Source: a virus. Taken from it: a DNA stretch of 64,000 bases. The DNA lies in the IMG/VR virus record IMGVR_UViG_3300025728_000145, positions 3,944 through 67,943 of that record, one strand, 5' to 3'. The notes beneath the pieces were generated by a model. It had not been told where the DNA came from and ran no database searches. It saw only the letters and a program-made list of their open reading frames with translations. Shown here piece by piece: positions 1 through 64,000 of the stretch. Within the stretch, counting starts at the first letter, position 1; every line of letters starts with the position of its first letter. The translations under genes were made by a program, and so were the position numbers.

Positions 1-979
1 CAGAGCAATCTTCAAGGACGTATACTGTTCTTTGTGTAAGGTCTCGTTCCTGTGAGACTCCCATGACCATGATTCCGCATTCGTCAGTTGGATTCTCGGA
101 TACAGACGGGTCAACGGCTACGAAGATCAATGGGAAGCGTGGAGTCTCATACCCGATCTTCTGAGAATCGGCCATGGCCTTGTTGATCATTTCCTGTGTG
201 AAGACAAGACCTTCAGCATCTTCGAGCATCTGTCCATCAAGTTCCTGCTTGGCGAGATCGGAGTTACCATACTGGCCTACAAGGTTGTCGATATAGTTCT
301 TGGACAGAGAAGTGTTATCAAAGGTTGATCCTGTAACGATACGGATACGCTTCTCAGGAAGCTTTGCATCAGCCATGATATCCTTCATGACCTTCGTGCG
401 CTTAGGTGTCGTTGCGAGTAGAATCTGTGGATTTTCTCCCAGACGGGTAGCAGCAACAAGGTTGGAGAACAGGGTAGCTCCAGAAGCGTCCACTGTGGTC
501 TTCCAAGCAGCGAACTCATCACCCACCGCGTAGTGGAACTGAGGTCCACGAGCACCGTCAGGGCTTTCGGAGGACAAAAGAAGCGCCTGTGAGCCATTGG
601 GCCACAACAGGGAGGTTGTGGATGGCTTGTACTCTGGTCGTTCGTCAGGAGAGTGTACAGCCAGTACTCCGGACTCACCAAGGATCATTGTGTTACGTAC
701 GTCAGCTACGGTACGGGCTGCAATTGCGATACGGCAGCCGGGATTCTCAAGAGCTTTCTTCCTGATCCACTGGGAAGCGGTCAGAGTCTTACCAAAACCA
801 CGTCCAGCGACAAGGGCGGTAATGAACCAGTCTCCATCTGGAATCTTCTGTTCCGGACGTAGCCAGAAATTGGCATCGTACTTTAGCTTTGCATAGTCAT
901 CTGGTGTAAAATTTTTGAAGATTTCGTTTTGTTCTTCAATGGGAAGAAGTGAAATCTCTTCAGCAAGTGATTTGCCCAT
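1..979 (-). CDS. terL: Terminase large subunit (partial, runs off left edge)
   Basis: Hand translation from ATG at 979 (RBS GAAAGG): MGKSLAEEISLLPIEEQ...LRPEQ...LVAGRGFGKT (Walker A)...ARGPQFHYAVGDEFAAW (Walker B)...LATTPK (motif C)...FVAVDPS (start of nuclease domain). Absent from the ORF track because it is truncated. Confidence 0.95.
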   Translation of the reverse strand, partial: MGKSLAEEISLLPIEEQNEIFKNFTPDDYAKLKYDANFWLRPEQKIPDGDWFITALVAGRGFGKTLTASQWIRKKALENPGCRIAIAARTVADVRNTMILGESGVLAVHSPDERPEYKPSTTSLLWPNGSQALLLSSESPDGARGPQFHYAVGDEFAAWKTTVDASGATLFSNLVAATRLGENPQILLATTPKRTKVMKDIMADAKLPEKRIRIVTGSTFDNTSLSKNYIDNLVGQYGNSDLAKQELDGQMLEDAEGLVFTQEMINKAMADSQKIGYETPRFPLIFVAVDPSVSENPTDECGIMVMGVSQERDLTQRTVYVLEDCS

Positions 980-998
980 GAGGGGCCTTTCGTGTAGG

Positions 999-1229
999 CT
1001 AGACCGTAGGTGTTACGGTTAGAACTGTCGTAACGCACCCGAGATCAGCTTGCTTCTTGCTGATTGATTCTTGGGTCGTCTCCGGTAGATGAGTCGGGGT
1101 TGACTCCGTGACCGTAAACTGGTATGCTTTATTAGGAAAATACCTCTTTGCCATTGTCTCTGCCCATTCGGCAGGGTCGTGGGAGGCTGTGAGAACGAGT
1201 ACGGCACCATTAAAAGAGTTAGTTGTCAT
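999..1229 (-). CDS. Hypothetical protein upstream of terL
   Basis: 76 aa ATG ORF co-oriented with terL and ending just before its RBS. Confidence 0.55.
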   Translation of the reverse strand: MTTNSFNGAVLVLTASHDPAEWAETMAKRYFPNKAYQFTVTESTPTHLPETTQESISKKQADLGCVTTVLTVTPTV

Positions 1230-1275
1230 TATACCATTATACCATTTTCGTCAAGCCAACAAGGAGAACAAAATT

Positions 1276-1713
1276 TTGGAGAACGCAAAGAGCCATATCG
1301 ATGAGATTGTTTCCACCATCGAACAGGAAGCGTGCTACGCAAATCCGGGGCCAGCAGCGGTAACGGCTGGTAAATACATTGATGAGAATTTCTACCTCAT
1401 CCCTAAATCTAACTTCCCCACTTCTTATGGGACCGTGGGTACCCTCTATAAAGAAGGTAAGCCTGATGTCAAAGCTACCCGTGACAAGGGATTGGAACTT
1501 CTGGTACGCGCTGAACAGCTTCGTCAGGAAGAACTTAAGGCAAAGCAGAAGTGGCGGGATGAGCGTTACGAAGTATATATGTCTCTCCCTAGCTCTAACC
1601 CAAGTATGTCTCAGCTAGACTTTGAGGTGATTTATGGATCGTTCACGAGATTGCAGGTTGAATCTTTTGATGAGATTGTAAGGCTCAAGCGAGAACTTGC
1701 TTCTAAAGAATAA
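1276..1713 (+). CDS. Hypothetical protein
   Basis: TTG start after AAGGAG RBS; avoids overlap with the divergent minus gene. Confidence 0.65.
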   Translation: MENAKSHIDEIVSTIEQEACYANPGPAAVTAGKYIDENFYLIPKSNFPTSYGTVGTLYKEGKPDVKATRDKGLELLVRAEQLRQEELKAKQKWRDERYEVYMSLPSSNPSMSQLDFEVIYGSFTRLQVESFDEIVRLKRELASKE

Positions 1714-2032
1714 ATCTTGTAGTGTTGAACTCAGCAAGCCACCACCGCTAAGTAAAGGAGAATATGAAGGTCATTACCAAGAGCGCTGCACTTGAGGCTC
1801 TGAACGAAGTACGGGATGAACAGGAAAGTTTCTCCATTGTAAGTGGACCGGATCGCCTTGGATCGGTCAGCATTTTCTCTGTTCTGGCATGGGATGGGGA
1901 GAATGTGGAAGACAGGGATGTCATGTTTTACTGGAAGAATGGAAAGGTCAAGGTTTACGAAGGTGCTTAACCCAGCCCGACACCGGCAAAGCGGTATTGA
2001 AATTTTGGAAGAAATGCTAAATCGAGAGGAAT

Positions 2033-2416
2033 ATGAATTTGAAGTCGCAGACTGCGGAGCATAAGGGACTGTTGCCCGAACTGGAGACCGACCCCGAAAC
2101 AGGTCTCCCCAAGTTGCCGGAAGGTTATGCTTGGAAGGTAGAAGAATCCTATGGCAATAAGATTGAAGTCAGGATTGCTGTCAGGGTAATCAAGAAGACA
2201 AACATCTTTGAAAAGATTTTCCTTGGAGACAGGGACAAGGAATCTTGGAATGTCTACGATCACAACTTTGAAAGTGGTTATGACGTTTGTGAAAACAATG
2301 AGGAAGCTCTGAAGAAGTGCACTGAACTCTTTTATGAAGAGGTGCGAGAGAACCACAACAAGAAGGTCAATGGAAAGAATCTCACTGGCCTCTACCCGCC
2401 CAAGTCAATCCTCTAG
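2033..2416 (+). CDS. Hypothetical protein (LPxLPEG...YPPK family)
   Basis: Shares TGLPxLPEG-x-W and C-terminal GxYPPK with 12028..12597. Confidence 0.75.
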   Translation: MNLKSQTAEHKGLLPELETDPETGLPKLPEGYAWKVEESYGNKIEVRIAVRVIKKTNIFEKIFLGDRDKESWNVYDHNFESGYDVCENNEEALKKCTELFYEEVRENHNKKVNGKNLTGLYPPKSIL

Positions 2417-2428
2417 CAGAAAGAATCC

Positions 2429-2644
2429 ATGGATAAGAATGAACTTACCGGTGTCATCGGTATTGGAGTAATTGTAATTATTTTGGCAATTTGTGTACCC
2501 CTTGTATGGGCCGCTAGCGTTGCCATGGGAGTAATCCTCCTAGCACTGACAGGGATTCTCGCTATTGGTGTGGTAACCTCAGTCGTAGGGGCACTCCCCA
2601 AGAAGGAAAAGCCTGTCGAAGAAGAGATTACCGAAGAAGTCTAA
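2429..2644 (+). CDS. Small membrane protein
   Basis: Two hydrophobic helices and a charged tail; followed by hairpin terminator. Confidence 0.75.
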   Translation: MDKNELTGVIGIGVIVIILAICVPLVWAASVAMGVILLALTGILAIGVVTSVVGALPKKEKPVEEEITEEV

Positions 2645-2773
2645 TACACTAAGATGCCCCCTCTTTATGAGGGGGTTTCTTGTGTTTGACAAGCGAATGA
2701 CAAACGTGTAAGTTTGTATCAAGATTTCATCAAGAAATCATCAAATCCACACTGAAAGGTCTCTCGCTATCTA

Positions 2774-3475
2774 ATGCTATACTCTGTCAAGAGATTCCTA
2801 AAGAACATCTTTGGGAGTCCCGAACCTACTGTCCCGGAAGTCAAGCCCTTCAAGATCGAGCATGAATGGCCCTTCCCTTCTCCTAAGCCCCTCAACGAGG
2901 GGTACCTTGTAGGAGAACTCATCAAAGGCATTCAGGTAGAAGGTGATCACGTGTTTTTCTTCTGGGGAGGGGAAAAGCGACGACACATCCGGACACCTGA
3001 AGGCCGTGAAACCATGCTGGCTCGAAACATTATCTGGTGGATGGAAGGTCGAAAGGTCCCCATCACGGCGGCTGGTACCGGCCTCAAAACTACCTGTGGA
3101 GAGCCTAAATGTGTTAAGCTGTCCCACCTTTCCCTAAAGGTAAGAACTACCGTCCACGGGCCAAAGAACAGGGTTATCCCACCAGCACGACAAGTTCCCA
3201 AGGACAAGCAGCCTCCACTTCCTCCAAAGATTCATCGTGGTCCACGGACTCCGTTGGCTAAGTTCACCAAAGAAGATCGGATGAAGTGTGATACCCGTAA
3301 GGGATACTTCGCTGACCGAAAGTCAGGAGATGAATACGCACGTCAGGTCAACCGACCGGAGAACAGGGGAAAGGAGCCACGTCAGTACGTATACCCTTGC
3401 ACACAATGTGACGGATTCCATTTGACAAAGATCAATCCAGAGAAGTACGGAAAGAAGAAGGTTGGATCGTGGTAA
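2774..3475 (+). CDS. HNH-like zinc-binding loop protein with C-terminal CxxC-GFHLT zinc ribbon
   Basis: TTCGEPKCVKLSHL resembles the His-Cys/HNH Zn loop (CxxxxCVxxxHL); C-terminal YPCTQCDGFHLTK; own TTGACA promoter upstream. Confidence 0.5.
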   Translation: MLYSVKRFLKNIFGSPEPTVPEVKPFKIEHEWPFPSPKPLNEGYLVGELIKGIQVEGDHVFFFWGGEKRRHIRTPEGRETMLARNIIWWMEGRKVPITAAGTGLKTTCGEPKCVKLSHLSLKVRTTVHGPKNRVIPPARQVPKDKQPPLPPKIHRGPRTPLAKFTKEDRMKCDTRKGYFADRKSGDEYARQVNRPENRGKEPRQYVYPCTQCDGFHLTKINPEKYGKKKVGSW

Positions 3476-4041
3476 GTAAGAAGAAAATCATCGTCAATAC
3501 GTTGGCTCGACACGCAGAGTACTCCCGAGGCCCATCGGACTACAATATCAACGGAGAGCAGTTTGTCCGTTGCGAATGTGGATGGGAAGGGTATACAATA
3601 GACTACGAAGACGTAAACAAGGCGTATGCAGAACACCTCTACCATGAGGTGAAGAAGGCTCTCAAGAAGCGGAAGAAGATCGTAAAACTTTTGAAGGAGT
3701 AGACATGGCAAAGATGTACGGTAAGCGAGGAATTGAGCACTGGCACTCACCTGACTTCATCATCCCTAAGTCCAAACTCAGGAATGAGGAAGAGATCCAA
3801 TGGCGTACTGATGCTGAGCAGGAATCCTTGAAGCATCAGGGAGGACTCTGTCCATACAGCATTCACGGATGCATTGAGTGTTGGGACATTGATCATGATG
3901 ATGCCTACGATAACTCTGATCTGGATGAAATTCCGGGTGTCTGGTCTGATCATGACTGGAGGAAGTACCTCACAGAGGCCGACTACTGGTTCATGGAACG
4001 TATGGACGAACGAATAACAGATGCAAGAAAAAGGAGGGAAA

Positions 4042-4437
4042 TTGAGCAAGCGTGGGAAGACCACACGCAGAACAGGGACAGTGGCACTGGGTCTGTCAGG
4101 GCTGCTGGCTAGTGTCCTGCTGACTGGCTGCACGCCTAGCGGAGATGTGGTGGACGCTGACTACGCTCAGGTGTGTCAGGACCGCAAAACGGATTCTAGG
4201 GTCGAGGATGACAAATGCTCAGACCAAGGCCGGTCCTCCGGAGCCTATGGCTGGTACTTCTTCAACATGAACTCCGGATCAAGCAACACCGTTCCTCCCG
4301 TGGGATCACGTCTCATGGGAGGTTCGACAACTGCCCCGACAAGTGGTAGCGTAAAGAGTGGAATTCCCTCAAAAGGAGGGACCGTCTCCCGTGGTGGATT
4401 CGGTGGAAGCGCCAAGGGCGGATCGTCCGGTGGATAA
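4042..4437 (+). CDS. Lipoprotein, DUF1190/YgiB-like
   Basis: TTG after AAGGAGGG; lipobox VLLTGC; Gly/Ser-rich tail with TVSRGGFGGS typical of DUF1190. Confidence 0.6.
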   Translation: MSKRGKTTRRTGTVALGLSGLLASVLLTGCTPSGDVVDADYAQVCQDRKTDSRVEDDKCSDQGRSSGAYGWYFFNMNSGSSNTVPPVGSRLMGGSTTAPTSGSVKSGIPSKGGTVSRGGFGGSAKGGSSGG

Positions 4438-4451
4438 GGAAAAGGATTAGT

Positions 4452-4982
4452 ATGCTGATTACAATTATGTTTTGGTCAACTATCGGATTGGCTGTGGCGG
4501 TAGCCGTTTGGTTGGAAATCAAGTTCGTGCATGATGAGTTTGGAATGGGCCTAGCAGCAGGGTTTGGTGTGATTATTCTAGGTGGAGTAGCCATGGCGAT
4601 TACCATCCCAAATGTGATCAATGCCAATGAGGACAAGATTATCGTCAAAGACACTGAAGACAACTCCTATGCTCTTCGGGCGCTAGCCAATAACACCAAC
4701 CTTGAAGGCCGTCAATACTTCCTAGGGGGAGGCTACATAGGTGAAAAGCAGGTCTTCAATTACATGACGCAGAGCGAACATGGGGCCATCAGGCTCCAGT
4801 CCATGGATGCAGCACAAGCAACCATCTTTGAAGACACGAACACTCCACACCTTCGAGTGATCAAGACCGAGAGGTTTCTCCCGAGTGTTGTTCCGTGGGA
4901 CTTGGGAAGCACCATGCACTATGACTTCCACATCCCTGCCGGTTCGGTCCTTGAGACCTATAACGTGGACGTGAACAAGTAG
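4452..4982 (+). CDS. Two-TM membrane protein
   Basis: Two N-terminal hydrophobic helices; architecture like 6756..7169. Confidence 0.75.
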   Translation: MLITIMFWSTIGLAVAVAVWLEIKFVHDEFGMGLAAGFGVIILGGVAMAITIPNVINANEDKIIVKDTEDNSYALRALANNTNLEGRQYFLGGGYIGEKQVFNYMTQSEHGAIRLQSMDAAQATIFEDTNTPHLRVIKTERFLPSVVPWDLGSTMHYDFHIPAGSVLETYNVDVNK

Positions 4983-5625
4983 TTGACATCCTTCTCCTGA
5001 GAGGGTAATCTTAGACTACCAACAACACGAAAGGAGAAGGACATGCTTGAAGATACTCCCGGCACAGTTCGATGGAAAGCCGGTGATGATAGGTTCTACT
5101 TGGAACCTGAACAGCATAACCATTTCGTTCTAGGACAGGAGTTCAACTTTGGAGACGGAGCTTTTACGGACTTCTCTCTGCTGGTAATCAACAGGGCTGA
5201 CACTCCTGAGCTTCTGGACCGTCTTGCGGAGTTCAATGGGCTTCCCAAGTACTCTGACCTGTCGAAGACTCAGGAGGCAGTGAAACACATCCTGAATCGT
5301 CTGGATAGCCCTATCTACTCCAGTGGGGTCTTCAAGGGTGCCATTAAGCGGGAGCTTCGGATGGCTTTGGAGGGGAAGAAGGTGGACGATGACTAACCAC
5401 ACAGTAGCCATCAATGTCCTCAAGGATGAGCTTGACGAGGTTGCCCGGAACATCAAGATCCTCCGGGCTGAGGGTGCACGGATGCAAATACAGGGATTCA
5501 TGAACCCTCACATGCCCAACATGGACAGATTCAACAAACTTCGTTATCGAAGGATGTTGAAAAACTTAATCGACAAGGGAGAAGCCTTGGTCGCGGCCAT
5601 CAAAGTCTTGGAAGGAGACAAGTAA

Positions 5626-6054
5626 ATGGAAATCGTAATCTTCCTCAACCTGATCATTGGGTTGGTGGTGGCTGGTAAGTTGTTCATCAAGCCCAAACAG
5701 GCTCAGCCTCAGCTTACTGCACCGGAGACTCAGATGGCTTTGAGTCCATCCCATACGCTGGTACGTGTTTGGGACAACCGTTCCTGTGAGCATGACCGTC
5801 AGGGCTGGTGGTTTGAGTGTTCCTGCGGGATGAAGCGTTCCGCAGACGGCACCAACTCAAAATCCTACGGATCGGAATCCAAGGCCATCACTTCCTACAA
5901 GGTGCACGCCAAGCTCCACACAGACATCTCACCTGAAAAGAATGAGTGGAAGGAAAAGTACGAAGCCGTAGAGATCGAATTTGCAAAATACAAGGAAGCG
6001 TGCTATTGTAAGAACTTGAACGACGACATCCTCATCCTCAAAGGAAACCCATGA
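5626..6054 (+). CDS. Membrane-anchored protein with WxCxCG...H Zn motif
   Basis: N-terminal TM; WWFECSCG...H; related to 10143 and 14785. Confidence 0.7.
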   Translation: MEIVIFLNLIIGLVVAGKLFIKPKQAQPQLTAPETQMALSPSHTLVRVWDNRSCEHDRQGWWFECSCGMKRSADGTNSKSYGSESKAITSYKVHAKLHTDISPEKNEWKEKYEAVEIEFAKYKEACYCKNLNDDILILKGNP

Positions 6055-6569
6055 TCATCATCCCCTACTTCATAATTGTTGTGCAATTCGGGGTCATCAT
6101 CTACATGGCCTACAAGTTGCGTGGACATTCAAAAGACAAATTCTAGGAAGGAACATATGACTACAGAACAACAGGACTACATGGACAACCAACGCAGAGT
6201 AAAACTCAATCCTCCAAGTCCGGCCAACGGGATGGTGGAGATCGTTCGGAAGACTTCGGATGGCTATGACGTGAGGACATCTGAGACCTTCTACAAGATC
6301 GAGCGTCTGGGTGTTTACTCGTCCCGACAGGCCGCTTTGGAAGCTGCCTTTAAGAAGTACTGCCCTGACCTGTCCATCGAGCCGCTGAAGGTAGATGGTT
6401 AATGGAAGAGCCGAAAGAAGTGAAGAAGCGCCGTAGCCGTGTTCTGGAGTACTACGAAAAGAAGCAGAAGGAAGAGTCCGAGAAGCCAGTAGAGGATGAT
6501 GAGAATATCTTTCAAGATACCTTTGGTGAACTGGGACTTGACGAATTTGGAACGGAGCCTTTCAAGTAA

Positions 6570-6740
6570 ATGGCAGACATTGATGAAGTTCTTTGGCAAG
6601 ATACGAAAGAAAATCTGATGGACGCAATGGACGGGGATGAGATGTCCGTTGAGATGTACATGTCCGACATGAAAGACTCAGGCTATTTTGACCTGCCTGA
6701 TGAATACCGTTTCGTTGACTACGACGATGACGAATACTAA
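6570..6740 (+). CDS. Small highly acidic protein (56 aa, not in ORF track)
   Basis: MADIDEVLWQDTKENLMDAMDGDEMSVEMYMSDMKDSGYFDLPDEYRFVDYDDDEY; 20 D/E versus 3 K/R; abuts 6402..6569 ORF. Confidence 0.7.
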   Translation: MADIDEVLWQDTKENLMDAMDGDEMSVEMYMSDMKDSGYFDLPDEYRFVDYDDDEY

Positions 6741-7359
6741 GTAAAGGAAAACATTTTGGTATTTTATATTGTGGTTGCGCTTGTCGTAATCATCCCCCTA
6801 CTCTTTCTCCGGTTCTCCAATAAGTCGGAACGATGGGTTAACTTTGTAGGATCGCTATTTACCTCCGCAATATTCGGAGCAATGATCTTCGGAATGTTCT
6901 CTACCGGGTCAAGTGACAGTTACACTGTAACCAACAGTGAAAACACTTACACTGTTGCAGAGGGAAAGGTTCCTACCCTTGTTGAAGGAAACCTGTCCTT
7001 CTCCTATACGGAGAACGGTGTCACCAAGGAATTGTATGTACCTATTGACAATTCAAAGATCCCCCTTGAAGACGTAAATCAGATCAAGATTACCCACAAG
7101 GACGCCATGAATCCTGCCATTGCCCCGTGGCCCACTGGTGACGGATACATAGCGGAGTTCATCAAGTGACGGTTACAGTCGTGGTAGCTGGTTGTGATGA
7201 CACAACCACTGTTGAACTCGAAGCCACCGACGTTGAGAAGGATTTCCTCGTCAGGCTTAGTAACCTCATCAACGAGACACGAGAGTACGGATGTATGCCC
7301 GGAATGATGGTCTCTAGAGGTAAGGAAGTCCTTGTCAGTCTGGACTGATTCAGACAACT

Positions 7360-7392
7360 GAATGCTCTCCTACCTAGTGTAGGAGAGCATTC
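7360..7392 (+). terminator. Perfect 14-bp hairpin
   Basis: GAATGCTCTCCTAC-ctagt-GTAGGAGAGCATTC between genes; no U-tract. Confidence 0.5.
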
Positions 7393-9036
7393 CTACACTG
7401 GAAGGTAAACATGAAAGCACGCACTGCTGTAATTGTGCTGGTCCTCTGGGTAATAACTTGTGGACTGGCAGGTATTTTTACGTCGTTTTTTGGATTTTTC
7501 GCGACTCTCTTCCTTCTCGGGAGTGCGGCCATCATTGCATCCATCAAGCGTGAGGCACCTGAACTGGTGATGCGAGAGGGTAAATGGTATGACGAGAGGG
7601 AAGACGATCAGGCTCGTTAAAAAATTTTACAAGTACTTCCTTGTACTTGCCACGCTCATTGTGTTTTACGTAGGTCCAATTAGTCTTGTACTTGTTGTAT
7701 GCTATGCGTGGATGATGTTTTTACTTATTCAAGCTCTAGCAGAAAAGATTAAAGAATTATGATACTAATTCTCGCTTTACTACTCTTTGGAATAGCCATC
7801 TGGAATTTTGTTGTAGGTCTATGGATTGTTGGGATTCTTGCCACCGTCCTCGGAATTGCGTCACTGGTTGAATTGTGGATATCCTACAATGAGGATGTAT
7901 TTCTGTGATGGTAACCACAGAGCAAGAGCTAGACGCTCTTCCCTTCGGAACCCGGCTGAGGTTTACCATCAGCAAGGCAGTTCTGGAGAAGACGCACGGA
8001 GGGCTATGGAAGGTCCACGGCGTGAAGGGGTGCTTCGGTTCGGATGACATTTGCCGGAACGGGACGCCCATGGAAATCTTAGAGTAAGGTAAATATGGTA
8101 TACGTAATTATTTGGGTATCTGTGGCGGTAGTATGGTCTATCGTTTGTGCGATTGGTCGGGGTCTATGTGACCCACACTACGTCAGGGAGCGAGAGTATC
8201 GAAAGTTGTGGTCCCAGCTTCTCATCCTGTCTCCGGTGTGGCCCCTAGCCCTTGTATGGCTGATTGGTAGGCTGTTCACTAAGGCTTATGAAGAATCCGG
8301 CTTTGACGATATGGTAAAGGACTGGAGGAAGAAATGATCTGGTGGATTATCTACGGAATCGTTTCCTTGCTCTGGTTCGTACTGGTTATGTGGTACTATC
8401 TCGATGAGAAGGACATCATGCCTGATGATGAGAAGAAAGCTACTGCACGAGCCGCACTGGTTGCGCCTTTGTGGCCGGTCATTCTTTTCTGTGCGGTATT
8501 GTATGGCCTTTGGATTCTTGCTGAACAGGTGGTAAAGTTGGTTGACGACGCCGATCTGGGAGAACCAGCACGGAAAGCAAGAGAAGCCAAACAGAAGGAG
8601 AAGGAAAATGGGAAAACGCAAAGCGAAGATCACTGATCTTGTAGAAGAGCTTTTGGGTGATGTCCGAATGGGCTACGAGATCGATATCACCGTGGACCGA
8701 CATGACTTGGAAGAGGTTCTGATCTGGGCTGCTGAGAAGCTGGGAGCCAATCAGCTTTTCCGGGAGGGTGATGAGGTAGTTGTCACCGAACTTGACAAAA
8801 ACACAACACAACCACCTTACGCCAAGAAGGGTGCAAAGGGAGTTATCCATCAGATCTTCAACTACGGTGACGAGAGTGTACGGGTCGTCTTCAATGACGA
8901 CCCGGACGAGCGCCCGTGGTATATGTTCAAGACAGAGCTACGCCGAATCATCGAGTAGTTGACATGGGTTCTCCTTTAGGGTATATTAGTATCAGTCCTC
9001 AAAGAGAGGGAAGGTACAAGACAAAAGGAGAACACC

Positions 9037-9432
9037 ATGTGGGTTATGTTTGAAGGTGGATTTGTAAGCGCAGTACAAGATCGGGACGATCACGGAATCC
9101 TTCGAGTCCGAGCGCGCGATCAGCGTTCGTTGACCACAATGCTGGATATCATCAAGCTCTCCGGACACGATACCGGAGACTTGAAGCCCGTCACTTCAGC
9201 GGGTACCGACTACCGTTGGCGTGTCCTGCTTCCACGGGAACTGTTTGGAGTCTTCCTCGCTCAGGTGTCTGATGACATCAGCTACGGAAACTTCAAGGAT
9301 CAGGCAACCAAGACACGCGGGAAGAAGTGGCATGACGCATTCATGGATGTGTGGGTTGCCATGTTGGCCGTAGACGATGGCCCAAAGTTCAAGCGGGGAT
9401 GGGACTTGGCGGGACGTAAGGTCAAGGCATAA
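9037..9432 (+). CDS. Conserved phage hypothetical protein
   Basis: MW..GFVSAV..VRAR..TDYRWR..YGNFK pattern; strong RBS, own promoter (TTGACA..TATATT) and downstream hairpin. Confidence 0.8.
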   Translation: MWVMFEGGFVSAVQDRDDHGILRVRARDQRSLTTMLDIIKLSGHDTGDLKPVTSAGTDYRWRVLLPRELFGVFLAQVSDDISYGNFKDQATKTRGKKWHDAFMDVWVAMLAVDDGPKFKRGWDLAGRKVKA

Positions 9433-9437
9433 CGGAT

Positions 9438-9474
9438 AGGCAGGGTTGACGCCCTGCCTTTTCTGTTGTAATCT
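9438..9474 (+). promoter_or_regulatory. Fused terminator/promoter with -35 in hairpin loop
   Basis: AGGCAGGG-TTGACG-CCCTGCCT-TTTCT...TAATCT. Confidence 0.7.
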
Positions 9475-10142
9475 ATGATTATGGAGAATCCCAAAGAGAA
9501 AAACTACCGACCGCCTTACCGTCCGGGGCATTATGAGGAAGACGGATGCTACTACTGCAACAAAGACAGGTCGCTACATCCGAGCTTCTGGAAGTGTCCG
9601 GACTGTGGGGAGCTTTGGCGGGTCATCTCAGACAACGTGGCATGGTGCGGATGGATCAAGGCTCGCGGGTTGTGGAGACCCATCACGAGATTCATGACAC
9701 GGAAGAGTTGACTTCAGGATTTGTTCCTGTTAGTCTAAGACAAATAGCAGGAACAACCTAAGGAGACGACAATGACTGAATTTGAACCATGGGACCGGGT
9801 ACGGCACACATACACCGCCTATACCGGTCAGAAGTTTGTCCGTGAAGGAAATATCACCACCATCACCCCAGACTTTGGAATCGCCTACACCACTGGAACA
9901 GCCACGTTCCTCGCCCAGCCTGAAAACCTTGAACTGATCAGCAAGCGGACCCGTAAGCGGGTAGGTCCCACCAAACAGGAGAAAGTGATGAGGGCCAAGC
10001 TCAAGGCTCTAGAGAAGAAGCTCCAGTACTTGAAGGTACGGGCTGACCCCTACGAGTACGATGAGTGGGAACGCGGATACAACTTCGGCCAACGACAGAT
10101 GGCAAGGGAATTGTTGGAAATTATTACGGAAGGTAAGCGGTA

Positions 10143-10628
10143 ATGGAACTCTTTATTTTTCTTCTGGTGGTTCTCGTCGTAGTCGGAGTACCGGGGGGAT
10201 TCTACCTCAGCGACCGTGAAGGTTGGAACGCCACCTTCAAGCGACTGAACAGGGTGGTTCGGGCTAGCATTGAGAACAAGGACAAAGATAAGATGCTCCC
10301 GCAGATCAGCCACACAATGACTTCCGATGACTGGGATGCCCAGTTCAAGGGCGATAAGAACCTAACCCCTGTCGAAACCCCACAAGAGAACCACTACATT
10401 GTCAACACCTTTTTCAAGAGGGCATACAACGGGTCGGACTGGCCGGGGTGGAAGTGCAAATGCGGGGCCTCACGGGTTGAACCAGTGCTAAGCGCATATT
10501 ACGGGGGACTTGAAAGTGCCATCAAGGACGCCAAGAAGGAATCCGAAAAGCATGTGCAGGATGCCAACAGGAATGACCAGATCAGGGCACAATACGCGGC
10601 TAAAGGAATAACAGGGAGGGAATGGTAA
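10143..10628 (+). CDS. Membrane-anchored protein, paralog of 14785..15201
   Basis: TM, EGWNATFKRL..RASIE..DWDAQFKG, WKCKCG. Confidence 0.8.
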   Translation: MELFIFLLVVLVVVGVPGGFYLSDREGWNATFKRLNRVVRASIENKDKDKMLPQISHTMTSDDWDAQFKGDKNLTPVETPQENHYIVNTFFKRAYNGSDWPGWKCKCGASRVEPVLSAYYGGLESAIKDAKKESEKHVQDANRNDQIRAQYAAKGITGREW

Positions 10629-11447
10629 TGGAAGACTACAGGACAGCCCCTACAGCGGCGGATTACGCCCGTGAAGAGGCACGACAAGCCACCGTAAGCC
10701 AGAGCGCTTTGAGGTCCGCAGAGAAGCGTGCAGAGGGTGCAGAGAAGGCATTGTACTTTGCCAGCAAAGCAGGAGAACTTGCTGCCTACAAGCTGAACTC
10801 TCTCGCTAAACTGGCAGATGCTATCATTGAGTTTGGCCTTGCCCCTCAGTACGGCTACGACATCAAGGCTATCCTTGACTTTGACCATGGAGACCTGATC
10901 GAACACAAGAAACAAGAGGCCAATGGCGAAGCCTAGGGTAGCTATTGATCTAACCGACAAACAGCTTGACCTGTTGGCTCGGATCGTTGAGGAACCAACC
11001 TTGTCGGAGATCATTCGACAAGGGCAGAAGAACATGATACCCTTGATGAGAAAGTACAGACGAGACAAGAAACGCGGACCCAACCCTGACTGTTCCGGTG
11101 CTTCAACCTGTCCCTGCATCTGCCACGATACGGGAGGCGAGGACTATGGAACGCATGGACCTGATGGTGGACGTTGCAAAGGCAAAGACTTCTAAGGAGA
11201 AAACAATGACTGAAGACAAGTTCGAATACACCGCTGAATACAGGGCCGCTGATATTACGTTGGGTTGGGATTCCGACTGGGATATCCTCGCTGGACCTTA
11301 TGACACACGGGAGGATGCACGAAACGAAATTATCCGGGAGATCGAAGTAGAAGACACTCCCAACGAAAGCGAATTTGATTACCGGATCATCCGTACCCTG
11401 AAAGACCCTTCCGACAGTGTGGTGGAAGAGATTCAGGGGTTCCGTCG

Positions 11448-12008
11448 ATGAGAGACACACCTACTGTCAAAGCAGGAGATGTTCTTCTCCTAGAGGATAA
11501 CCGTATCTGTACAGTGGTTCGGATCGAAAGGGACCGTATTGCGGAGGACGAGTACAATTACGGATACTCTTTCAGAAACTTCTACGCTGTAATTGTAACC
11601 TTTGATGGTGAGAAGGAAGACAAGTTTGATCATTGGAACTGGCGTAAGCTTGAAAATCGCAGTATTTTTGACCCTAACCTCAAGGTAGGTGATGTGGTTG
11701 AGATCAAGCCTGATGAAGAATTCAAGGCTGAACTGGAACGCAACCCACGAGGCCGTATCATTAAGATTGAGAAAGAAAATCCTCTTCGTCCGTATGTCAT
11801 TCGTTCTGAAGACGGGTCTACGGAGCTTTGCTTCAACCGTAACGAGTTCGTAAAGGTACTCTCTGCCACGTCATACGAGAAACGTGGGGAAACGATCTCC
11901 ACACTGAATACCGAGATCAAACGACTTGACGATGAAATCAACTCCCTGACAGCACAGAGGGACGCCCTCAAGGTGGCCCGTGAAGTCATGGACTACGTAG
12001 TTACATAG
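11448..12008 (+). CDS. KOW/SH3-like beta-barrel plus coiled-coil protein
   Basis: VKAGDVL and LKVGDVVEI motifs; C-terminal heptads. Confidence 0.6.
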   Translation: MRDTPTVKAGDVLLLEDNRICTVVRIERDRIAEDEYNYGYSFRNFYAVIVTFDGEKEDKFDHWNWRKLENRSIFDPNLKVGDVVEIKPDEEFKAELERNPRGRIIKIEKENPLRPYVIRSEDGSTELCFNRNEFVKVLSATSYEKRGETISTLNTEIKRLDDEINSLTAQRDALKVAREVMDYVVT

Positions 12009-12027
12009 AAAAGGATAAACTAAATTA

Positions 12028-12597
12028 ATGTCAGAGTTGAATGAGACTGCAACCGGTCTACCGGAATTGCCTGAAGGATTATGGTGGAGGATCGGTGAGA
12101 TCTCAACCACGGATGAATATGGCAATACCCGCTACGGAACCGGAGGATGGGCATCATCTGTAGGTGGAAAGATTGCTGCCATCCAAATCATGGAGAACAG
12201 ATGGGTCACTGAGACTGAAGAGGTTCCGATCTATGGTGATCGTTGGTGGAACAAGAATAAGGTTGTAGAGTATGACTGCAAGTACAATAAAGAACTAAAA
12301 GAAGTAGCGGTGTTTACCCGTCTCTTTTGTGGTTATGCTACCCACGATGAAAAGAGCATTCCTGAACATGCCTATAACATGGGCAGCAGTGGTTCGATTG
12401 GTGGACCTATTGAGCAGTACCACTACTCCTATCATGAAAATGCTGACGGTGCCCGAGCACTTGCCGAGATGATGATCAAGGAATACCATGCCAGTGTGCG
12501 TCGAGAGCAGGATTGGAAGATCGCTCTAGAAGCCAAGAGGAAAGCCAAGGACGAACTGTTCGGGGATTACCCACCCAAGACTCTAGGAAAGGCTTAG
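12028..12597 (+). CDS. Hypothetical protein (LPxLPEG...YPPK family)
   Basis: Paralog of 2033..2416. Confidence 0.8.
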   Translation: MSELNETATGLPELPEGLWWRIGEISTTDEYGNTRYGTGGWASSVGGKIAAIQIMENRWVTETEEVPIYGDRWWNKNKVVEYDCKYNKELKEVAVFTRLFCGYATHDEKSIPEHAYNMGSSGSIGGPIEQYHYSYHENADGARALAEMMIKEYHASVRREQDWKIALEAKRKAKDELFGDYPPKTLGKA

Positions 12598-13188
12598 ACT
12601 ATGACAAAGCAGACAATCCTCAGCGAGGCAAAGGTGGAAGTCCTTGACGCTCTGGAAGAACACCTAGGCGCAAAAGAGGTACGAGTAGCCAGCATCTCTG
12701 ACTATTACGACTACGGATTCCACATCGAAAGGACTCTGCATAACCTTCTAACGGGCTATGCGGAGTACAAGTACTTCCACTCCACCGAGCGTGCTGAACT
12801 AGAGCGACAGCAGCGCCTAGCCCGTGAAGAAGAGCTACGGGAGAGGTCCAAGGTCATCCGTGATAACATCATGATCGGTGTCCTGTCCAACATGACCATG
12901 AAGCTTCGGAAGTACTTCCCGGATTCGGCTATCGAGTTCAATCTGGGATCAGCTAGTAGCTGTGTATCCGTCAGCCGTACGATGGACCCGGATGATGAGA
13001 TGATGTTTATTGAATACTACAAGAACGACTCTCTCCAGAAGTATGAACTTACCGTCCACATTGACGGTGTAGGTCTTTGGGAAGATGACGTGACAGTGGT
13101 CAACGGGAACCAGCGACCGGCAGACCAATTCACAGGAATTGCTGGACTGGATGCCTACTTGGATACACTACCAAAGAAAGAAAACTAA

Positions 13189-13893
13189 ATGAAGATCGAC
13201 AGTTCAAAAATTGTAGGAAGAAAGATTGCTCCTGAAGATGTCAAGCACGGTGACATTATCAAGTTCACTTCATCAAAAGATGGTGTGAAGGTTGAAAAGA
13301 CCGGGACTATTCAGTATATTTACTGGAATGATCGGTTAGCTACTCAAACCTTCTTCACTGAGAACTTCCGGCCGTACGATCCGGTGGATTCTCGTATCGG
13401 TGATGGACGTAATGACGAACTCCATTGGATGGGACATGAAGACAGTTCCCTTGATACGGCTGAAGTAGGAGATTGGTTCGAGAACAAGGACTTGTCGCGT
13501 GAACACAAGGCCGGTAAGGTCACCAAGCACACCGAAGGTTACTGGATTCTTGAAAGCGGAGAAAAGGGTAAAGACCATGACCTCATGATGATCACCGAAA
13601 ACGTTGCCCGTATGCTATTCCGGAACGGAAACTCAACTCTCTTCCAGACCAAGGCTGACGATCAGGCTGTCTTCATGAAGGATGGTAAGGTCAATCTGGT
13701 GGAAGGTGACAAGGTACGTCTCACCGAAACTGCACTGAACCATGAAGCGTTCCTTGGTTGGGTATCAGATGGTGAATACGTTGTTGCAGGAACTAGTGGT
13801 GAGTCAGTCCTTTTGAGAGTACACTACCCATTCAGAGTCTATGAGTCCAACTCAGCTATTGTCCATTACTCACATCTGGTGAAGGTTTCCTGA
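13189..13893 (+). CDS. Tandem SH3/KOW-like repeat protein
   Basis: KIAPEDVKHGDII, VGDWF..GYWILE, EGDKVRL; related to 16414 and 17139. Confidence 0.65.
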   Translation: MKIDSSKIVGRKIAPEDVKHGDIIKFTSSKDGVKVEKTGTIQYIYWNDRLATQTFFTENFRPYDPVDSRIGDGRNDELHWMGHEDSSLDTAEVGDWFENKDLSREHKAGKVTKHTEGYWILESGEKGKDHDLMMITENVARMLFRNGNSTLFQTKADDQAVFMKDGKVNLVEGDKVRLTETALNHEAFLGWVSDGEYVVAGTSGESVLLRVHYPFRVYESNSAIVHYSHLVKVS

Positions 13894-14784
13894 TGTCTGA
13901 TATGGAATTTGTCAACTACGTGGAAGGCAGCAAGGCCATTGTCTCCAAGCCTTCCGGTATCGACAACATCAGCGTAACGTACCCTCACGTTACCCGTGTC
14001 GAGTTGATCGTGAACGCAGAACGACGCGAGGTAATCTACGGAGCCAAGGACGTGTTCACCGACTTGCAGGACGACGGGAGAACCCTGAAGGTCTTCCTGA
14101 ATAAGGATTAAAATATTTTAAGGAGAGAACGTGGCAGGATTTGAAGAAGAGTATCAACGCCGTCTTAGGCGTGTAGGTGGGGTTTATGATGACTCCCTGA
14201 AGGTCTGGGTGGAGTCAGGTGAGGACGATGGCTACTGGTCCGGTGGATGTGAAACCTGTGAGTTCTATATCGATGGTGGGCCGTACGTCAAAGTCTTTGT
14301 GGATTCGAAGACTTCATGGGAAATCAAGCGGGAGATCGCCCGTTTCTCTGACATGGGAGAACTTATCCGAGAGCTTGACTCAGTGGATGATGAATAAGGT
14401 TTGACAAGGGGACTCTACTTAGTGTAGAGTCCTTTCTTGTTGGAACAATACTAAGGAGGAAGAATGCCGGAAGGTAAGAAGTGGAGGGGCAAGAGTGTCT
14501 ATCAGGTACTCGACCGCCTCAAGATGGCAGCACAGTCCCAGCAAGCTCTCTTTGTTGTGGAGACCATGACGCGGGAACGAGTCAACAAACTCAACCATGA
14601 GGCCAAGGAAATCCTCATCGATCTTGCTGATGAGCTAAAGGATCTCCATCCTGACGAAATGCGTCTGGGACACTATTGGAAGTGTCTGGAATCTCCTACA
14701 GACCACTGCATCTACAATGACAGGAAAGACCCCTTTATGGACCACTGCCTGTTCTGTGGCGAACCAAGCGATAGGGGCTAGACT

Positions 14785-15201
14785 ATGGAGCTAGCACTGG
14801 TATTGGCATTCCTCATGGCGGTCTTGGGCTTTGGACTGTTCGCTGTCTACAAGTCCGATCCGGAAGGATGGAAGCGGACGTTCAAGAGGCTGTCTACGAC
14901 CTCTCGTGCCTCCTTGGAGAGCCGTTCGATGCAGGACTGGGACCGACAGTTCGAAGGCAAGGTGCTAGGCGCTCTGGAGACCAAACACAAGCTTGCAAAG
15001 ACATGGCACAGTAGGAGTGCCGGAGGAATGTTTCAGTTCTCCAACTGGCAATGCTCCTGTGGAGTCGGAGGGAGAAATGAATCAGAGATGGAAATAACAC
15101 GGAACAAGGCAGACCGACGAGCCTTGCGAGCAGCCAACAGGCACATCCGATTAGCCCGGAAACAGGAGCTACAGAACCCTGACGGAGACTTTACATTCTA
15201 G
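14785..15201 (+). CDS. Membrane-anchored protein, paralog of 10143..10628
   Basis: EGWKRTFKRL..RASLE..DWDRQFEG..WQCSCG. Confidence 0.8.
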   Translation: MELALVLAFLMAVLGFGLFAVYKSDPEGWKRTFKRLSTTSRASLESRSMQDWDRQFEGKVLGALETKHKLAKTWHSRSAGGMFQFSNWQCSCGVGGRNESEMEITRNKADRRALRAANRHIRLARKQELQNPDGDFTF

Positions 15202-16413
15202 GAGGAATGATGGAACAGCATTTGAAGCACATCGTGGAAGACATGCGTCGTGGGATGAACAAGACGCCATACTCCCATCACACAGTTGACAAGGAAGACC
15301 TGTCGGCTATACTGGAGTACATGGAAGAGAAGATTGAAGAGGACCGCGTGACGATCCATCTGGGGGACACTGTACAGGTGATTGAGCCTAAGGAAGACGG
15401 AAGGATCGGTGTGGTTACCCGTGAATCCGATTATCCGCTGGTAGTGTTCGAGCTTCGTCTTCCTGACGGGGAAGAGATCACTGTAGATCAGGAGAATGTG
15501 GTGAAAATCCATGGATGAGATTGACTGGGAGTACGGGGCCACGTACAGCGTGAACGGCAAGGACTCCGTAAGCACACCTACCGGGTGGAGCACGAACATC
15601 AAAGAGGCCAAGGAAGACTTGGACTGGTTCGTGAACAAGCAGAAAGTTACCCACCCTGAGAGGGAGTGGAGGATCGTCAAGCGGTACCCGCGTGTGAAGC
15701 TTGAACTAAGCGAGGAAGAGAAGGAGCAGATTGATGAGTAACCCCAACGTAGGAAATTTCAAGGTTAATGATCTGGTGGAGGGAAACCGGGCTACCATGA
15801 TCAGGGATGGTCGCCGGGGATTCGTTACCTCTGTGGAGAACCCCTCCCGAGACGGCCTTCACCCCATTGCCGTCCGTTGGCATGACGGAACGTCCAGCAG
15901 CGAATGGTGCGGGAGCCTCGTCAAGCTTGTTTGTGCAGAAAGTAGCGAAAGTACTGAGAGGTTTGTCTCCGCGTCCAAGCGTGCCCTGCTCAATGTCCAA
16001 CAGGAAATTGACGAACTTTCTAAAAAGCTGGAAGAGAAGATCGAACAAAGGGAAGTTCTGGAAGAAGGTATACTTAGGAGCCTGAATGAGGGTTGACACG
16101 AACATGGATCTGTTCCTGATGGTAGGGGAGATGCCAGCGCCACCTTGTGAGCATCCACAACACGCTACAAAACACAAAGACCAGCCAGCAACGTATTACT
16201 TTACTGCACACTGCCCATACTGTGAGTACCGGAGAGAATGCTTTTCCGTTTGTGACGATATCATGTCGGACTACAGGAACGACGTACCTATCTTCTGCGC
16301 TGGATGCAAGACAGTGGATGGCGGACAAACGTTCTGGATTGTTTTGGGGAAGATTTGACATCTGACCTGAATGGGTTAGACTAGAGGAAAGACCAACACA
16401 GAAGGAGAAGAGT

Positions 16414-17055
16414 ATGTCAGCTAAATTTTTAATCGGTGATTATGTAGAAGTGTCATCCGGAGGGTACACAGGCACCAAGGGGGTTGTCCTCAAGGTGTAC
16501 AATGACCCCAAGGACGGGGAGGCCAGCTATTCCATCAAGTCAACAAGGGTCGTAGGATACTCCTACAGTGTAGGAACCGACTTGATCTTTATGGAGTCCC
16601 GACTGGAGCTTGTTGAGCGCCAGCGGGAGAGGATCGACTTCAAAGACGTAGAGAACTACGACGAGATCGAAGTACGGTTTGTTTCCGGAGACCTGAAGCG
16701 TGTATTCTCTGGAGTTGTCATGTCAAAGAAGACCAGTGATAGCATCACGGAGTTCTTCACTGCTGGAGGTCAAAAGCTCTTCTCTACTCGGTGGAGCGGT
16801 GCTGAGGTCTTTCTGGTCAAGAAGGGCAATCCGCCGCACCCTCTGGAAGGGGCCAAGGATGGGTTCAAATTCAAGGCGACTGCTCTGGCTGCTGATCCGG
16901 GTGGTGGAGTGTATTTCCGAATCTACACGAAATACAAGGGAGACTATTGGATTCTTGATCAGTACAATGGTTCCGGAAAGCTCTTTGAATCCAAGATGTC
17001 TAATGACGCCAGTGCCCGTGCGGACTTTGACTATTACAACAGCCATATCCTTTGA
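16414..17055 (+). CDS. KOW-like domain protein
   Basis: FLIGDYVEVSSGGYTGTKGVV KOW motif; IYTK..YW shared with 17139. Confidence 0.7.
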   Translation: MSAKFLIGDYVEVSSGGYTGTKGVVLKVYNDPKDGEASYSIKSTRVVGYSYSVGTDLIFMESRLELVERQRERIDFKDVENYDEIEVRFVSGDLKRVFSGVVMSKKTSDSITEFFTAGGQKLFSTRWSGAEVFLVKKGNPPHPLEGAKDGFKFKATALAADPGGGVYFRIYTKYKGDYWILDQYNGSGKLFESKMSNDASARADFDYYNSHIL

Positions 17056-17138
17056 GTTGGACAATGGGGTCTACCACTGGTAGGCTAAGCACAGGAAATC
17101 CAAACGTATACTGGCACAACGGAGTAAGGAAGAAGGTT

Positions 17139-17822
17139 ATGAAAATGATGGAATTCAAGTTCAATCGAAACGACAAAGTACGAGTCATCAAGGGTGACTA
17201 CAAGGGCATGGAACTTCGTGTGACGGGGCGATATGCTGACAACAGCTTCAACCCTGCACCTCCTATGTACAATGTGGAGGTCACCAATGACGGTGGATTT
17301 CCTGCATTCATCGTTGGAGAGCTTTCTGAATTCGGTGAGGAATTCCTTGAACTGATTGAGCCGGATGTCCGTGAGGTCAGGAAGAAGATCGAGCCGGAAC
17401 TGGTAAAGGTCGGTGACCGAATCCGTGCTGTCCGGGTTGCAGATGACTCAGGCATAGAGTATTCCAAGTCTGGTATCGTCCACGAGAAGAAGAACTACTA
17501 CGGTGCAATTTCCTTCTGGACACGTGGCAAGCATGAACTAAATCGCATCGGATACGCTGATGATCAAAATTCCCACTACATCCTTGAAGAAGAGTCCACG
17601 ATCCATGAACTGACCCTGAAGCCGGTGGGAACGAAGTTCAAGGCTGATCGTGGACAAGGCTCTTATTACTACCTGATCTACACAAAGGTCCGGGAAGGCT
17701 ACTGGCTGTGTGAAAGCTACTTCAAGAGCAACGGAGAATTCAAGGAAGTAACCTTGCGAAGTGAGGTAAACACCATCAACGAGTGGAACAAGGGACGAAG
17801 CACCTATCTGGATGTTCTGTAG
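17139..17822 (+). CDS. KOW-like domain protein, tandem paralog
   Basis: DKVRVIKGDYKGME KOW motif; TKFKA..YLIYTKVREGYWL; ATG at 17139 after AAGGAAGAAGG. Confidence 0.7.
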   Translation: MKMMEFKFNRNDKVRVIKGDYKGMELRVTGRYADNSFNPAPPMYNVEVTNDGGFPAFIVGELSEFGEEFLELIEPDVREVRKKIEPELVKVGDRIRAVRVADDSGIEYSKSGIVHEKKNYYGAISFWTRGKHELNRIGYADDQNSHYILEEESTIHELTLKPVGTKFKADRGQGSYYYLIYTKVREGYWLCESYFKSNGEFKEVTLRSEVNTINEWNKGRSTYLDVL

Positions 17823-18498
17823 ATGGAATGGTTCATAGTTATCCCTCTGTGGATTCTAGGGTATTGTGTAGTAGGAGGAATCACGACTTTCTCCGTTGTG
17901 AAGTATGAATTCAACAGAGCCATGGAAGAGAACAGAAACTCTCATCGTAACTACAATGTACACTACCCTGAGTTGGAAAGAGCCAACTCGAAAGAGGAAC
18001 AAATCGAGTTGAACCTCAAAGACGCCACTCAGGACTGGGGCGCTACATTCTTTCTCTGGCCTATCTTTTGGATTTACATTACGTGTGTAGGTATTGGGAT
18101 GGGAATCAAGCACGGTGTAGCAGGTAAAGCTATCAAGGAAGCCAAGGCTGAAGCTGAGAAAGCTCGACTCGATGCGATCACCGCGAGGATTCTCAAAGAG
18201 CAGGATGATAAGTTTGACATGGAACTAAAAGGAAACGACCAGAAAGCAGGAAACAATGAGTGAAGAAACTAAAGACAAGATCGCGGAGTGGGTTCTGTAC
18301 ATCTTCTTTGGAGGAATGGCACTCTTAATGATTGGGTTGCTCATCTGGGGACTTTTCACCAGTCCCCTAGGAGTTCTTATCCTCGTAGGATTCTTTGGTG
18401 CGCTATGGCTGATTGGATGGGCTAGCCATCGTATGACTAATTAACAGTTTCCTTACAATATATGGTATACTGGTAGTTCACCATTGATCGGAGGAACT

Positions 18499-18654
18499 AT
18501 GGACCTTTGGGGTTCTATTATTGCAATTGTCATCGGTGTTCTACTACTGGTATGGGCCATTCATGTCATCGTAACCGTCCTAGGATGGGTACTGGTGATT
18601 GCTGGTGCAGTCCTACTAGTGAAGAACCTTGTAGGAAGCAGAACGCGACTGTAA
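18499..18654 (+). CDS. Small two-TM membrane protein in its own transcription unit (not in ORF track)
   Basis: GGAGG RBS; MDLWGSIIAIVIGVLLLVWAIHVIVTVLGWVLVIAGAVLLVKNLVGSRTRL; upstream TGnTATACT; downstream GAAGACTCC-TTCG-GGGGTCTTTTC terminator. Confidence 0.75.
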   Translation: MDLWGSIIAIVIGVLLLVWAIHVIVTVLGWVLVIAGAVLLVKNLVGSRTRL

Positions 18655-20413
18655 CTAACAAGCGAGAGAAGACTCCTTCGGGGGTCTTTTCTTGTTTTAC
18701 GGGAAGGTTTGTGGTAGGCTGTAGTCATGCTGAACTTTACCGCGCTGAATAACATGATGGACGACTATGATCGTACCCTTGGAATCGAGAGACGACTCCG
18801 TAATCTGATCAAGGCAAAACAGGAACAGCTAACCGAGATGTGTGATGACTGGGACCGTCTTCCGGAAACCCTTAGGCACAAGGACGAAGATCAGAAGCAG
18901 TGGCAGTTGGGCAAAATTATCGACCGCACTCGGGAGCTTGAGATTCTACAGGAGGTTCTTGATGGTTGAGCGGAAGCTGAGTGAACTGGTCCACGGAGAT
19001 ACAAGGAAAGCGAAAGCTCTTGTAACTTACTTCCGTGCCCTTGAGAAAGGGTATCGGGAAATACAGATTATCGATGCTGAGACTGGAGAGGTCCGGAAGA
19101 TGATGATCTACGGAAAGAACGAGCGGGAGTTCTTCGAAGAGAGCAAGAGAAGGTACATTAAAAACTTTTACGGGGCCAACGTAGGAGGCGTAGCTGCTGC
19201 GGCAGAAGAAAGGTGGAAGAATGGTTAATACTAATGTAGAGAAACTTGAAGAGATACTTGAAGACTACGAGCGATTGTGTCTGATGGAGCACACTATCAA
19301 GTCCCTGATCTCCATGAAGGAAGATGTTATCAAGACCCTGATGGTGGAGATTAAAAACGCATGGGATGATCACCAGACCTTTACGCACAGCATCCTGTCA
19401 GAGAAGCTGGCACTGCTGGAGATGGAAGTTGATGTCCTGAAGGCGGTATTGTAGTGAGTGAAGTTGTAAAAATTAATATCGTCCGACATGACCAAGACTG
19501 TAAGACTGAGGTCAAGAACGGTGAGAAGGATATGGTACGCCGATGCCCCCACCGAAAGCTCCAGATCACGCGAAAGCATGGATACTATCCGGTATATTGG
19601 TCTGACCTTGATCCAGTAAACGACTGGAAAGAGTACTGGCTGGCGTTCAAGGCGTTGGGCGGCTGGCAAGCTTGGCTGAAGAGATAGGAAAAGGAAATGA
19701 AAATTATTAAATCAACGGAGCCATGGTCCGAAAAGTTTTATATCGGTGTGGTGAAGAATAATAACGATGTAAAGAACCATGACGTATATATTGAACTGGG
19801 TGGGCATACCATTCCGGCAGGTAGAGAATCGTTCGCCGCATTCACACAGCAGGATTGTTACGAGATTGTCAAGGCCATTGCCACAGAGGCTGGAATTCTT
19901 GGACCATCGAAGAGTCTTGACGGTAACGTGAGCTTCGAAGTCAAGAAGCCTAAGCCACCTAAGAGCAAGGAAACGCTACGCCGGGAAGAACTGATGGTGG
20001 AGTACTTCTCCAGCTTTGATGTCTCTGAAGGTGGAGAGGCCGCTATTGACCGGATCATTGAACTAGAGAAGAAAATTGGAGAACTGTGAACGAAAACGTT
20101 AGAGTAAGGTACAACAGTAATAACTCAGGCGGTGGCTGGTGGTTGAAGGATGCGGACTGGTTCGCTCTGGAAGAGGCTGGCTGGACCATTGTGTGGGCCA
20201 AGGATCGTCAAGGATGGAATGGCAAGTCACTGGCTGATGAGGACGGACGCTGGCTCGGGGCACTTGCTACAGGGGCCTATCGTGATGGGCTACCTGAGGA
20301 ACTGGCGATTGCCGAATGGGAGTACGTCACAGGAGAAAACGCTGAGGCTGAAGGGTGTCCGTGCTGTGGAAGACCGCACTCCTTCTGGGAGGAAGAGGCT
20401 GTAGGGTAAGAAA

Positions 20414-20449
20414 TTGACTAGTGGACTGAAGTCTGCTAGTCTTTTCTTT
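20414..20449 (+). promoter_or_regulatory. Promoter whose -35 and -10 form the arms of a terminator hairpin
   Basis: TTGACT-AGTGGACTGAAGTCTGC(17)-TAGTCT-TTTCTTT. Confidence 0.75.
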
Positions 20450-21458
20450 ATCGAGAAGAACTTAAGTCTAAGTAAAGGGAGAAGGAAAATGACCAAGCAA
20501 GGACGTGAGTGGAGGCTCATGGAGCGTGAACTTAAGTCCGGCAATGTGCTGGCACACCGGTTCTTCAAATCGAGCAATCAGTTCGAGCGGAGGCACAAGG
20601 GTAAGCTTGAAGAACTCAAGAGGCACCGACTGGGGTTCCTTATATGGACTGTGCGAGAGCCACGCCCATCCCTGATCCACAAGGGCGGGAAGCCGTGAGC
20701 CATGTAGAGAAGCTTCAGGGTCTTTTGGGGAGCGTTGCCTTCCCGGAGACACCGGAGGAACGGGACGAGGCTGAGAAGGCGATTATGGCATTCTCAGACA
20801 GCGTAGGGGAATTGCTTGCTGTCAAGCGCATTACCTATGATAAGAAGCTGGACGAATTCAGGGCGATAGAGAAAAACCCTGAGAAAACGGACCCTTCAGA
20901 TATTATTGCCCTGTTCACCAATCAAGGAGAGATGCAGGAGATAAGTACTACCATCTTGCAACTTGAGCATGTTCTGGGCATGGAAAGAGATGTGAATAGG
21001 CCGTTCGGATTCAAGATGTACATGGAGTACGCGGCTAAGAAGGAAGGGAAGCCATGACCTTCAGTGAAGAAGAGCGAGATGCATTCGACAAGGAGTTGGA
21101 AGAGATGTTCAAGGACAACCGGACCCCGGAGCAGATAGCGCGCTCCGAAGGCTACACGGCAGGGTACAAGGCTGCACAGGAGCACTACGAGCGCCGGAAT
21201 GAGTACTTTGATTCTCTGACTGCAACGGGAGATTCTGAGTTGATCGAGATACTGAGGCGCAGTCATGAGAACGGTGATGTCCTGACCACAGAAGAAGCGT
21301 GCCGGGTCTGGGAAGAAATCCACATGTACATGGAAGGGCACCCTGAAGGACGTGTTCTCTTGCTTCTCAATGACCGACTGACGCGGGAGCTTGCCAAAGG
21401 CTTGCGCTGTGGAGTGTGCGGGGCTTACCAGAGTCCTGACTGTGCGAAAGGATGCTGA

Positions 21459-21776
21459 GTGTTGAAAAAATTTAAGCTGGTGGCTGTTGCTCTGTCCCTG
21501 CTGCTGGCACTGGCGGCATGTGGGTGGTCGGGAACTGGCGTGGTTGTGGGTAAGACCAAGACAGATGCCTACACTTATGTCTCATTCATTTGCAGTGCCT
21601 ACGATTCCAAAGGTTTCTGTACTGTCCAAGTACCAATCACCAACTACGTCCCTGATTATTACTACCTTCAAGTCAACGCGGACGACGATGGTAAAGTCCA
21701 CGATGTTAGTGTAAACTACGAGTACTGGGTTGCCGCAAAGAACGGTGACAAGTTCGACAACAGGAAGAAGGAGTAA
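21459..21776 (+). CDS. Lipoprotein
   Basis: Signal peptide with lipobox LAACG. Confidence 0.75.
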   Translation: MLKKFKLVAVALSLLLALAACGWSGTGVVVGKTKTDAYTYVSFICSAYDSKGFCTVQVPITNYVPDYYYLQVNADDDGKVHDVSVNYEYWVAAKNGDKFDNRKKE

Positions 21777-22711
21777 TGAGCGCATACGAGCATCTGAAGA
21801 ACAGCGTCAAGTATCAAGAGGAAGCAGGGAGCAAGGAGTTTCATTACTCCACCAAGGCTTTGAGCAACGCCATAAGTGAGATTGACAACAGGCTTAGGCA
21901 GATGGATGAGTTGAAGAAGATTCTTTCAAATGTTCCTCTTCAGGTCGGGGATGTGGTACATGAGGTCGGTTACCCTGACGAGAAGGGTGATGTCGTTGAC
22001 ATTGACAATGTGGTAGGATACGCTTACTACACAGTCATGATTCGTCAACGGGGACGGGCCATCGGATACTACCGGGATGAACTGGAACTCATGGAAAGGC
22101 CGGAGGCATAATGGATTTGTCAAAGGGAGGTTGGGCGTTCCCCAACTTCAATTCGAACTCAAAGGCACACTTCTTCCCTGATCCAGCTATCCTCACCCCA
22201 AGCCTTTGCGGTCGATGGGGTCACGTGGGACAGCCTTTTCAGGGAGATGCGTTCTCTAGTGAATCAAAGGACGACTGCAAGGCATGTCGGAAGAAAGTCA
22301 ACGACTATGTACGGGTGGAAAGGCCATGAAACTGAAGAAGATACCCACGACATGGCGGGGAATCCAGAACACGGAGGACACGACTGAAGGTGACATGCAG
22401 GACTTCCTTGATGGTACGGACTGGGTGTGTGACGGGAAGTACGAGTGGTCTGGTACCTTTGAACTGTATCGATCTGGTGACCTCAAATACATTACCCTGA
22501 AGAGGGATCACTGGTTTGTTGTCTCATCCAAAGGTAAAGTAAAGACCATGGACCCTTGGGAGTTCGGAGAGAAATTCGAGGTGGACGAATGATCAAGAAG
22601 GATGATCTTCTAGACCTTGTGGTGTGGCTGTGCTCAGCGAGAGATGACTTGGCACGGCGCAAAGGGATTGGTCCAGACTTTATTGTAGGTACACGGGATC
22701 TTCCCTAAGAA

Positions 22712-22745
22712 TTGACTAGTAGGTGGAAACCTGCTAGTCTTTTCT
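22712..22745 (+). promoter_or_regulatory. Promoter/terminator hybrid, homolog of the 20414 element
   Basis: TTGACT-AGTAGGTGGAAACCTGC(17)-TAGTCT-TTTCT. Confidence 0.75.
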
Positions 22746-25700
22746 ATGTCAAGGGAAATCATAGACTAACTAAGGAGTGGACATGAGAATCGATCTTCGT
22801 AAAATCAAAAAGCCCAAGGGATACACGGACCTGAAGCAGACCCTATCGGTTGATCTTCCGGGTGGAGACCTGATCTACGTACAAGAGGGTCAAGTAATTT
22901 TTGCCGGGATACCGGGAGAGTACGTGGGAATTGAAGAGTGGAAGGTAGAAGCCTTTGTAGAACTCTGGATGGAACGTCGTAGGGCTGAGCAGGAGGGGAA
23001 GTAAATGGCACACAAAGCAGCAAAAGGATGGTCTTGCGCTGAACCGGAATGCAGGAGTTTCAGTGGAGTTGGCCCATGTCAATTCCCCACAGGAGACTTC
23101 ACGGTTTCCATGAAGCAGAGTGAGCTTGACGCTCTGATCGCTGAGAAGGTGAAGGAAGAGCGGAACAAGCTCTACACTCGTAAAGACATGGACTTCATCT
23201 ACGAAGTGGGCAAGCGTGAAGGTTGGGACGAAGGCTACGATGCCTCTTACCAAGGAAAACAACGCCACAGCCCCTACAAACAATACTAAGGAGACCTACC
23301 CGTGGAAGAGCTAGAGCGCCTTAAGAAGATCGAACAACGTCTTCTCGAAAGCCTGAAGATCAAGAGGGAAGATCACGATGAGATGTTTGGAGTACTCCAG
23401 CGCATGTCAACGGAAGACTACAATGGTGAGGCAGGTAGGGACATGAGATACTACCTGACCCAGAACACGGTTGAGGTCACCAACTTGGCCTACTATCTGG
23501 ACTTCGACTTGGAGAACAGCATCGGATTCAAACACTAAGGAGAAGCAATGACACTCAAAGTAAAGGTACGACAGACCATCGAATTCATCGTGGAGGTTGA
23601 TGATAGTGATCCTTTCGAGGTGGAGAGGTTTCACGAGGAACTGAAGAACGGGGAAGTTGACACCAGTCACTATGGTGCTAGCGGGAACTTCGATGTCCTC
23701 CTAACGGAGGTACTGGAAGAAGAGCACCAAACCAACTACGTAATCGGGATGGATAAGGAACGGGAACTCTACCTGTTGCAAGCTGACGGCGTGGATGTCT
23801 TCGCCAACCGAAGCCACAACGAGGTGGTACGTGAATGGGGACGGCGAACAAACAACGAGGTGACTTTCACTACGGACGCTGCCGAGTCTTGGAACAGGAA
23901 CAACAGTGTATGGTTCGACTACGGAGACCCGGACAGGTCTTGGGACTTGCTCAAGGCACGTCAGGACAAGAAGGAGGCTGAGGATGGATAAGGATACTGC
24001 TGTGAAGCTCTGGGAGGACACTGTAGGTGACTCCGGTGCTGCCCCGACAGACGAAGAGCTTCTGGACTATGCGAGAGCCGTAGAGAGTACTGGAACAGTC
24101 TCGGATGCATCCCGGATTGTGAAGGAAGTCCAAGAGTTGGCTGCAAGTAAGAGGGAGGATGCTGAATGCCTGTGGAGACTGATCAGGATTGAGGCCGGAA
24201 CTCCCTTGGCCGAAGACCTGAAGAAACTGGCACGGAGTCTGGATGACGCGGCCCTTGAACTGGAAGACATTCTGAAGGGGGAAGGATGAGTTGTAAAGCT
24301 AGCCACGACAACGCCCGTGAAGGAACCTGCCATCTTGTGGAAGGACACTCCGGGGACCACCAAGCGTACGGGAGGTGGGGCATAGGGGATAAGTTCTTCT
24401 GGCCCAACGTTGACAAACTCGTGATCGTGATGGATGATGATACTGTAAAGCTTGCTGCATTGGCACTGTTCTACCGTCACGCTAAGAAAGGCGAGAAATG
24501 GGACGCGGAGTCAAAGGCAAGACAGGAAGAGATTCTGGGAGATGCACGTTGTGTTCTGGAAGCTGCTACAGGATTTGGAAAGGTGAGAGATGATTGAGTA
24601 CCAGCTTAAGATAAAGTTTTTGAAACTAGGTGCCCTGTTTTTGGCAATGGTGGCTATATTCTGCGTTGCAGGTTCCGTCCCGTTTATTCCGGTAACCGTC
24701 TTTGTAATTGCTGCGATACTGGTTCTTAGTACAGTAGCCTTCGTTTGTTTGAATTAAGGAGAAAATAATGACTGAATACCCAGCACAGAAGATTCGCCTG
24801 ATGGTGAAAGCATACCGTGACATGCTCGAATACATCGACCGATGGGACCGGGATGAGTCCAGAAGGGCTGATGAGTTAGGCATGATTGCTGCACTGGAAG
24901 CTGCCGAGAAGTACGATGAGAATCCTGTCAAGGCCAAGGCTGACATGATCTCTATGCTTGAAGTGAAGATCCGTGACGAAGAGAAGAAGATCAAAGGTTG
25001 GCAGACCCGGATCAAGGGTGCAGTGGATACGGGTGATTATGGCTCTGCCGCGTCGTTGAAAAAGTTTATCGGCTGGGCTGAGGCGGAGATTGCCAAGTAC
25101 AAGCGCGAAGTGGAGTTCATGCGTGCCGGGTAGGTTCAAGATCGTCATCGGGGTAACCCGGATCGAAGACCTTGAATCTGATGGGGACATTGTGATAGGC
25201 TATGATCATAAGCCACTACTTGAAGTGGACTGGGGCGAGACCACCGACGAAATGTTGGAAGAAGCTCTAGAGGGATTACTTGATGAGATAAGGAGAAGGA
25301 AATGACTGCTGTAGAGGTTCCGAATTGGGTGGGCGCATTGAAGCGTGACGTGGAAGAGCAGAGCGGGGAGGTTGGCTCACACACGGACGGAAAGGTTCAG
25401 GTAATCATCAAAGGGGAAGCTGAGGTTGCCGCAGTGATACTGGCCCTTGAGGTGCTGGATCGTCTGAGGGATGAGAAGGAGATCCGGGAGTTCAACGTTA
25501 ACCAGATTGCCAAGCAGATCAATGAAGGTCAGGGCTTCAACGAACTGAGTCAAGGAGTTCTGGAACGCTTCGGTCGTGACCTGTCCATGATCCGAGTACT
25601 GTTGGAGGGGAAGTAATGATTGAAAAGTTTGTAAAGCCTGTCGAAGAACTCAACTACCTTCCGTTGAAGGAGGACATGTCCATCCACTTTGAAGAGGACA

Positions 25701-28700
25701 CCACCGTGACAGTGATGGACGGTGAGGTGATCTTCTACATCGGGGATACCATGATGCGGATTCCGGAGTACATCGTGTCAGAGGTCTCGTGTCGAATTGC
25801 ACAGCAACGTGTGCTAGAGTTCATGAAGAAGCAGAAGATCATCAAGGACGAGAAGGAGAAAGCAGATGGCTAAGTTTGACAACGCGACTGTAACTGACAT
25901 GGTTTCGCAGACCGAGACACCGGCAGCAGACTATGTGGTCTACGACTCTGAGAAAGAAATCGAGTTGATCCATGACGCCCTTGTAATTGCCCGTAGGTTG
26001 GAGAAGGCCGTTATTATCAAAACGGATTACCTCAGGACTCTGACTGACTCTGAAGTTAATGAGTCCATGTTGCACAACCTGATTCTAGAAATCAATCTCT
26101 TGAAAGGAATACTCAATGGCTAGCATGATCAAGCCCTTGGACGGGGCTGAGGCGGCTCTGATAGAGGCTCAGAAGGCCGGGATTGATACGCCTGTCCGGA
26201 TGACTATCGGAGAGGTTGCAGTGTCCCTGAAGGCCGTGCGTGTGCTTCGGAACATGCAATACGAGATCGAGAGTCGGGCCAAGTATGTCCGGCAGGTTGG
26301 GGAAAAGCTGGCATCCGGGGAGTTCGTCGGCGGGGGTTCACTGGAACTCATGAAAGAGTTCTCGGAAGACATCAGGATCATGAAGGAGATGCTTGATGTC
26401 TAACTACAAAGTAGAGATGCGCTCGAAGAGGGCGCAGATCTCCGCGACCGACTGGATGGAATGGTCTGACTGGTATCTCGTATTTGAATTCCTCAAACTG
26501 GAAGCTGCGTCATCCTACATCGAGACTCAACAGAACTCAGACCTGTACAGTTCCGTAGAACGTGAATACCGTATTGTCATGCGGGACGGGAGTATCTTCA
26601 CGCCTAAGCCTCTAAAGAAGAAGAGCGCGGAAGAGAAGATTCGTGCTATCGTATCTGGTGGAAACCGTTCGCACATGCTGGACCTGACGTTTGTCGAGAT
26701 GCAAGAGATTGTGGCTGCTCTGGATGCGAAGCTCAGGATGGAAGAACAACTCCGTGAAATGACTGAAGCAAAGAAGCGCACTGTCCGGATGTACGGCGAC
26801 CTGATAAAGTCTTCGGATGATCCTACCCGGATTGCACGCCTTGACGGAAAGATGCTGGCCTATACACGAGTAACAGAACAATTGGAGGCAATCCGTAATG
26901 GGGAAGACTGGACAGCCTAGCATTTACGGTAAGCTCAAAGCGGCAACGTCGATGGCATTGGAAGTGAAGCTGTCGTGTCAGGAGGCCATGGAAGCTAGGA
27001 TCGCCTTTGAGACAGTGGAGCGGTTGAAGACGAAGCTGGAAGAGACGAAGACACAAATAGCTCAGAACCAGCACGACTATGAGTTTGACTCCAGTGACGA
27101 CGTAAAGATTGATCTCAGGGAAGAGCTAATGATTCTGGAGGACATTAAGGATACACTGGAAGGGGTACTGGGTGGCTGAGGTTTTGGAAGTCGTATTGCG
27201 TCTGGAGAAGAGGATCAAAGAACTTCACGAAGAGATTGGTGAACGTGAAGAGCAGTGGGCTGTATATGACTCCGAAGGAAAGGCAGAGAGCGCCTACTAC
27301 TGCCGGAAAAGTATTGACGAAGCCCACGGATTGCTGTGGGAACTGGAAAGGATTCTGAATGGAACAGCCTGACTTGAACGACAAGACCGATGAGGAACTG
27401 ATTGCCGAGGTGCAGCGCCGTCTTCCGGGCCTGTGGAATGTGGGTGTGCTGGCTGCACGAGACATGGAATACTGGGACGAAGAGTTGGCGAAAGGAAATA
27501 TCGGTTCCTTCACCTACGGGTCTGCCACGTCTGACTCGTACAGTGAATGGGACAGGGGAGGTTACCTTCACTCTTGGCTCTCAAAGTACTCCCGTGAACT
27601 GGAAGAGGGAGTGGAGGGTGTGCGGGAGAAGCTTGTTGAAAAACTTGAAGAGATGGATAAACTAACTGAGTCTGGATGCAGATTCAATCCTGTGGTAGAG
27701 TATCGACTACAGGCTAAATACTTGGATGGGGAATGGGGAGGCGAGATGGTAAATAAGGAAACGTTTCCGACTGTCGAAGCTGCCGAAGAACAAATCAAGG
27801 TAGAGCAAGAGTTCGATAAGAAGAATCTGGTCACTGGGTTTGAGTACCGGGTGATCCCTAGCCATGGAGGGTACGATGGGTGAGTACACGGAGAACTTCA
27901 TCACTGACCTGCGTAAAGCGGCGAGGGTTGTCCAAGGTCTGAAGGATGAGAAAGCTGTTCTCTTGGAAGAACTTGCTGTGCGTCAACGTGAAGCTGAAGA
28001 AGCCAGTGACCGTATTGATGGCATGAACCGGAAGGTTGATGACTACATGGACCTGACTGTTGCCTCACAGCTGATTCGGGCCATTGAGGCTGAGGTAGCG
28101 AAGATCGACTATTGGTTGGGGAAGGGTGAAGTGGATGGGCTTTGACGCTGCACAACTTTTGGAGTCGGGAAATGAGTTCACGGTGCTCTTCCGGTGGAAG
28201 CGTCCCAATGAGGAATGGTCCGAGTGGGGATTCTCTGACAAGGGGCCGGAGGCAGAGGTTACTCACCAGATGTACAAGGACATTGCCAAGGACCGACTAT
28301 GGATGGCCCTGAACCCTGATAGGGTCGAGAAGATGGAGTACCGGATGGTCGATCCGGACGGTGATGTTGTTGATGAATGGAGAAGTTGAGGGAGATGAGG
28401 ACTGATGCTGTATAGGATTGAAGGACGATACGTCGATGATGAACCGGGTGTGTGGTCAGAGGGCTACGTCTACACAGGAGACGGGGTGACCTTGGAAAAG
28501 GCTGAGGCGTTGATTGAATCAGAGAAGGCATTCGACTCCCTGAACGGAATGTACGGAGCCTACGAGTACAGGGCGGTGGAAATCGATGAGTGAGCTTAGC
28601 CTGATAGAGCGCGTGGCGCTGGCTGCTGAGGATGGGGAACACTATGAGGTGCACCTGACAGAGGTAGGAGAAGTGCTAGAGGCTCTGAGGATTGTCCGTG

Positions 28701-31209
28701 GACTTAAGAAACGTCTTGCTGATAAGAAGGAGTCCCTGAGGATTACCACTGAGGCATACGAGGTAATGATGGGCCGTAAGGCTGATGTAGCTGTCAGGTC
28801 GTATCTGGTACTGATTTCCGGTCTTCAGGATGAAATCCGGAGTCTGGAAGTTTTGCTGGACTGGAGTTGGGAAGTAAACAATGGGTGAGCATGAGAGGGC
28901 GTTTTATTCGGAGTACCGGACGATGATTCCTCGTAATCCATCGGGTGGCTGGTTTCGGCTGGGAGGCACGTCTCCCGTAACTTATCAGGAGGCATGTGCT
29001 GAAGTTCTAGCTGAGATGGAAGATGATAAGACCTCAAGTAGCCTGCATAGATACATTTACCGTATCGTGGACACAAAAGGTCTTGTGGTGATGACGGGAT
29101 CGGAGTTGACCGAGTCGGTGAACCCTGTGACGGGCCGGGACTGGGAGGCGGAAGGGATGACGGAATCGGAGATCCTTCGACGGTGGAAGATTGTGGATTC
29201 TCTTATTGAAGAGCATGACAACGCTGTGGCTGAAGAAAAAGAAGCTGAAGATCAGGTAAGGAAAGCTGTTGAGAACGAAAACTGGTATGCCGTAAAGTTT
29301 TTCAACCAACGTAGGGCGATCCGTAGTAAGACTGTCTCTGACCTAAAAGTTTACCTGACGGCAGGTGACGAGTAGTGAGGTGGGGTGTGTTCTACGCATG
29401 GGTGACCGAATATCCAGATGAAGCTGAGGCTCGTCGGCAGTTGTGGTTCGCCCAAATGGACGTACCTGCTGTTCTGGTGTACGATGAAGGGAAAGGCTGG
29501 ACAGGGATGAACGGCGAGCCTATCGTAGAAGAGAGGAAGCCTCATTGGTTGATGGAGAAAGGAAAAGAAGCATGAGTGTGACATGGCAGACGAACATCGA
29601 AGGTAACAGCTTCTTTACTGCTGCCACCACGGAGATGACCAAGGAGGGATACCGTAAAGACCCTGAATGGCTCCAGACACAGGCTACGTTGGCCGTAGCG
29701 GTTGAAGTGGGCAAGCTGGTCGATGCAATGCATAACAACGCGCGTACAGGGCACCTGATCGCTTTGCTGGACAAGCCGGGAGTGACGGCAGACGTTCGAC
29801 GGGCGATCCTTGAGGTTGTCTATGATCGTCTTGAAATTACGGTGGGTAAGACGAATGTCTAAGATTACAGAGAGGAATACCAATCTCAAGCTTGCCCTTG
29901 CAGCGACAGATTACAACAGCAGTATGTCCTATTGTGCAATTGCTCAGGTCTATGAGACTGGACGAGTAGTTGATGCGACTACTAGAGTGGCTGACGAGAC
30001 GGCGAGGCTTGCTGACGCTACAGAGTTTGGCGCAATGATAGAGTATGTACGAGTGTTAAAAGATTTGAACAACGTGGGCATGGTATCCGATCAGAGGGTG
30101 CTGGAAGTTTCCGAAGCGTTGACGAAACGATTTGAAAGGATTATGGGATGAACACGAACAGTGTAGTCATTGAGGAATGGTCGGACGATCCGGCTGAGGG
30201 ACGGTCGGAATGGGATTGGCCGTACCCGACGAAGTATCAGGTATGCCTGATCACAGGAGAGTTGGCAGACAAGGTACGCGAACGTCTGGACTTGGATGAC
30301 AGTGTTCCGGTCCACATCAAGGAAGAAGTCGTCAGCGGAGGATGGTCCGAGTACACACAGGAGAACGACTACTACCACACGCTGGAGGTCGGAGGTCAGG
30401 AGATCACTCTGAGAGGTGACGACTACGGGAACGGATTGAACTCCCTTTTGGAATGGTTGGACTCCGATGAAGGATGACGTGGCGGAAGCCTTTGAGGTGA
30501 TCATCCGTCATGGGAAGATCGTGTCTGCCATGGAGGCGGAAGTGGCTCAGTTGAAGGCTGAACGTAAAAAGTTTGAAGACGAGATGGACGTTACTCCGGT
30601 GTCGAACTGGCTGAAGATGGGAATCCTGTCGGACATGATGGACAGGGTTGATGGGAAGATTGAAGCTGTGGAGAAGTGGCTGAAGAAGGGAGAGGACTGA
30701 TGGGTGCTTTGGGATATAATGAGGCCGTAGATGAGCTTGTAGAGGCACAGAGGGTTGATCCTGAGAGGGAGGTCGAACTGTACTTTATTGAGGGTGGTCG
30801 ATGGTTTGAGTTGACGTTCATCCCGGAAGATGAAGAGACCCGTCAGTTCATCGAGGGCTATGTTAAAGTAAGTACAATGGGTACGTGGTTGGATAGTTGT
30901 GAGTTCTCTGCGTTGGAGATTGATGAGTTGAAGGAATGGGTTTCCGAGGTCGTAAGGGATTCGTATGCCGGTAAGTAAGGAATACGATCTTGAAACGATG
31001 GACGAGAAGGAAACGCGACGGCTCATGCACGTTCTCCGGGCGAGGATGAGTCGCCGGTACACCCGATATGCCAGCCTGAATTCGGATGGTGATCCGAGGG
31101 CTGAGGCCGTTCTGGAAGACTACCGGAGGATTGCTGCGGAGCATGTAGTGGTCGAAAGTGCTTTGGGAGACTGGTGTGTGAAGCTCTATGGGAGTCGTGG
31201 GCCGTACCG

Positions 31210-31320
31210 ATGACAGCGCGTGATGGACGTAAAATGTGCTTTCTCCTTGGGCATGTCTGGGGAGGACGTGACTTGATGGGACGTACTTTCTGTTCCCGAT
31301 GCGGGAAGCGGGTCGGGTGA
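31210..31320 (+). CDS. Small Zn-finger protein, DUF1660-like (36 aa, not in ORF track)
   Basis: MTARDGRKMCFLLGHVWGGRDLMGRTFCSRCGKRVG; C-x3-GHxW...CxRCG; ATGA overlap with the preceding gene. Confidence 0.6.
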   Translation: MTARDGRKMCFLLGHVWGGRDLMGRTFCSRCGKRVG

Positions 31321-31322
31321 CC

Positions 31323-31343
31323 TGTGGATAAAGCTGTGGATAA
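31323..31343 (-). promoter_or_regulatory. Two tandem consensus DnaA boxes
   Basis: TGTGGATAA at 31323-31331 and 31335-31343 (TTATCCACA on the minus strand). Confidence 0.65.
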
Positions 31344-31383
31344 CTCTTGACAAAAGGTGTAAAGTCCTGTGTCAAGAGTTATC
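31339..31383. repeat. Perfect 14-bp inverted repeat
   Basis: GATAACTCTTGACA-17 nt-TGTCAAGAGTTATC. Confidence 0.85.
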
Positions 31384-31915
31384 TTTTGAGTGGTGAGAAA
31401 GCGTTTTCTGGAGAGGGTATTTTTGAAAAAATCGAAGAGGCAAATACAAAAAACCAAAAACGGGCAATGGGAAGTAGAGGGTTTGGTCCGTTTTCGAGGC
31501 GTGGTTCGGAGTGGTGTTTGAGGGTGGTTGATCTTTAAATTCGATACGTATATGGTCGAGGGGTCGTATGTCTGCTTCCCATTGGACACTTTTGATTTTT
31601 TCAGAAGGGGGGTCTTGGGAAGGGGCTTGGATCGTTGAGTTCTAGGGGTTTTTGATGGTAGATGTTGGTTTCTAATTACTAACTTTTTTTTTCTATTGAG
31701 AGATTCATAGAGAGAAAAGAGAGAATACGGCAAGGGCCATGCCATATGTGGGCATTTCTACCCTATAGAGCTGTGGGTCAAAATAAAAAGTTTGTAAGAG
31801 GGGGTCAGGTGGAGAGGTGTCTGATGACGGTGTTCGAGGGTTGCTTGCTTGGGTTTCATAGTGTAGTGTAGTATACGGGTTTGCCTTTGGTGCGTATCTC
31901 TGCTATAATAGATAT

Positions 31916-32320
31916 ATGAACAAGACAGTAGTAGAGATCGTAGAAGACCGTATCGAGAAGAAGGCTGTGTCGATTGACAAAGACACGAAGAGCAATGAGA
32001 ACCTTCAATTGCAGATCGACTTGTACAATGCGTCCATTGCCAAAAAGAAAGCTGGGATTGAGCAGAAGCTCTCCGAGATTGAAGAGTTGAAAGAGCTTCG
32101 GGATGAAGCTGTTGTCCTGCTGAAGAAAGCCGATGACATTCTGGAGTACACGAACTTCCTTCGGGCCAAGTACGATGCCATCGAGTGGAGTCCGGACATG
32201 CCATTCGAAGATAAGATTGAGAGTTCGGATTACGCGGTCAAGACCAAGGAACGGTTCGAGTACGTGGATCGATTGGCCGAGATTGAGAAGGCCGCGAACA
32301 AGATTTACTACCGGAGATAG
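31916..32320 (+). CDS. Coiled-coil protein, leaderless
   Basis: TTGCCT..TGcTATAAT directly followed 6 nt later by ATG. Confidence 0.8.
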   Translation: MNKTVVEIVEDRIEKKAVSIDKDTKSNENLQLQIDLYNASIAKKKAGIEQKLSEIEELKELRDEAVVLLKKADDILEYTNFLRAKYDAIEWSPDMPFEDKIESSDYAVKTKERFEYVDRLAEIEKAANKIYYRR

Positions 32321-33139
32321 GTTATTGGATTGAAGAAATTTGTTGATGCGCTGTGGTCCTTGAATGCCAAGGAAATTCACACGGCTGCTCGCAAGGAAGC
32401 TAGCCGTCAAGTGGGTGAGATGGTCAAGTGGAGAGACTTGCACTTGAAGTTTGACCCGGATGACGTGCTGTGGGTGTATCAGGACTTGTTCCCGCTGGTC
32501 AAGAAAGCGGAAAGATACCGGTCGAGGATTTATAACCGGACCCGTGAGATTGAGGAACTACAGTACCAGATCAAGGTAGCTCAGGCTAATCAAGATCGAG
32601 GTAAGATTGAGCTTTTCAATAGCAAGTGGGCTGATCTGGAAATGGAGCAGTATGGGTACTGCTGGAAGATCATGAAGATTTACTGTGTTGTCCGAGAGAA
32701 GGTGATCCTTACGGTAGGCGAGGGTGAGGATCAGGTGTTCAAGGAATTTGAGTATGATCCAGAGAAGTTTGGATAGGGAAGAGAATTGATGAATGATGCA
32801 ATGGTGAAGCGGCGCGAGATGGCCAAGGAGTTTCCTAGGTTGTCACGGGTGTTGTTTGTGATTGGGATTGTGCTGGCAGTGTTTGCCATGGGAAGTCTGT
32901 GCGTGTTCCTGCTGCACATGGGAGTGTGGCCCTATGTGGTGTTCTTCTTGGGTTCTTGGTGGTTGTTCTACCTTGTAGGGCAGAGTGCCGTAGATTGGGC
33001 TGTGTTGTTTGGTCCGGATCGGTCGCACAGTGTGCAGAATGTGGTTGTGAATGTTCATCCGGTGGATGAAGAGACACGGATCACTCAGGAAGACTTGGAC
33101 AAACTTGCGGATCGGCTGGGAAGCTGATACAATAGAGTG

Positions 33140-33253
33140 GTACGGTCGTTTCGGCCACTACGCCTCCTACTAGAGCGGTAAATCCTCTAGAACCTGTTGT
33201 GTTGAACTCTACGGAGTCCCGAAAGGGAGCACAGGTTCTAGGGGATTTGCTGT
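33140..33253 (+). ncRNA. Candidate structured ncRNA (three-way junction)
   Basis: Promoter TTGCGG-17-TACAAT; 23-bp stem (33175-97/33231-53, 4 G-U) enclosing cUACGg and cGAAAg tetraloop hairpins; no ORF. Confidence 0.6.
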
Positions 33254-35709
33254 TTGTGGGGGAGTATGTTAGGCTAAGGCTATGAAAACTATAAAGAACG
33301 TAATCGCAGGGATCATATCTCTTGTCCTGATTGGACTCGCTGTTGTCATGTGGGTTGTTGCGGCAACCTCAGGAATGTATCCACACATGATCTTCGTGTG
33401 CTGTGCTGTTACTGTCGTAGCCTTGGGGTTGTCGTGGACTGCCTTTCAAGTTGCTAAACTGTAGACAAGATAGAGAAGGAAAAGGAGAAGGTAATGGACA
33501 TCAAAAACAAGATTGAGTATGTGAAGTACTTCTATCAACCATGGGAAGAGCTTCTGTTCCGGTATGTTCTGGTACTGGACCTTGTAGGTGGTAAGGGGCG
33601 GATGGAGTTCGTTTCCCATAACCTTGACGAAGACGAGTTCTTGGAGCGGTGGGATGGTCTGAAAGATGAGCCTACCCTGAATAGGATAGAGTACTGCTCC
33701 TTCGATGGTCCTGATGATTGGAAGGTTTTCTAGATGTATGAACCGATGACAGAGAAAGAAGCTAAGAGGTTTGTTGCTGGAGTCGTGGGGTTCTTTATTG
33801 TAGCTATTACGATTATGTTCGTGGCCGTTTACAATGTGAGCGTTGCGAATAACCAGCCCAAGTATGATCGATGCACGGATGCAGGAGGTGTGGTCATGAA
33901 GGTGATCACCACTGTAGGTGCAGGAGGCAAGCTGGTCTGTGTGGACGAGAAGGCTCTTCTGGATGTTGACTTTGGTGATGGCAAGTGAGGCTAAACCCAA
34001 AGAAGAAGATTCGGAGAGAGGCGGACTGGGACTTGATTGGTCCGGTTGCCTGTCTGGTAATCGTTTCATGTGCATTCTTGGTAATCCTAGGGATTGTGTT
34101 GACTTGAGAAGGATGACAGCAGAGAGGTTAGGATTTTGACTAAGATTCCAGTAGGATTCGAAGTAAATACTCGGTCTGGAGAGCTACCATCAACACCCTA
34201 TGTGAAGCAGGAAGATGGTACGTGGAAGCCGAAGTATGTAAGTGGTAGGCCAACCAGTCCTACTACTCCACCAACAGACTGGGTTGATACATGGGTAACG
34301 ATTACCCCTGAAGCAACCTAAGATTCGGAGAAAATTTTGAAGGAGAATTTGAATGGCAATGAGCAAGGGCGACAAAGCAGTTATTGTTTTGGTGGCTATT
34401 TTGATGACGACGGTGGGTCTGGGGTTACTGTGCATGATGTGGCTATGCGCTATTTCATTGGGCTGGGTTATCGTGAACGTAGTTACTATGGCCTTTACCC
34501 TGCTGACACTGATCGGTCTGTTCTATGGCTGGAAGGTAGTCCTCACTTCTCTGGACTAGGTACAGTTGTTACCAGAGGGTTTGCATTCATCCGGATGTGG
34601 TCCACCCTTATAGGCTGGTCTCCTGCCTATCTGGAGGATGATTGGGAGAAGCCATACTGGCCTGTAAAATATTGTAAGTACACTGCACCGTCTTGGTATG
34701 GGAAGAAGCAGCGGCCTAGGGTTCGGAACTTCTGGAACTCCAAGTTTGATCCATGGTGGTTGTATCCTGTTGAGCATGGTCGGGGTAAGTCCCTTACGGA
34801 TTCTCTGTATGCAGGTGCAGGGTACAATGCCTACTCTGCGCGTAAAAAGTTTATGGGTAGGTTTTTATTTGGATATGACACCATCGGATCTTTTCAAATC
34901 AGCGAACCTAATCGCACGAAAGAAATGTACTCGCGCTGGCTTGCTGAAGATCATGGAAGCTAATAACAAAAGATGTCCAGTGTGTGAGAAGCCGGTGTTC
35001 TTTGCCTTGCACGCTCCGCAGGACAGTACACTACATGCGTGCTCGGATATTGACTGTGTGAATGCACACGGGATTGTAGACTGGGGAATGCCGAAAGAGA
35101 AGGAAAAGATGAAAGACATTGATGAGATTCAGGCTAAGAAGCGTCTGGGTGATGTACTGAACATAAAATATTTGAAAGGGAGCCATGAGCCAGACAATCA
35201 AGATTAGGTTGAAAGGGTACGGCGATAACGCACCAATGCGTGAGGTTGCTGAGATTGAAGTACCGCAAGGGTTTGCTTTGATCCAGTCTATGAAGATTGA
35301 GACTGTTGCGGGTAAGCCTTATCTGCTGGACAGTGTGGACATCAAATTTGATACGAGGCCCGTGGCGTAATGAGTGAGATGACTGAGCAAGAACAGGTAA
35401 AGGTTAGGGTCACTCGTGTTGTGGCGGATGCTGTTTATGATGCAACCTTGTACAACTGGTTTGCCCTAATGATAATAGGTATTCTCTTAGCCTTCAGTGT
35501 ATGGCCGTGGATCATTGGATTAGTGGTCCTGTTGAATTGGTTCTCTGCGGAATACTTCAAGGACAAGGCAGTGAAGAAAGCGGTTGACAAACTAATCTAA
35601 TTCGGTATAATAGAGGCATAGCTCTAGGAACCGTTATTTCTAGTGGTTGACACAGCGGTGATATACTATATGTAGTAGACACCAAGAAGTTCAACTCTAG
35701 GAAGTATCC

Positions 35710-36318
35710 ATGACAGTTTTCAATCCATTCGACCAAGACTCTATGCCGGAACCACCGGAGATCGAGGGTCAACCTGTCTCCCGTTCACCGAGTGCAGGTA
35801 AGACTTCTCCTGCCGAGCAAGGTCTAGAAATCCCTATGGGATGGAAGCCATCCATCATGGAACCAGTTCCGGTGATGCGCTGCACCGGCACCAGCAGTAC
35901 TACCGGAGAGAGATGCAGGAAGTGGTCTCTTCGAGGTACCACCGTCTGCAAGAATCACGGAGCACAGTTCCCCAGCGTACAGGAACATGCTAATGCCGTA
36001 GTAGAGTCTGCAAGGATGAGACTGTTCGGTATGGCTGACGACGCCGTTGAAGTGATGTACGACCTTATCCAAGAGGGTAAGTCAGATCAGATCAGGCTCA
36101 AAGCCGCTGAGAACATCCTGAACCGTGCAGGTATCAAGGATGCCATTGACATCAACGTTGAGGTCTCCCACAACGAGAACCCGTCAGACTCCATCTTGAA
36201 GCAACTCCAGATCATGCGGGAGCGTCAGGAAGCAGCTAAGAAAGAATCCGAACTAATTGATGAAGGAGAACACGATGAAGAGATCATTGATGCCGAAGAG
36301 AAGCCCGAAGAAAGCTAA
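35710..36318 (+). CDS. Putative terminase small subunit (HGGxSTG-like Zn finger plus helical domain)
   Basis: RCTGTSSTTGERCRKWSLRGTTVCKNHGA; SDQIRLKAAENILNRAG; acidic tail; strong TTGACA..TATACT promoter upstream. Confidence 0.55.
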   Translation: MTVFNPFDQDSMPEPPEIEGQPVSRSPSAGKTSPAEQGLEIPMGWKPSIMEPVPVMRCTGTSSTTGERCRKWSLRGTTVCKNHGAQFPSVQEHANAVVESARMRLFGMADDAVEVMYDLIQEGKSDQIRLKAAENILNRAGIKDAIDINVEVSHNENPSDSILKQLQIMRERQEAAKKESELIDEGEHDEEIIDAEEKPEES

Positions 36319-37230
36319 GCTTGATCCGTCCTATGAGAAAGCTTTGCTAGAGTACGTGCGAAAGCACTTCCCTCACATGCTTCTGAACAACCCTCCGGGT
36401 CCACGCAGGAAACGTCCTCCACGGGCAAATTAGCAACAAAACGCGCCTCTCCACGTCGTAAAATATTTCAACACACCGAAAGAGAACCAATGTCAACCCA
36501 CCACCTCTGTGTGAAATGCAACAAAAACTTCGCCGTAATCGGCCAAGACTACTGCCCTGTGCATGGAGGCGTGGTCCCCAAAACAATCAAAGAGTATGAA
36601 GAACTCCGAGACTCCAAGCTGATCACGGGAGCACAGTTTTACACGTCCCCCGGAGTCCCCGCCTTTACAGAGCAGACGGAGTCTGATAGACTATTAAAGT
36701 TGCGGGAGTACATCAGCAATCGACTGTCAGGTCTGTCCATGAATCCTCACTACATCGATCAGTATGACGAGGGATGGGTCACTGGAGTTTCCGACTCTTA
36801 CCGAGAAATCCTACGGATGATCGATTCCATGTACCCCAACCTCTAATCCTATCAGAAAGGCAAGAAAATCGCAAGAGCAAATACCCCACTCAATCCGGAG
36901 CCTGTCTACCGTGCCGTAGTCCTGTGGCATTATCCGGGCATGTACTACCCTCAGTCGGACTGGGAGATCAAGAGCGGATACGCGTCACGCCCACTACCTG
37001 ATGCTCAAACTTATATAGCCTATGATGAATCGGGTAATGAAAGAGAGATAGAGTATCACTCTTATATTTGCCGTGGCCCGTACTCCATGCCGGGACCGGC
37101 TAAGTCTCAGGTTACAGCAGCCGCACAGAGCCGGTGGAGTCCATCACATAATGACTACATAGTCTACGCCGAGGTGGAGGAATCCACAGGAGCTTGGAAC
37201 ACGAAGCCAAAGGGCGTAAAGTAGGTCCAG

Positions 37231-37474
37231 GAGGCTCTACCGGCCAGCAGTGATCCACGGTAGGGCCTCTTCCCCTGAGAACCAAACGGCTGTAGACTTA
37301 GCTTACCAGCATCCCGGAACGAACGGCTGAGATTCTGGAAAAGGGTCTCCCGGTTCACTGCCCCCCAGAGTGCCGGGAGGCCCCTACAACACAACTGAAT
37401 AACCTAGTGGGCACCGAACCTATCCGTAGGCTTGGCGCAAGCAGAAGACCCTCAGCCTAAACTGGGGGTCTTCT
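37231..37474 (+). ncRNA. Non-coding hairpin cluster
   Basis: Stems at 37231-69, 37342-85 and 37443-74; no RBS-led ORF. Confidence 0.4.
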
Positions 37475-37540
37475 CTTTGACGAGATGCCGTGATAAACTT
37501 TTTGAACCGAATCGACACGGTACACAGATAGATCCACAAA

Positions 37541-37572
37541 GAAAGACCCCTAGCGGGAACTAGGGGTCTTTC
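37541..37572. terminator. Bidirectional terminator
   Basis: aaaGAAAGACCCCTAG-cgggaa-CTAGGGGTCTTTCcttt at the 3' end of the minus-strand DGQHR gene. Confidence 0.85.
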
Positions 37573-37580
37573 CTTTGCCG

Positions 37581-39002
37581 TTAGGCTTCTACGCCGGGTG
37601 CCTTGTCAAGGTAGACCAGTTCGTAGAGCGTGGCGTAGAGTCCGGTGACTCCAGCGAAGCCTGCACCGTGAGAGGTCCACGGATTGCCGGGGCGCTTCTC
37701 CCAATCCACCTGACCGAGCTTGGAGACCTTTGCCGCAACTGCGGACCAGAACTCTTCCTCAGTGCGGGACTGCTCCAGAGCGCCAGAGAGGATGTCCTTG
37801 CCGAGCTTGGAGACGGAGCCGACACCAGCGAGGTTCTTGAGTTGGTACTTGACCTTCTCTTCCACCGGGTCTCCACCTTCGATAGGTACGACCAGTCGCG
37901 GACGTTCCTGCCATGCCGGGGCGCATGTACGGGCAACGAGTTCCCAGTACTTCTTGGCCACCTTCTCCAGCTTCAGCCCACGGTGCTCCAGACGGCCCAT
38001 CAACTGCTCAGGGAGCATGTTGCCGACCGAACGGCGCAGACCTTCATAGGATACCGGACGGTCCCGTTCCTGCGGCCCACCAGTCATGTTGACCAGACCG
38101 TACCAAACGGAGTCGCCATCTTCTGCCAGAGAGCGAGCGACCTCACGGACGATCTGTTCGTGTGCGGGGTTGCCCTGCTCCATGTGGACCTTTGTGGCCT
38201 CGATGAGAGCCTTGGGAAGCTTGCGCTGGTTGGTGTTGATGTCATCGAACAGCGTAGCTTCGTCCGTGTAGCGCAGACCGTAGTAGAGCATCACCGGAAC
38301 GTCCGGGTTGAAGTTGGCCTTGTTCTCCCATGCCCAGAACAGACCACCAGTGCGGTGCTGTCCGTCAACGATGGAGACAACGGAGGGGCCGAACTCCTTG
38401 TGGATACCCTTGATGTCTCCCTTGTTGAACAGGTGGTTGAACTTTGCCTTCTCCTTTTCGGAGTAGACGCGAACGGACGCGATGATCGGGGTGATCAAGT
38501 GAGCGTGCGTATGCTGCTCATCGGTCTCCTGAGAGTAGTACCGTCCGATTGCAGGGAAGCGAGCTTCGAGCGGATCGCGCTGATATCCGTTCTGCCGTGG
38601 TGAGGTGGACTGCTCATCCACCGAGTTGTATGTGGAGATGAACGCGAGTTCCTTCAGGGCATCAGGAGTCAGGGTAGCGAGTGCCGCCTTGCCAGCGACA
38701 AACTCCGACTCGATGACCATGCGGCGTTCCTTCTTTGCCTGTGATTCGGCGCGAGTTTCAAACTCCGGTTCCTTCGGCTCTGCGGCCTTACCTTCCGGAT
38801 CGGTTTCTTCCTTGGGGTTGTCCGAGAACATGGGCTTGACATCCGGTGCGGGTGCCGTGACCTTGGGAGCTTCCTCCGTAACTTCTTCGGTGACCGTTGC
38901 AGTTGCGGATTCCGCTGCTGCGATTTGTGCTGCTGCCTTCTCTGCGTTGGCCTTGCGGGTTGCCGCTGCCTTCTGTCCGCGAGTAAGAGTCTGAGTAGCC
39001 AT
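37581..39002 (-). CDS. DGQHR-domain protein (ParB/Srx/DndB superfamily)
   Basis: GYQR..R, SIVDGQHR, EATLFDDINTNQRKLPK motifs; Ala/Lys-rich N-terminal extension (KAAATRKANAEKAAA); GAAAGG RBS. Confidence 0.85.
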   Translation of the reverse strand: MATQTLTRGQKAAATRKANAEKAAAQIAAAESATATVTEEVTEEAPKVTAPAPDVKPMFSDNPKEETDPEGKAAEPKEPEFETRAESQAKKERRMVIESEFVAGKAALATLTPDALKELAFISTYNSVDEQSTSPRQNGYQRDPLEARFPAIGRYYSQETDEQHTHAHLITPIIASVRVYSEKEKAKFNHLFNKGDIKGIHKEFGPSVVSIVDGQHRTGGLFWAWENKANFNPDVPVMLYYGLRYTDEATLFDDINTNQRKLPKALIEATKVHMEQGNPAHEQIVREVARSLAEDGDSVWYGLVNMTGGPQERDRPVSYEGLRRSVGNMLPEQLMGRLEHRGLKLEKVAKKYWELVARTCAPAWQERPRLVVPIEGGDPVEEKVKYQLKNLAGVGSVSKLGKDILSGALEQSRTEEEFWSAVAAKVSKLGQVDWEKRPGNPWTSHGAGFAGVTGLYATLYELVYLDKAPGVEA

Positions 39003-39225
39003 GATAGTGATCCTTTCAATAGTCTATTTGAATGTTGTGTGGTAGCCCCTCCTTTCCGAGGTGGTTTCCATGTCTCAAACATTACGCCTCCTTTTCCAGT
39101 ATGACAAGTTGACTTTGAAAAATATTTTTCCTCTGGTAGGCGATTCCGCGTAATGCCGGGGCTGATCCTCAAAAAACAAGTAGTGCCGGTTTGCAAACTG
39201 AGTACTGCCGGGGTAGGATTGAAGC

Positions 39226-39420
39226 ATGAACCAGACCAAATATGCGGTAGGAGATCCTGTAAAGATCACTGCTGGTACCTATGCGGGTGCCGAAGGTGTC
39301 ATTGCGGATCTACAGCCTGAGTGTGATGCGGTGCGGTTAGAGACTAAAGAAGGCACTGCGTACTCATTCCTAGAGTCCATGGTGCCGCTGCCGAAGCCTA
39401 GGCCACCACGGCGTAAGTGA
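39226..39420 (+). CDS. KOW-motif protein, leaderless
   Basis: YAVGDPVKITAGTYAGAEGVI; TTGCAA..TAGGAT then ATG. Confidence 0.75.
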   Translation: MNQTKYAVGDPVKITAGTYAGAEGVIADLQPECDAVRLETKEGTAYSFLESMVPLPKPRPPRRK

Positions 39421-39579
39421 TGCAGACCACAACTGAATAACATGCGGTAAGGACTGGGGGCTTGCCGTACCGTAGCGTTACTCCCTTAGGAGTGGCGCTA
39501 CTTTCTTTTACCCAGACAACAATGCGGTTATGCAGATGCCGTGCCGATAGTGTTATTGGAGAGGATACATGCTCTAGAT

Positions 39580-39936
39580 ATGAAGGTCTCAATGTTCCGA
39601 GTAGAGAAGGCAAACGGTACGGGGCCGTATGTCCAACAGGAAGATCACCCGATGCTTACACACATGTATGCCGTTCACGGTGATTCCGATCATCCTGAGC
39701 CGTGGGATGATCCACTGCTTGAAACAATTTATCCCGACGAAGTATGCGGCTTCCCTACACTCTGTGCCGTAGAGGAATGGTTTGCCGGATACGAAGACCC
39801 TCTTGCCGAGTGCGGCTACAGCATCGTAGCCTACACGGTACCAATACATTCAGTACGATACGGTAAGCAACAGTCAGTATTCCTTAAGAAGGATGCGGTA
39901 CTTGTGCGGAGAATGCCGATGATAGGTCAGCCATGA
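39580..39936 (+). CDS. Hypothetical protein (FRVE..GPY..HPxP family), paralog of 42078
   Basis: GGAGAGG RBS; motifs shared with 42078..42467. Confidence 0.7.
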   Translation: MKVSMFRVEKANGTGPYVQQEDHPMLTHMYAVHGDSDHPEPWDDPLLETIYPDEVCGFPTLCAVEEWFAGYEDPLAECGYSIVAYTVPIHSVRYGKQQSVFLKKDAVLVRRMPMIGQP

Positions 39937-40023
39937 TAGAACGTCTCCTTGCCGCTCAGGATATGATACGGCTACTGCTAGGCAATGCGGATGCCAGAGA
40001 AGCAGATGCGGTTACCGCTCAGT

Positions 40024-40284
40024 TTGTAAAAGATGCGGTGCCGTGATAGACTGAACACCGTTCGATACACAATGATAAGAAGCCCTCCCGATTACCACTT
40101 GGGTCCTAGACCAGCGGGAGGGCTTTTGTGTGTCTTGACTTAGATGCGGTGCCGTGATAGAATGAGATGTATCAGGTAGGCGCTCTCCTTCCGAGCACCG
40201 AAGACCCTCTCGGCCAACAGTATGCCAGTACTGCGGGAGGGTCTTTCTTTTGCCCTTGACAATGCGGTTCCGTTACCATAGACT
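40024..40284 (+). promoter_or_regulatory. Three tandem sigma-70 promoters separated by terminators
   Basis: TTGTAA-17-TAGACT (40024), TTGACT-17-TAGAAT (40135), TTGACA-17-TAGACT (40256); 20-bp repeat AGATGCGGTGCCGTGATAGA; hairpins 40080-125 and 40201-245 with U-tracts. Confidence 0.8.
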
Positions 40285-40290
40285 AAGTAT

Positions 40291-40452
40291 ATGAACAGAG
40301 TAATCATTACCGCCATGGGTGACGATTCGTCATATGCTATTCTGCTGCTCACGGAGGAAGAGACTGCCGTAGCTCAGAAGATCGTTGACGCTTTCGAGCC
40401 TGACGGAAACTACGCACCGACAATCAAAATCGAAGTGAAGGAGATAAAATGA
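40291..40452 (+). CDS. Small leaderless protein (not in ORF track)
   Basis: ATG 6 nt after TAGACT; MNRVIITAMGDDSSYAILLL... Confidence 0.65.
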   Translation: MNRVIITAMGDDSSYAILLLTEEETAVAQKIVDAFEPDGNYAPTIKIEVKEIK

Positions 40453-41049
40453 TTTATCGAGACAACGACCCCCACACGCTCCGACAGATGCGGTACCGCC
40501 TCATGGACCGCGTTCGTGATCTTCTCCGGGCTTTGCGGGACAAGTAATGGACACCCGGCAAGTGACCCTAGAGAAGACCGAGACCGATGCGGTTGCCGTG
40601 AGGTACGGTAAATGCATCCTAGGTGCCGTAGCTAAGCTGCCGTTCCAAGATCTCTGGGCTGCTTACCATGACGGACGTCTAGTTGCTACGGCCAAGACCG
40701 ACTGGGCTGCGGCTTACGCACTTGCCACATGGTGCGGATACTGATAGTCTAAGGTTTACCAACTACTTAGGAGAGAACATGGAATACGAAAAGGCTTCAG
40801 ACATTCTTCAGAAGATGCATGACCGTACAGTTGCTGACGCTGAGAATAAAGAACAGCGGTTAGCTCAACTCAACGCGGAGTATGCGGCTGGTGACACCAG
40901 TACCGATACGATTGCGGGTATAAAACTTTTTACCTCCCGAGGTGTCAAGCTCCGTGCCGAAGCCGAGGCCCTAAACGTAGCTATCGAAGCCCTGTGGCGG
41001 CTTGAACAGTTGGACAAGTAAAATGTTTGAACGACTTCAGCCGCGAATC

Positions 41050-41083
41050 CAACCTCAACCTCAACCTCAACCTCAACCTCAAC
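41050..41083 (+). repeat. (CAACCT)5 microsatellite
   Basis: Five perfect hexamers plus CAAC just upstream of the GGAGG RBS of the gene starting at 41101. Confidence 0.9.
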
Positions 41084-42077
41084 AACCACAGGAGGAATCA
41101 ATGCGGTACCGAGACGTACTGTTCATAATCTTCTCGATTGCCCTGACCGCGTTCCTTCTGGTCTGTGCCTTCCGAGGTGGTCACATGATCTTTGACAACC
41201 TCGAAGACGACCGTAAGTACAACCAGCGACAGCAGCAAGCCCAAGAATGGGTAGATCACTGCCGACAAATCAAAGACGCGGAAGTATTTTCCGCCTGTAT
41301 TAAGGCGTACCGATGATCCCACTCCCAGACCTCGAACCGGAGACTCTTAAAACTTTTGAAGCTGCGGTAACGGAGTTGTTCCCGGACGCTACCTTCCGGC
41401 ACGTCGAGCAGACCATCATGGGTCCGCCGTACCTCATCATCTGGATACCGGATGAAACGTCAGTCGTCCCGATAACGCTGTGCATCGATGCGGGACAGGG
41501 ATTGCAGGGAGTTGACAAGGATGACCTTCGTGTCGTAGACTTGTAATACCAACCAACACAGGAGGAATCATGGCACAATCAGCGGAACACATTGCGGCGG
41601 ACAAAGATCACAAGCCCGTATGGGAAGGTGACGAAATCTACGATTGCTCAGTATGTGGACTAGCCGTTATGTCAGACGGACGGAACCACGGATTTGATAG
41701 TGACTACGATGTACAGGAGAAGAAGTAATGGCTCGCCGTTCATACGAAACACTCGCCCGTGATCTTGCCAAGGAGAAAGGAATCTCCGTACAGGTAGAAG
41801 TAGACAACGGGCGTGACTTCTCCGTAGAGATCTGGGCGTTCAATGCACATCAAAACTTTGATGATGCTCACACCAACATCCCAAGCATGGAAGGCTACGG
41901 CCTGAAGTCACCGGCTGCGGTGTGGAGGCAGGTCTACGAAGACTTGCAGCAGTACGAAACATGCCCACTGGACTGTCGCTGCTACGAATAAAACTTTTAG
42001 AACGGGTCACCTTGACAGGTGGCTCGTTCTTTTTGTATGCTGGAGCCGTACTGATAAAAACTTACAAGGGGAGAGAT

Positions 42078-42467
42078 TTGAAGACTGTTACTGTATACCG
42101 TGTCGAGCACAAGGAGAAAGGACACGGCCCGTACCTTGACAGGAATGGCATCTTCAGGGGCGTATCCGGACTGCACACAGCACATGAACGATCCCCTCAG
42201 CACCCCGGACCACGACAAGACGGGCTGGGTTGGGATGTTTACGGCAAGTCCTTTGCCTTCCCTGACCGCGAGCGCATGGACTGGTGGTTCAAAGATTTCA
42301 AGCACAAGCTCAACCGTGAAGGATTCGTCGTAAACATTTACGAGGTGGGTGAAGAACACACGACCGTAAGTGAAAGTGGCAAGCAAGTCATCTTCGAAAA
42401 AGATCAAGCCAAGCTGGTTGACACGCAAAGTGTCATAGGGTATAGTAAATATTACCAAACCAACTAG
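42078..42467 (+). CDS. Hypothetical protein, paralog of 39580
   Basis: TTG start; VYRVE..GPY..HPGP..FAF..WWF..GF..KQVIF. Confidence 0.75.
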   Translation: MKTVTVYRVEHKEKGHGPYLDRNGIFRGVSGLHTAHERSPQHPGPRQDGLGWDVYGKSFAFPDRERMDWWFKDFKHKLNREGFVVNIYEVGEEHTTVSESGKQVIFEKDQAKLVDTQSVIGYSKYYQTN

Positions 42468-44441
42468 GAGGAAATCATGGCAAAGGTAATGACCAGCGTA
42501 CAGAACATGTCAGATGCACTGGAGTTCGCAACCAACAGCATGGACGAACGACTGGGTGGCCGAGTGGACGCTGTTGGACACATCGGTAAGTTGCTGACCG
42601 GAGTGTACGACGCTGACCAACTGGACGGCATCCAGAACGAAATCTTCGCAGAAGCTTCGAAAGACTACCGTGAAGGTTACGAAGAAATGTGGAACACCAT
42701 CTACACCAAAGCCGTAGGATTCTAGGAGGAATCATGGAAAAGTCAGAGCCGTTCACCATCACAACGATCATCACTTTCGATGACCAGAACGAACCACAGG
42801 CGGTGACCGTTGAAAACTTTGGTGGAATGCCACGATCAGCCGTAAGGGCAATCTGTGAGGAAGCACTTGACCGACACTTTGGGCGCGGAGCGATTGAATA
42901 CAGCGTCAACACCTCATCGGTTGAGGCATTCGAACAGGCAGATGACTTCGTAGTATTTGAAGTTCGTAAGCTGGTCTAAAAACTTTGAAGGTCCGGACTT
43001 GCATCCGGACCTTTACTGTTATAGACTATTGTTATCAGCCAAACAGGAGGAATCATGGCAACGGTAAAAATCGGAGACATCAGCCGTAACGGTCTGTACC
43101 AGATCACAGACACCAATTGGGACAGCAATGGCACCATGAAGGTTACTGTTCGCGAACTCATCGGAGAGCGGGAGATTCCAAAAGACCGCCTTGAAGCAAT
43201 GCGAAGGTTTGCCCGTCGCGCACTTCCGGAGTACCGTAAAGGTCAGACTCGCGGTGCCCGTACCATTCGAACATGGTATGCAGATGGATGCAGCCGCGCA
43301 ACATTCGCAGTCACCCGTAACGAACGGTAGTTGACAACGGGATGAAAGTCCCATAGACTAAGTACATACCAACCGGAACAAGTCCTAGGAGGACAAAATG
43401 AGCAAGTACACTCACGAAGAGAACCGCATGTCACTTCAAGCGATCACCCTCCAAGCTTTCGAAGCAGGATTGCTGAAAGAGAACCAGCGTCTCTACTACG
43501 ACAAGGGCAACGGTAACTACGCTGTACCTACTCGGATCAAGGTCGAAGAGTTCAACGAAGAGACTCAGAAGTGGGAATACATCAGCCACCCTGCATGGGT
43601 TCCTGAGTTCACCTACAAGGACGGACCAACCGCAGTAGGTAAGGTGCTCACTGGAGTAGCCAACGTCCTCTGGGCCGTCATCATGAACAAGCGCCAAGCA
43701 GAACTGGACGAACTCCGGAAGTAAAAATTTTATGTCGCTCCGCTTGACACCAACAAGCGGGGCGGCATAAGATGGTTACACCAACGAAGTCCACAGGAGG
43801 ACAGCATGAAACTTTTCACAGTCACGATGAGCGTCAACAACAATCTTCTTTCTGTACCCATTAATCAGGTTCAGGGATTTGGAGAACACTCCCCCACCCA
43901 AGGCTTCATCTTTATGGGGACAAAGACGGTGACCACAAAGGAGAGCTATTCGACTCTCGTAGAAATGTGGAACGACTTGACAGGTGAGTCCGAGTAGCTT
44001 AGACTATAGTTACCAACGAAGTCCTAGGAGGACACAATGCGCATCACGCACAAAACCCTGAAAGCACTTCTCGAAGACCTGAAAGCTGTCGAGAACCGCG
44101 AAGGTGACTACCTCGCAGCACTTGACTCAGCGGTAAGCACTGTTGAGGAATGGGTCGAAGTATCCGCACCTGATCCATCCGAGGGGACACGCTACTACTC
44201 GGACGACTTCTTGGACTACGAAGAGTCGAAGCCCTACGGTGATGACACAGCCCGAATCATCGACATTCACGCTGGTGTCATTGCCTACTCACACAAGGGC
44301 AACGCGGCAGACATCTGCCAAGCTCTGGAAGTCAATCCGCTCTCACAGTACAAAGACGAACGGTAAAACTTTTAGGTAGTGGGTTTGCAATCGTAGGCCC
44401 ACTACCTTAGACTAGAACTACCAACCACACAGGAGGACAAA

Positions 44442-44753
44442 ATGTCTGTAGCACTTGAAACCGCAGTATCCATCGACGCAATTGAAGAAGCTCTCGTTGA
44501 AGCGGGAATGTATCCTGAGTACGTCGGAGAAGACGACGGCACGACGTTCACCATCACCTACGGTGACAAGGAGATTCAGATTTTCAACGCAGTCAGCGGT
44601 GACTCGTTTGTAGCCGAAAATCTTTCATCGGCCAGCTACTACTTTGGGATCATCGGCAAGGACGTTACACGGGCTTTTGAGGACGTGGAGACTCTGGAAG
44701 AGTTCATGGCCGCAGTTCGGGACTGCATGGAAGCGAACTTCATGCCACGCTAA
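44442..44753 (+). CDS. Acidic early-region protein
   Basis: Own promoter and RBS; D/E-rich. Confidence 0.8.
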   Translation: MSVALETAVSIDAIEEALVEAGMYPEYVGEDDGTTFTITYGDKEIQIFNAVSGDSFVAENLSSASYYFGIIGKDVTRAFEDVETLEEFMAAVRDCMEANFMPR

Positions 44754-44848
44754 AAGAATTTAAACTATCGGCCCTTGTCAGTTGACAGGGGCCATTAGTT
44801 TGTCATAGACTATAGTTACCAACACAGCAACAGTCCTAGGAGGACAAA

Positions 44849-45496
44849 ATGAGCGGGTTCACAATGGCAGACTTCAACATCACCGTAGATGAAGAGACCG
44901 GCCACCGGGTTGCCAAGTTCGCAGTAGACTCCAACATGCTGCCCGTAGAACAGCCGGACATGTACAGCACCTACAACGGTGACTACTTCACTGAGCGCTA
45001 CCTCGAAAATATGGAAGAGGACGGACAGCCGGGAGACTATGACGCCTACGACTGGAAGTACGATTCCTCCGCAGTGTGCAGGAAACTCAGTGAGGTGGGA
45101 GCACAGGATGTCGTTAATCAGCTTTCGTCGGAGGGAATCATCCGTAGTGTTGAGGTGGAAAGCACATGGTCACCTCGTGAATATAACTTTGCAACGGACA
45201 GCTACAAAGCAGTCTGGGAGTTCGATCTTGATCTTCTGGAAGCATGGGCAAAAGAAAATAGGTTCAACGACTCCGAGTACGTCAAGAAATATCACAGCAG
45301 CTACGACGGATTCATGTCCTATGTAGAAGATTGGATGGAAGATGAGCGGTATGTTGAGGGGTCAACACTTTGGCTCACACTGGCCGCTTACCTCCGGATG
45401 AACCTTGATCTGGTACAGCAAGAGGAATCTATGCGAGAGGTCGAGTATGAAGCATGGGATGAGACCACCACGATCACACTGAAAACAGAAGACTAA
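44849..45496 (+). CDS. Highly acidic, aromatic-rich early-region protein
   Basis: Own promoter and RBS; WSPREYNFATD, HSSYDGFMSY motifs. Confidence 0.85.
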   Translation: MSGFTMADFNITVDEETGHRVAKFAVDSNMLPVEQPDMYSTYNGDYFTERYLENMEEDGQPGDYDAYDWKYDSSAVCRKLSEVGAQDVVNQLSSEGIIRSVEVESTWSPREYNFATDSYKAVWEFDLDLLEAWAKENRFNDSEYVKKYHSSYDGFMSYVEDWMEDERYVEGSTLWLTLAAYLRMNLDLVQQEESMREVEYEAWDETTTITLKTED

Positions 45497-45876
45497 AAAC
45501 TTTTAGAGCGGTCCTTGACAGGGCCGCTCTAACTGTTTTAGACTGTAGTTACCAACAAAGCCTAGGAGGGCAATCATGGAAAAGGAACTTACACTCGAAC
45601 AGGCTCAAGAGTTTGTAAAGACTCGCGACGGCTACGGTTCCACTCGACTTTATGGAATCATTGCGGACGGTGATTTCGCTGGACAGACTGTGGCAATCAA
45701 GTCCACCTATCACCTCGAACGGTACACCTACTCTCGTATCTACACAAAGTCCACAACCATTACCGATATCGTCGGTAAGGCATAGTCACAAAAGTTTTTC
45801 TCTACCGGACTTGCATAGAGTAAGTAAGTCCGGTAGAGTAGGTACTACCAACAAGGAAACGTCCTAGGAGGACAAA

Positions 45877-46287
45877 ATGATTATCACCGGAATCACAGTT
45901 CAGGAACTCATCGACGTAGTAGCAAAGCTCAACGCCGAAAGCTACAACGGCAACATCGTGATTGAGCGGGTAGAAGCACTATCCGCAACGGGTACGCGTA
46001 TCTCAGCAAAGCTGGGAACGAATGACAGCCGTGCTCACGGGTCACGCAGGTCAGCATCAGGCCGTCACGGCAAGTACCTTTGCTGGCACGGTTTCCGCGA
46101 CGTTTACCGCGCTTGCTTTGCGGTCAACCCTGCTGCACGTATCAAGTCCGGTCAGGTCGTCTACCGTGGCGCACAGCACTTCGAGGACACCTACGAGACG
46201 ACGGCGTACCAGAACATCGGGTCGATGGTTTCACCAACTTACATGCCCGAATGCTGCGTAGGAACCTGCAACGGCGACTTCGAATAA
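45877..46287 (+). CDS. Hypothetical early-region protein
   Basis: Own promoter and RBS; CWHG motif and C-terminal Cys cluster. Confidence 0.8.
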   Translation: MIITGITVQELIDVVAKLNAESYNGNIVIERVEALSATGTRISAKLGTNDSRAHGSRRSASGRHGKYLCWHGFRDVYRACFAVNPAARIKSGQVVYRGAQHFEDTYETTAYQNIGSMVSPTYMPECCVGTCNGDFE

Positions 46288-47482
46288 AAACTTTTCGTGG
46301 AGGGGTTGACGAAAGTCCCCCTCCACGATAGACTTTCATTAACAGCACAAACAACCAACAAAGGAGAAACACAATGCTGAAGCTCATTGAAAACGGCTGG
46401 AAGCTCGAACCCATCAACGGCAACTCCGGCGTGTACGTCGCAAGCCGTGGAGATTCCAACATCGTCTACGTCACCAACATTTGGGGCGAACTGGAACGGC
46501 GCTCGCAGAACTTCAAGAATCGCTTCGACGCACGGAATGAAGCGAAAGACATCGCCCGAGAGTTCGCAACACTCTAACCACTTCAAAAGTTTTACGTCTG
46601 GGAGGACACCATGGCTACACCGAAAGTCATCACCGCACTGATCGAAGACCGAGACAACTGGAAGGTAGGGGAAACTCCCTTCAAGGTCGAACTGAAAGGT
46701 CAAGCCGTTCCGGAAATCAAAGCCAAGCGGGTACAGAACTTGGCTACAGGAGCATTGTCGGTACAGATCATTGCACCCGTCACGTTCGCACTCTCGACAC
46801 TGGACAAGATTGCCCAGAACATCCTGACAGGCGCGAAGGTGCGAGAGTACCGAAAGGGTTCGGTCATCGTTCGGGAGTACAGCCGATGAGCTACATTGTA
46901 GTCAGGGCCGCAGAGAACGAGCGGACACGCCAGACCCTCGAACGGTACTTGTACGAAGGTCAGAAGATCGTAGGTGAGCCGGTAAGGTCCGAATTTGATT
47001 CACAATACTTTATCGTGGACACCGGAACGAACGATACCTACCGCAGCCAGTACATCACGGATCGCCTGAACTCAGGGCCGTTCGGTGCGAAGCTGTTCAC
47101 CAGTCTTCCAGAAGCTGAACTCTACATTCAGCGGGAACTCCGATAACTTCAAAAAACTTTTAGCCTAGGGTTGCGCGGTTGCGTTACCCTAGGCTATAGT
47201 TGTTTCAAGAGCAGGAACCGAAACGAAGAAAGGTAAGGCCATGAAAACGACTTGCAGCACAGAAGGACACTACTTCTACCGGACACTGAACACAGTAGCC
47301 CACAAGTGCACTTACTGCGCTGCACGTCGCTGGCCGTGGACACGCGAAAGCGTAGCTTCACTTCGAGCGGTAGCCGTTCTTCGACTGGCCTCAAAGAATC
47401 CAGCTTTTGCAGCAAAGTTGCTCAAAGCAAATTGATAGTGTAAACTGAGAGAGTAATATCCAGTCTAGTGAAAGGAACCGCC

Positions 47483-48130
47483 ATGCTGAAAGCATTAGGA
47501 GTGGCCGCAGTAATTGCGCTCGCAGGAACCACGGCTGCACCAGCCCAAGCTGCTGTGGCACCCGTGACACTGGCACCAGTCGCCGTAGCATCTACCGTAG
47601 CTGTTGAAGCTGCACCGGACGCTGTAGTGACGTTTGAAAGTCCCGAGGTAGAAACTGTCGCTGCACCAGAAGAAGTAACCCCAGTGGTTGCTGAACCTGT
47701 TGTAACCGAACCAGTTACAGAGCCTACAACGGAACCGACACCGGAGCCGGTAACGATCTTGCCAACTCCAGTAGCACCTGTTGAAAATATTTCAACGCCA
47801 ACAGTTGGGGGAACTGTGACAGAAGAAGCAACACCCGAGGTAGTTGAGGAACCGGCAACGGTGCCCGAAACTCCCGCCGAACCACCAGTAATCGAGGAAC
47901 CTGTGGTAACACCCGAAGACACAACCGCAATTGAAATGTTTGAAGGAACGAGCGAAGACTTCAAGCCCGAAGGCGGAACGTACATCGGAACCTACAAGGG
48001 TCCAAAAGATATCTGGACAGGTGAAGGCAAGGTTGCTGTAAAGGGCACCATGACGACCACAGTTGACGGTAATCCCAACAACATGGCCGAAAGTAACATC
48101 CTTTACTTCTGGCACGTCTACACCATCTAA
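47483..48130 (+). CDS. Secreted Pro/Thr/Glu/Val-rich protein
   Basis: Signal peptide ending AQA; low-complexity EPVVTEPVTEPTTEPTPEP linker. Confidence 0.75.
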   Translation: MLKALGVAAVIALAGTTAAPAQAAVAPVTLAPVAVASTVAVEAAPDAVVTFESPEVETVAAPEEVTPVVAEPVVTEPVTEPTTEPTPEPVTILPTPVAPVENISTPTVGGTVTEEATPEVVEEPATVPETPAEPPVIEEPVVTPEDTTAIEMFEGTSEDFKPEGGTYIGTYKGPKDIWTGEGKVAVKGTMTTTVDGNPNNMAESNILYFWHVYTI

Positions 48131-49084
48131 AAGTCATAGTCTAGGACTTGCCTATTGGGGGAGTCCTAGGCTATGCTTGCTCTACAGGCAAGAACAGAAC
48201 AACCTAGGAGTTAGCATGTCTTTCATTATCGAATACTCGTCCATCGAAGACGACGCAGAAGACGGCGGCATGGGTGAGAAGCTGGTCAAGCTGACCGAAC
48301 CGCGTGTGTACGGGTACACGAAGGAGGAACGTGACGCAGTGAAGGCCGGTAAAGCTGGCAAGGGCACACACTTCAAGCTGTACGACGACGACGGCAACTG
48401 CTACTACACTGGCAAATACTTTGGTGACGCTGATTCGGAAGAAGCTTTCGAGCCGCTGGAATGGGGTTACGGGGAAGGGTGCACGCACATCAAGTACCGT
48501 CAGAAAGACGGAACCTACGAAGTTCTGTAGGGGAAAAGATTTTTAGGGGCTGGCCTTGACGGGCTGGCCCCTTTGTCTTAGACTAGAGTTATCACCGACC
48601 CAAGGAGTGAAAGTGAAGGTAGAAATGGTACGGCCCAGAGCAATCAAGGTAGGCGCAACGATCAAGGTTCGCCCGGAGTGCTTCAACCTCACGGGACTGC
48701 CAGAATCGGCGCGTGGAGAGTTGAGGGTGGACGAGTACGGTTCCAACTGGAACGGACGCTACACCTTGGAAGTGTCGAACCGAGAAGGTGACTGCTTCAA
48801 CGTCATGGAGTCCGAGGTAATCGAGATTCGCCCGTAGTAAAAATTTTAGCGGGGTCAGTTGAGAGACTGGCCCCGCCTTATCATTAGGAGTAGAAGTGAA
48901 GACTGCACAGGAACGTAGTGAAATGTTTGATCGGGCACTGGAGCTTACGGCCGTTGACCGGGCCGAGTTGTCGGTTAGAAAATTTTTCAAGGGGGCTTAT
49001 GCACCTCCAGTCGTGGTGCTGGTAAGTTTTGGAGCACTGGGTGCAGTTCAAGGATTCATCCAGCGTACATTCTAGGGGGCCGAG

Positions 49085-49549
49085 GTGGCTGTAACTAAAC
49101 AAGGCATCAAACGGCGCGTAGCGGCCCTGATGGTCGACTTTGGGGTAAAGGGCTACACTGTCCGTGTTGGGCGCTCAAAAGGCGGATCATGGGCGCATTG
49201 TGACTATGTGAAGCGGGAGATAGTCATGAGTTCCAGTCTTTTGAGTTGCGACTGGGTATTTATCAACCAGATTGCCATCCACGAAGTAGCCCATGCTTTC
49301 GTAGGCCCGAAAGTCACGGCTCACGGTAGGGACTGGCTAAAGACTGCCCGATCAATGGGGTACAGGTTGGGCGTAAAGGTGCCTAGGGGCGAACCGATCA
49401 AGGGGGAGCATAAATGGGTAGCCGTGTGTGAGACAGGGCTTCACAGCGCTATCAGATTCGAAAAGAAAGCAGAAGACGGCGTGTTGCTATGTCGTCCGTG
49501 CTGGGATAGTGGGTCAGGAGAAGTCAGGGTGTTCTGGGACAGGCTCTAA
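49085..49549 (+). CDS. SprT-like zinc metalloprotease domain protein
   Basis: WAHC..IHEVAHAFVG....HGRDW; C-terminal C/H/CxxC. Confidence 0.8.
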   Translation: MAVTKQGIKRRVAALMVDFGVKGYTVRVGRSKGGSWAHCDYVKREIVMSSSLLSCDWVFINQIAIHEVAHAFVGPKVTAHGRDWLKTARSMGYRLGVKVPRGEPIKGEHKWVAVCETGLHSAIRFEKKAEDGVLLCRPCWDSGSGEVRVFWDRL

Positions 49550-49623
49550 GGGGCCTAGGAGCGCCTATAACGGCGAGCGCTAGTGATTGAGCCTTGAAAG
49601 AATTTAAGGCCGTTAGAAACGAA

Positions 49624-49654
49624 AATAGCCCCCACCTGATGGTGAGGGCTATTT
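49624..49654. terminator. Bidirectional terminator at convergence of the cassette arrays
   Basis: AAATAGCCC-ccacctgatggtga-GGGCTATTT between convergent genes. Confidence 0.75.
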
Positions 49655-49662
49655 GCTTTGGT

Positions 49663-51428
49663 CTAGAGTTCATCCTGCTGAAATGTCCAGTATCCTAGTG
49701 ACTTACCTGAATCGTCACGATTCTTGATCTTGGTCCATCCCCTGTCGTCAAGCTGGTCTACTGAATCTTGACCGCCGAGACGAAGCACCCGTTCGTATGC
49801 TTCATTGTTCTGCATGTCGGCCATGCGGCGCTTAGCGAGTTCCGCGTATTCACCGTTGATTGCCGGAGTGTAGAAGAGCTTCATTTCAGTTCCTTTGTTC
49901 GTTGTTCCTGCTGATAAAACAAGACTACGGCCTAACTCTCGTGGAGTCAAGCCGTAGTCTAAGAAAGTTTTTGATTAGTTGGTGGAGAGGATCTGGATTA
50001 CGAGAGTGTCTGAGGTGAGGCCGGTCTTGAAGCCACGGACGAAGTTGGTGTTAGCTGCGGCGACCATTGCAGCACCGTCGTAAGCGAGAGACAGGAACTT
50101 GAGGTATTCGTTGGTCTCGGTAACGTCATCGAGGTCTACAACGAAGATATCGTTAGCCTTGAGTTCGCCAACAGTGGTGAAGTGGACCTGAGCGGAGTTT
50201 GCAGACATTTTCGGTTCCTTTAGTTGTTTCTTGCTGATGTAGATAGTCTATGGGGTGTTTGGGCAAAAGTAAAGCCCTACCGGAGTAGGGCTTCAAAGTT
50301 TTTACAGGGTTTCAAAATCTTCCGAGTCAAGCTCGAACGGGTGAGTTCCGCCATTCACTGTGTAGTCCGACTGTCCGGACCTATCCGTCTGGCTGTAGCG
50401 CTCGCAGTCTCCAACTTCAAGGATAAGGGGGTAGGTTCCGTATGTGTCTACGTGAGATTCGATTGTTTCATAGGCCGTGACGTCATAGCCTGCAACAGTG
50501 ACGACAGAACCAGACTTGACGACATCAATGTACCCGTTTTCATCTTCAACTTCAAGGTCAATCATGAGCTTGATCTGTGAGCCAATGGCTGGGATGTTCA
50601 GGGATTCCATGTTTTCATTCCTTTGTTCGTTGCTGATGTATCTAGTCTAAGGTCTTTGTTGGCGGGTGTCAAGCTGGGATGAAAAGTTTTTGAGCAAAAG
50701 AAAAGGCCCCGTAGGGCCTATCCTTAGTTGTTCGGGAATCGGGAGTCAAATTCTTCATCTGGAAGAATGGTCCACACGGGTTCAGCTTCCCGGCACTCTG
50801 TGCAGTAGGTTGTGGGGCCGTCGTCTGCACCGTAGCTGAAAACGTCGTGTTCGCCAGTTTCCGTGCAGATGGAGCCGGTACGGTCCTTAGTTGCGAAGTG
50901 TGCCATTTTCTTTCCTTTGTTTGTTCCTGCTGTTGATACAAGTCTAGGGCATAGCCGCGTGGATTGCAACCATGCCCTAGAAAAGTTTTTTGATTAGTCG
51001 TTTTCAGTCTGGCACTGCGGGTAGCTCCACATGTTCCATTCGGAGCCGTGATCGTGTGCGAAATACTCTGCGGAGCACTCATCGATGATCCCAGTGGCGT
51101 GTGCTACCTCATGGAGCAGGATGTGAGCGCCCTCAGGGGTGTTGTAGACCTGCGGTGAGACAATCACAGCAGTGTATCCCTCAACAGTAAGGAACGTGCA
51201 GCCACCGCCCGTACCAGTGGGGCTGATCTTAGAGCCACAGTTCTGATCCTCAGTGAAGAACAGGCGAGTGTTGGCAGGGAGTGACAGGCCAGCCTTGTCA
51301 AGGACACCCTGTTCCCAGCTAACTACCTGAGTGACAGGTGAAGGAGCAGGAGTCTCAACCTCAGCAACCTGAGAGGGGAAGAGGCCAGCAAAGATAGAGA
51401 CGATGAGGGCGAAGATTGAGGCGTACAT
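49663..51428 (-). other. Five minus-strand monocistronic genes, each with its own promoter
   Basis: ORFs with lower coordinates 49663, 49975, 50302, 50724 and 50994; each preceded by AAAACTTT..TTG/TTT-17-TAGACT/TAGTCT and an AAC..AAAGGA leader. Confidence 0.85.
50994..51428 (-). CDS. Secreted/membrane HEXXH metallopeptidase-like protein
   Basis: N-terminal hydrophobic signal; ILLHEVAHATGIIDECSAEYFA. Confidence 0.7.
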   Translation of the reverse strand: MYASIFALIVSIFAGLFPSQVAEVETPAPSPVTQVVSWEQGVLDKAGLSLPANTRLFFTEDQNCGSKISPTGTGGGCTFLTVEGYTAVIVSPQVYNTPEGAHILLHEVAHATGIIDECSAEYFAHDHGSEWNMWSYPQCQTEND

Positions 51429-54400
51429 TGTGTGTCCTTTGTTCGTTGGTATGTAGATAGTCTATGACACATAGAGGTATGAGTCAACTCATGACAAAGA
51501 AATCTTTTGAGAAAAGTTTTCATGACTCATTGAGTGAAATGTCTTGACAATATGAATCAAAAAGAATATTCGCGTGTGTATGCACGTGGATGCATAGGTA
51601 AAAAGTTTTAAAATATTTTATTTGAGCATTTGACTTGATTGGGTGGATTGTGGTAGGCTAAGGGTATGCGGAGGCTTTCTCGAAACTTTTAGGGGTGCCA
51701 CCTCAGACTGAGCACTAGGTCGCTCACCGAAATAGCTAAAAAATACTTAACATACCGATTTGCACCTTTAAGTAAACCATGCTAAACTATCAAAAACCAC
51801 CAACCTAAGGAGAACCAATGTCTTTCGCTTCAGACCTTCACGCCCAATACGTCACCCTCATGGAGCAATACGAACTCAAAGTCGAACGCCTTGTAGACAG
51901 GTGGATCGAGATTCAGGTCCAGATGGGTAAGCTGAACTCCGAAGCCATCCATCAATTCTTCATTCCGTATGAGTTTAGCCACGATGACACCAAGCTTGGA
52001 TTCAGGACTCTTGACCCTGAACAGGACTATTACGGAGCAAAAATCATCTACATCCCAACTGCATACTTCGAAGACCAAACCCCTTACGAAGAAGCCCTGA
52101 AGAACCACCTAGATCAGGTCGAGAAGAACAAGCAGTCCGCCAAGCGCCGCATGACACAGCAGCAAGTCGATTCCCTTGAACGCCAACTCGCCCAAGCCAA
52201 GGCCCAACTTGCGGGAATCCCAAAGAACGGATAGACTCTCCCCATGAATACACGAGTCTCCCGCCAAATCCAGCAAATGGCTTCAGCCCTGAACTGCACC
52301 TACAAGGTTGCCCAACTCTTCCGGCACCTCCACGTCAAGGCAAAGAAACTTCAAACACAGATAGACAAGCAAGCAGAGCAGATCAATTTCCTCACCGATC
52401 TTCTCCGAAACAACGAAGTACACGAGTCCACCTGTTCGATCCCACGAGCAATCGCGCATAACCGTCTGGGTATGTCCTACATGATCCCTCAGCCCTGTGA
52501 CTGCTGGCTCTCGGTTGACATCTCAGACACCACCCTGTAGACTGTCCGTATGGAATCCCAAGACTCTGCGCTCTTCAGCGCCCTCAATCAAGAACTGCAC
52601 TTCCTTCGGCGTATCATCTTCGCCAACCGCCTTCATGAGCCGGATTGCACTGCCTTCTCCCCACCTGAGAACTCAGGATTTCCTTTTGCATCCTTTGGTC
52701 GTTCATACTGTGACTGCTGGATTTCCCGCAACAACCCGGAACCAGACCCGACCAAGGGCTACGCGATCTACGAGAAGGCCACGGAAAGCCTCGAAAACAT
52801 CCTTTTCCGGTCCCGAGCCGCCGCAGTTGACTATCTCACGGAAGAATATGGCTTCTCGCGGGACTCAAAGTCCGATAGGTACTGGGAAAATACGTATCTC
52901 GTTATCGAAGCCAAGGCAAAAGAGGTAGAACCACCTCCCACGTCCTTCAAAATCATGCCCAAGCGATACGGAGCGCCCTCATGGACCGGAGAAACCATCC
53001 ATCCGACTCGTGAAGCAGCCATTGAAGAGCTAACAAAAGACAAAAACCTCCACTCCACCCACGAAATGGCCGATAAGTACTGGGGCCACACGTGGAACAT
53101 CGTAGAAAACAAGGAGAATTAATGAAAATCAAGATCAAAGACCTTGAAACCTTCGCAACAGACCTCGAAGAGATGTATGGTACCATGGAACGCCTCTCAA
53201 ATAAGGGTATCCCATCGGAACATTCCGTTTATCAAGACCTTCTGGAGGCCACAATCCAGATGAACATCGAACTCATCCCCGACGAACCGGAAATCCCACA
53301 ATCCAAGACCCACATTGGATGGATTATCTGGTACAACCCCGGATCAAGGCAGTCTTTTGAGTTTGACGAGCTATACAGCAGTAAAGAGTCAGCCCAACTC
53401 GATATTGATCAGGTCAATAAGGCGTATCCACAAGAGGCCGACGACAACAAGTACTCAATCAAGGAAGTTTTCATCTAAATGGCACTCATCCCACCTTCAG
53501 AAACCCCGATTTATGACGAACTTGCCACAAAATACAACGCCAAGGCGCTCTATGAGCAGGTTTTCGTAGCAACCGACGAAGATCTCCCTCCGATTGAGCC
53601 TCTGGGAGTCAACATTGGCACGAACTGATCCCATTATGCTTACTCCCGTCCAACGATATCTCTCTGCCCTTGCCCGTATGGCCGAATTGGCCGAAAATGA
53701 CCAAGAACTTCCCGCAGCAGAGACCGTCATCCACCTGAACTCGATGCTGACCGCCTGTGCTGAGCTTATCCGGGAAAATGACCTTCTCAGCGCCCAACTG
53801 CGTTCCGCAGACACCTACATCGCAGAACTTGAGATCGATAACGCCGTAAAGGACATCGAAATCTTCAATTTTGACAGCACAAAGGGCCAAAATGAGTAAA
53901 AATTACGAAGAAAAGGAAAAGAATGACTAACCTCACCCCTCAGCAAATCCTCGCCATCCCCATGCAGGACAACGACGCCAAGGCCAAGACCATCTACCAG
54001 TACCTCCAAGCTATTTCGCGTAGGGTCTGGATCGAGAGTGAAGGATTCTCTGGTAAGCGTCCGTTCGGCAACTCCGGATGGGAGCATGATCTTTACATTG
54101 CTCTCGCCAAGGCTGGGGCCATTCAGTCTGAATACGATGAGGAAATAGAAGAGTTTACCGACTACGATACCTCAACCGCTGACATCCTCATTAATCAGGC
54201 TCTCGACTTCCTAGAAAACGCAGACCCTCTCTCCATCCAGCTTCCTCCGGAGCCTACAGAGTACTGGGTTGCCCGACTAATTGTGGAGTCAGGACACGAA
54301 GATTACGGTCCTGCTCTCTGGGGGCCGTTCACGGAAAAAGAAGCCAAAGTACGACTAATTGAGAAGCAAAGGCTCCTATCAAAAATGACCTATAAGGTTC

Positions 54401-54461
54401 TCCACATTCCCACTTAATTCTCAAACAACCATTCCACATCTGATATACTAAATAAACCACG

Positions 54462-54497
54462 AAAAGACGCTCCCACCAAGGGGCGTCTTTTCTTTTT
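54462..54497 (+). terminator. Intrinsic terminator
   Basis: AAAAGACGCTCC-caccaa-GGGGCGTCTTTTCTTTTT. Confidence 0.85.
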
Positions 54498-54522
54498 GTA
54501 GATTAGATTAGGAGGGCATCTA

Positions 54523-54858
54523 GTGGACAAGTTTTTAGAGCTTCTAGGAACCGCTGGAATCCCGAGTGGCTTTGTAGGAGTCTGTCTAACTCTACTGTTC
54601 TACGTACGTAGGCAGGAAGCCGGGGTTAGGACAGATATCAACGGCTCGCTCCAACGTCTGACTGCTGAGAAACTTGATCTGAATGATGAAATCGATGCTC
54701 TGAAGGATGAACTCCAAAAGAAAGAGTCCGAGATCGACCTTCTACGTAAAGAACGTAGGGAAGCTGAAGATCGTGAAGACGAATTTAGGCGTCGTGCCAA
54801 GGCGCTTGAGGCAAAGGTTGCCTCACTTGAGGCTAAACTAGGAGACAGTGATGAATGA
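54523..54858 (+). CDS. Membrane-anchored coiled-coil protein (lysis-cassette type)
   Basis: N-terminal TM followed by long heptad repeat. Confidence 0.7.
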   Translation: MDKFLELLGTAGIPSGFVGVCLTLLFYVRRQEAGVRTDINGSLQRLTAEKLDLNDEIDALKDELQKKESEIDLLRKERREAEDREDEFRRRAKALEAKVASLEAKLGDSDE

Positions 54859-55801
54859 GGACACACATAGCGAGTCCGCCCTTGAATTAAGGGTACGTCA
54901 GCTTAAGAAATATATGACTCTAGGAATCATCGGTCTGCTGGTTTTGGGGATTTTGCAGATTTTCTATACGGCTTCCGTAAAGCAGAATGAAACAAACGCC
55001 CTTACCAATTCACAGGTCCAAGCTCAAACGACGAAGGATTCTACGATTTGTCAGACTTTCCCGGACGATGACCTGTGTACATTGGCTGAAGAGGTTTTGG
55101 CGGACCCCAAGCAGACAATTACACCAAAGGATGGTTCCAACGGTACAAACGGAACCAACGGAAAGAACGGTTCCGATGGTCGCGGTGTAACGAAGTTCGA
55201 TATTGTCAATGGCAACCTTGTTGTCCAGTACACGGACGGCGTTGAGCAGACCATTGGAAAGGTTGTCGGCAGGGACGGTGTTGCGGGAGCAACTGGCGCT
55301 ACGGGTGCCAAGGGAGAGACTGGGGTCAGCGGTAAAGATGGCCGTGGAATCCTCTCTACTGGACTGGAATCAGGGTCTTTGATCGTGAGGTACAGTGACG
55401 GCACGACAGAGAACCTAGGATACGTTGTCGGACCTGCTGGAGCCAATGGTGCGGACGGAGCACCGGGTAAGGATGGTGTCGGAACAACCGGGGCCACCGG
55501 GGCAACTGGTCCCCAAGGAGAGCAAGGCCCACAGGGTGTTGCTGGTCCTCCGGGGACAAACGGAATTTCCATCACGGATGTTCAGGTGGACAATACCGGG
55601 ACAGTTGTTGTTTATTACTCCAACAATACCAGTGCAGTTGCCGGTAAGGTAATTGTCAGTTCCATTACATCCATGGTCTGTGATCCAAATACCGATATCC
55701 TGACTATTACCATTTCCGATGGCACAGCATTTACGACGACCGTCGATTGTAGTCCAGATATTTTGCCAGCAGCACCAAACCCATCAACACTAATGAAGTA
55801 A
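54848..55801 (+). CDS. Membrane-anchored collagen-like (GXX) repeat protein
   Basis: TM; three GXX blocks, each followed by a GRG/GIS..L(V/I)VxYxDG-type module. Confidence 0.85.
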   Translation: MMNEDTHSESALELRVRQLKKYMTLGIIGLLVLGILQIFYTASVKQNETNALTNSQVQAQTTKDSTICQTFPDDDLCTLAEEVLADPKQTITPKDGSNGTNGTNGKNGSDGRGVTKFDIVNGNLVVQYTDGVEQTIGKVVGRDGVAGATGATGAKGETGVSGKDGRGILSTGLESGSLIVRYSDGTTENLGYVVGPAGANGADGAPGKDGVGTTGATGATGPQGEQGPQGVAGPPGTNGISITDVQVDNTGTVVVYYSNNTSAVAGKVIVSSITSMVCDPNTDILTITISDGTAFTTTVDCSPDILPAAPNPSTLMK

Positions 55802-55809
55802 GGAATCTC

Positions 55810-56247
55810 ATGGAAATTATTACAGTAGGAACGATCCTGTTCACACTGCTTCTTCCATTCATCAACGCATGGATCAACAAGGTCACGTGGTCTCCGAAAA
55901 CAAAGTCACTTGTGGCTCTCGGAACCTCCATTGTGATTGCTGTGGTCTATGTCCTTCTCACTGGCGGTATCGCGAACCTTGATCAACTGTGGCTGGCCAT
56001 CCCCGCCATTTATGGTGCATCCCAAGCGGTCTTCCAATTCCTTGTGAAGAACATTGCCACGAAGTTTGAGGCCATCACCACGAAGGACGCAGCAGTTATC
56101 GCACCGGCAGACACAGCAGGTACGGTAACAGTCACTACGGATGAGACGATCAAGGCCGAGACGGACACCACCCCTGTTCCGACTCCGGTCCAAATCACCA
56201 CCCCCGAGACAGTCGAGATCACCAAAGACCCCGACGTAAAGGGCTAA
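55810..56247 (+). CDS. Putative holin
   Basis: Three hydrophobic segments with actinophage-holin-like LLPFINAWI..WS.K.K and YGASQAVF; terminator at 56262-88. Confidence 0.65.
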   Translation: MEIITVGTILFTLLLPFINAWINKVTWSPKTKSLVALGTSIVIAVVYVLLTGGIANLDQLWLAIPAIYGASQAVFQFLVKNIATKFEAITTKDAAVIAPADTAGTVTVTTDETIKAETDTTPVPTPVQITTPETVEITKDPDVKG

Positions 56248-57218
56248 CACCTACCAACCAGAAGGCACCCCCACAAAGGGTGCCTTTTGCGTTTCCACTC
56301 GAAAAGTGTTAGAATATTTTCATGTTCACTTACACACTTCAAACCCCTGACCACGGATATGATTTTATCCCTGACCCTCTTGACGCCAACGTCGTCCGTG
56401 TCAAGTCCGAGTTCAAGGACTCCATCGAAGAGTTCATCAACACGCTTGAGCTTGCCGGTTTCTCACAGTCCGAGAGGGACAAGGATGGCTGGACCGATCC
56501 CAGCGATCTCACACGTCTCCAGAATCTTACCATCGAAGAGGCCGACAACGACTACGACCACTACTACTTCATCGACATCCAGAAGGCAGACCTCGCGCTC
56601 TTCCTCCAGTTCGAAGTCCTCAACTACATGGGAGCATCCTTTGGTAACTAAGAACACTACAGTACAGGGAGTCAACGTCTCGGAGAAGTCCGAACTTACC
56701 CTCTACTCCCTGATTGCTATCTGCGTTGCCCTGATTCTTGGTGTCGTTGGCCTCCTTCCCGGATTGGCGGCTGTAGGCTCTCTCGGTATCATCTTCGCCC
56801 TCGCAGCAGTCCTGCTGGGTGTCCTCTCCCTGAGGGAGATTCTGTAGTGCCAAAGAACTACATTGACCTCCGCATTGTCCTCTCCTACGGAGAGCCTGAA
56901 GTAACCTACGCCGACGAGACGGAAGTAGAAAGCTACCGGTTTCTTGAAGGAGCTAAGATCAAGGTCTCCCGCACCAAGGGTCTCACCCCTCTTGAAGTAG
57001 AGTGTGTGGCAGAAGTCTTTGGACAGTCAGACAAGTACCAGATCATGCTTGTCAATGACTCGATCCAAGCCATTTCTGATGAAGCCGAACGTCAGGCCAA
57101 CAAGGAAGCCGAGGACATCCGTCTCGGATATCGCTACCCAATCCAGCACCCTAGGGATTGACATTCTCGCGTTCCTCCTGTAGTCTAATATCACCAAACA
57201 CCGACTATAGGAGGAATC

Positions 57219-57471
57219 ATGGCTACAAACTGGTGAAACTTTCACCGAGCTTATTGAAGAAGGTCTCCGTGAAGAGGTCAAGCACTGGGCAAAACAGATG
57301 GACCTTGGAGAGAAGATTGCCACCCGTAAGGCGGATGACTGGGATGAGTCCGGAGGAACAACCTACCACTACTACCACAATGGCCGTGTGAAGGTGAACC
57401 AGTACACCACCCGCCAGCGTATGGGCAACAGTCCTATGCCCGAATTCCTCTCAAAGAAAAAGAAGAAATGA
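57219..57471 (+). pseudogene. Frameshifted gene (or sequencing error)
   Basis: Promoter and GGAGG RBS lead to ATG GCT ACA AAC TGG TGA; the +1 frame (GETFTELIEEGLREEV...KKKKK) stays open to TGA 57471. Confidence 0.55.
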
Positions 57472-58433
57472 CACAAAAAGAAGAAGCAGTATCAGCAGCC
57501 CGAAGATACGCCAACAAGTCTGGAAAGTACGCCATGTACATGGCCCCCTATGGTCCGTTGGATGGCGACATTATTAGCATGGTGGCCTACACTTCCACGC
57601 CTCAAATTTCGCTGGACCGTAGCATCCTTGTCTGCGCACGGACATGCAAGAAGGGTTACCTGTCCTCCAAGGGACGGATCAATGAAGCCAAGTATTACCG
57701 GGATTCCCGCATCGTCAATCGACAACGGGTACCCGGAACTCACCACATTGAACTTGTAACCGTCAAACTCATAAAGAGCCGATAATGCCAAGATCAAAAC
57801 CACCACGTAAGGGAATTGCATCCTCTGATGACGCTAAACTGTGTGGTCCTTTGGCAAACGTCAATAGGGTGAAGGTCATCCAGACCGTATACACGGATAA
57901 GATCAAGTTCGTCGCTTTTCCTGTTGAGTGGGCGGCTATTTCTGAGGTAGTATCAGTATCCCTTAGGTCTCAAGGCATAAAGAAGGGTACCAGCGACATA
58001 TGGTGGAAGGAATACAACAAGTGGAAAGCCACCCTTGATTCCTACAAGCCTATAGGTGTTGATACCTTTGAGGCCATCGTCTACGTAAGAAGGAAGTAAT
58101 CAAGTGTACAAACAACACCACAAAGACCTGAGTGTTACTATTGAGCATAAAGTCGAGTTTCTGGAGCCACTGTCGGATAACTTCCGAATCCAGTATACCT
58201 ATGAACTGTTCGGTGAGGGTAAGACGCTAACCAGCGATACTCTTCTCTCCCTAGCCGTTGATGACTCTGTGGCATATATTCTGAACCGAAAAAGAGGTGT
58301 TACGCGTCCTGAGGCACGAAGAGCCTTTGACAATGGACCTAAAGTCTGGGATGCTAGACTTCTTGAACATAAGCTAGTTGGCCCGGACACTTATCGGGCA
58401 ATCATTCGTGTCAAGAAGAAAGGATAAACTAAA

Positions 58434-58952
58434 ATCACATTCAAAATCATTGAGGGCGATCTCTTCGATCCCTCACACAACTTCAGCGCTCTCGCACAGG
58501 GAGTCAACTGCCAAGGCGTTATGGGTGCCGGTATTGCACCTCACTTCAAATCCCGATGGCCTAAGATGTTCGAAGAGTACAGCGATATCTGTCTCCGTTA
58601 CGGAGCCGCCATGGCTGGCCTCATGTCAAAGCACTGGACTCCCAATAGGTCACTTGTAACCTCGTGGGATTATGAGACGGAAACGGTGTTCGACCCTCTG
58701 TGGTATGGTGGAGTAATTTACAATCTCTATACCCAGAACATGCCCGGACCAGACGCCACATACCGCCAGCTTCAGTCCTGCATGATTCAGATGGTCCTTG
58801 ACGCTGATGACGAAGGGCTTGATTCCATTGGTGTCCCGCTTATCGGTGGAGGTCTCGGTGGCCTTGAGCCTCACAACGTCCGGACCATAATGGCATCCGT
58901 TTCCCGCACTTCTGAGGTTGAAGTCGTCCTTGTGGAGCGTCCCAATGAGTAA
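58434..58952 (+). CDS. Macrodomain (ADP-ribose binding/hydrolase) protein
   Basis: TFKIIEGDLF..AQGVNCQGVMGAGIA..IYNLYTQ..SIGVPLIGGGLGG; conserved N-terminus lies upstream of the tracked ATG 58521, apparent ATC start. Confidence 0.9.
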   Translation: MTFKIIEGDLFDPSHNFSALAQGVNCQGVMGAGIAPHFKSRWPKMFEEYSDICLRYGAAMAGLMSKHWTPNRSLVTSWDYETETVFDPLWYGGVIYNLYTQNMPGPDATYRQLQSCMIQMVLDADDEGLDSIGVPLIGGGLGGLEPHNVRTIMASVSRTSEVEVVLVERPNE

Positions 58953-59181
58953 CGGATTCAAGATTACCAACACAGCCGGTGAAACCTACCATGTTGACGC
59001 ATATACAGTTAAATTTGACAACCCAAACTATGTCAGATTTTATGACTACAATGGACGTTTCCTACAGGCGTTCCTTGCTCAAAGTGTCCTGATTGTGGAG
59101 AACCTTAAAGATTGACATCTTCACGGAAGGGCTATACACTTCTAATAACAAACCGTACAGCCCTTCCGTGAAAGGATACCA

Positions 59182-60105
59182 ATGGAACTTCTTATCATCC
59201 TCGCCATTCTCGCCCCAATCATCTTGGGAACCTCTGTAAAAGTATGGAGCAACTTCACGGATGGTAAGTACCAGATCGATAAGACCAAGAATCCTACGCT
59301 TTATCGCCTTCAGCGCCTCAACCAGTACATGTCCAATGAACAGCACAAGCTGTGGACTCAGGAACAGGAACGGAAGCAGCGTCTCCAACTATCTCAGTTG
59401 GAGACAGTCACCAATATCCAGATTGCAAAGTCTCTTCATGGGAAGCACATAGAGCATGAGAACTCCATCGATGACTGGGACCGTGACTTCGCAGCCATAG
59501 ATGCCGAGAAACGTAAGGCAGAGGAACTGGCAAAACAACAGGAGAAGCAGCGTATTGAGGCTGAGCGCCGAGAGAAGGAGCGCCAAGCCACCGAAGAACG
59601 GAACAGGATCGCCTACGAGAAGGCAAAGGCCGAACAGGTAGCACGTCAGTTGGAACTTGCCCAATGGACTGCTACTGAGGTTGCCCGTCAGAGGGCAAAG
59701 AAAAATTACACTCAGGATGGGGACGACGAGTACATTCTGTGTGAACCTAGCCCTCGCCGTCGTGCCATCGATGAGTCCTCCTACGGAACCCGTAAGATCA
59801 ACGTTCACCTTGTGAATGTTCGAGACTTCCCCTCCAAGGGGGCAAAGCAGACCGGTCGCCTTGAGATCGGTGATATCGTTCAGGTCACTCACTGGGCCAC
59901 CGGAGACACCCTGTATGGGAACAACATCTGGTTCAAGGTAGAAGACCAGCACAGGGAATACCTTGGCTGGATTTGGTCCGGTGCCGTGGATAAGCAGTCC
60001 ACGTCAGGCATCAAGCAGGATCACCCAACCAAGAAGTCCCTCAAGAAAGCGGCAGCAAACCCGGAAGAGTTTGCAGAGTACATGAAGAACGAAATGCTTT
60101 TCTAA
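59182..60105 (+). CDS. Membrane-anchored coiled-coil protein with C-terminal SH3b-like domain
   Basis: TM, heptads, then VNVRDFPS..GRLEIGDIVQV..GNNIWFKV..GWIWSG. Confidence 0.7.
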   Translation: MELLIILAILAPIILGTSVKVWSNFTDGKYQIDKTKNPTLYRLQRLNQYMSNEQHKLWTQEQERKQRLQLSQLETVTNIQIAKSLHGKHIEHENSIDDWDRDFAAIDAEKRKAEELAKQQEKQRIEAERREKERQATEERNRIAYEKAKAEQVARQLELAQWTATEVARQRAKKNYTQDGDDEYILCEPSPRRRAIDESSYGTRKINVHLVNVRDFPSKGAKQTGRLEIGDIVQVTHWATGDTLYGNNIWFKVEDQHREYLGWIWSGAVDKQSTSGIKQDHPTKKSLKKAAANPEEFAEYMKNEMLF

Positions 60106-60721
60106 GACAGGTATGGTAAACTGGTGATAACCTAATAGGAGAAACAATGAAGGAAAAAGTAGTCAAGGCTTACAGGGCCGCATGGAGGTGGCCTGAAGTC
60201 TATAGTGAGTCACCGGCAGTGATCTGGTCCTCCCGAGCCATTGCCTTCCTCCTGCCTGTCGTTTTGCTGTCTTTGACCTTCATTACCGGACTCCCCATCT
60301 TTGGATTCTCCGCAGCAGTGCTGGTTACATTGGTCATTGGATTAGCTCTTTTCTGGATCACTGTTGAGTCATTCTATAAAGAGTTTGATACTGTGGAAGA
60401 GTTCCAAGCCAAGGAAGCCCGTATCAAGGAGTTCTTCCACGGCTTCCCATCCATCACGGATGTCCCTCTTATCGAGAATGAACCCGGAGAGTGGGTTGCC
60501 TATGGGCACGTGGACCCAAAACAGTTCATAGAAGCCGTCCAGAAGGTCATCTACGAGGCTACGGGGGATGGAACCACCGCAGATAAGTACATCGGGCTGG
60601 AAGGCTCTGTAGGACACCTTTACGCCTCCTTCTCCAACCCTGAGGAAGGGCACTGGGGAGAAGGAATTGATCTTTGCAAGTCTTCCTCCGAAACTTGCTT
60701 CCCTATAACGAGAGTAACTGT

Positions 60722-61087
60722 ATGAAAGTACTTGTCACAGGTTCCCGAACATGGGATGATACCCTAACAATTTATTACGCATTTTGGGATTGGTGGAACA
60801 ATTCCGGAAAGCCTGTCCTTCCTCTTCTCATTTCCGGTGCCTGTCCCAAAGGTGCAGATGCCCAAGCAGAATTCATCTGGGAGCGCAACGGATGGCCCGT
60901 AGAGCGCCACCCTGCCGACTGGAACCGCCATGGGCGCAGCGCTGGGTTCAAACGTAACGAAGAGATGGTACTCCTGAAGCCTGATGTCTGCATAGCATTC
61001 ATCAAAGACAACTCCAAAGGCGCGACCCATACAGTCAACCTAGCCGACCGTAACGGAATACCAACGATAATTTACAGAGAAGGATAA
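60722..61087 (+). CDS. SLOG superfamily YspA/DUF2493-like protein
   Basis: MKVLVTGSRTW..ISGACPKGAD..HPADWNRHGRSAGFKRNEEMV..SKGATH. Confidence 0.85.
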   Translation: MKVLVTGSRTWDDTLTIYYAFWDWWNNSGKPVLPLLISGACPKGADAQAEFIWERNGWPVERHPADWNRHGRSAGFKRNEEMVLLKPDVCIAFIKDNSKGATHTVNLADRNGIPTIIYREG

Positions 61088-62148
61088 ATGGGATACTTCA
61101 TTATGAAACCCGACCCCGACGAAGATTTCTACGTCGAGTGGTCAACATATACGGATGAGCCAATTGCGTACGGACCCAAGAGCGAGTTCCAGACCGAAGA
61201 TCCGGAGCGATACAAGGACGATAGATTTGATCGCGCTGACAGGATAGGTACATCCTCCTATCTCGGTGAAATGAAGTTTGGGGTTGAATCCATGTGGATC
61301 TGCCAGCAATGGGAGATCCCAAGAAAGAACCTCAAATCGTATGTCGAAGAGACCTTCGAGATTGAGGGATTCCAACATTGGGAACCCCAGTTTGCTCCCA
61401 TTGTGGAGAAATACGCCACACGACTCGTCTTTGACGATTAACAATCCATCTAATACTAGGAGTAACATGAGAAATTTTAAAGAGGGCGATATCGTAACGA
61501 TACGTCTAGAGAAGTTGTCAGACTTCAAATATGTGCCCGGATTCCCGGATCGAGTGACTAACCCTACGGGAAAGGTTTCCTCTACATGGCGTCTTGACAA
61601 TACAGGAGCAGGAGTTATCACTATCCGACTTGACGCCTGTCCTGAGATCGCAAACCTTCAATTTGATGTGGATGATGTGGAACTTCTGGTTCCAGTTGAA
61701 CTGGACCTCCGTCTCAAGGCTGTCGAAGAAGCACTTGGACTGAATCAGTCGTAGTCTTGAGTCTCCCCAACAGATGTTGACAAGTCCCTTCTGATACGGT
61801 ATGCTGGTTCTACCAACAACCGATCAGGAGGGATTTCTCATGAGCTTTCGTACACAGGTACTCACCTACTGCAAGAAACATGACATCAAGGTCTACGATG
61901 ATTCAGTTACCGGATTCCGGGCCAGTGTCACTCTCTGGACACCAAAGGGAAAAGTCTTTTCGGCTACAGGAACACACAATGTCGTATCGACTTTCCTCAT
62001 CGAGCCACAGGTACACGTCAAGAATGACGCATGGGTCGAACTTGCAGGGGACATCCACTATGGACTGGAAGACTGCACTAACCGAACGTGCGAAACGTGT
62101 CACGAAGACGAAATTGACATCACTGAAGGAAAAGGATAAACTAACCAC

Positions 62149-63054
62149 ATGATTACATTTAAAGCCAAAGACAAGTCCGGAGAGATCATCAACTCTGCTC
62201 TCACCCCATTCTTCTTCCCAGCCGGTGAAGCACACACCAAGCGTGAAGAACAGCGAGACCTTGAACTCATCGAGATTGCTATCATTCAGCCCAATGCAGA
62301 CTCCATTCACGATGATCTCTTCCAGCTTGCCATGTGGAATGATTACCTCAAACAAGAGAATCTTGATCTTACGTCAACTCCGGATAAGCAAATCAAGCGT
62401 ATCCTTATTCTCCCCTACATGCCGGGAGCACGCGCTGATCGAGGAATGCCTTTTGGCCTCTCGATATACGCTGACTTCATTCGTAGTATGGAGTTGGATC
62501 AGATCATCATCTTTGATCCTCACTCTGGAGCCACTGGGGACCAACTCCATGCAGCGTCCGAAAATCAGACATATGTGAAGCCTCATGATCTCTTCGATCA
62601 GGTTCACATGCGTGCCATCCTCAACGGCTACACAGCCATCATTGCCCCTGACAAGGGCGCAGTAGGGCGTGCAAGCTCCGTAGCGGAACTCGCTGGACTT
62701 CCAGTCATCACGGCCACGAAGACCCGCGACGAAGCCACAGGGCGGCTCTCCAACTTCCACATCAACATTGAGGACAAAGAAGGTACATACCTTATCGTTG
62801 ATGACATCTGTGACGGTGGTGGAACCTTCCTTGGCCTTGCAGCGGCAGCAGGTCTGAGCTATGGTCAGCTTGATCTCTATGTTTCCCATGGAGTCTTCTC
62901 CAAGGAAGCCCTTCCGAATCTTGCCAAGACGTTTGATTACGTCTACACCACAAACTCCTACAACCCTACCCGTGACCTCATCGACGGCGACCAGAACCGT
63001 ACCTTCAAGCGCTTCGATGTCATCCGTCCGATGCTTGACAGGATCTCCTACTGA
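62149..63054 (+). CDS. Ribose-phosphate pyrophosphokinase-like protein (probable Adps)
   Basis: FPAGEAH, LPYMPGARADR, FDPHS, IAPDKGA, LIVDDICDGGGTF, VSHGVFS. Confidence 0.92.
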   Translation: MITFKAKDKSGEIINSALTPFFFPAGEAHTKREEQRDLELIEIAIIQPNADSIHDDLFQLAMWNDYLKQENLDLTSTPDKQIKRILILPYMPGARADRGMPFGLSIYADFIRSMELDQIIIFDPHSGATGDQLHAASENQTYVKPHDLFDQVHMRAILNGYTAIIAPDKGAVGRASSVAELAGLPVITATKTRDEATGRLSNFHINIEDKEGTYLIVDDICDGGGTFLGLAAAAGLSYGQLDLYVSHGVFSKEALPNLAKTFDYVYTTNSYNPTRDLIDGDQNRTFKRFDVIRPMLDRISY

Positions 63055-63267
63055 TGGCTTGGTTGTGGTCCCTTGATGGACTTCTGTGGATTGCCGCCGT
63101 GGTCCTGTTCTTTGCAGGGTTCGGCATAGCTTCTCTGATTTGCGGTATCTTAGGATTACTGCTAGCATTGGTTCTAATGGGAACGAGCGATTGGTTCTCT
63201 TGGTATGTCGTCATTGATTCTCTTGGCGATCTCTTCAAATTCTTAGACTAAGGAAAGGTCAAAATAA

Positions 63268-64000
63268 ATGTTCTTCCTCAATCCCCTTCTCGCCACTGAC
63301 TCTTACAAGCAGTCCCACAAGGACATGTACCCTGAAGGACTCGAATACGTTGAGTCCAACTTCACTGCCCGTGGTTCGCGCCTTGATGGTGTCGCCCATG
63401 TTGTACACTTTGGACTTCAGGCATGGCTCACGGACTTCACCGAAAGCTGGCAGCGATTCTTTGATGCTCCCAAGGATAAGGTCATGGAAGAATACCGGAG
63501 GAACATTGAAACCTTTGTCTCTCCCGGATTCTCCTACAGGCAGCTTGGAGACCTTCACGATCTCGGATACCTTCCTCTTCGCTTCGACGCCGTTCCTGAA
63601 GGAACCCTTGTTCCGATTAAGGTTCCATCCGTCCTGATCAAATCCACCCACAAGGACTTCGCTTGGCTGGTAAACTTCATCGAGTCCGATCTGTCCGCTG
63701 GCATTTGGCACCCGTCCACGGTCGCCACCATTGCTTGGGACTTGCGTCGCATCTTCAACAAGGCCGCAGAGGAAACAGGAGGTGCCCCTGAGGCAACCGA
63801 TTGGCAGCTTCACGACTTCTCCTACCGTGGACAAGTCAACCGAGAGGCTGCTATGTCTTCGGGTGCTGCTCACTTGCTCTCCAGTCTTGGTTCTGACGCT
63901 GTTCCTGCTGTCCCGTGGATTCACTTCTACTATGACGGAGACAATGGCCTCATTGCGGCTTCTGTACCTGCTACGGAGCACTCCGTCATGTGTGCCGGTG
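63268..64000 (+). CDS. Nicotinamide phosphoribosyltransferase-like protein (probable Namat), partial
   Basis: Hand translation: MFFLNPLLATDSYKQSHKDMYPEG..VHFGLQ..AVPEGTLVP..WHPSTVAT..LHDFSYRG..GAAHL..SVPATEHSVMCAG; runs off right edge. Confidence 0.93.
   Translation, partial: MFFLNPLLATDSYKQSHKDMYPEGLEYVESNFTARGSRLDGVAHVVHFGLQAWLTDFTESWQRFFDAPKDKVMEEYRRNIETFVSPGFSYRQLGDLHDLGYLPLRFDAVPEGTLVPIKVPSVLIKSTHKDFAWLVNFIESDLSAGIWHPSTVATIAWDLRRIFNKAAEETGGAPEATDWQLHDFSYRGQVNREAAMSSGAAHLLSSLGSDAVPAVPWIHFYYDGDNGLIAASVPATEHSVMCAG

Follow-up and report, generated by a model that had tools for sequence, protein, structure and literature searches.

The window analysed here, a 64,000-nucleotide stretch of viral DNA (IMG/VR record IMGVR_UViG_3300025728_000145), is part of the genome of a soil siphophage of the Arthrobacter type, Racecar-like and ~170-195 kb long. 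A rightward gene termed gp1, a leftward DGQHR-domain gene with its divergent partner, and a group of early promoter-like elements are spanned by a field of the pentamer TGCSG (S being C or G), which lies almost entirely on one strand (Table 1). No published description of this array was found in the literature searched, supplementary files lying outside the search.

Table 1. Positions of the TGCSG field and of neighbouring features in the window
Feature	Position	Strand	Remarks
Low-density field tail, over gp1 operon	35000..37299	+	~14 forward, 4 reverse in 35001-37500
Sigma-70-type promoter, perfect, TTGACA-16-TATAAT	35584..35611	+	At inferred left boundary of terminal repeat
gp1, end-proximal protein, candidate field binder	35710..36318	+	Invariant C58, C69, C80, H83; small-terminase-like helical part, weak matches
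Polar TGCSG field core	37300..41650	+	73 forward, 3 reverse; peak 38.5-41 kb
DGQHR-domain gene (DndB-family, ParB/Srx-like)	37581..39002	-	PF14072, TIGR03187; 19 antisense sites
64-aa ORF, sub-threshold KOW motif	39226..39420	+	8 TGCSG in 195 nt
phrog_1106 gene, conserved divergent partner of DGQHR gene	39541..39936	+	10 TGCSG
Three early promoter-like elements, TGCSG within spacers	40024..40284	+	Two from promoter scan, third by eye
Early small-gene cassettes past field	42000..48000	+	Forward word 2, reverse complement 22; inconsistent in relatives

Extent and statistics of the field

For the interval 39154-41597, the preliminary description had estimated about 50 plus-strand and about 2 reverse-complement copies against about 5 expected. 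A recount gave 51 plus-strand copies (28 TGCGG and 23 TGCCG) and two reverse complements (CCGCA 0, CGGCA 2), and 500 dinucleotide-preserving shuffles yielded 5.3 ± 2.3 copies with a maximum of 13, in close agreement with that estimate. The full field exceeds the extent first noted: between ~37300 and 41650 there are 73 forward and 3 reverse copies, compared with 10.6 ± 3.2 forward and 8.7 ± 2.9 reverse copies in dinucleotide shuffles and ~5.3 copies predicted from the rate in the rest of the window, and the one-strand enrichment is 7- to 14-fold. When all 5- and 6-mers were compared in 3-kb windows, no other local one-strand word cluster of the 64 kb came near TGCSG in strength. The array had been thought to start just upstream of the DGQHR gene; instead, it crosses that minus-strand gene, and its tail reaches back to ~35 kb.

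The 19 antisense sites in the DGQHR gene compare with 6.7 ± 2.1 in synonymous-codon shuffles, none of 1000 of which reached 19, and the 10 sites in the phrog_1106 coding sequence compare with 4.0 (0 of 1000 as high). The enrichment thus persisted in the codon-preserving control originally proposed for it, and the two kinds of shuffle together rule out a codon or composition artefact. The smaller coding sequences of the field gave no individual significance in synonymous-codon shuffles. Densities were similar in coding (16.1 per kb) and non-coding DNA (18.7 per kb) and every frame was used, as expected from the early observation that the array runs through coding sequences in different frames and through intergenic DNA.

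Both promoters listed by the scan (40135-40163 and 40256-40284) contain TGCSG in their spacers, as does a weaker third element at ~40024 (TTGTAA-17-TAGACT), a reading by eye that the scan did not list, so that the reported presence of the word in all three spacers holds. An exact 18-mer repeat at 40033 and 40144 lies inside two of the three elements. More than 10 later early promoters do not contain the word. Two terminator-like hairpins, recognised by eye, separate the gp1 operon from the DGQHR stop codon, and RNA-level antisense read-through of the DGQHR gene is therefore not favoured. Beyond 42 kb, the suspected predominance of the reverse complement was found in the window (2 versus 22 copies in 42-48 kb) but was uneven in relatives, in which seven non-independent genomes summed to 77 forward and 137 reverse copies and two of the seven were unbiased. 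Inspection of the right edge of the array (41.2-42.7 kb) for repeats and other sequence features revealed nothing notable, and GC skew gave no information on the field.

No spacing periodicity was detected in the window array except one of 3 nt, which is due to coding. The ~20-bp separation of several sites noted at first thus does not amount to a period; an excess of doublets 5-6 bp apart was seen (24 pairs summed over three arrays). Helical phasing was considered and rejected in the window, Racecar and the related locus L009. The flanks of TGCSG carry at most 0.14 bit (534 sites in eight genomes), which indicates that the unit of the dispersed arrays is the pentamer itself and rejects a longer hidden motif. 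Given 73 forward and 3 reverse-complement copies, there are no inverted pairs and the sites are not palindromic.

Probable position near a genome end and two forms of the array

The gp1 gene of the window is homologous to gene 1 of phages Racecar and Atuin. Racecar has a perfect direct terminal repeat of 20,468 bp that starts ~50-120 bp upstream of its gene 1, and alignment to this start would place the left boundary of the window's terminal repeat at ~35600. A doubling of depth over the inferred repeat was not observed, with depths of 7.2-9.7 across 33.5-53.4 kb in the assembled contigs of run X1. In the records of both phages the field takes up the first 6 kb (87 forward and 14 reverse copies in Racecar, 95 and 16 in Atuin), and a ramp resembling the window's tail extends from -4 kb to +2 kb around the Racecar repeat start. 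Only this low-density tail spans the record ends of Racecar and Atuin, the dense core beginning 2-3 kb inside. Between 21 and 170 kb, Racecar contains 341 forward and 389 reverse copies, and the field does not spread genome-wide. The placement of the array near a genome end, suggested at the outset, is therefore supported by homology.

The same word with the same polarity was present in nine of nine large relatives with enough sequence; both are kept in the window, Racecar, Atuin, L009-L013 and L163. Individual sites are shared by position at only ~30% (14-16 of ~50 at 61-65% nucleotide identity), and the field is thus conserved in density and polarity across relatives while its sites turn over. 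This recurrence marks the array as a real DNA signal, maintained by selection, and upholds the general idea of a cis-acting platform. The 64-aa ORF was present in all eight of the dispersed-array genomes whose sequence covers its position. Of the 12 array genomes, 10 have the field 1-3 kb downstream of gp1. In the two exceptions, G002 and G003, the core is relocated ~27 kb from gp1, beside genes homologous to the other end of the repeat, and its polarity is mirrored; it has moved together with the DGQHR module. In every case the early unit next to the field has the word on its sense strand, and this inversion leaves that relation unchanged.

Three relatives that have no DGQHR gene, one of them a genome 91% complete, carry a compact, non-coding array in which (A)TGCGGT recurs 20-37 times: 33 sites in 379 bp in L157, 37 in 399 bp in L164 and 20 in 242 bp in L156. 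Unlike the window, in which only the 3-nt step was found, these arrays have a regular direct-repeat step, mostly of 14-15 bp, with additional 5-6-bp doublets, and the spacers between the words are unconserved. That register is kept while the spacers are free points to proteins bound side by side. The compact block lies ~2.5 kb downstream of the end-proximal gp1, and in all three cases a strong rightward promoter with the -10 element TATACT follows 75-165 bp after the end of the block. In L156 and L164 the block is 2.7-2.8 kb from a contig end that itself lies 54-557 bp upstream of gp1.

No alternative polar words were found in the array-less DGQHR loci. Clusters of AGAAG in L158 and of CGCAA in L169 were dismissed, both being scattered in apparent coding sequence and not forming arrays. 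No comparable array is present in Microbacterium phage Megan or Gordonia phage Phendrix, two phages with gp1-like genes.

The DGQHR protein and gp1 as candidate binders

The assignment of the DGQHR gene is supported by Pfam PF14072 (E 3.4e-10) and by TIGR03187 (87.6 bits against a cut-off of 58.85), the latter, a model of this domain, being the sole model passed. Equivalog models remained far below cut-off (DpdB 28.9 bits against 300; DGQHR_dnd_1 32.4 against 450). The structure model of the protein was poor (pLDDT 64.7); a Foldseek search of the PDB gave no match at E ≤ 0.001, with ParB-like chains at ranks 10 and 32 only and at E about 1, and a sequence search of the PDB with the same protein returned nothing relevant. 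A link to 7-deazaguanine (Dpd) was tried and discarded, Racecar having no TGT-family gene.

The preliminary description had proposed a parS-like site for this protein, and a parS-like loading or operator field of the DndB-family, ParB-fold protein encoded inside it is now extremely improbable. The position of the gene is suggestive: the dense core is centred on its 5' end with orientation to the gene kept in nine of nine dispersed-array genomes, including the relocated and inverted G002 and G003, and a faint forward excess (59 versus 32, summed over six related loci) is seen near the gene in array-less phages. However, the dispersed-array loci except L163 were all retrieved by a search with the DGQHR protein, so the co-occurrence of array and gene is partly by construction. 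Neither G008 (158.6 kb, 91% complete) nor fragment G007 has a gene with a DGQHR domain, in searches in which positive controls matched, yet both carry the array, as does the likewise DGQHR-free 4.1-kb contig L164. Conversely, the pair of DGQHR and phrog_1106 genes lacks the array in eight of eight more distant loci (L014-L021), and the array-less DGQHR loci include three complete or near-complete (94-100%) phages of 56-61 kb. The likeness to ParB-parS systems is confined to a ParB/Srx-fold gene within the window's field; the sites are not palindromes, and array and gene are each found without the other. The array is thus independent of the DGQHR gene, and the parS-like reading is largely refuted by this phyletic pattern.

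Where a search was possible, gp1 was the only gene found to be common to genomes with the dispersed and the compact form. Its C-C-C-H motif is invariant. Homologues of gp1 number 108, and those of the DGQHR protein 253. Matches to small terminase subunits were weak, both in PHROGs (phrog_2538 in 11 of 26 members, phrog_10899 in 5 of 26) and in the ESM Atlas (score 0.81 and TM 0.34-0.38, both below the bars of the tool). Pfam gave no match to gp1, its structure model was poor (pLDDT 63.1), and small terminases appeared in BFVD only at E > 0.1, the matches there being uncharacterised actinophage proteins and a 'WRC protein'. Homologues of gp1 lie near genome ends in other actinophages, and G009, L169, L171, L173 and Microbacterium phage Megan have the gene but no array. 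The consensus host-type promoter ahead of gp1 would be expected of an early protein more than of a terminase subunit. Also weighing against gp1 are the dense core of G002 and G003, which lies 27 kb from gp1 with the DGQHR module, and the start of the core at 2-3 kb from the end, which is far for a terminase cleavage site.

Possible roles of the field

The reading tentatively preferred here is a dispersed iteron-like field of the left-end or early region that is predicted to bind protein, possibly the zinc-finger, small-terminase-like gp1. The TGCSG array would then be a cis-acting direct-repeat field of the iteron kind in the long terminal repeat of a large T5-like actinophage clade. Its original form was likely the compact block, ~2.5 kb inside gp1 and just ahead of the first strong early promoter; in the lineage of the window, the word would have spread through 4-6 kb of genes and spacers about an inserted DGQHR module, its polarity fixed and its copy number similar or higher. 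A phage DNA-binding protein, for which gp1 with its C3H zinc finger and small-terminase-like helical domain is the best candidate, may coat the field directionally, and the coated field could give the terminal repeat a polarity that would serve packaging recognition or handling of the entering end. Direct-repeat arrays of the iteron and centromere type are known from plasmid and phage origins and from parC- and parH-type centromeres. The compact relatives resemble them in having 20-37 short direct repeats with a 14-15-bp step in non-coding DNA beside a promoter. Unlike them, the copy number is much higher, the window form is irregular and lies in coding DNA, and no initiator or partition genes were recognised alongside. 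The order of end, short direct repeats and strong host-type early promoters is also that of T7, with its SRL and SRR arrays and promoters A1-A3, although the T7 arrays, whose function is unsettled, have about a dozen copies within a few hundred base pairs of the end with no intervening genes.

Protein bound to the repeats, of phage or host origin, might alternatively control early transcription or the entry of DNA by blocking, stalling or activating the first strong early promoters or by halting DNA transfer. The placement of the compact blocks just before a strong promoter in three of three cases, the restriction of the word, among the early promoters of the window, to the spacers of the first three, and its location on the sense strand of the next early unit even in the inverted G002 and G003 are consistent with such a role. 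T5 offers a precedent: its iss region, as described by Davison (10.1101/866236), contains long repeats, palindromes and eight DnaA boxes at the inner edge of the left terminal repeat, and is proposed there to halt DNA transfer. Both are repeat-rich, cis-acting regions in an early-gene-bearing long terminal repeat of a T5-like siphophage, but a single 5-7-nt word on one strand makes up the present field, which is found 2-6 kb in from the outer edge of a repeat of ~16-20 kb. Moreover, a promoter operator would need far fewer than the 70-100 sites that are dispersed through coding DNA for 4-6 kb, the antisense DGQHR gene included, the later early promoters do without the word, and two-step transfer is not known for these phages, so that this role appears unlikely. 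For T5-type one-strand nicks, no nick sequence to compare with the word was found in the BF23 account (PMC10644984).

A replication origin or priming zone, with iterons for an initiator or dense primase starts on one strand and synthesis directed inward, is decidedly unlikely, since known iteron numbers lie far below 20-100 copies, none of the genes beside the field was recognised as an initiator, and the cumulative GC skew of Racecar has its minimum near 142 kb, away from the field. Direct repeats in regular register beside strong promoters do occur in iteron origins, however, and strict polarity together with a pure pentamer lacking flank information resembles primase recognition words, those of T7 and T4 being the comparison. 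Mirrored polarity at the other end of the repeat, as in G002 and G003, would again send synthesis inward.

The irregular spacing of the window and its uninformative flanks suit recognition of the word by a tracking enzyme no less than a protein lattice. In a Chi-like system, a helicase-nuclease that enters from the end of the genome would read the word, or its complement 5'-CSGCA-3' on the strand ending 3' at the nearest terminus, whereupon degradation would stop and RecA-type recombination between the terminal repeats would start. The window clade has many of the properties that such a signal would show, namely one-strand polarity, irregular spacing, equal coding and non-coding density, rare inverted copies, turnover of sites at constant density and clustering near an end. 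The word keeps one polarity with respect to the nearest end, verified or inferred, and G002 and G003 have it mirrored at the opposite end, as the orientation of Chi demands. Precedents are reported by Zheng et al. 2025 (PMC12315714), in whose account Chi is co-oriented and terminally clustered in phages LLS (20 of 23 sites) and MD8 of Pseudomonas (32 of 32), recombination of the P1 terminal repeats requires RecBCD, and Chi-rich lambdoid phages have no recombination genes of their own. Like Chi in those phages, the present word is short, far above chance, in one orientation and near one end, in genic and intergenic DNA alike; it differs in being a 5-mer at 17 per kb, compared with an 8-mer at 0.5 per kb (same account), in confinement to 4-6 kb, in showing no skew in Arthrobacter and in having a compact regular form in relatives.

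The host comparison gave the Chi-like reading no support, with the qualification that the Arthrobacter chromosome is a proxy and the host of the window phage may differ. Over 800 kb around dnaA in the complete chromosome of Arthrobacter sp. G001, leading and lagging strands of this proxy carried 1737 and 1726 copies of TGCGG (0.502) and 2746 and 2649 of TGCCG (0.509), ranking 466 and 209 of 512. The word is very common there (5.6 per kb on each strand), and observed-to-expected ratios were only 1.12 for TGCGG and 1.09 for TGCCG. No Chi is known for AdnAB, nor did one appear in the literature searched. A tracking enzyme would not need the 14-15-bp register of the compact relatives, and the annotation of Racecar includes recombination genes of its own, unlike the situation in Chi-rich lambdoid phages. 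A Chi-like role is, on these grounds, quite improbable. A more speculative and likewise improbable variant treats the field as a directional 'landing strip', which a DNA motor would read on one strand in a KOPS- or Chi-like code private to the clade. The motor could be a phage-encoded helicase-nuclease, or a translocase delivered by the virion, such as the ~2,700-aa protein annotated as a helicase in the head-gene block of Racecar. If so, it would load after a short first transfer of the end and reel in or process the 170-195-kb genome in the direction of the word, and the compact and dispersed architectures would be two spellings of one polar signal.

Whichever role the field serves, its dispersed form is a signal at the level of DNA that overrides coding, and it shapes the alanine- and threonine-rich N terminus of the DGQHR protein as well as the 64-aa ORF. 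Phages with long terminal repeats of the T5 and SPO1 kind are common, and the DNA signals that organise their ends, which would govern packaging, first-step entry, early transcription and recombination of the repeats, are largely unknown. In the present clade the signal is unusually clear, consisting of a single short word on one strand in 20-100 copies and in two natural architectures, with a natural relocation of the field at mirrored polarity in addition. Cultured members of the clade (Racecar, Atuin, Mimi and Talia1610, on Arthrobacter globiformis) make binding, deletion and inversion tests of this signal feasible.

Extent and strength of the TGC(C/G)G field

The preliminary description had reported about 50 forward and about 2 reverse copies of TGC(C/G)G (hereafter TGCSG) between 39154 and 41597, and counting bore this out: 28 TGCGG and 23 TGCCG were present on the + strand, against no CCGCA and two CGGCA. 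The corresponding expectation from 500 dinucleotide-preserving shuffles was 5.3 ± 2.3 forward copies, with a maximum of 13. The proposed start of the array, just upstream of the DGQHR gene (37581-39002, - strand), had to be moved, as listing of all sites revealed a wider field that crosses this gene antisense and has a sparse tail extending back to ∼35 kb. For the core of the field (see table), shuffles gave 10.6 ± 3.2 forward and 8.7 ± 2.9 reverse copies, and ∼5.3 copies were predicted from the remaining window sequence. When all 5- and 6-mers were scanned, no other local one-strand cluster in the window came near that of TGCSG in strength.

The enrichment persisted against a codon-shuffled background. 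The DGQHR gene contains 19 sites compared with 6.7 ± 2.1 in shuffles that preserved protein and codon usage, and 19 or more were reached in none of 1000. Similarly, the 10 sites in the CDS that diverges from it (4.0 in shuffles) were never reached in 1000 trials; the excess was not significant in several small CDSs taken singly. Site density was alike in coding (16.1 per kb) and non-coding (18.7 per kb) DNA. Doublets 5-6 bp apart were in excess, but no helical period was found among the sites, the sole period being the 3-nt coding signal.

The window belongs to a 67.9-kb IMG/VR virus contig estimated to be 39% complete. In the phage collection, it is related to Racecar, Talia1610, Mimi, and Atuin (∼193-194 kb each), all from Arthrobacter globiformis, and the Racecar record carries a perfect direct terminal repeat of 20,468 bp. 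By homology, a terminal repeat is predicted in the window's own phage, its boundary being placed by Racecar alignment and synteny. The aligned start of the repeat, ∼35600, coincides with a perfect TTGACA-16-TATAAT promoter. Contigs from run X1, the probable source run, had flat depths of 7.2-9.7 over 33500-53400, which includes the predicted repeat. A 31-mer at ∼41050-41082 has a depth of 95 in this run and breaks contigs at that point, and is therefore shared with other DNA of that sample. A second, weaker one-strand cluster, of ATCCCA (nine copies against ∼0.5 expected, with no reverse complement), surrounds the predicted right boundary of the repeat at 51000-54000; its sites are scattered without register. 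Outside the window, a gene of 8.1 kb in the Racecar record (35379-43508), with the annotation DNA helicase, lies between the portal and capsid protease genes; from this position, its product could be carried in the virion.

Dispersed and compact forms in relatives

The field is not absent from relatives: the same word and polarity were found, with TGCSG enriched on the same strand relative to genes in all large relatives for which sufficient sequence was available (of the four isolates, Racecar and Atuin were surveyed). In Racecar, a sparse tail of the field spans -4 to +2 kb about the repeat start. Positionally shared sites numbered 14-16 of ∼50 per genome in a three-way alignment (61-65% nucleotide identity), and the flanks of the word held ≤0.14 bit (534 sites, 8 genomes). 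Thus, number and polarity are kept while single sites turn over, which is the signature of selection on the whole field and not on particular sites.

Because all of these dispersed-array loci except L163 had come from searches with the DGQHR protein, a second search was made with gp1, the end-proximal gene homologous to gene 1 of Racecar and Atuin. This yielded three array relatives (L157, L156, and L164) with no DGQHR gene in reach. Here, the word is (A)TGCGGT plus some TGCCG, and every copy lies on the forward strand of a compact non-coding block ∼2.2-2.7 kb downstream of the gp1 start. Steps of 14-15 bp are the most frequent; additional copies are displaced by 5-6 bp, and the sequences separating the words are unrelated. 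A strong rightward promoter (-10 TATACT) follows each block by 75-165 bp. In L157, an ORF that resembles HNH endonucleases and has a helix-turn-helix at its C terminus stops 7 bp before the block; the ORF looks like a mobile insertion because it is absent at the same place in L156.

Features of the window and of related loci (window coordinates unless indicated)
Feature	Location	Strand	Remarks
Syntenic segment	1-35 kb		Opposite right arm of Racecar
gp1	35710-36318	+	Invariant C58, C69, C80, H83; opposite Racecar gene 1
ORF adjoining gp1	36490-36846		Cys...Cys...Cys-Pro-x-His-Gly-Gly motif
Field core	37300-41650	+	73 forward, 3 reverse copies
Most word-dense part of DGQHR gene	38593-38961		11 sites/370 bp
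KOW-motif ORF, 64 aa	39226-39420		PF00467 E 0.0011, 19.2 bits vs cut-off 22.3 (sub-threshold)
PHROG family 1106 paralogues	39541-39936; 41922-42467		E ∼2e-23 each; function unannotated in PHROG
Hairpins with -35 in loop	41999-42041; 44770-44811; 45503-45544
Syntenic segment	49.7-50.6 kb		Opposite last genes of Racecar repeat
Syntenic segment	52 kb onward		Opposite left arm of Racecar
L157 compact block	L157 12392-12766	forward	33 sites, 379 bp; in G008 (158.6 kb, 91% complete)
L157 HNH-like ORF	L157 11888-12385
L164 compact block	L164 2731-3125	forward	37 sites, 399 bp; 4.1-kb contig
L156 compact block	L156 2841-3078	forward	20 sites, 242 bp; in G007 (fragment)
Racecar field	First 6 kb		87 forward, 14 reverse
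Atuin field	First 6 kb		95 forward, 16 reverse
L009 field	Last 3.3 kb		56 forward, 8 reverse
L010 field	Densest 5 kb		76 forward, 3 reverse
L011 field	Densest 5 kb		68 forward, 6 reverse
L012 field	Densest 5 kb		39 forward, 7 reverse
L013 field	Densest 5 kb		45 forward, 13 reverse
L163 field	Last 1.4 kb		39 forward, 2 reverse

Genes in and around the field

The DGQHR protein is of the DndB family (PF14072, E 3.4e-10; TIGR03187, 87.6 bits, cut-off 58.85); its DpdB and Dnd-associated equivalog scores were far under the cut-offs, and a TGT/DpdA gene is absent from Racecar. Neither the array nor another polar word was present at any of eight more distant DGQHR loci (L014-L021) found with the same query, which encode proteins of 44-64% identity, have a phrog_1106 partner in six cases, and include three complete or near-complete (94-100%) phages of 56-61 kb; forward excess reached at most 59:32 (summed over six related loci). 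The DGQHR domain model had no match in the whole G008 and G007 records, whereas the positive controls G002 and G006 matched in the same search. The alanine-/threonine-rich, low-complexity N terminus of the DGQHR protein, encoded by the gene's most word-dense part, has no match in array-less homologues, and the DNA signal seems to shape it.

The 64-aa KOW-motif ORF is conserved in Racecar (as gp6), in Atuin (at 3340-3498, where it lacks an annotation), and in L009-L013 and L163; none was detected at the array-less DGQHR loci. Free KOW domains could compete with or otherwise disturb the partners of NusG. The DGQHR gene has the first phrog_1106 paralogue as its divergent neighbor, a conserved pairing that extends to the small 56-61 kb phages. 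On the downstream side of the field, numerous small genes follow, every one with its own TTGACA-17/18-TAGACT promoter, which makes this region similar to those used by T5 and SPO1 for early host takeover. In several of these cassettes, the loop of a terminator-like hairpin holds the -35 TTGACA of the next promoter, so that terminator and promoter are fused as a single element.

Within the gp1 family, weak small-terminase matches were obtained (phrog_2538, 11/26 members; phrog_10899, 5/26), and 25/26 matched phrog_3678, which has no annotated function. The ESM Atlas gave a lead to Terminase_2 below the tool's bar, Pfam gave no match for gp1, and its structure model was poor. Homologues lie near record ends in many actinophages. 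The match begins at 28-119 of the record in the four isolates, gp1 is the first gene, pointing inward <600 bp from the contig end, in 5/17 contigs of at least 4 kb, and the contigs end 557 bp (L156) and 54 bp (L164) upstream of it. Where lookup was possible, gp1 was the only gene found common to both array forms. It also occurs without the array in G009, L169, L171, L173, and Megan, and L167 has no more than a 35:11 bias. The adjoining ORF has a cysteine motif similar to that of gp1 and may encode a second zinc-ribbon protein of this kind.

Possible roles of the field

That the array is a parS-like loading site for the DGQHR protein, as initially suggested, is highly improbable, given the eight loci with the gene and no array and the arrays of G008, G007, and L164 with no such gene in reach. 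A Chi-like signal would have parallels, since PMC12315714 describes an accumulation of numerous Chi sites, in a shared orientation, towards one end of phages LLS and MD8 and a RecBCD requirement for terminal-repeat recombination of P1. However, in 400 kb each side of dnaA of a complete Arthrobacter sp. chromosome (G001), taken as proxy host, leading- and lagging-strand counts were 1737 and 1726 for TGCGG and 2746 and 2649 for TGCCG (skew ranks 466/512 and 209/512; observed/expected 1.12 and 1.09). The word being without strand skew, the host-Chi reading gains no support, and the regular 14-15-bp step of the compact blocks favors side-by-side duplex binding over a tracking enzyme; we regard a Chi role as very unlikely. 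The highest leading-strand skews in this part of G001 were those of GGGGGAG (114 vs 21, 0.84) and GGTGCTG (329 vs 194, 0.63), candidate KOPS-like and Chi-like signals of Arthrobacter.

A natural rearrangement bears on the remaining readings. In G002 (171.7 kb, 99% complete) and G003, the early cassettes directly follow gp1, and the phrog_1106 gene, KOW-motif ORF, dense core, and DGQHR gene form an inverted block ∼27 kb off, next to homologues of the genes at the far end of the repeat predicted for the window. Word polarity is inverted together with the block and is therefore mirrored relative to the nearest predicted repeat boundary; with respect to the early genes after it, the word keeps to the sense strand, and a weak forward excess remains near gp1. 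Such a pattern is compatible with a polar function tied either to an end or to a transcription unit, and is weak evidence for either because there are just two arrangements. Control of early promoters or DNA entry by the field is given as unlikely, and a replication origin or priming zone as distinctly so. No description of the array was found in the literature searched, supplements being outside reach.

In a clade of soil phages that is widespread, the field is thus a genuine cis element of the left-end/early region, both conserved and polar, and the window holds its dispersed variant. Of the readings weighed, which together leave part of the probability unassigned, the most likely one, though short of even odds, is that a phage DNA-binding protein, with gp1 as the best candidate, would coat the field directionally, and the coated field may then be used for packaging recognition or for handling of the entering end.

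Follow-up and report, generated by a model that had tools for sequence, protein, structure and literature searches.

Two promoter-to-terminator units, candidate short early RNAs, in a soil phage related to Arthrobacter phages Racecar and Atuin

Introduction

The OOP RNA of phage lambda is a short antisense RNA of about 70-80 nt with a promoter of its own and an intrinsic terminator at its end. In enterobacteria, DapZ and MicL are small RNAs derived from 3' UTRs and made from a promoter that lies within the gene upstream. SPO1 and T5 carry host-takeover modules in their terminal repeats, in which many small genes lie behind strong host-type promoters, together with terminators; we know of no ORF-less RNA units described in these modules. 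To our knowledge, the small RNAs of lytic actinobacterial phages are almost unexplored, and a literature search on small RNAs in actinobacteriophages and in host-takeover regions returned nothing on this clade. Two further systems are of interest for the arrangement of promoters and terminators. For lambda PR'-tR' and StxS, a short by-product RNA is described as able to take on a regulatory function (PMC7547250), and TerR of plasmid pLS20 is reported to have a 15-bp stem, to resist antitermination and to stand at an operon end (PMC10325885).

The locus considered here lies in a window of 64 kb, which is the whole stretch of DNA analysed and part of a 67.9-kb viral contig from a soil phage (completeness estimate 39%); all positions are those of the window. 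It holds two units, 1 and 2, each with a predicted promoter (P1, P2) and a terminator hairpin (T1, T2), and a third promoter (P3) follows them.

As in OOP, the units would measure about 70-80 nt from their own promoter to an intrinsic terminator, but they are antisense to no gene and show no complementarity above chance in the window. As in DapZ and MicL, the promoter of unit 1 and of the corresponding units in the relatives L006 and L007 lies in the last codons of a gene, and the terminator of the operon is shared; the difference is that these units belong to a phage of Actinobacteria and that the RNA body is not conserved. The likeness to SPO1 and T5 consists of small genes, host-type promoters and terminators in a long direct terminal repeat, which is here deduced from Racecar. 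A promoter followed by an intrinsic terminator ahead of phage genes recalls PR'-tR' and StxS (PMC7547250). However, a full-consensus promoter, P3, follows the terminators of the units, no Q-like factor or pause signal was seen, and the units are in the early region, not in the late one. Finally, the stems of T1 (16 bp) and T2 (19 bp), also at an operon end, are at least as long as the 15 bp given for TerR (PMC10325885), although this phage has many long stems (22 terminator-like hairpins picked by hand from the window range over 9-22 bp, with T1 and T2 in the upper part). From their sequence, the units would be short promoter-to-terminator phage RNAs, a known class, and appear confined to a small subclade.

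Results and discussion

Genomic setting

The window is, judging by sequence comparison, a fragment from a relative of the ~194-kb Arthrobacter phages Racecar and Atuin. The reverse-strand gene at 37581-39002 encodes a protein of 473 aa with a match to DndB (Pfam, E = 3.4e-10), which is 55-62% identical to its counterparts in four ~194-kb Arthrobacter phages (annotated as 'ParB-like nuclease domain' in Racecar, Mimi and Talia1610 and as hypothetical in Atuin) and 72% identical to the product of a gene at the end of G001, a 174-kb viral contig. It is called DndB/ParB-like below.

Racecar has a direct terminal repeat of 20,468 bp, whose first 8000 nt were compared between both ends and are identical, and the window is colinear with the right unique part of Racecar and then with this repeat. 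By analogy with this relative, the window would enter the terminal repeat near 35.7 kb, and the units would lie about 4.3 kb further in. By the same colinearity, the stretch ~35700-51500 is probably the collapsed terminal repeat; it has the look of an early region, with small genes that each have a TTGACA-17-TAGACT promoter and a block of reverse-strand genes (49663-51428) at its end. An earlier note on this DNA had called the units early, and their presumed position in a terminal repeat dense in the same promoters fits this description.

Immediately around the units, two small ORFs deserve attention (Table 1). The final codons of the conserved 37-aa ORF (ending in FVKDAVP and the stop codon) hold the -35 and the spacer of P1, and a homologous small ORF lies 3' of the neighbour gene in L006-L010, L015-L017 and L020. 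On the other side, the stop codon of the 53-aa ORF coincides in part with the start of the ORF that follows at 40449, and L007 has a different small ORF in the matching leaderless position.

Table 1. Positions in the window of the two units, their parts and the surrounding features
Feature	Position	Strand	Description
37-aa ORF	39933-40046	+	conserved; start overlaps the stop of the phrog_1106 gene
P1	40024-40052	+	TTGTAA (40024-29), 17-nt spacer, TGnTAGACT (TAGACT 40047-52), TG-extended -10
Repeat copy 1	40031-40054	+	AGATGCGGTGCCGTGATAGA..; two TGCSG pentamers inside
Unit 1 RNA (predicted)	40059-40128	+	~70 nt; start placed at ~+7 from the -10
T1 terminator hairpin	40078-40127	+	13-bp outer stem, internal loop, 4-bp inner stem, 3-nt loop
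P2	40135-40163	+	TTGACT (40135-40), 17-nt spacer, TGnTAGAAT (TAGAAT 40158-63), TG-extended -10
Repeat copy 2	40142-40165	+	copy at P2
Unit 2 RNA (predicted)	40170-40251	+	~82 nt; fold; L007 orthologue
Conserved 5' segment of unit 2	40169-40180	+	GTATCAGGTAGG; candidate seed
Anti-Shine-Dalgarno-like site	40183-40192	+	CTCTCCTTCC; loop of a weak 5' hairpin in unit 2
T2 terminator hairpin and U-run	40200-40251	+	13-bp outer stem, 5-nt bulge, 6-bp inner stem, 4-nt loop
P3	40256-40284	+	TTGACA, 17-nt spacer, TAGACT; 12/12 against the phage consensus
53-aa ORF	40291-40452	+	leaderless type; ATG exactly 7 nt past the P3 -10
37231 hairpin	37229-37272	+	T2-like
U0 (third, degenerate unit)	37477-37575	+	repeat with a 6-nt gap, TGATAAACT as TG-extended -10, ~45 nt
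TGCGG/TGCCG array	37000-41650	+	75 pentamers; both promoters embedded

Promoters

P1, P2 and P3 follow each other in tandem on the + strand, at distances of 111 bp and then 121 bp. The earlier note had seen two near-consensus promoters with a common 20-bp repeat, and this description holds: P1 and P2 each match 10 of the 12 positions of the phage's own consensus (TTGACA-17/18-TAGACT), and their common repeat is 24 nt long with 96% identity, 20 nt of it being exact. As far as the sequence allows it to be said, both have the layout of sigma-70/SigA-type promoters, with hexamers at 16-18 nt spacing and the optional TG. A generic promoter scan reports P2 and P3 without P1. In the whole window, the scan with the phage consensus gave 35 promoter sites, 27 on the + strand and 8 on the - strand, and the looser pattern TTGACN-N18-TAGANT with up to one mismatch was found at 20 sites versus 4.35 +/- 1.98 in shuffles.

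A short leader bearing ACCAAC, AGGAGG and a start codon comes after most of the consensus promoters. At three of them there is instead an ATG exactly 7 nt past the -10 (40291, 52550 and 62149), from which the likely transcription start was set at +7. The + strand ORFs that begin at these three positions have no ribosome-binding site and are probably read from leaderless mRNAs, which are common in Actinobacteria. Among the 35 predicted promoters, only P1, P2 and that of U0 reach a terminator without either a ribosome-binding site and start codon or a leaderless ATG, as judged by eye.

Predicted RNAs and terminators

From both P1 and P2 a hairpin with a U-run is reached after ~20-30 nt, and the predicted RNAs of ~70 and ~82 nt agree with the length of about 70-80 nt given in the earlier note. 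Unit 1 folds with -27.3 kcal/mol (z = -4.1) and unit 2 with -34.9 kcal/mol (z = -3.7), and none of 200 shuffles folded as well in either case. T1 (-26.3 kcal/mol) begins 32 nt past the stop codon of the 37-aa ORF, and its stem is followed by UUUU and then GUGUGU, which makes a short U-run; the U-run of T2 is UCUUUCUUUU, and the three G-U pairs of T2 are consistent with an RNA of the + strand. Both hairpins look like intrinsic terminators, with a G+C-rich stem, a short loop (3 and 4 nt) and the U-run directly after the stem. They are absent from the list of a generic terminator scan that accepts only loops of 3-8 nt. The large loops reported earlier are present, but part of them is structured by the inner stems. 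The combination CCCTCNCG-N12-30-CGGGAGGG occurs only at units 1 and 2 (3 matches when both strands are counted) versus 0 expected.

Unit 1 doubles as 3' UTR of the operon that precedes it and has the layout of a 3'-UTR-derived small RNA: its promoter lies within the final part of the preceding gene, and its terminator also serves the mRNA. The bodies of units 1 and 2 showed no relatedness when compared. The body of U0, whose terminator is common to the convergent DndB/ParB-like gene, is marginally similar to that of unit 1 (p = 0.02). The resemblance between the stem-loop junction of unit 2 and that of the 37231 hairpin, which had been pointed out before, was found again: CGGCCAACAGT and CGGCCAGCAGT agree at 10 of 11 positions, and this hairpin is also a match to the covariance model described below.

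A CCGAG/CUCGG helix rivalling T2, spotted by eye as a possible attenuator, has no counterpart in L007 and was dropped. At four other places of the + strand (41999-42030, 44763-44800, 45498-45537 and 48545-48572) terminator and promoter are fused, the -35 TTGACA of the next promoter lying in the loop or the 3' arm of the preceding terminator hairpin.

Comparison with relatives

The alignment of the phrog_1106 protein led to 21 metagenome loci, of which 20 are informative and one ends too early. The embedded promoter is present in only three of the 20, which are the closest ones (L006, L007 and L008, with 77%, 75% and 66% protein identity of the neighbour gene), and in all three it sits within the last codons of the 37-aa ORF (FVKDAVP and stop). 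The terminator is seen in two of them, L006 and L007, while the contig of L008 stops 20 nt past the -10. The other 17 loci have an ordinary promoter with a protein gene, or another arrangement, as judged by eye.

In L006, L007 and L008, the promoter block is the longest exact match to the window. The exact runs are 49 and 44 nt in L007 (the next being 28), 50 nt in L006 (the next being 33) and 34 nt in L008, followed there by the P2 copy with 20 and then by 17. By this sequence measure, nothing else in the neighbourhood is as well conserved as the promoter block, whichever of the three close relatives is compared. The -10 lies just past the stop codon of the 37-aa ORF, outside the ORF, and across P1, P2, L006-L008 and U0 only its positions 3 and 5 vary (TAGACT, TAGAAT and TAAACT). 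Variation limited to the two least critical positions would be expected of a -10 under selection, on the basis of few sequences.

L007 has a single unit, which combines the upstream context of P1 with the body of unit 2. The first 22 transcribed nt of unit 2 are identical in L007 (22/22), with the flanking genes at 74-89% identity, and the middle of the unit falls to 38%. The inner stem of T2, CAGTA/TACTG, reads CAATG/CATTG in L007, which amounts to two compensatory pairs, and both stems are kept. The segment GTATCAGGTAGG is exact in L007 and appears as GTATCAAGTAGG in L006, which keeps GUAUCAAGUAGG and ends with an ordinary tetraloop terminator. The anti-Shine-Dalgarno-like site that the earlier note had described in unit 2 is indeed there, but the loop is replaced by CTCCCGTGAGG in L007. 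P3 is identical in L007 at 26 of 29 positions.

We tentatively read the units, at slightly below an even chance, as genes for short non-coding RNAs of the early phase that arose where a gene slot had been emptied, with terminators that double as a shield for the leaderless operon behind them. Their place would be the presumed terminal repeat, an early region, of a phage that is lytic and akin to the Arthrobacter phages with long direct terminal repeats. The main RNA polymerase of the host would start at the TG-extended P1 and P2 and stop about 70 and 82 nt further on, at terminators with a long hairpin and a U-run, so that two short RNAs would result. Unit 1 would be of the 3'-UTR type, with its promoter inside the end of the 37-aa ORF and with T1 also closing that operon, whereas unit 2 would stand alone. 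By comparison with the relatives, the promoter descends from that of a variable gene slot, in which this subclade lost the gene and only a short RNA would remain. T1 and T2 together would bar upstream transcription from P3, whose first gene would depend on an RNA that begins right at the ATG. Less firmly, RNAs of the unit 2 type could act in trans through their conserved unpaired 5' end, GUAUCAGGUAGG, on host or phage RNA outside the window; unit 1 may be a mere by-product.

Several observations speak for this reading of the units as short RNAs. Both promoters and both hairpins exist and exceed what chance would give, the longest exact match to each of the three relatives falls on the promoter block, the first 22 nt of unit 2 are perfect in L007, the G-U pairs of T2 suit an RNA of the + strand, coding frames are not conserved, and the location is in the presumed terminal repeat, dense in the same promoters. 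Against it count the presence of the embedded promoter in only 3 of the 20 informative relatives, and of the terminator in two of these, the unrelated bodies of the two units, the anti-Shine-Dalgarno loop that is not kept, and complementarity at the level of shuffles. Moreover, the units are not found in G001, Racecar or Atuin, and the 44-nt identity with L007 could stem from recent exchange and not from constraint. What the earlier note had proposed as small RNAs is sound in anatomy and favoured by the conserved 5' 22 nt and the compensatory hairpin in L007, and it is weakened by absence from 17 of 20 relatives and from these three phages.

The same comparison feeds the main rival explanation, which seems to us unlikely though it has to be taken seriously: the units could be empty cassettes, remnants of a slot after gene loss, and any short RNAs made from them would be functionless. 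The promoter would then have been kept as coding sequence of the 37-aa ORF or for its pentamer or iteron sites, and the hairpins only to protect P3. Distant relatives do have an ordinary promoter with a protein gene here, and for the genes found next in L009, G001 and L015 the 67.9-kb record contains no homologue. The number of units varies as well (one in L007, two in the window), their bodies are unrelated, and outer stems of the type AAGACCCTC../..GAGGGTCTTTC recur as plain terminators, for example in Atuin. Contigs of near relatives from soil runs (X2 and X3) align up to ~39884-39905 and resume at ~40490-40516, with nothing between; as this gap falls within 39884-40516, the units and the first P3 gene would have been replaced in those relatives, which fits a variable spot. 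Another ORF-less unit, a promoter with a hairpin and a U-run, was observed in Racecar (gap 26047-26257 of the locus L027, at about 190.2-190.4 kb of the Racecar record), and its presence in the Racecar repeat suggests that such remnants arise readily. What functionless remnants explain less well is that, outside the coding part, L007 matches the first 22 transcribed nt perfectly and L006 retains some of the motif, that the -10 is conserved outside the ORF, and that the repeat copy of P2 is non-coding and yet identical.

Lambda Q engages at the promoter spacer and the initial transcribed region, and the conserved stretch of the units lies in the same places. The units could then be antitermination leaders in the style of lambda PR'-tR', which would fire constantly and stop immediately until, later in infection, a phage factor takes hold of the polymerase in the conserved spacer or the first transcribed part and lets it read through T1 and T2 into the genes behind. 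A promoter and an immediate terminator ahead of an operon match this anatomy, and the unusual conservation covers the spacer and the first 22 nt. We regard this explanation as improbable all the same. P3, with 12/12, stands directly 3' of T2 and would make the operon independent of read-through, and the first gene of P3, of leaderless type, would go untranslated from a read-through RNA. Furthermore, no clear -10-like pause element was seen by eye in the initial transcribed region, and no antiterminator was identified. Published work weighs on both sides: a by-product RNA of such a kind, StxS, is described (PMC7547250), and long stems are reported as antitermination-resistant (PMC10325885).

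Concerning environmental reads, contigs of four runs (the X8 metatranscriptome and three DNA runs) were available. None of them spans 40006-40339, which bears neither way on expression, and the near-identical contigs of X8 are limited to 38275-38425 and 38761-38908.

Searches for homologues, targets and peptides

Rfam gave no match in the whole window at gathering thresholds and, with E up to 5, two weak unrelated matches, neither of them on the units; a tRNA/tmRNA search returned nothing relevant. Near and distant DNA searches of phage records matched the neighbouring gene alone, scans of viral contigs with two DNA patterns and the neighbour protein returned nothing, and the search of G001 with 39900-40300 had a best E of 0.39. 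A covariance model was trained on unit 2, L007 and L006, and L012 was left out of its search. The model search across relatives, as had been suggested in the earlier note, brought up only terminator-type hairpins outside the training rows and nothing in G001. T1 scored 19.7 bits and the 37231 hairpin 16.7 bits (E = 0.008), and the best outside match, in Atuin, is a plain bidirectional terminator.

An antisense role, also suggested before, found no support within the 64-kb window: the longest run of exact complementarity is 12 nt, where shuffles typically have 10-12, and the strand opposite the units holds no convincing gene, only a 70-aa GTG frame, so that the units do not qualify as cis-antisense RNAs. 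With up to two mismatches, GTATCARGTAGG has 10 matches versus 7.2 expected.

The units had been described as free of ORFs. This is correct in that there is no ribosome-binding site and no conserved frame, but frames of 23 aa (ATG at 40072) and 30 aa (ATG at 40167; 40167-40259) are open. A small protein gene was rejected, as ribosome-binding sites are lacking and the frames are not conserved in relatives. That these two frames give tiny peptides is highly improbable, even though leaderless genes occur in the phage: neither ATG has the +7 distance to the -10, and the frames cross the terminators. All that the L007 frame keeps is MYQVGA, a consequence of the identical nucleotides; past this point it differs and contains indels. 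In L006 the ATG is missing.

Other candidate elements

Another conserved non-coding element was observed upstream of the convergent DndB/ParB-like gene, at 37300-37395 of the + strand, and also in L004 (1706-1805), L011, L012, L018, L019, L021 and L024. It consists of a -10-like site, then a GCGAACGGC motif and then a long hairpin with CCCCC in the loop, a C-rich loop that recalls 6C RNA. Rfam gave no match to it. In an alignment of eight sequences, 4 of the 11 predicted pairs show compensatory changes. As a small-RNA candidate, this element is better conserved in sequence than units 1 and 2.

At the spot equivalent to U0, ~60-110 nt before the end of the DndB/ParB-like gene, L018, L019 and L021 have a common terminator, GAAAGGCCCCG-AAACCYTTGCAGATTC-CGGGGCCTTTC, with a conserved 16-nt loop. 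In G001, TGATATGAT precedes this terminator, and there may be another short unit at that place. In the intergenic gaps of the terminal repeat within L027 (Racecar 164178-194177), a TTACAAAAnTTGAATAG-like motif lies 5' of most promoters.

The TGCSG pentamer array

P1 and P2 are embedded in an array of the pentamers TGCGG and TGCCG, which are the top enriched 5-mers between 37.0 and 41.65 kb (each 12.4-fold). The + strand of this stretch has 38 TGCGG and 37 TGCCG, and the reverse complements occur twice each. This strand bias runs across the reverse-strand DndB/ParB-like gene and is therefore not a property of a transcript. The same strand-specific array was found in the same place, beside the DndB/ParB-like gene, in Racecar (L004, 1-6000), in Atuin (L005, 1-6000) and at the end of G001 (L002). 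In these three relatives it stands where the terminal repeat starts, with its peak in Racecar lying 2.5-5 kb into the repeat. By these sequence comparisons, the repeat of P1 and P2 is part of a clade-wide conserved, strand-specific TGCSG array.

In addition, the iteron-like 11-mer ATGCGGTNCCG has five exact copies, all on the + strand (40033, 40144, 40262, 40488 and 41101, within 40033-41111), and nine matches with up to one mismatch versus 2.44 expected. Its variants ATGCGGTTACCG and ATGCGGTTGCCG are at 40006 and 40587, and the same 11-mer clusters 3' of the phrog_1106 gene in L007, L009 and G001. A pentamer lies in the spacer of four of the five promoters of the zone (p about 0.03), of which P1 and P2 are not independent. 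Candidate roles of the array are Chi-like end protection, binding of the DndB/ParB-like protein, a replication origin or the control of early promoters.

The array raises the question of whether the units are DNA-level elements, with TGCSG or ATGCGGTnCCG as binding sites for an origin, a partition-like function or end protection, and with the promoter likeness or the short transcripts serving as primers or in origin activation. The five exact copies in one orientation, the 75 pentamers on one strand, the conservation of the array in Racecar, Atuin and G001 and the pentamer in most spacers would all suit such sites. Nevertheless, transcription explains the hairpins with U-runs and the conserved -10 more simply, and a length of 4.6 kb goes far beyond what an origin needs, for which reasons we give this explanation little credence.

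A wider explanation, which strikes us as rather improbable, is that a control zone not described before lies at the entering genome end and has the units as its outputs. It would be made of the 4.6-kb array and the ATGCGGTnCCG repeats beside the DndB/ParB-like gene, and would be conserved in phages of Actinobacteria with long terminal repeats. A factor reading the array would set the activity of the promoters that carry the repeat in their spacer, and the short RNAs would be fast-evolving early regulators or origin primers or activators.

Meaning of the units

If the RNAs are expressed, the units would be a case of a phage turning an emptied gene slot into a short RNA gene, with a promoter that appears to be under stronger constraint than the neighbouring proteins. 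The units also draw attention to the strand-specific motif array, conserved near the end of the genome, and this array around them is a less expected result than the units themselves.
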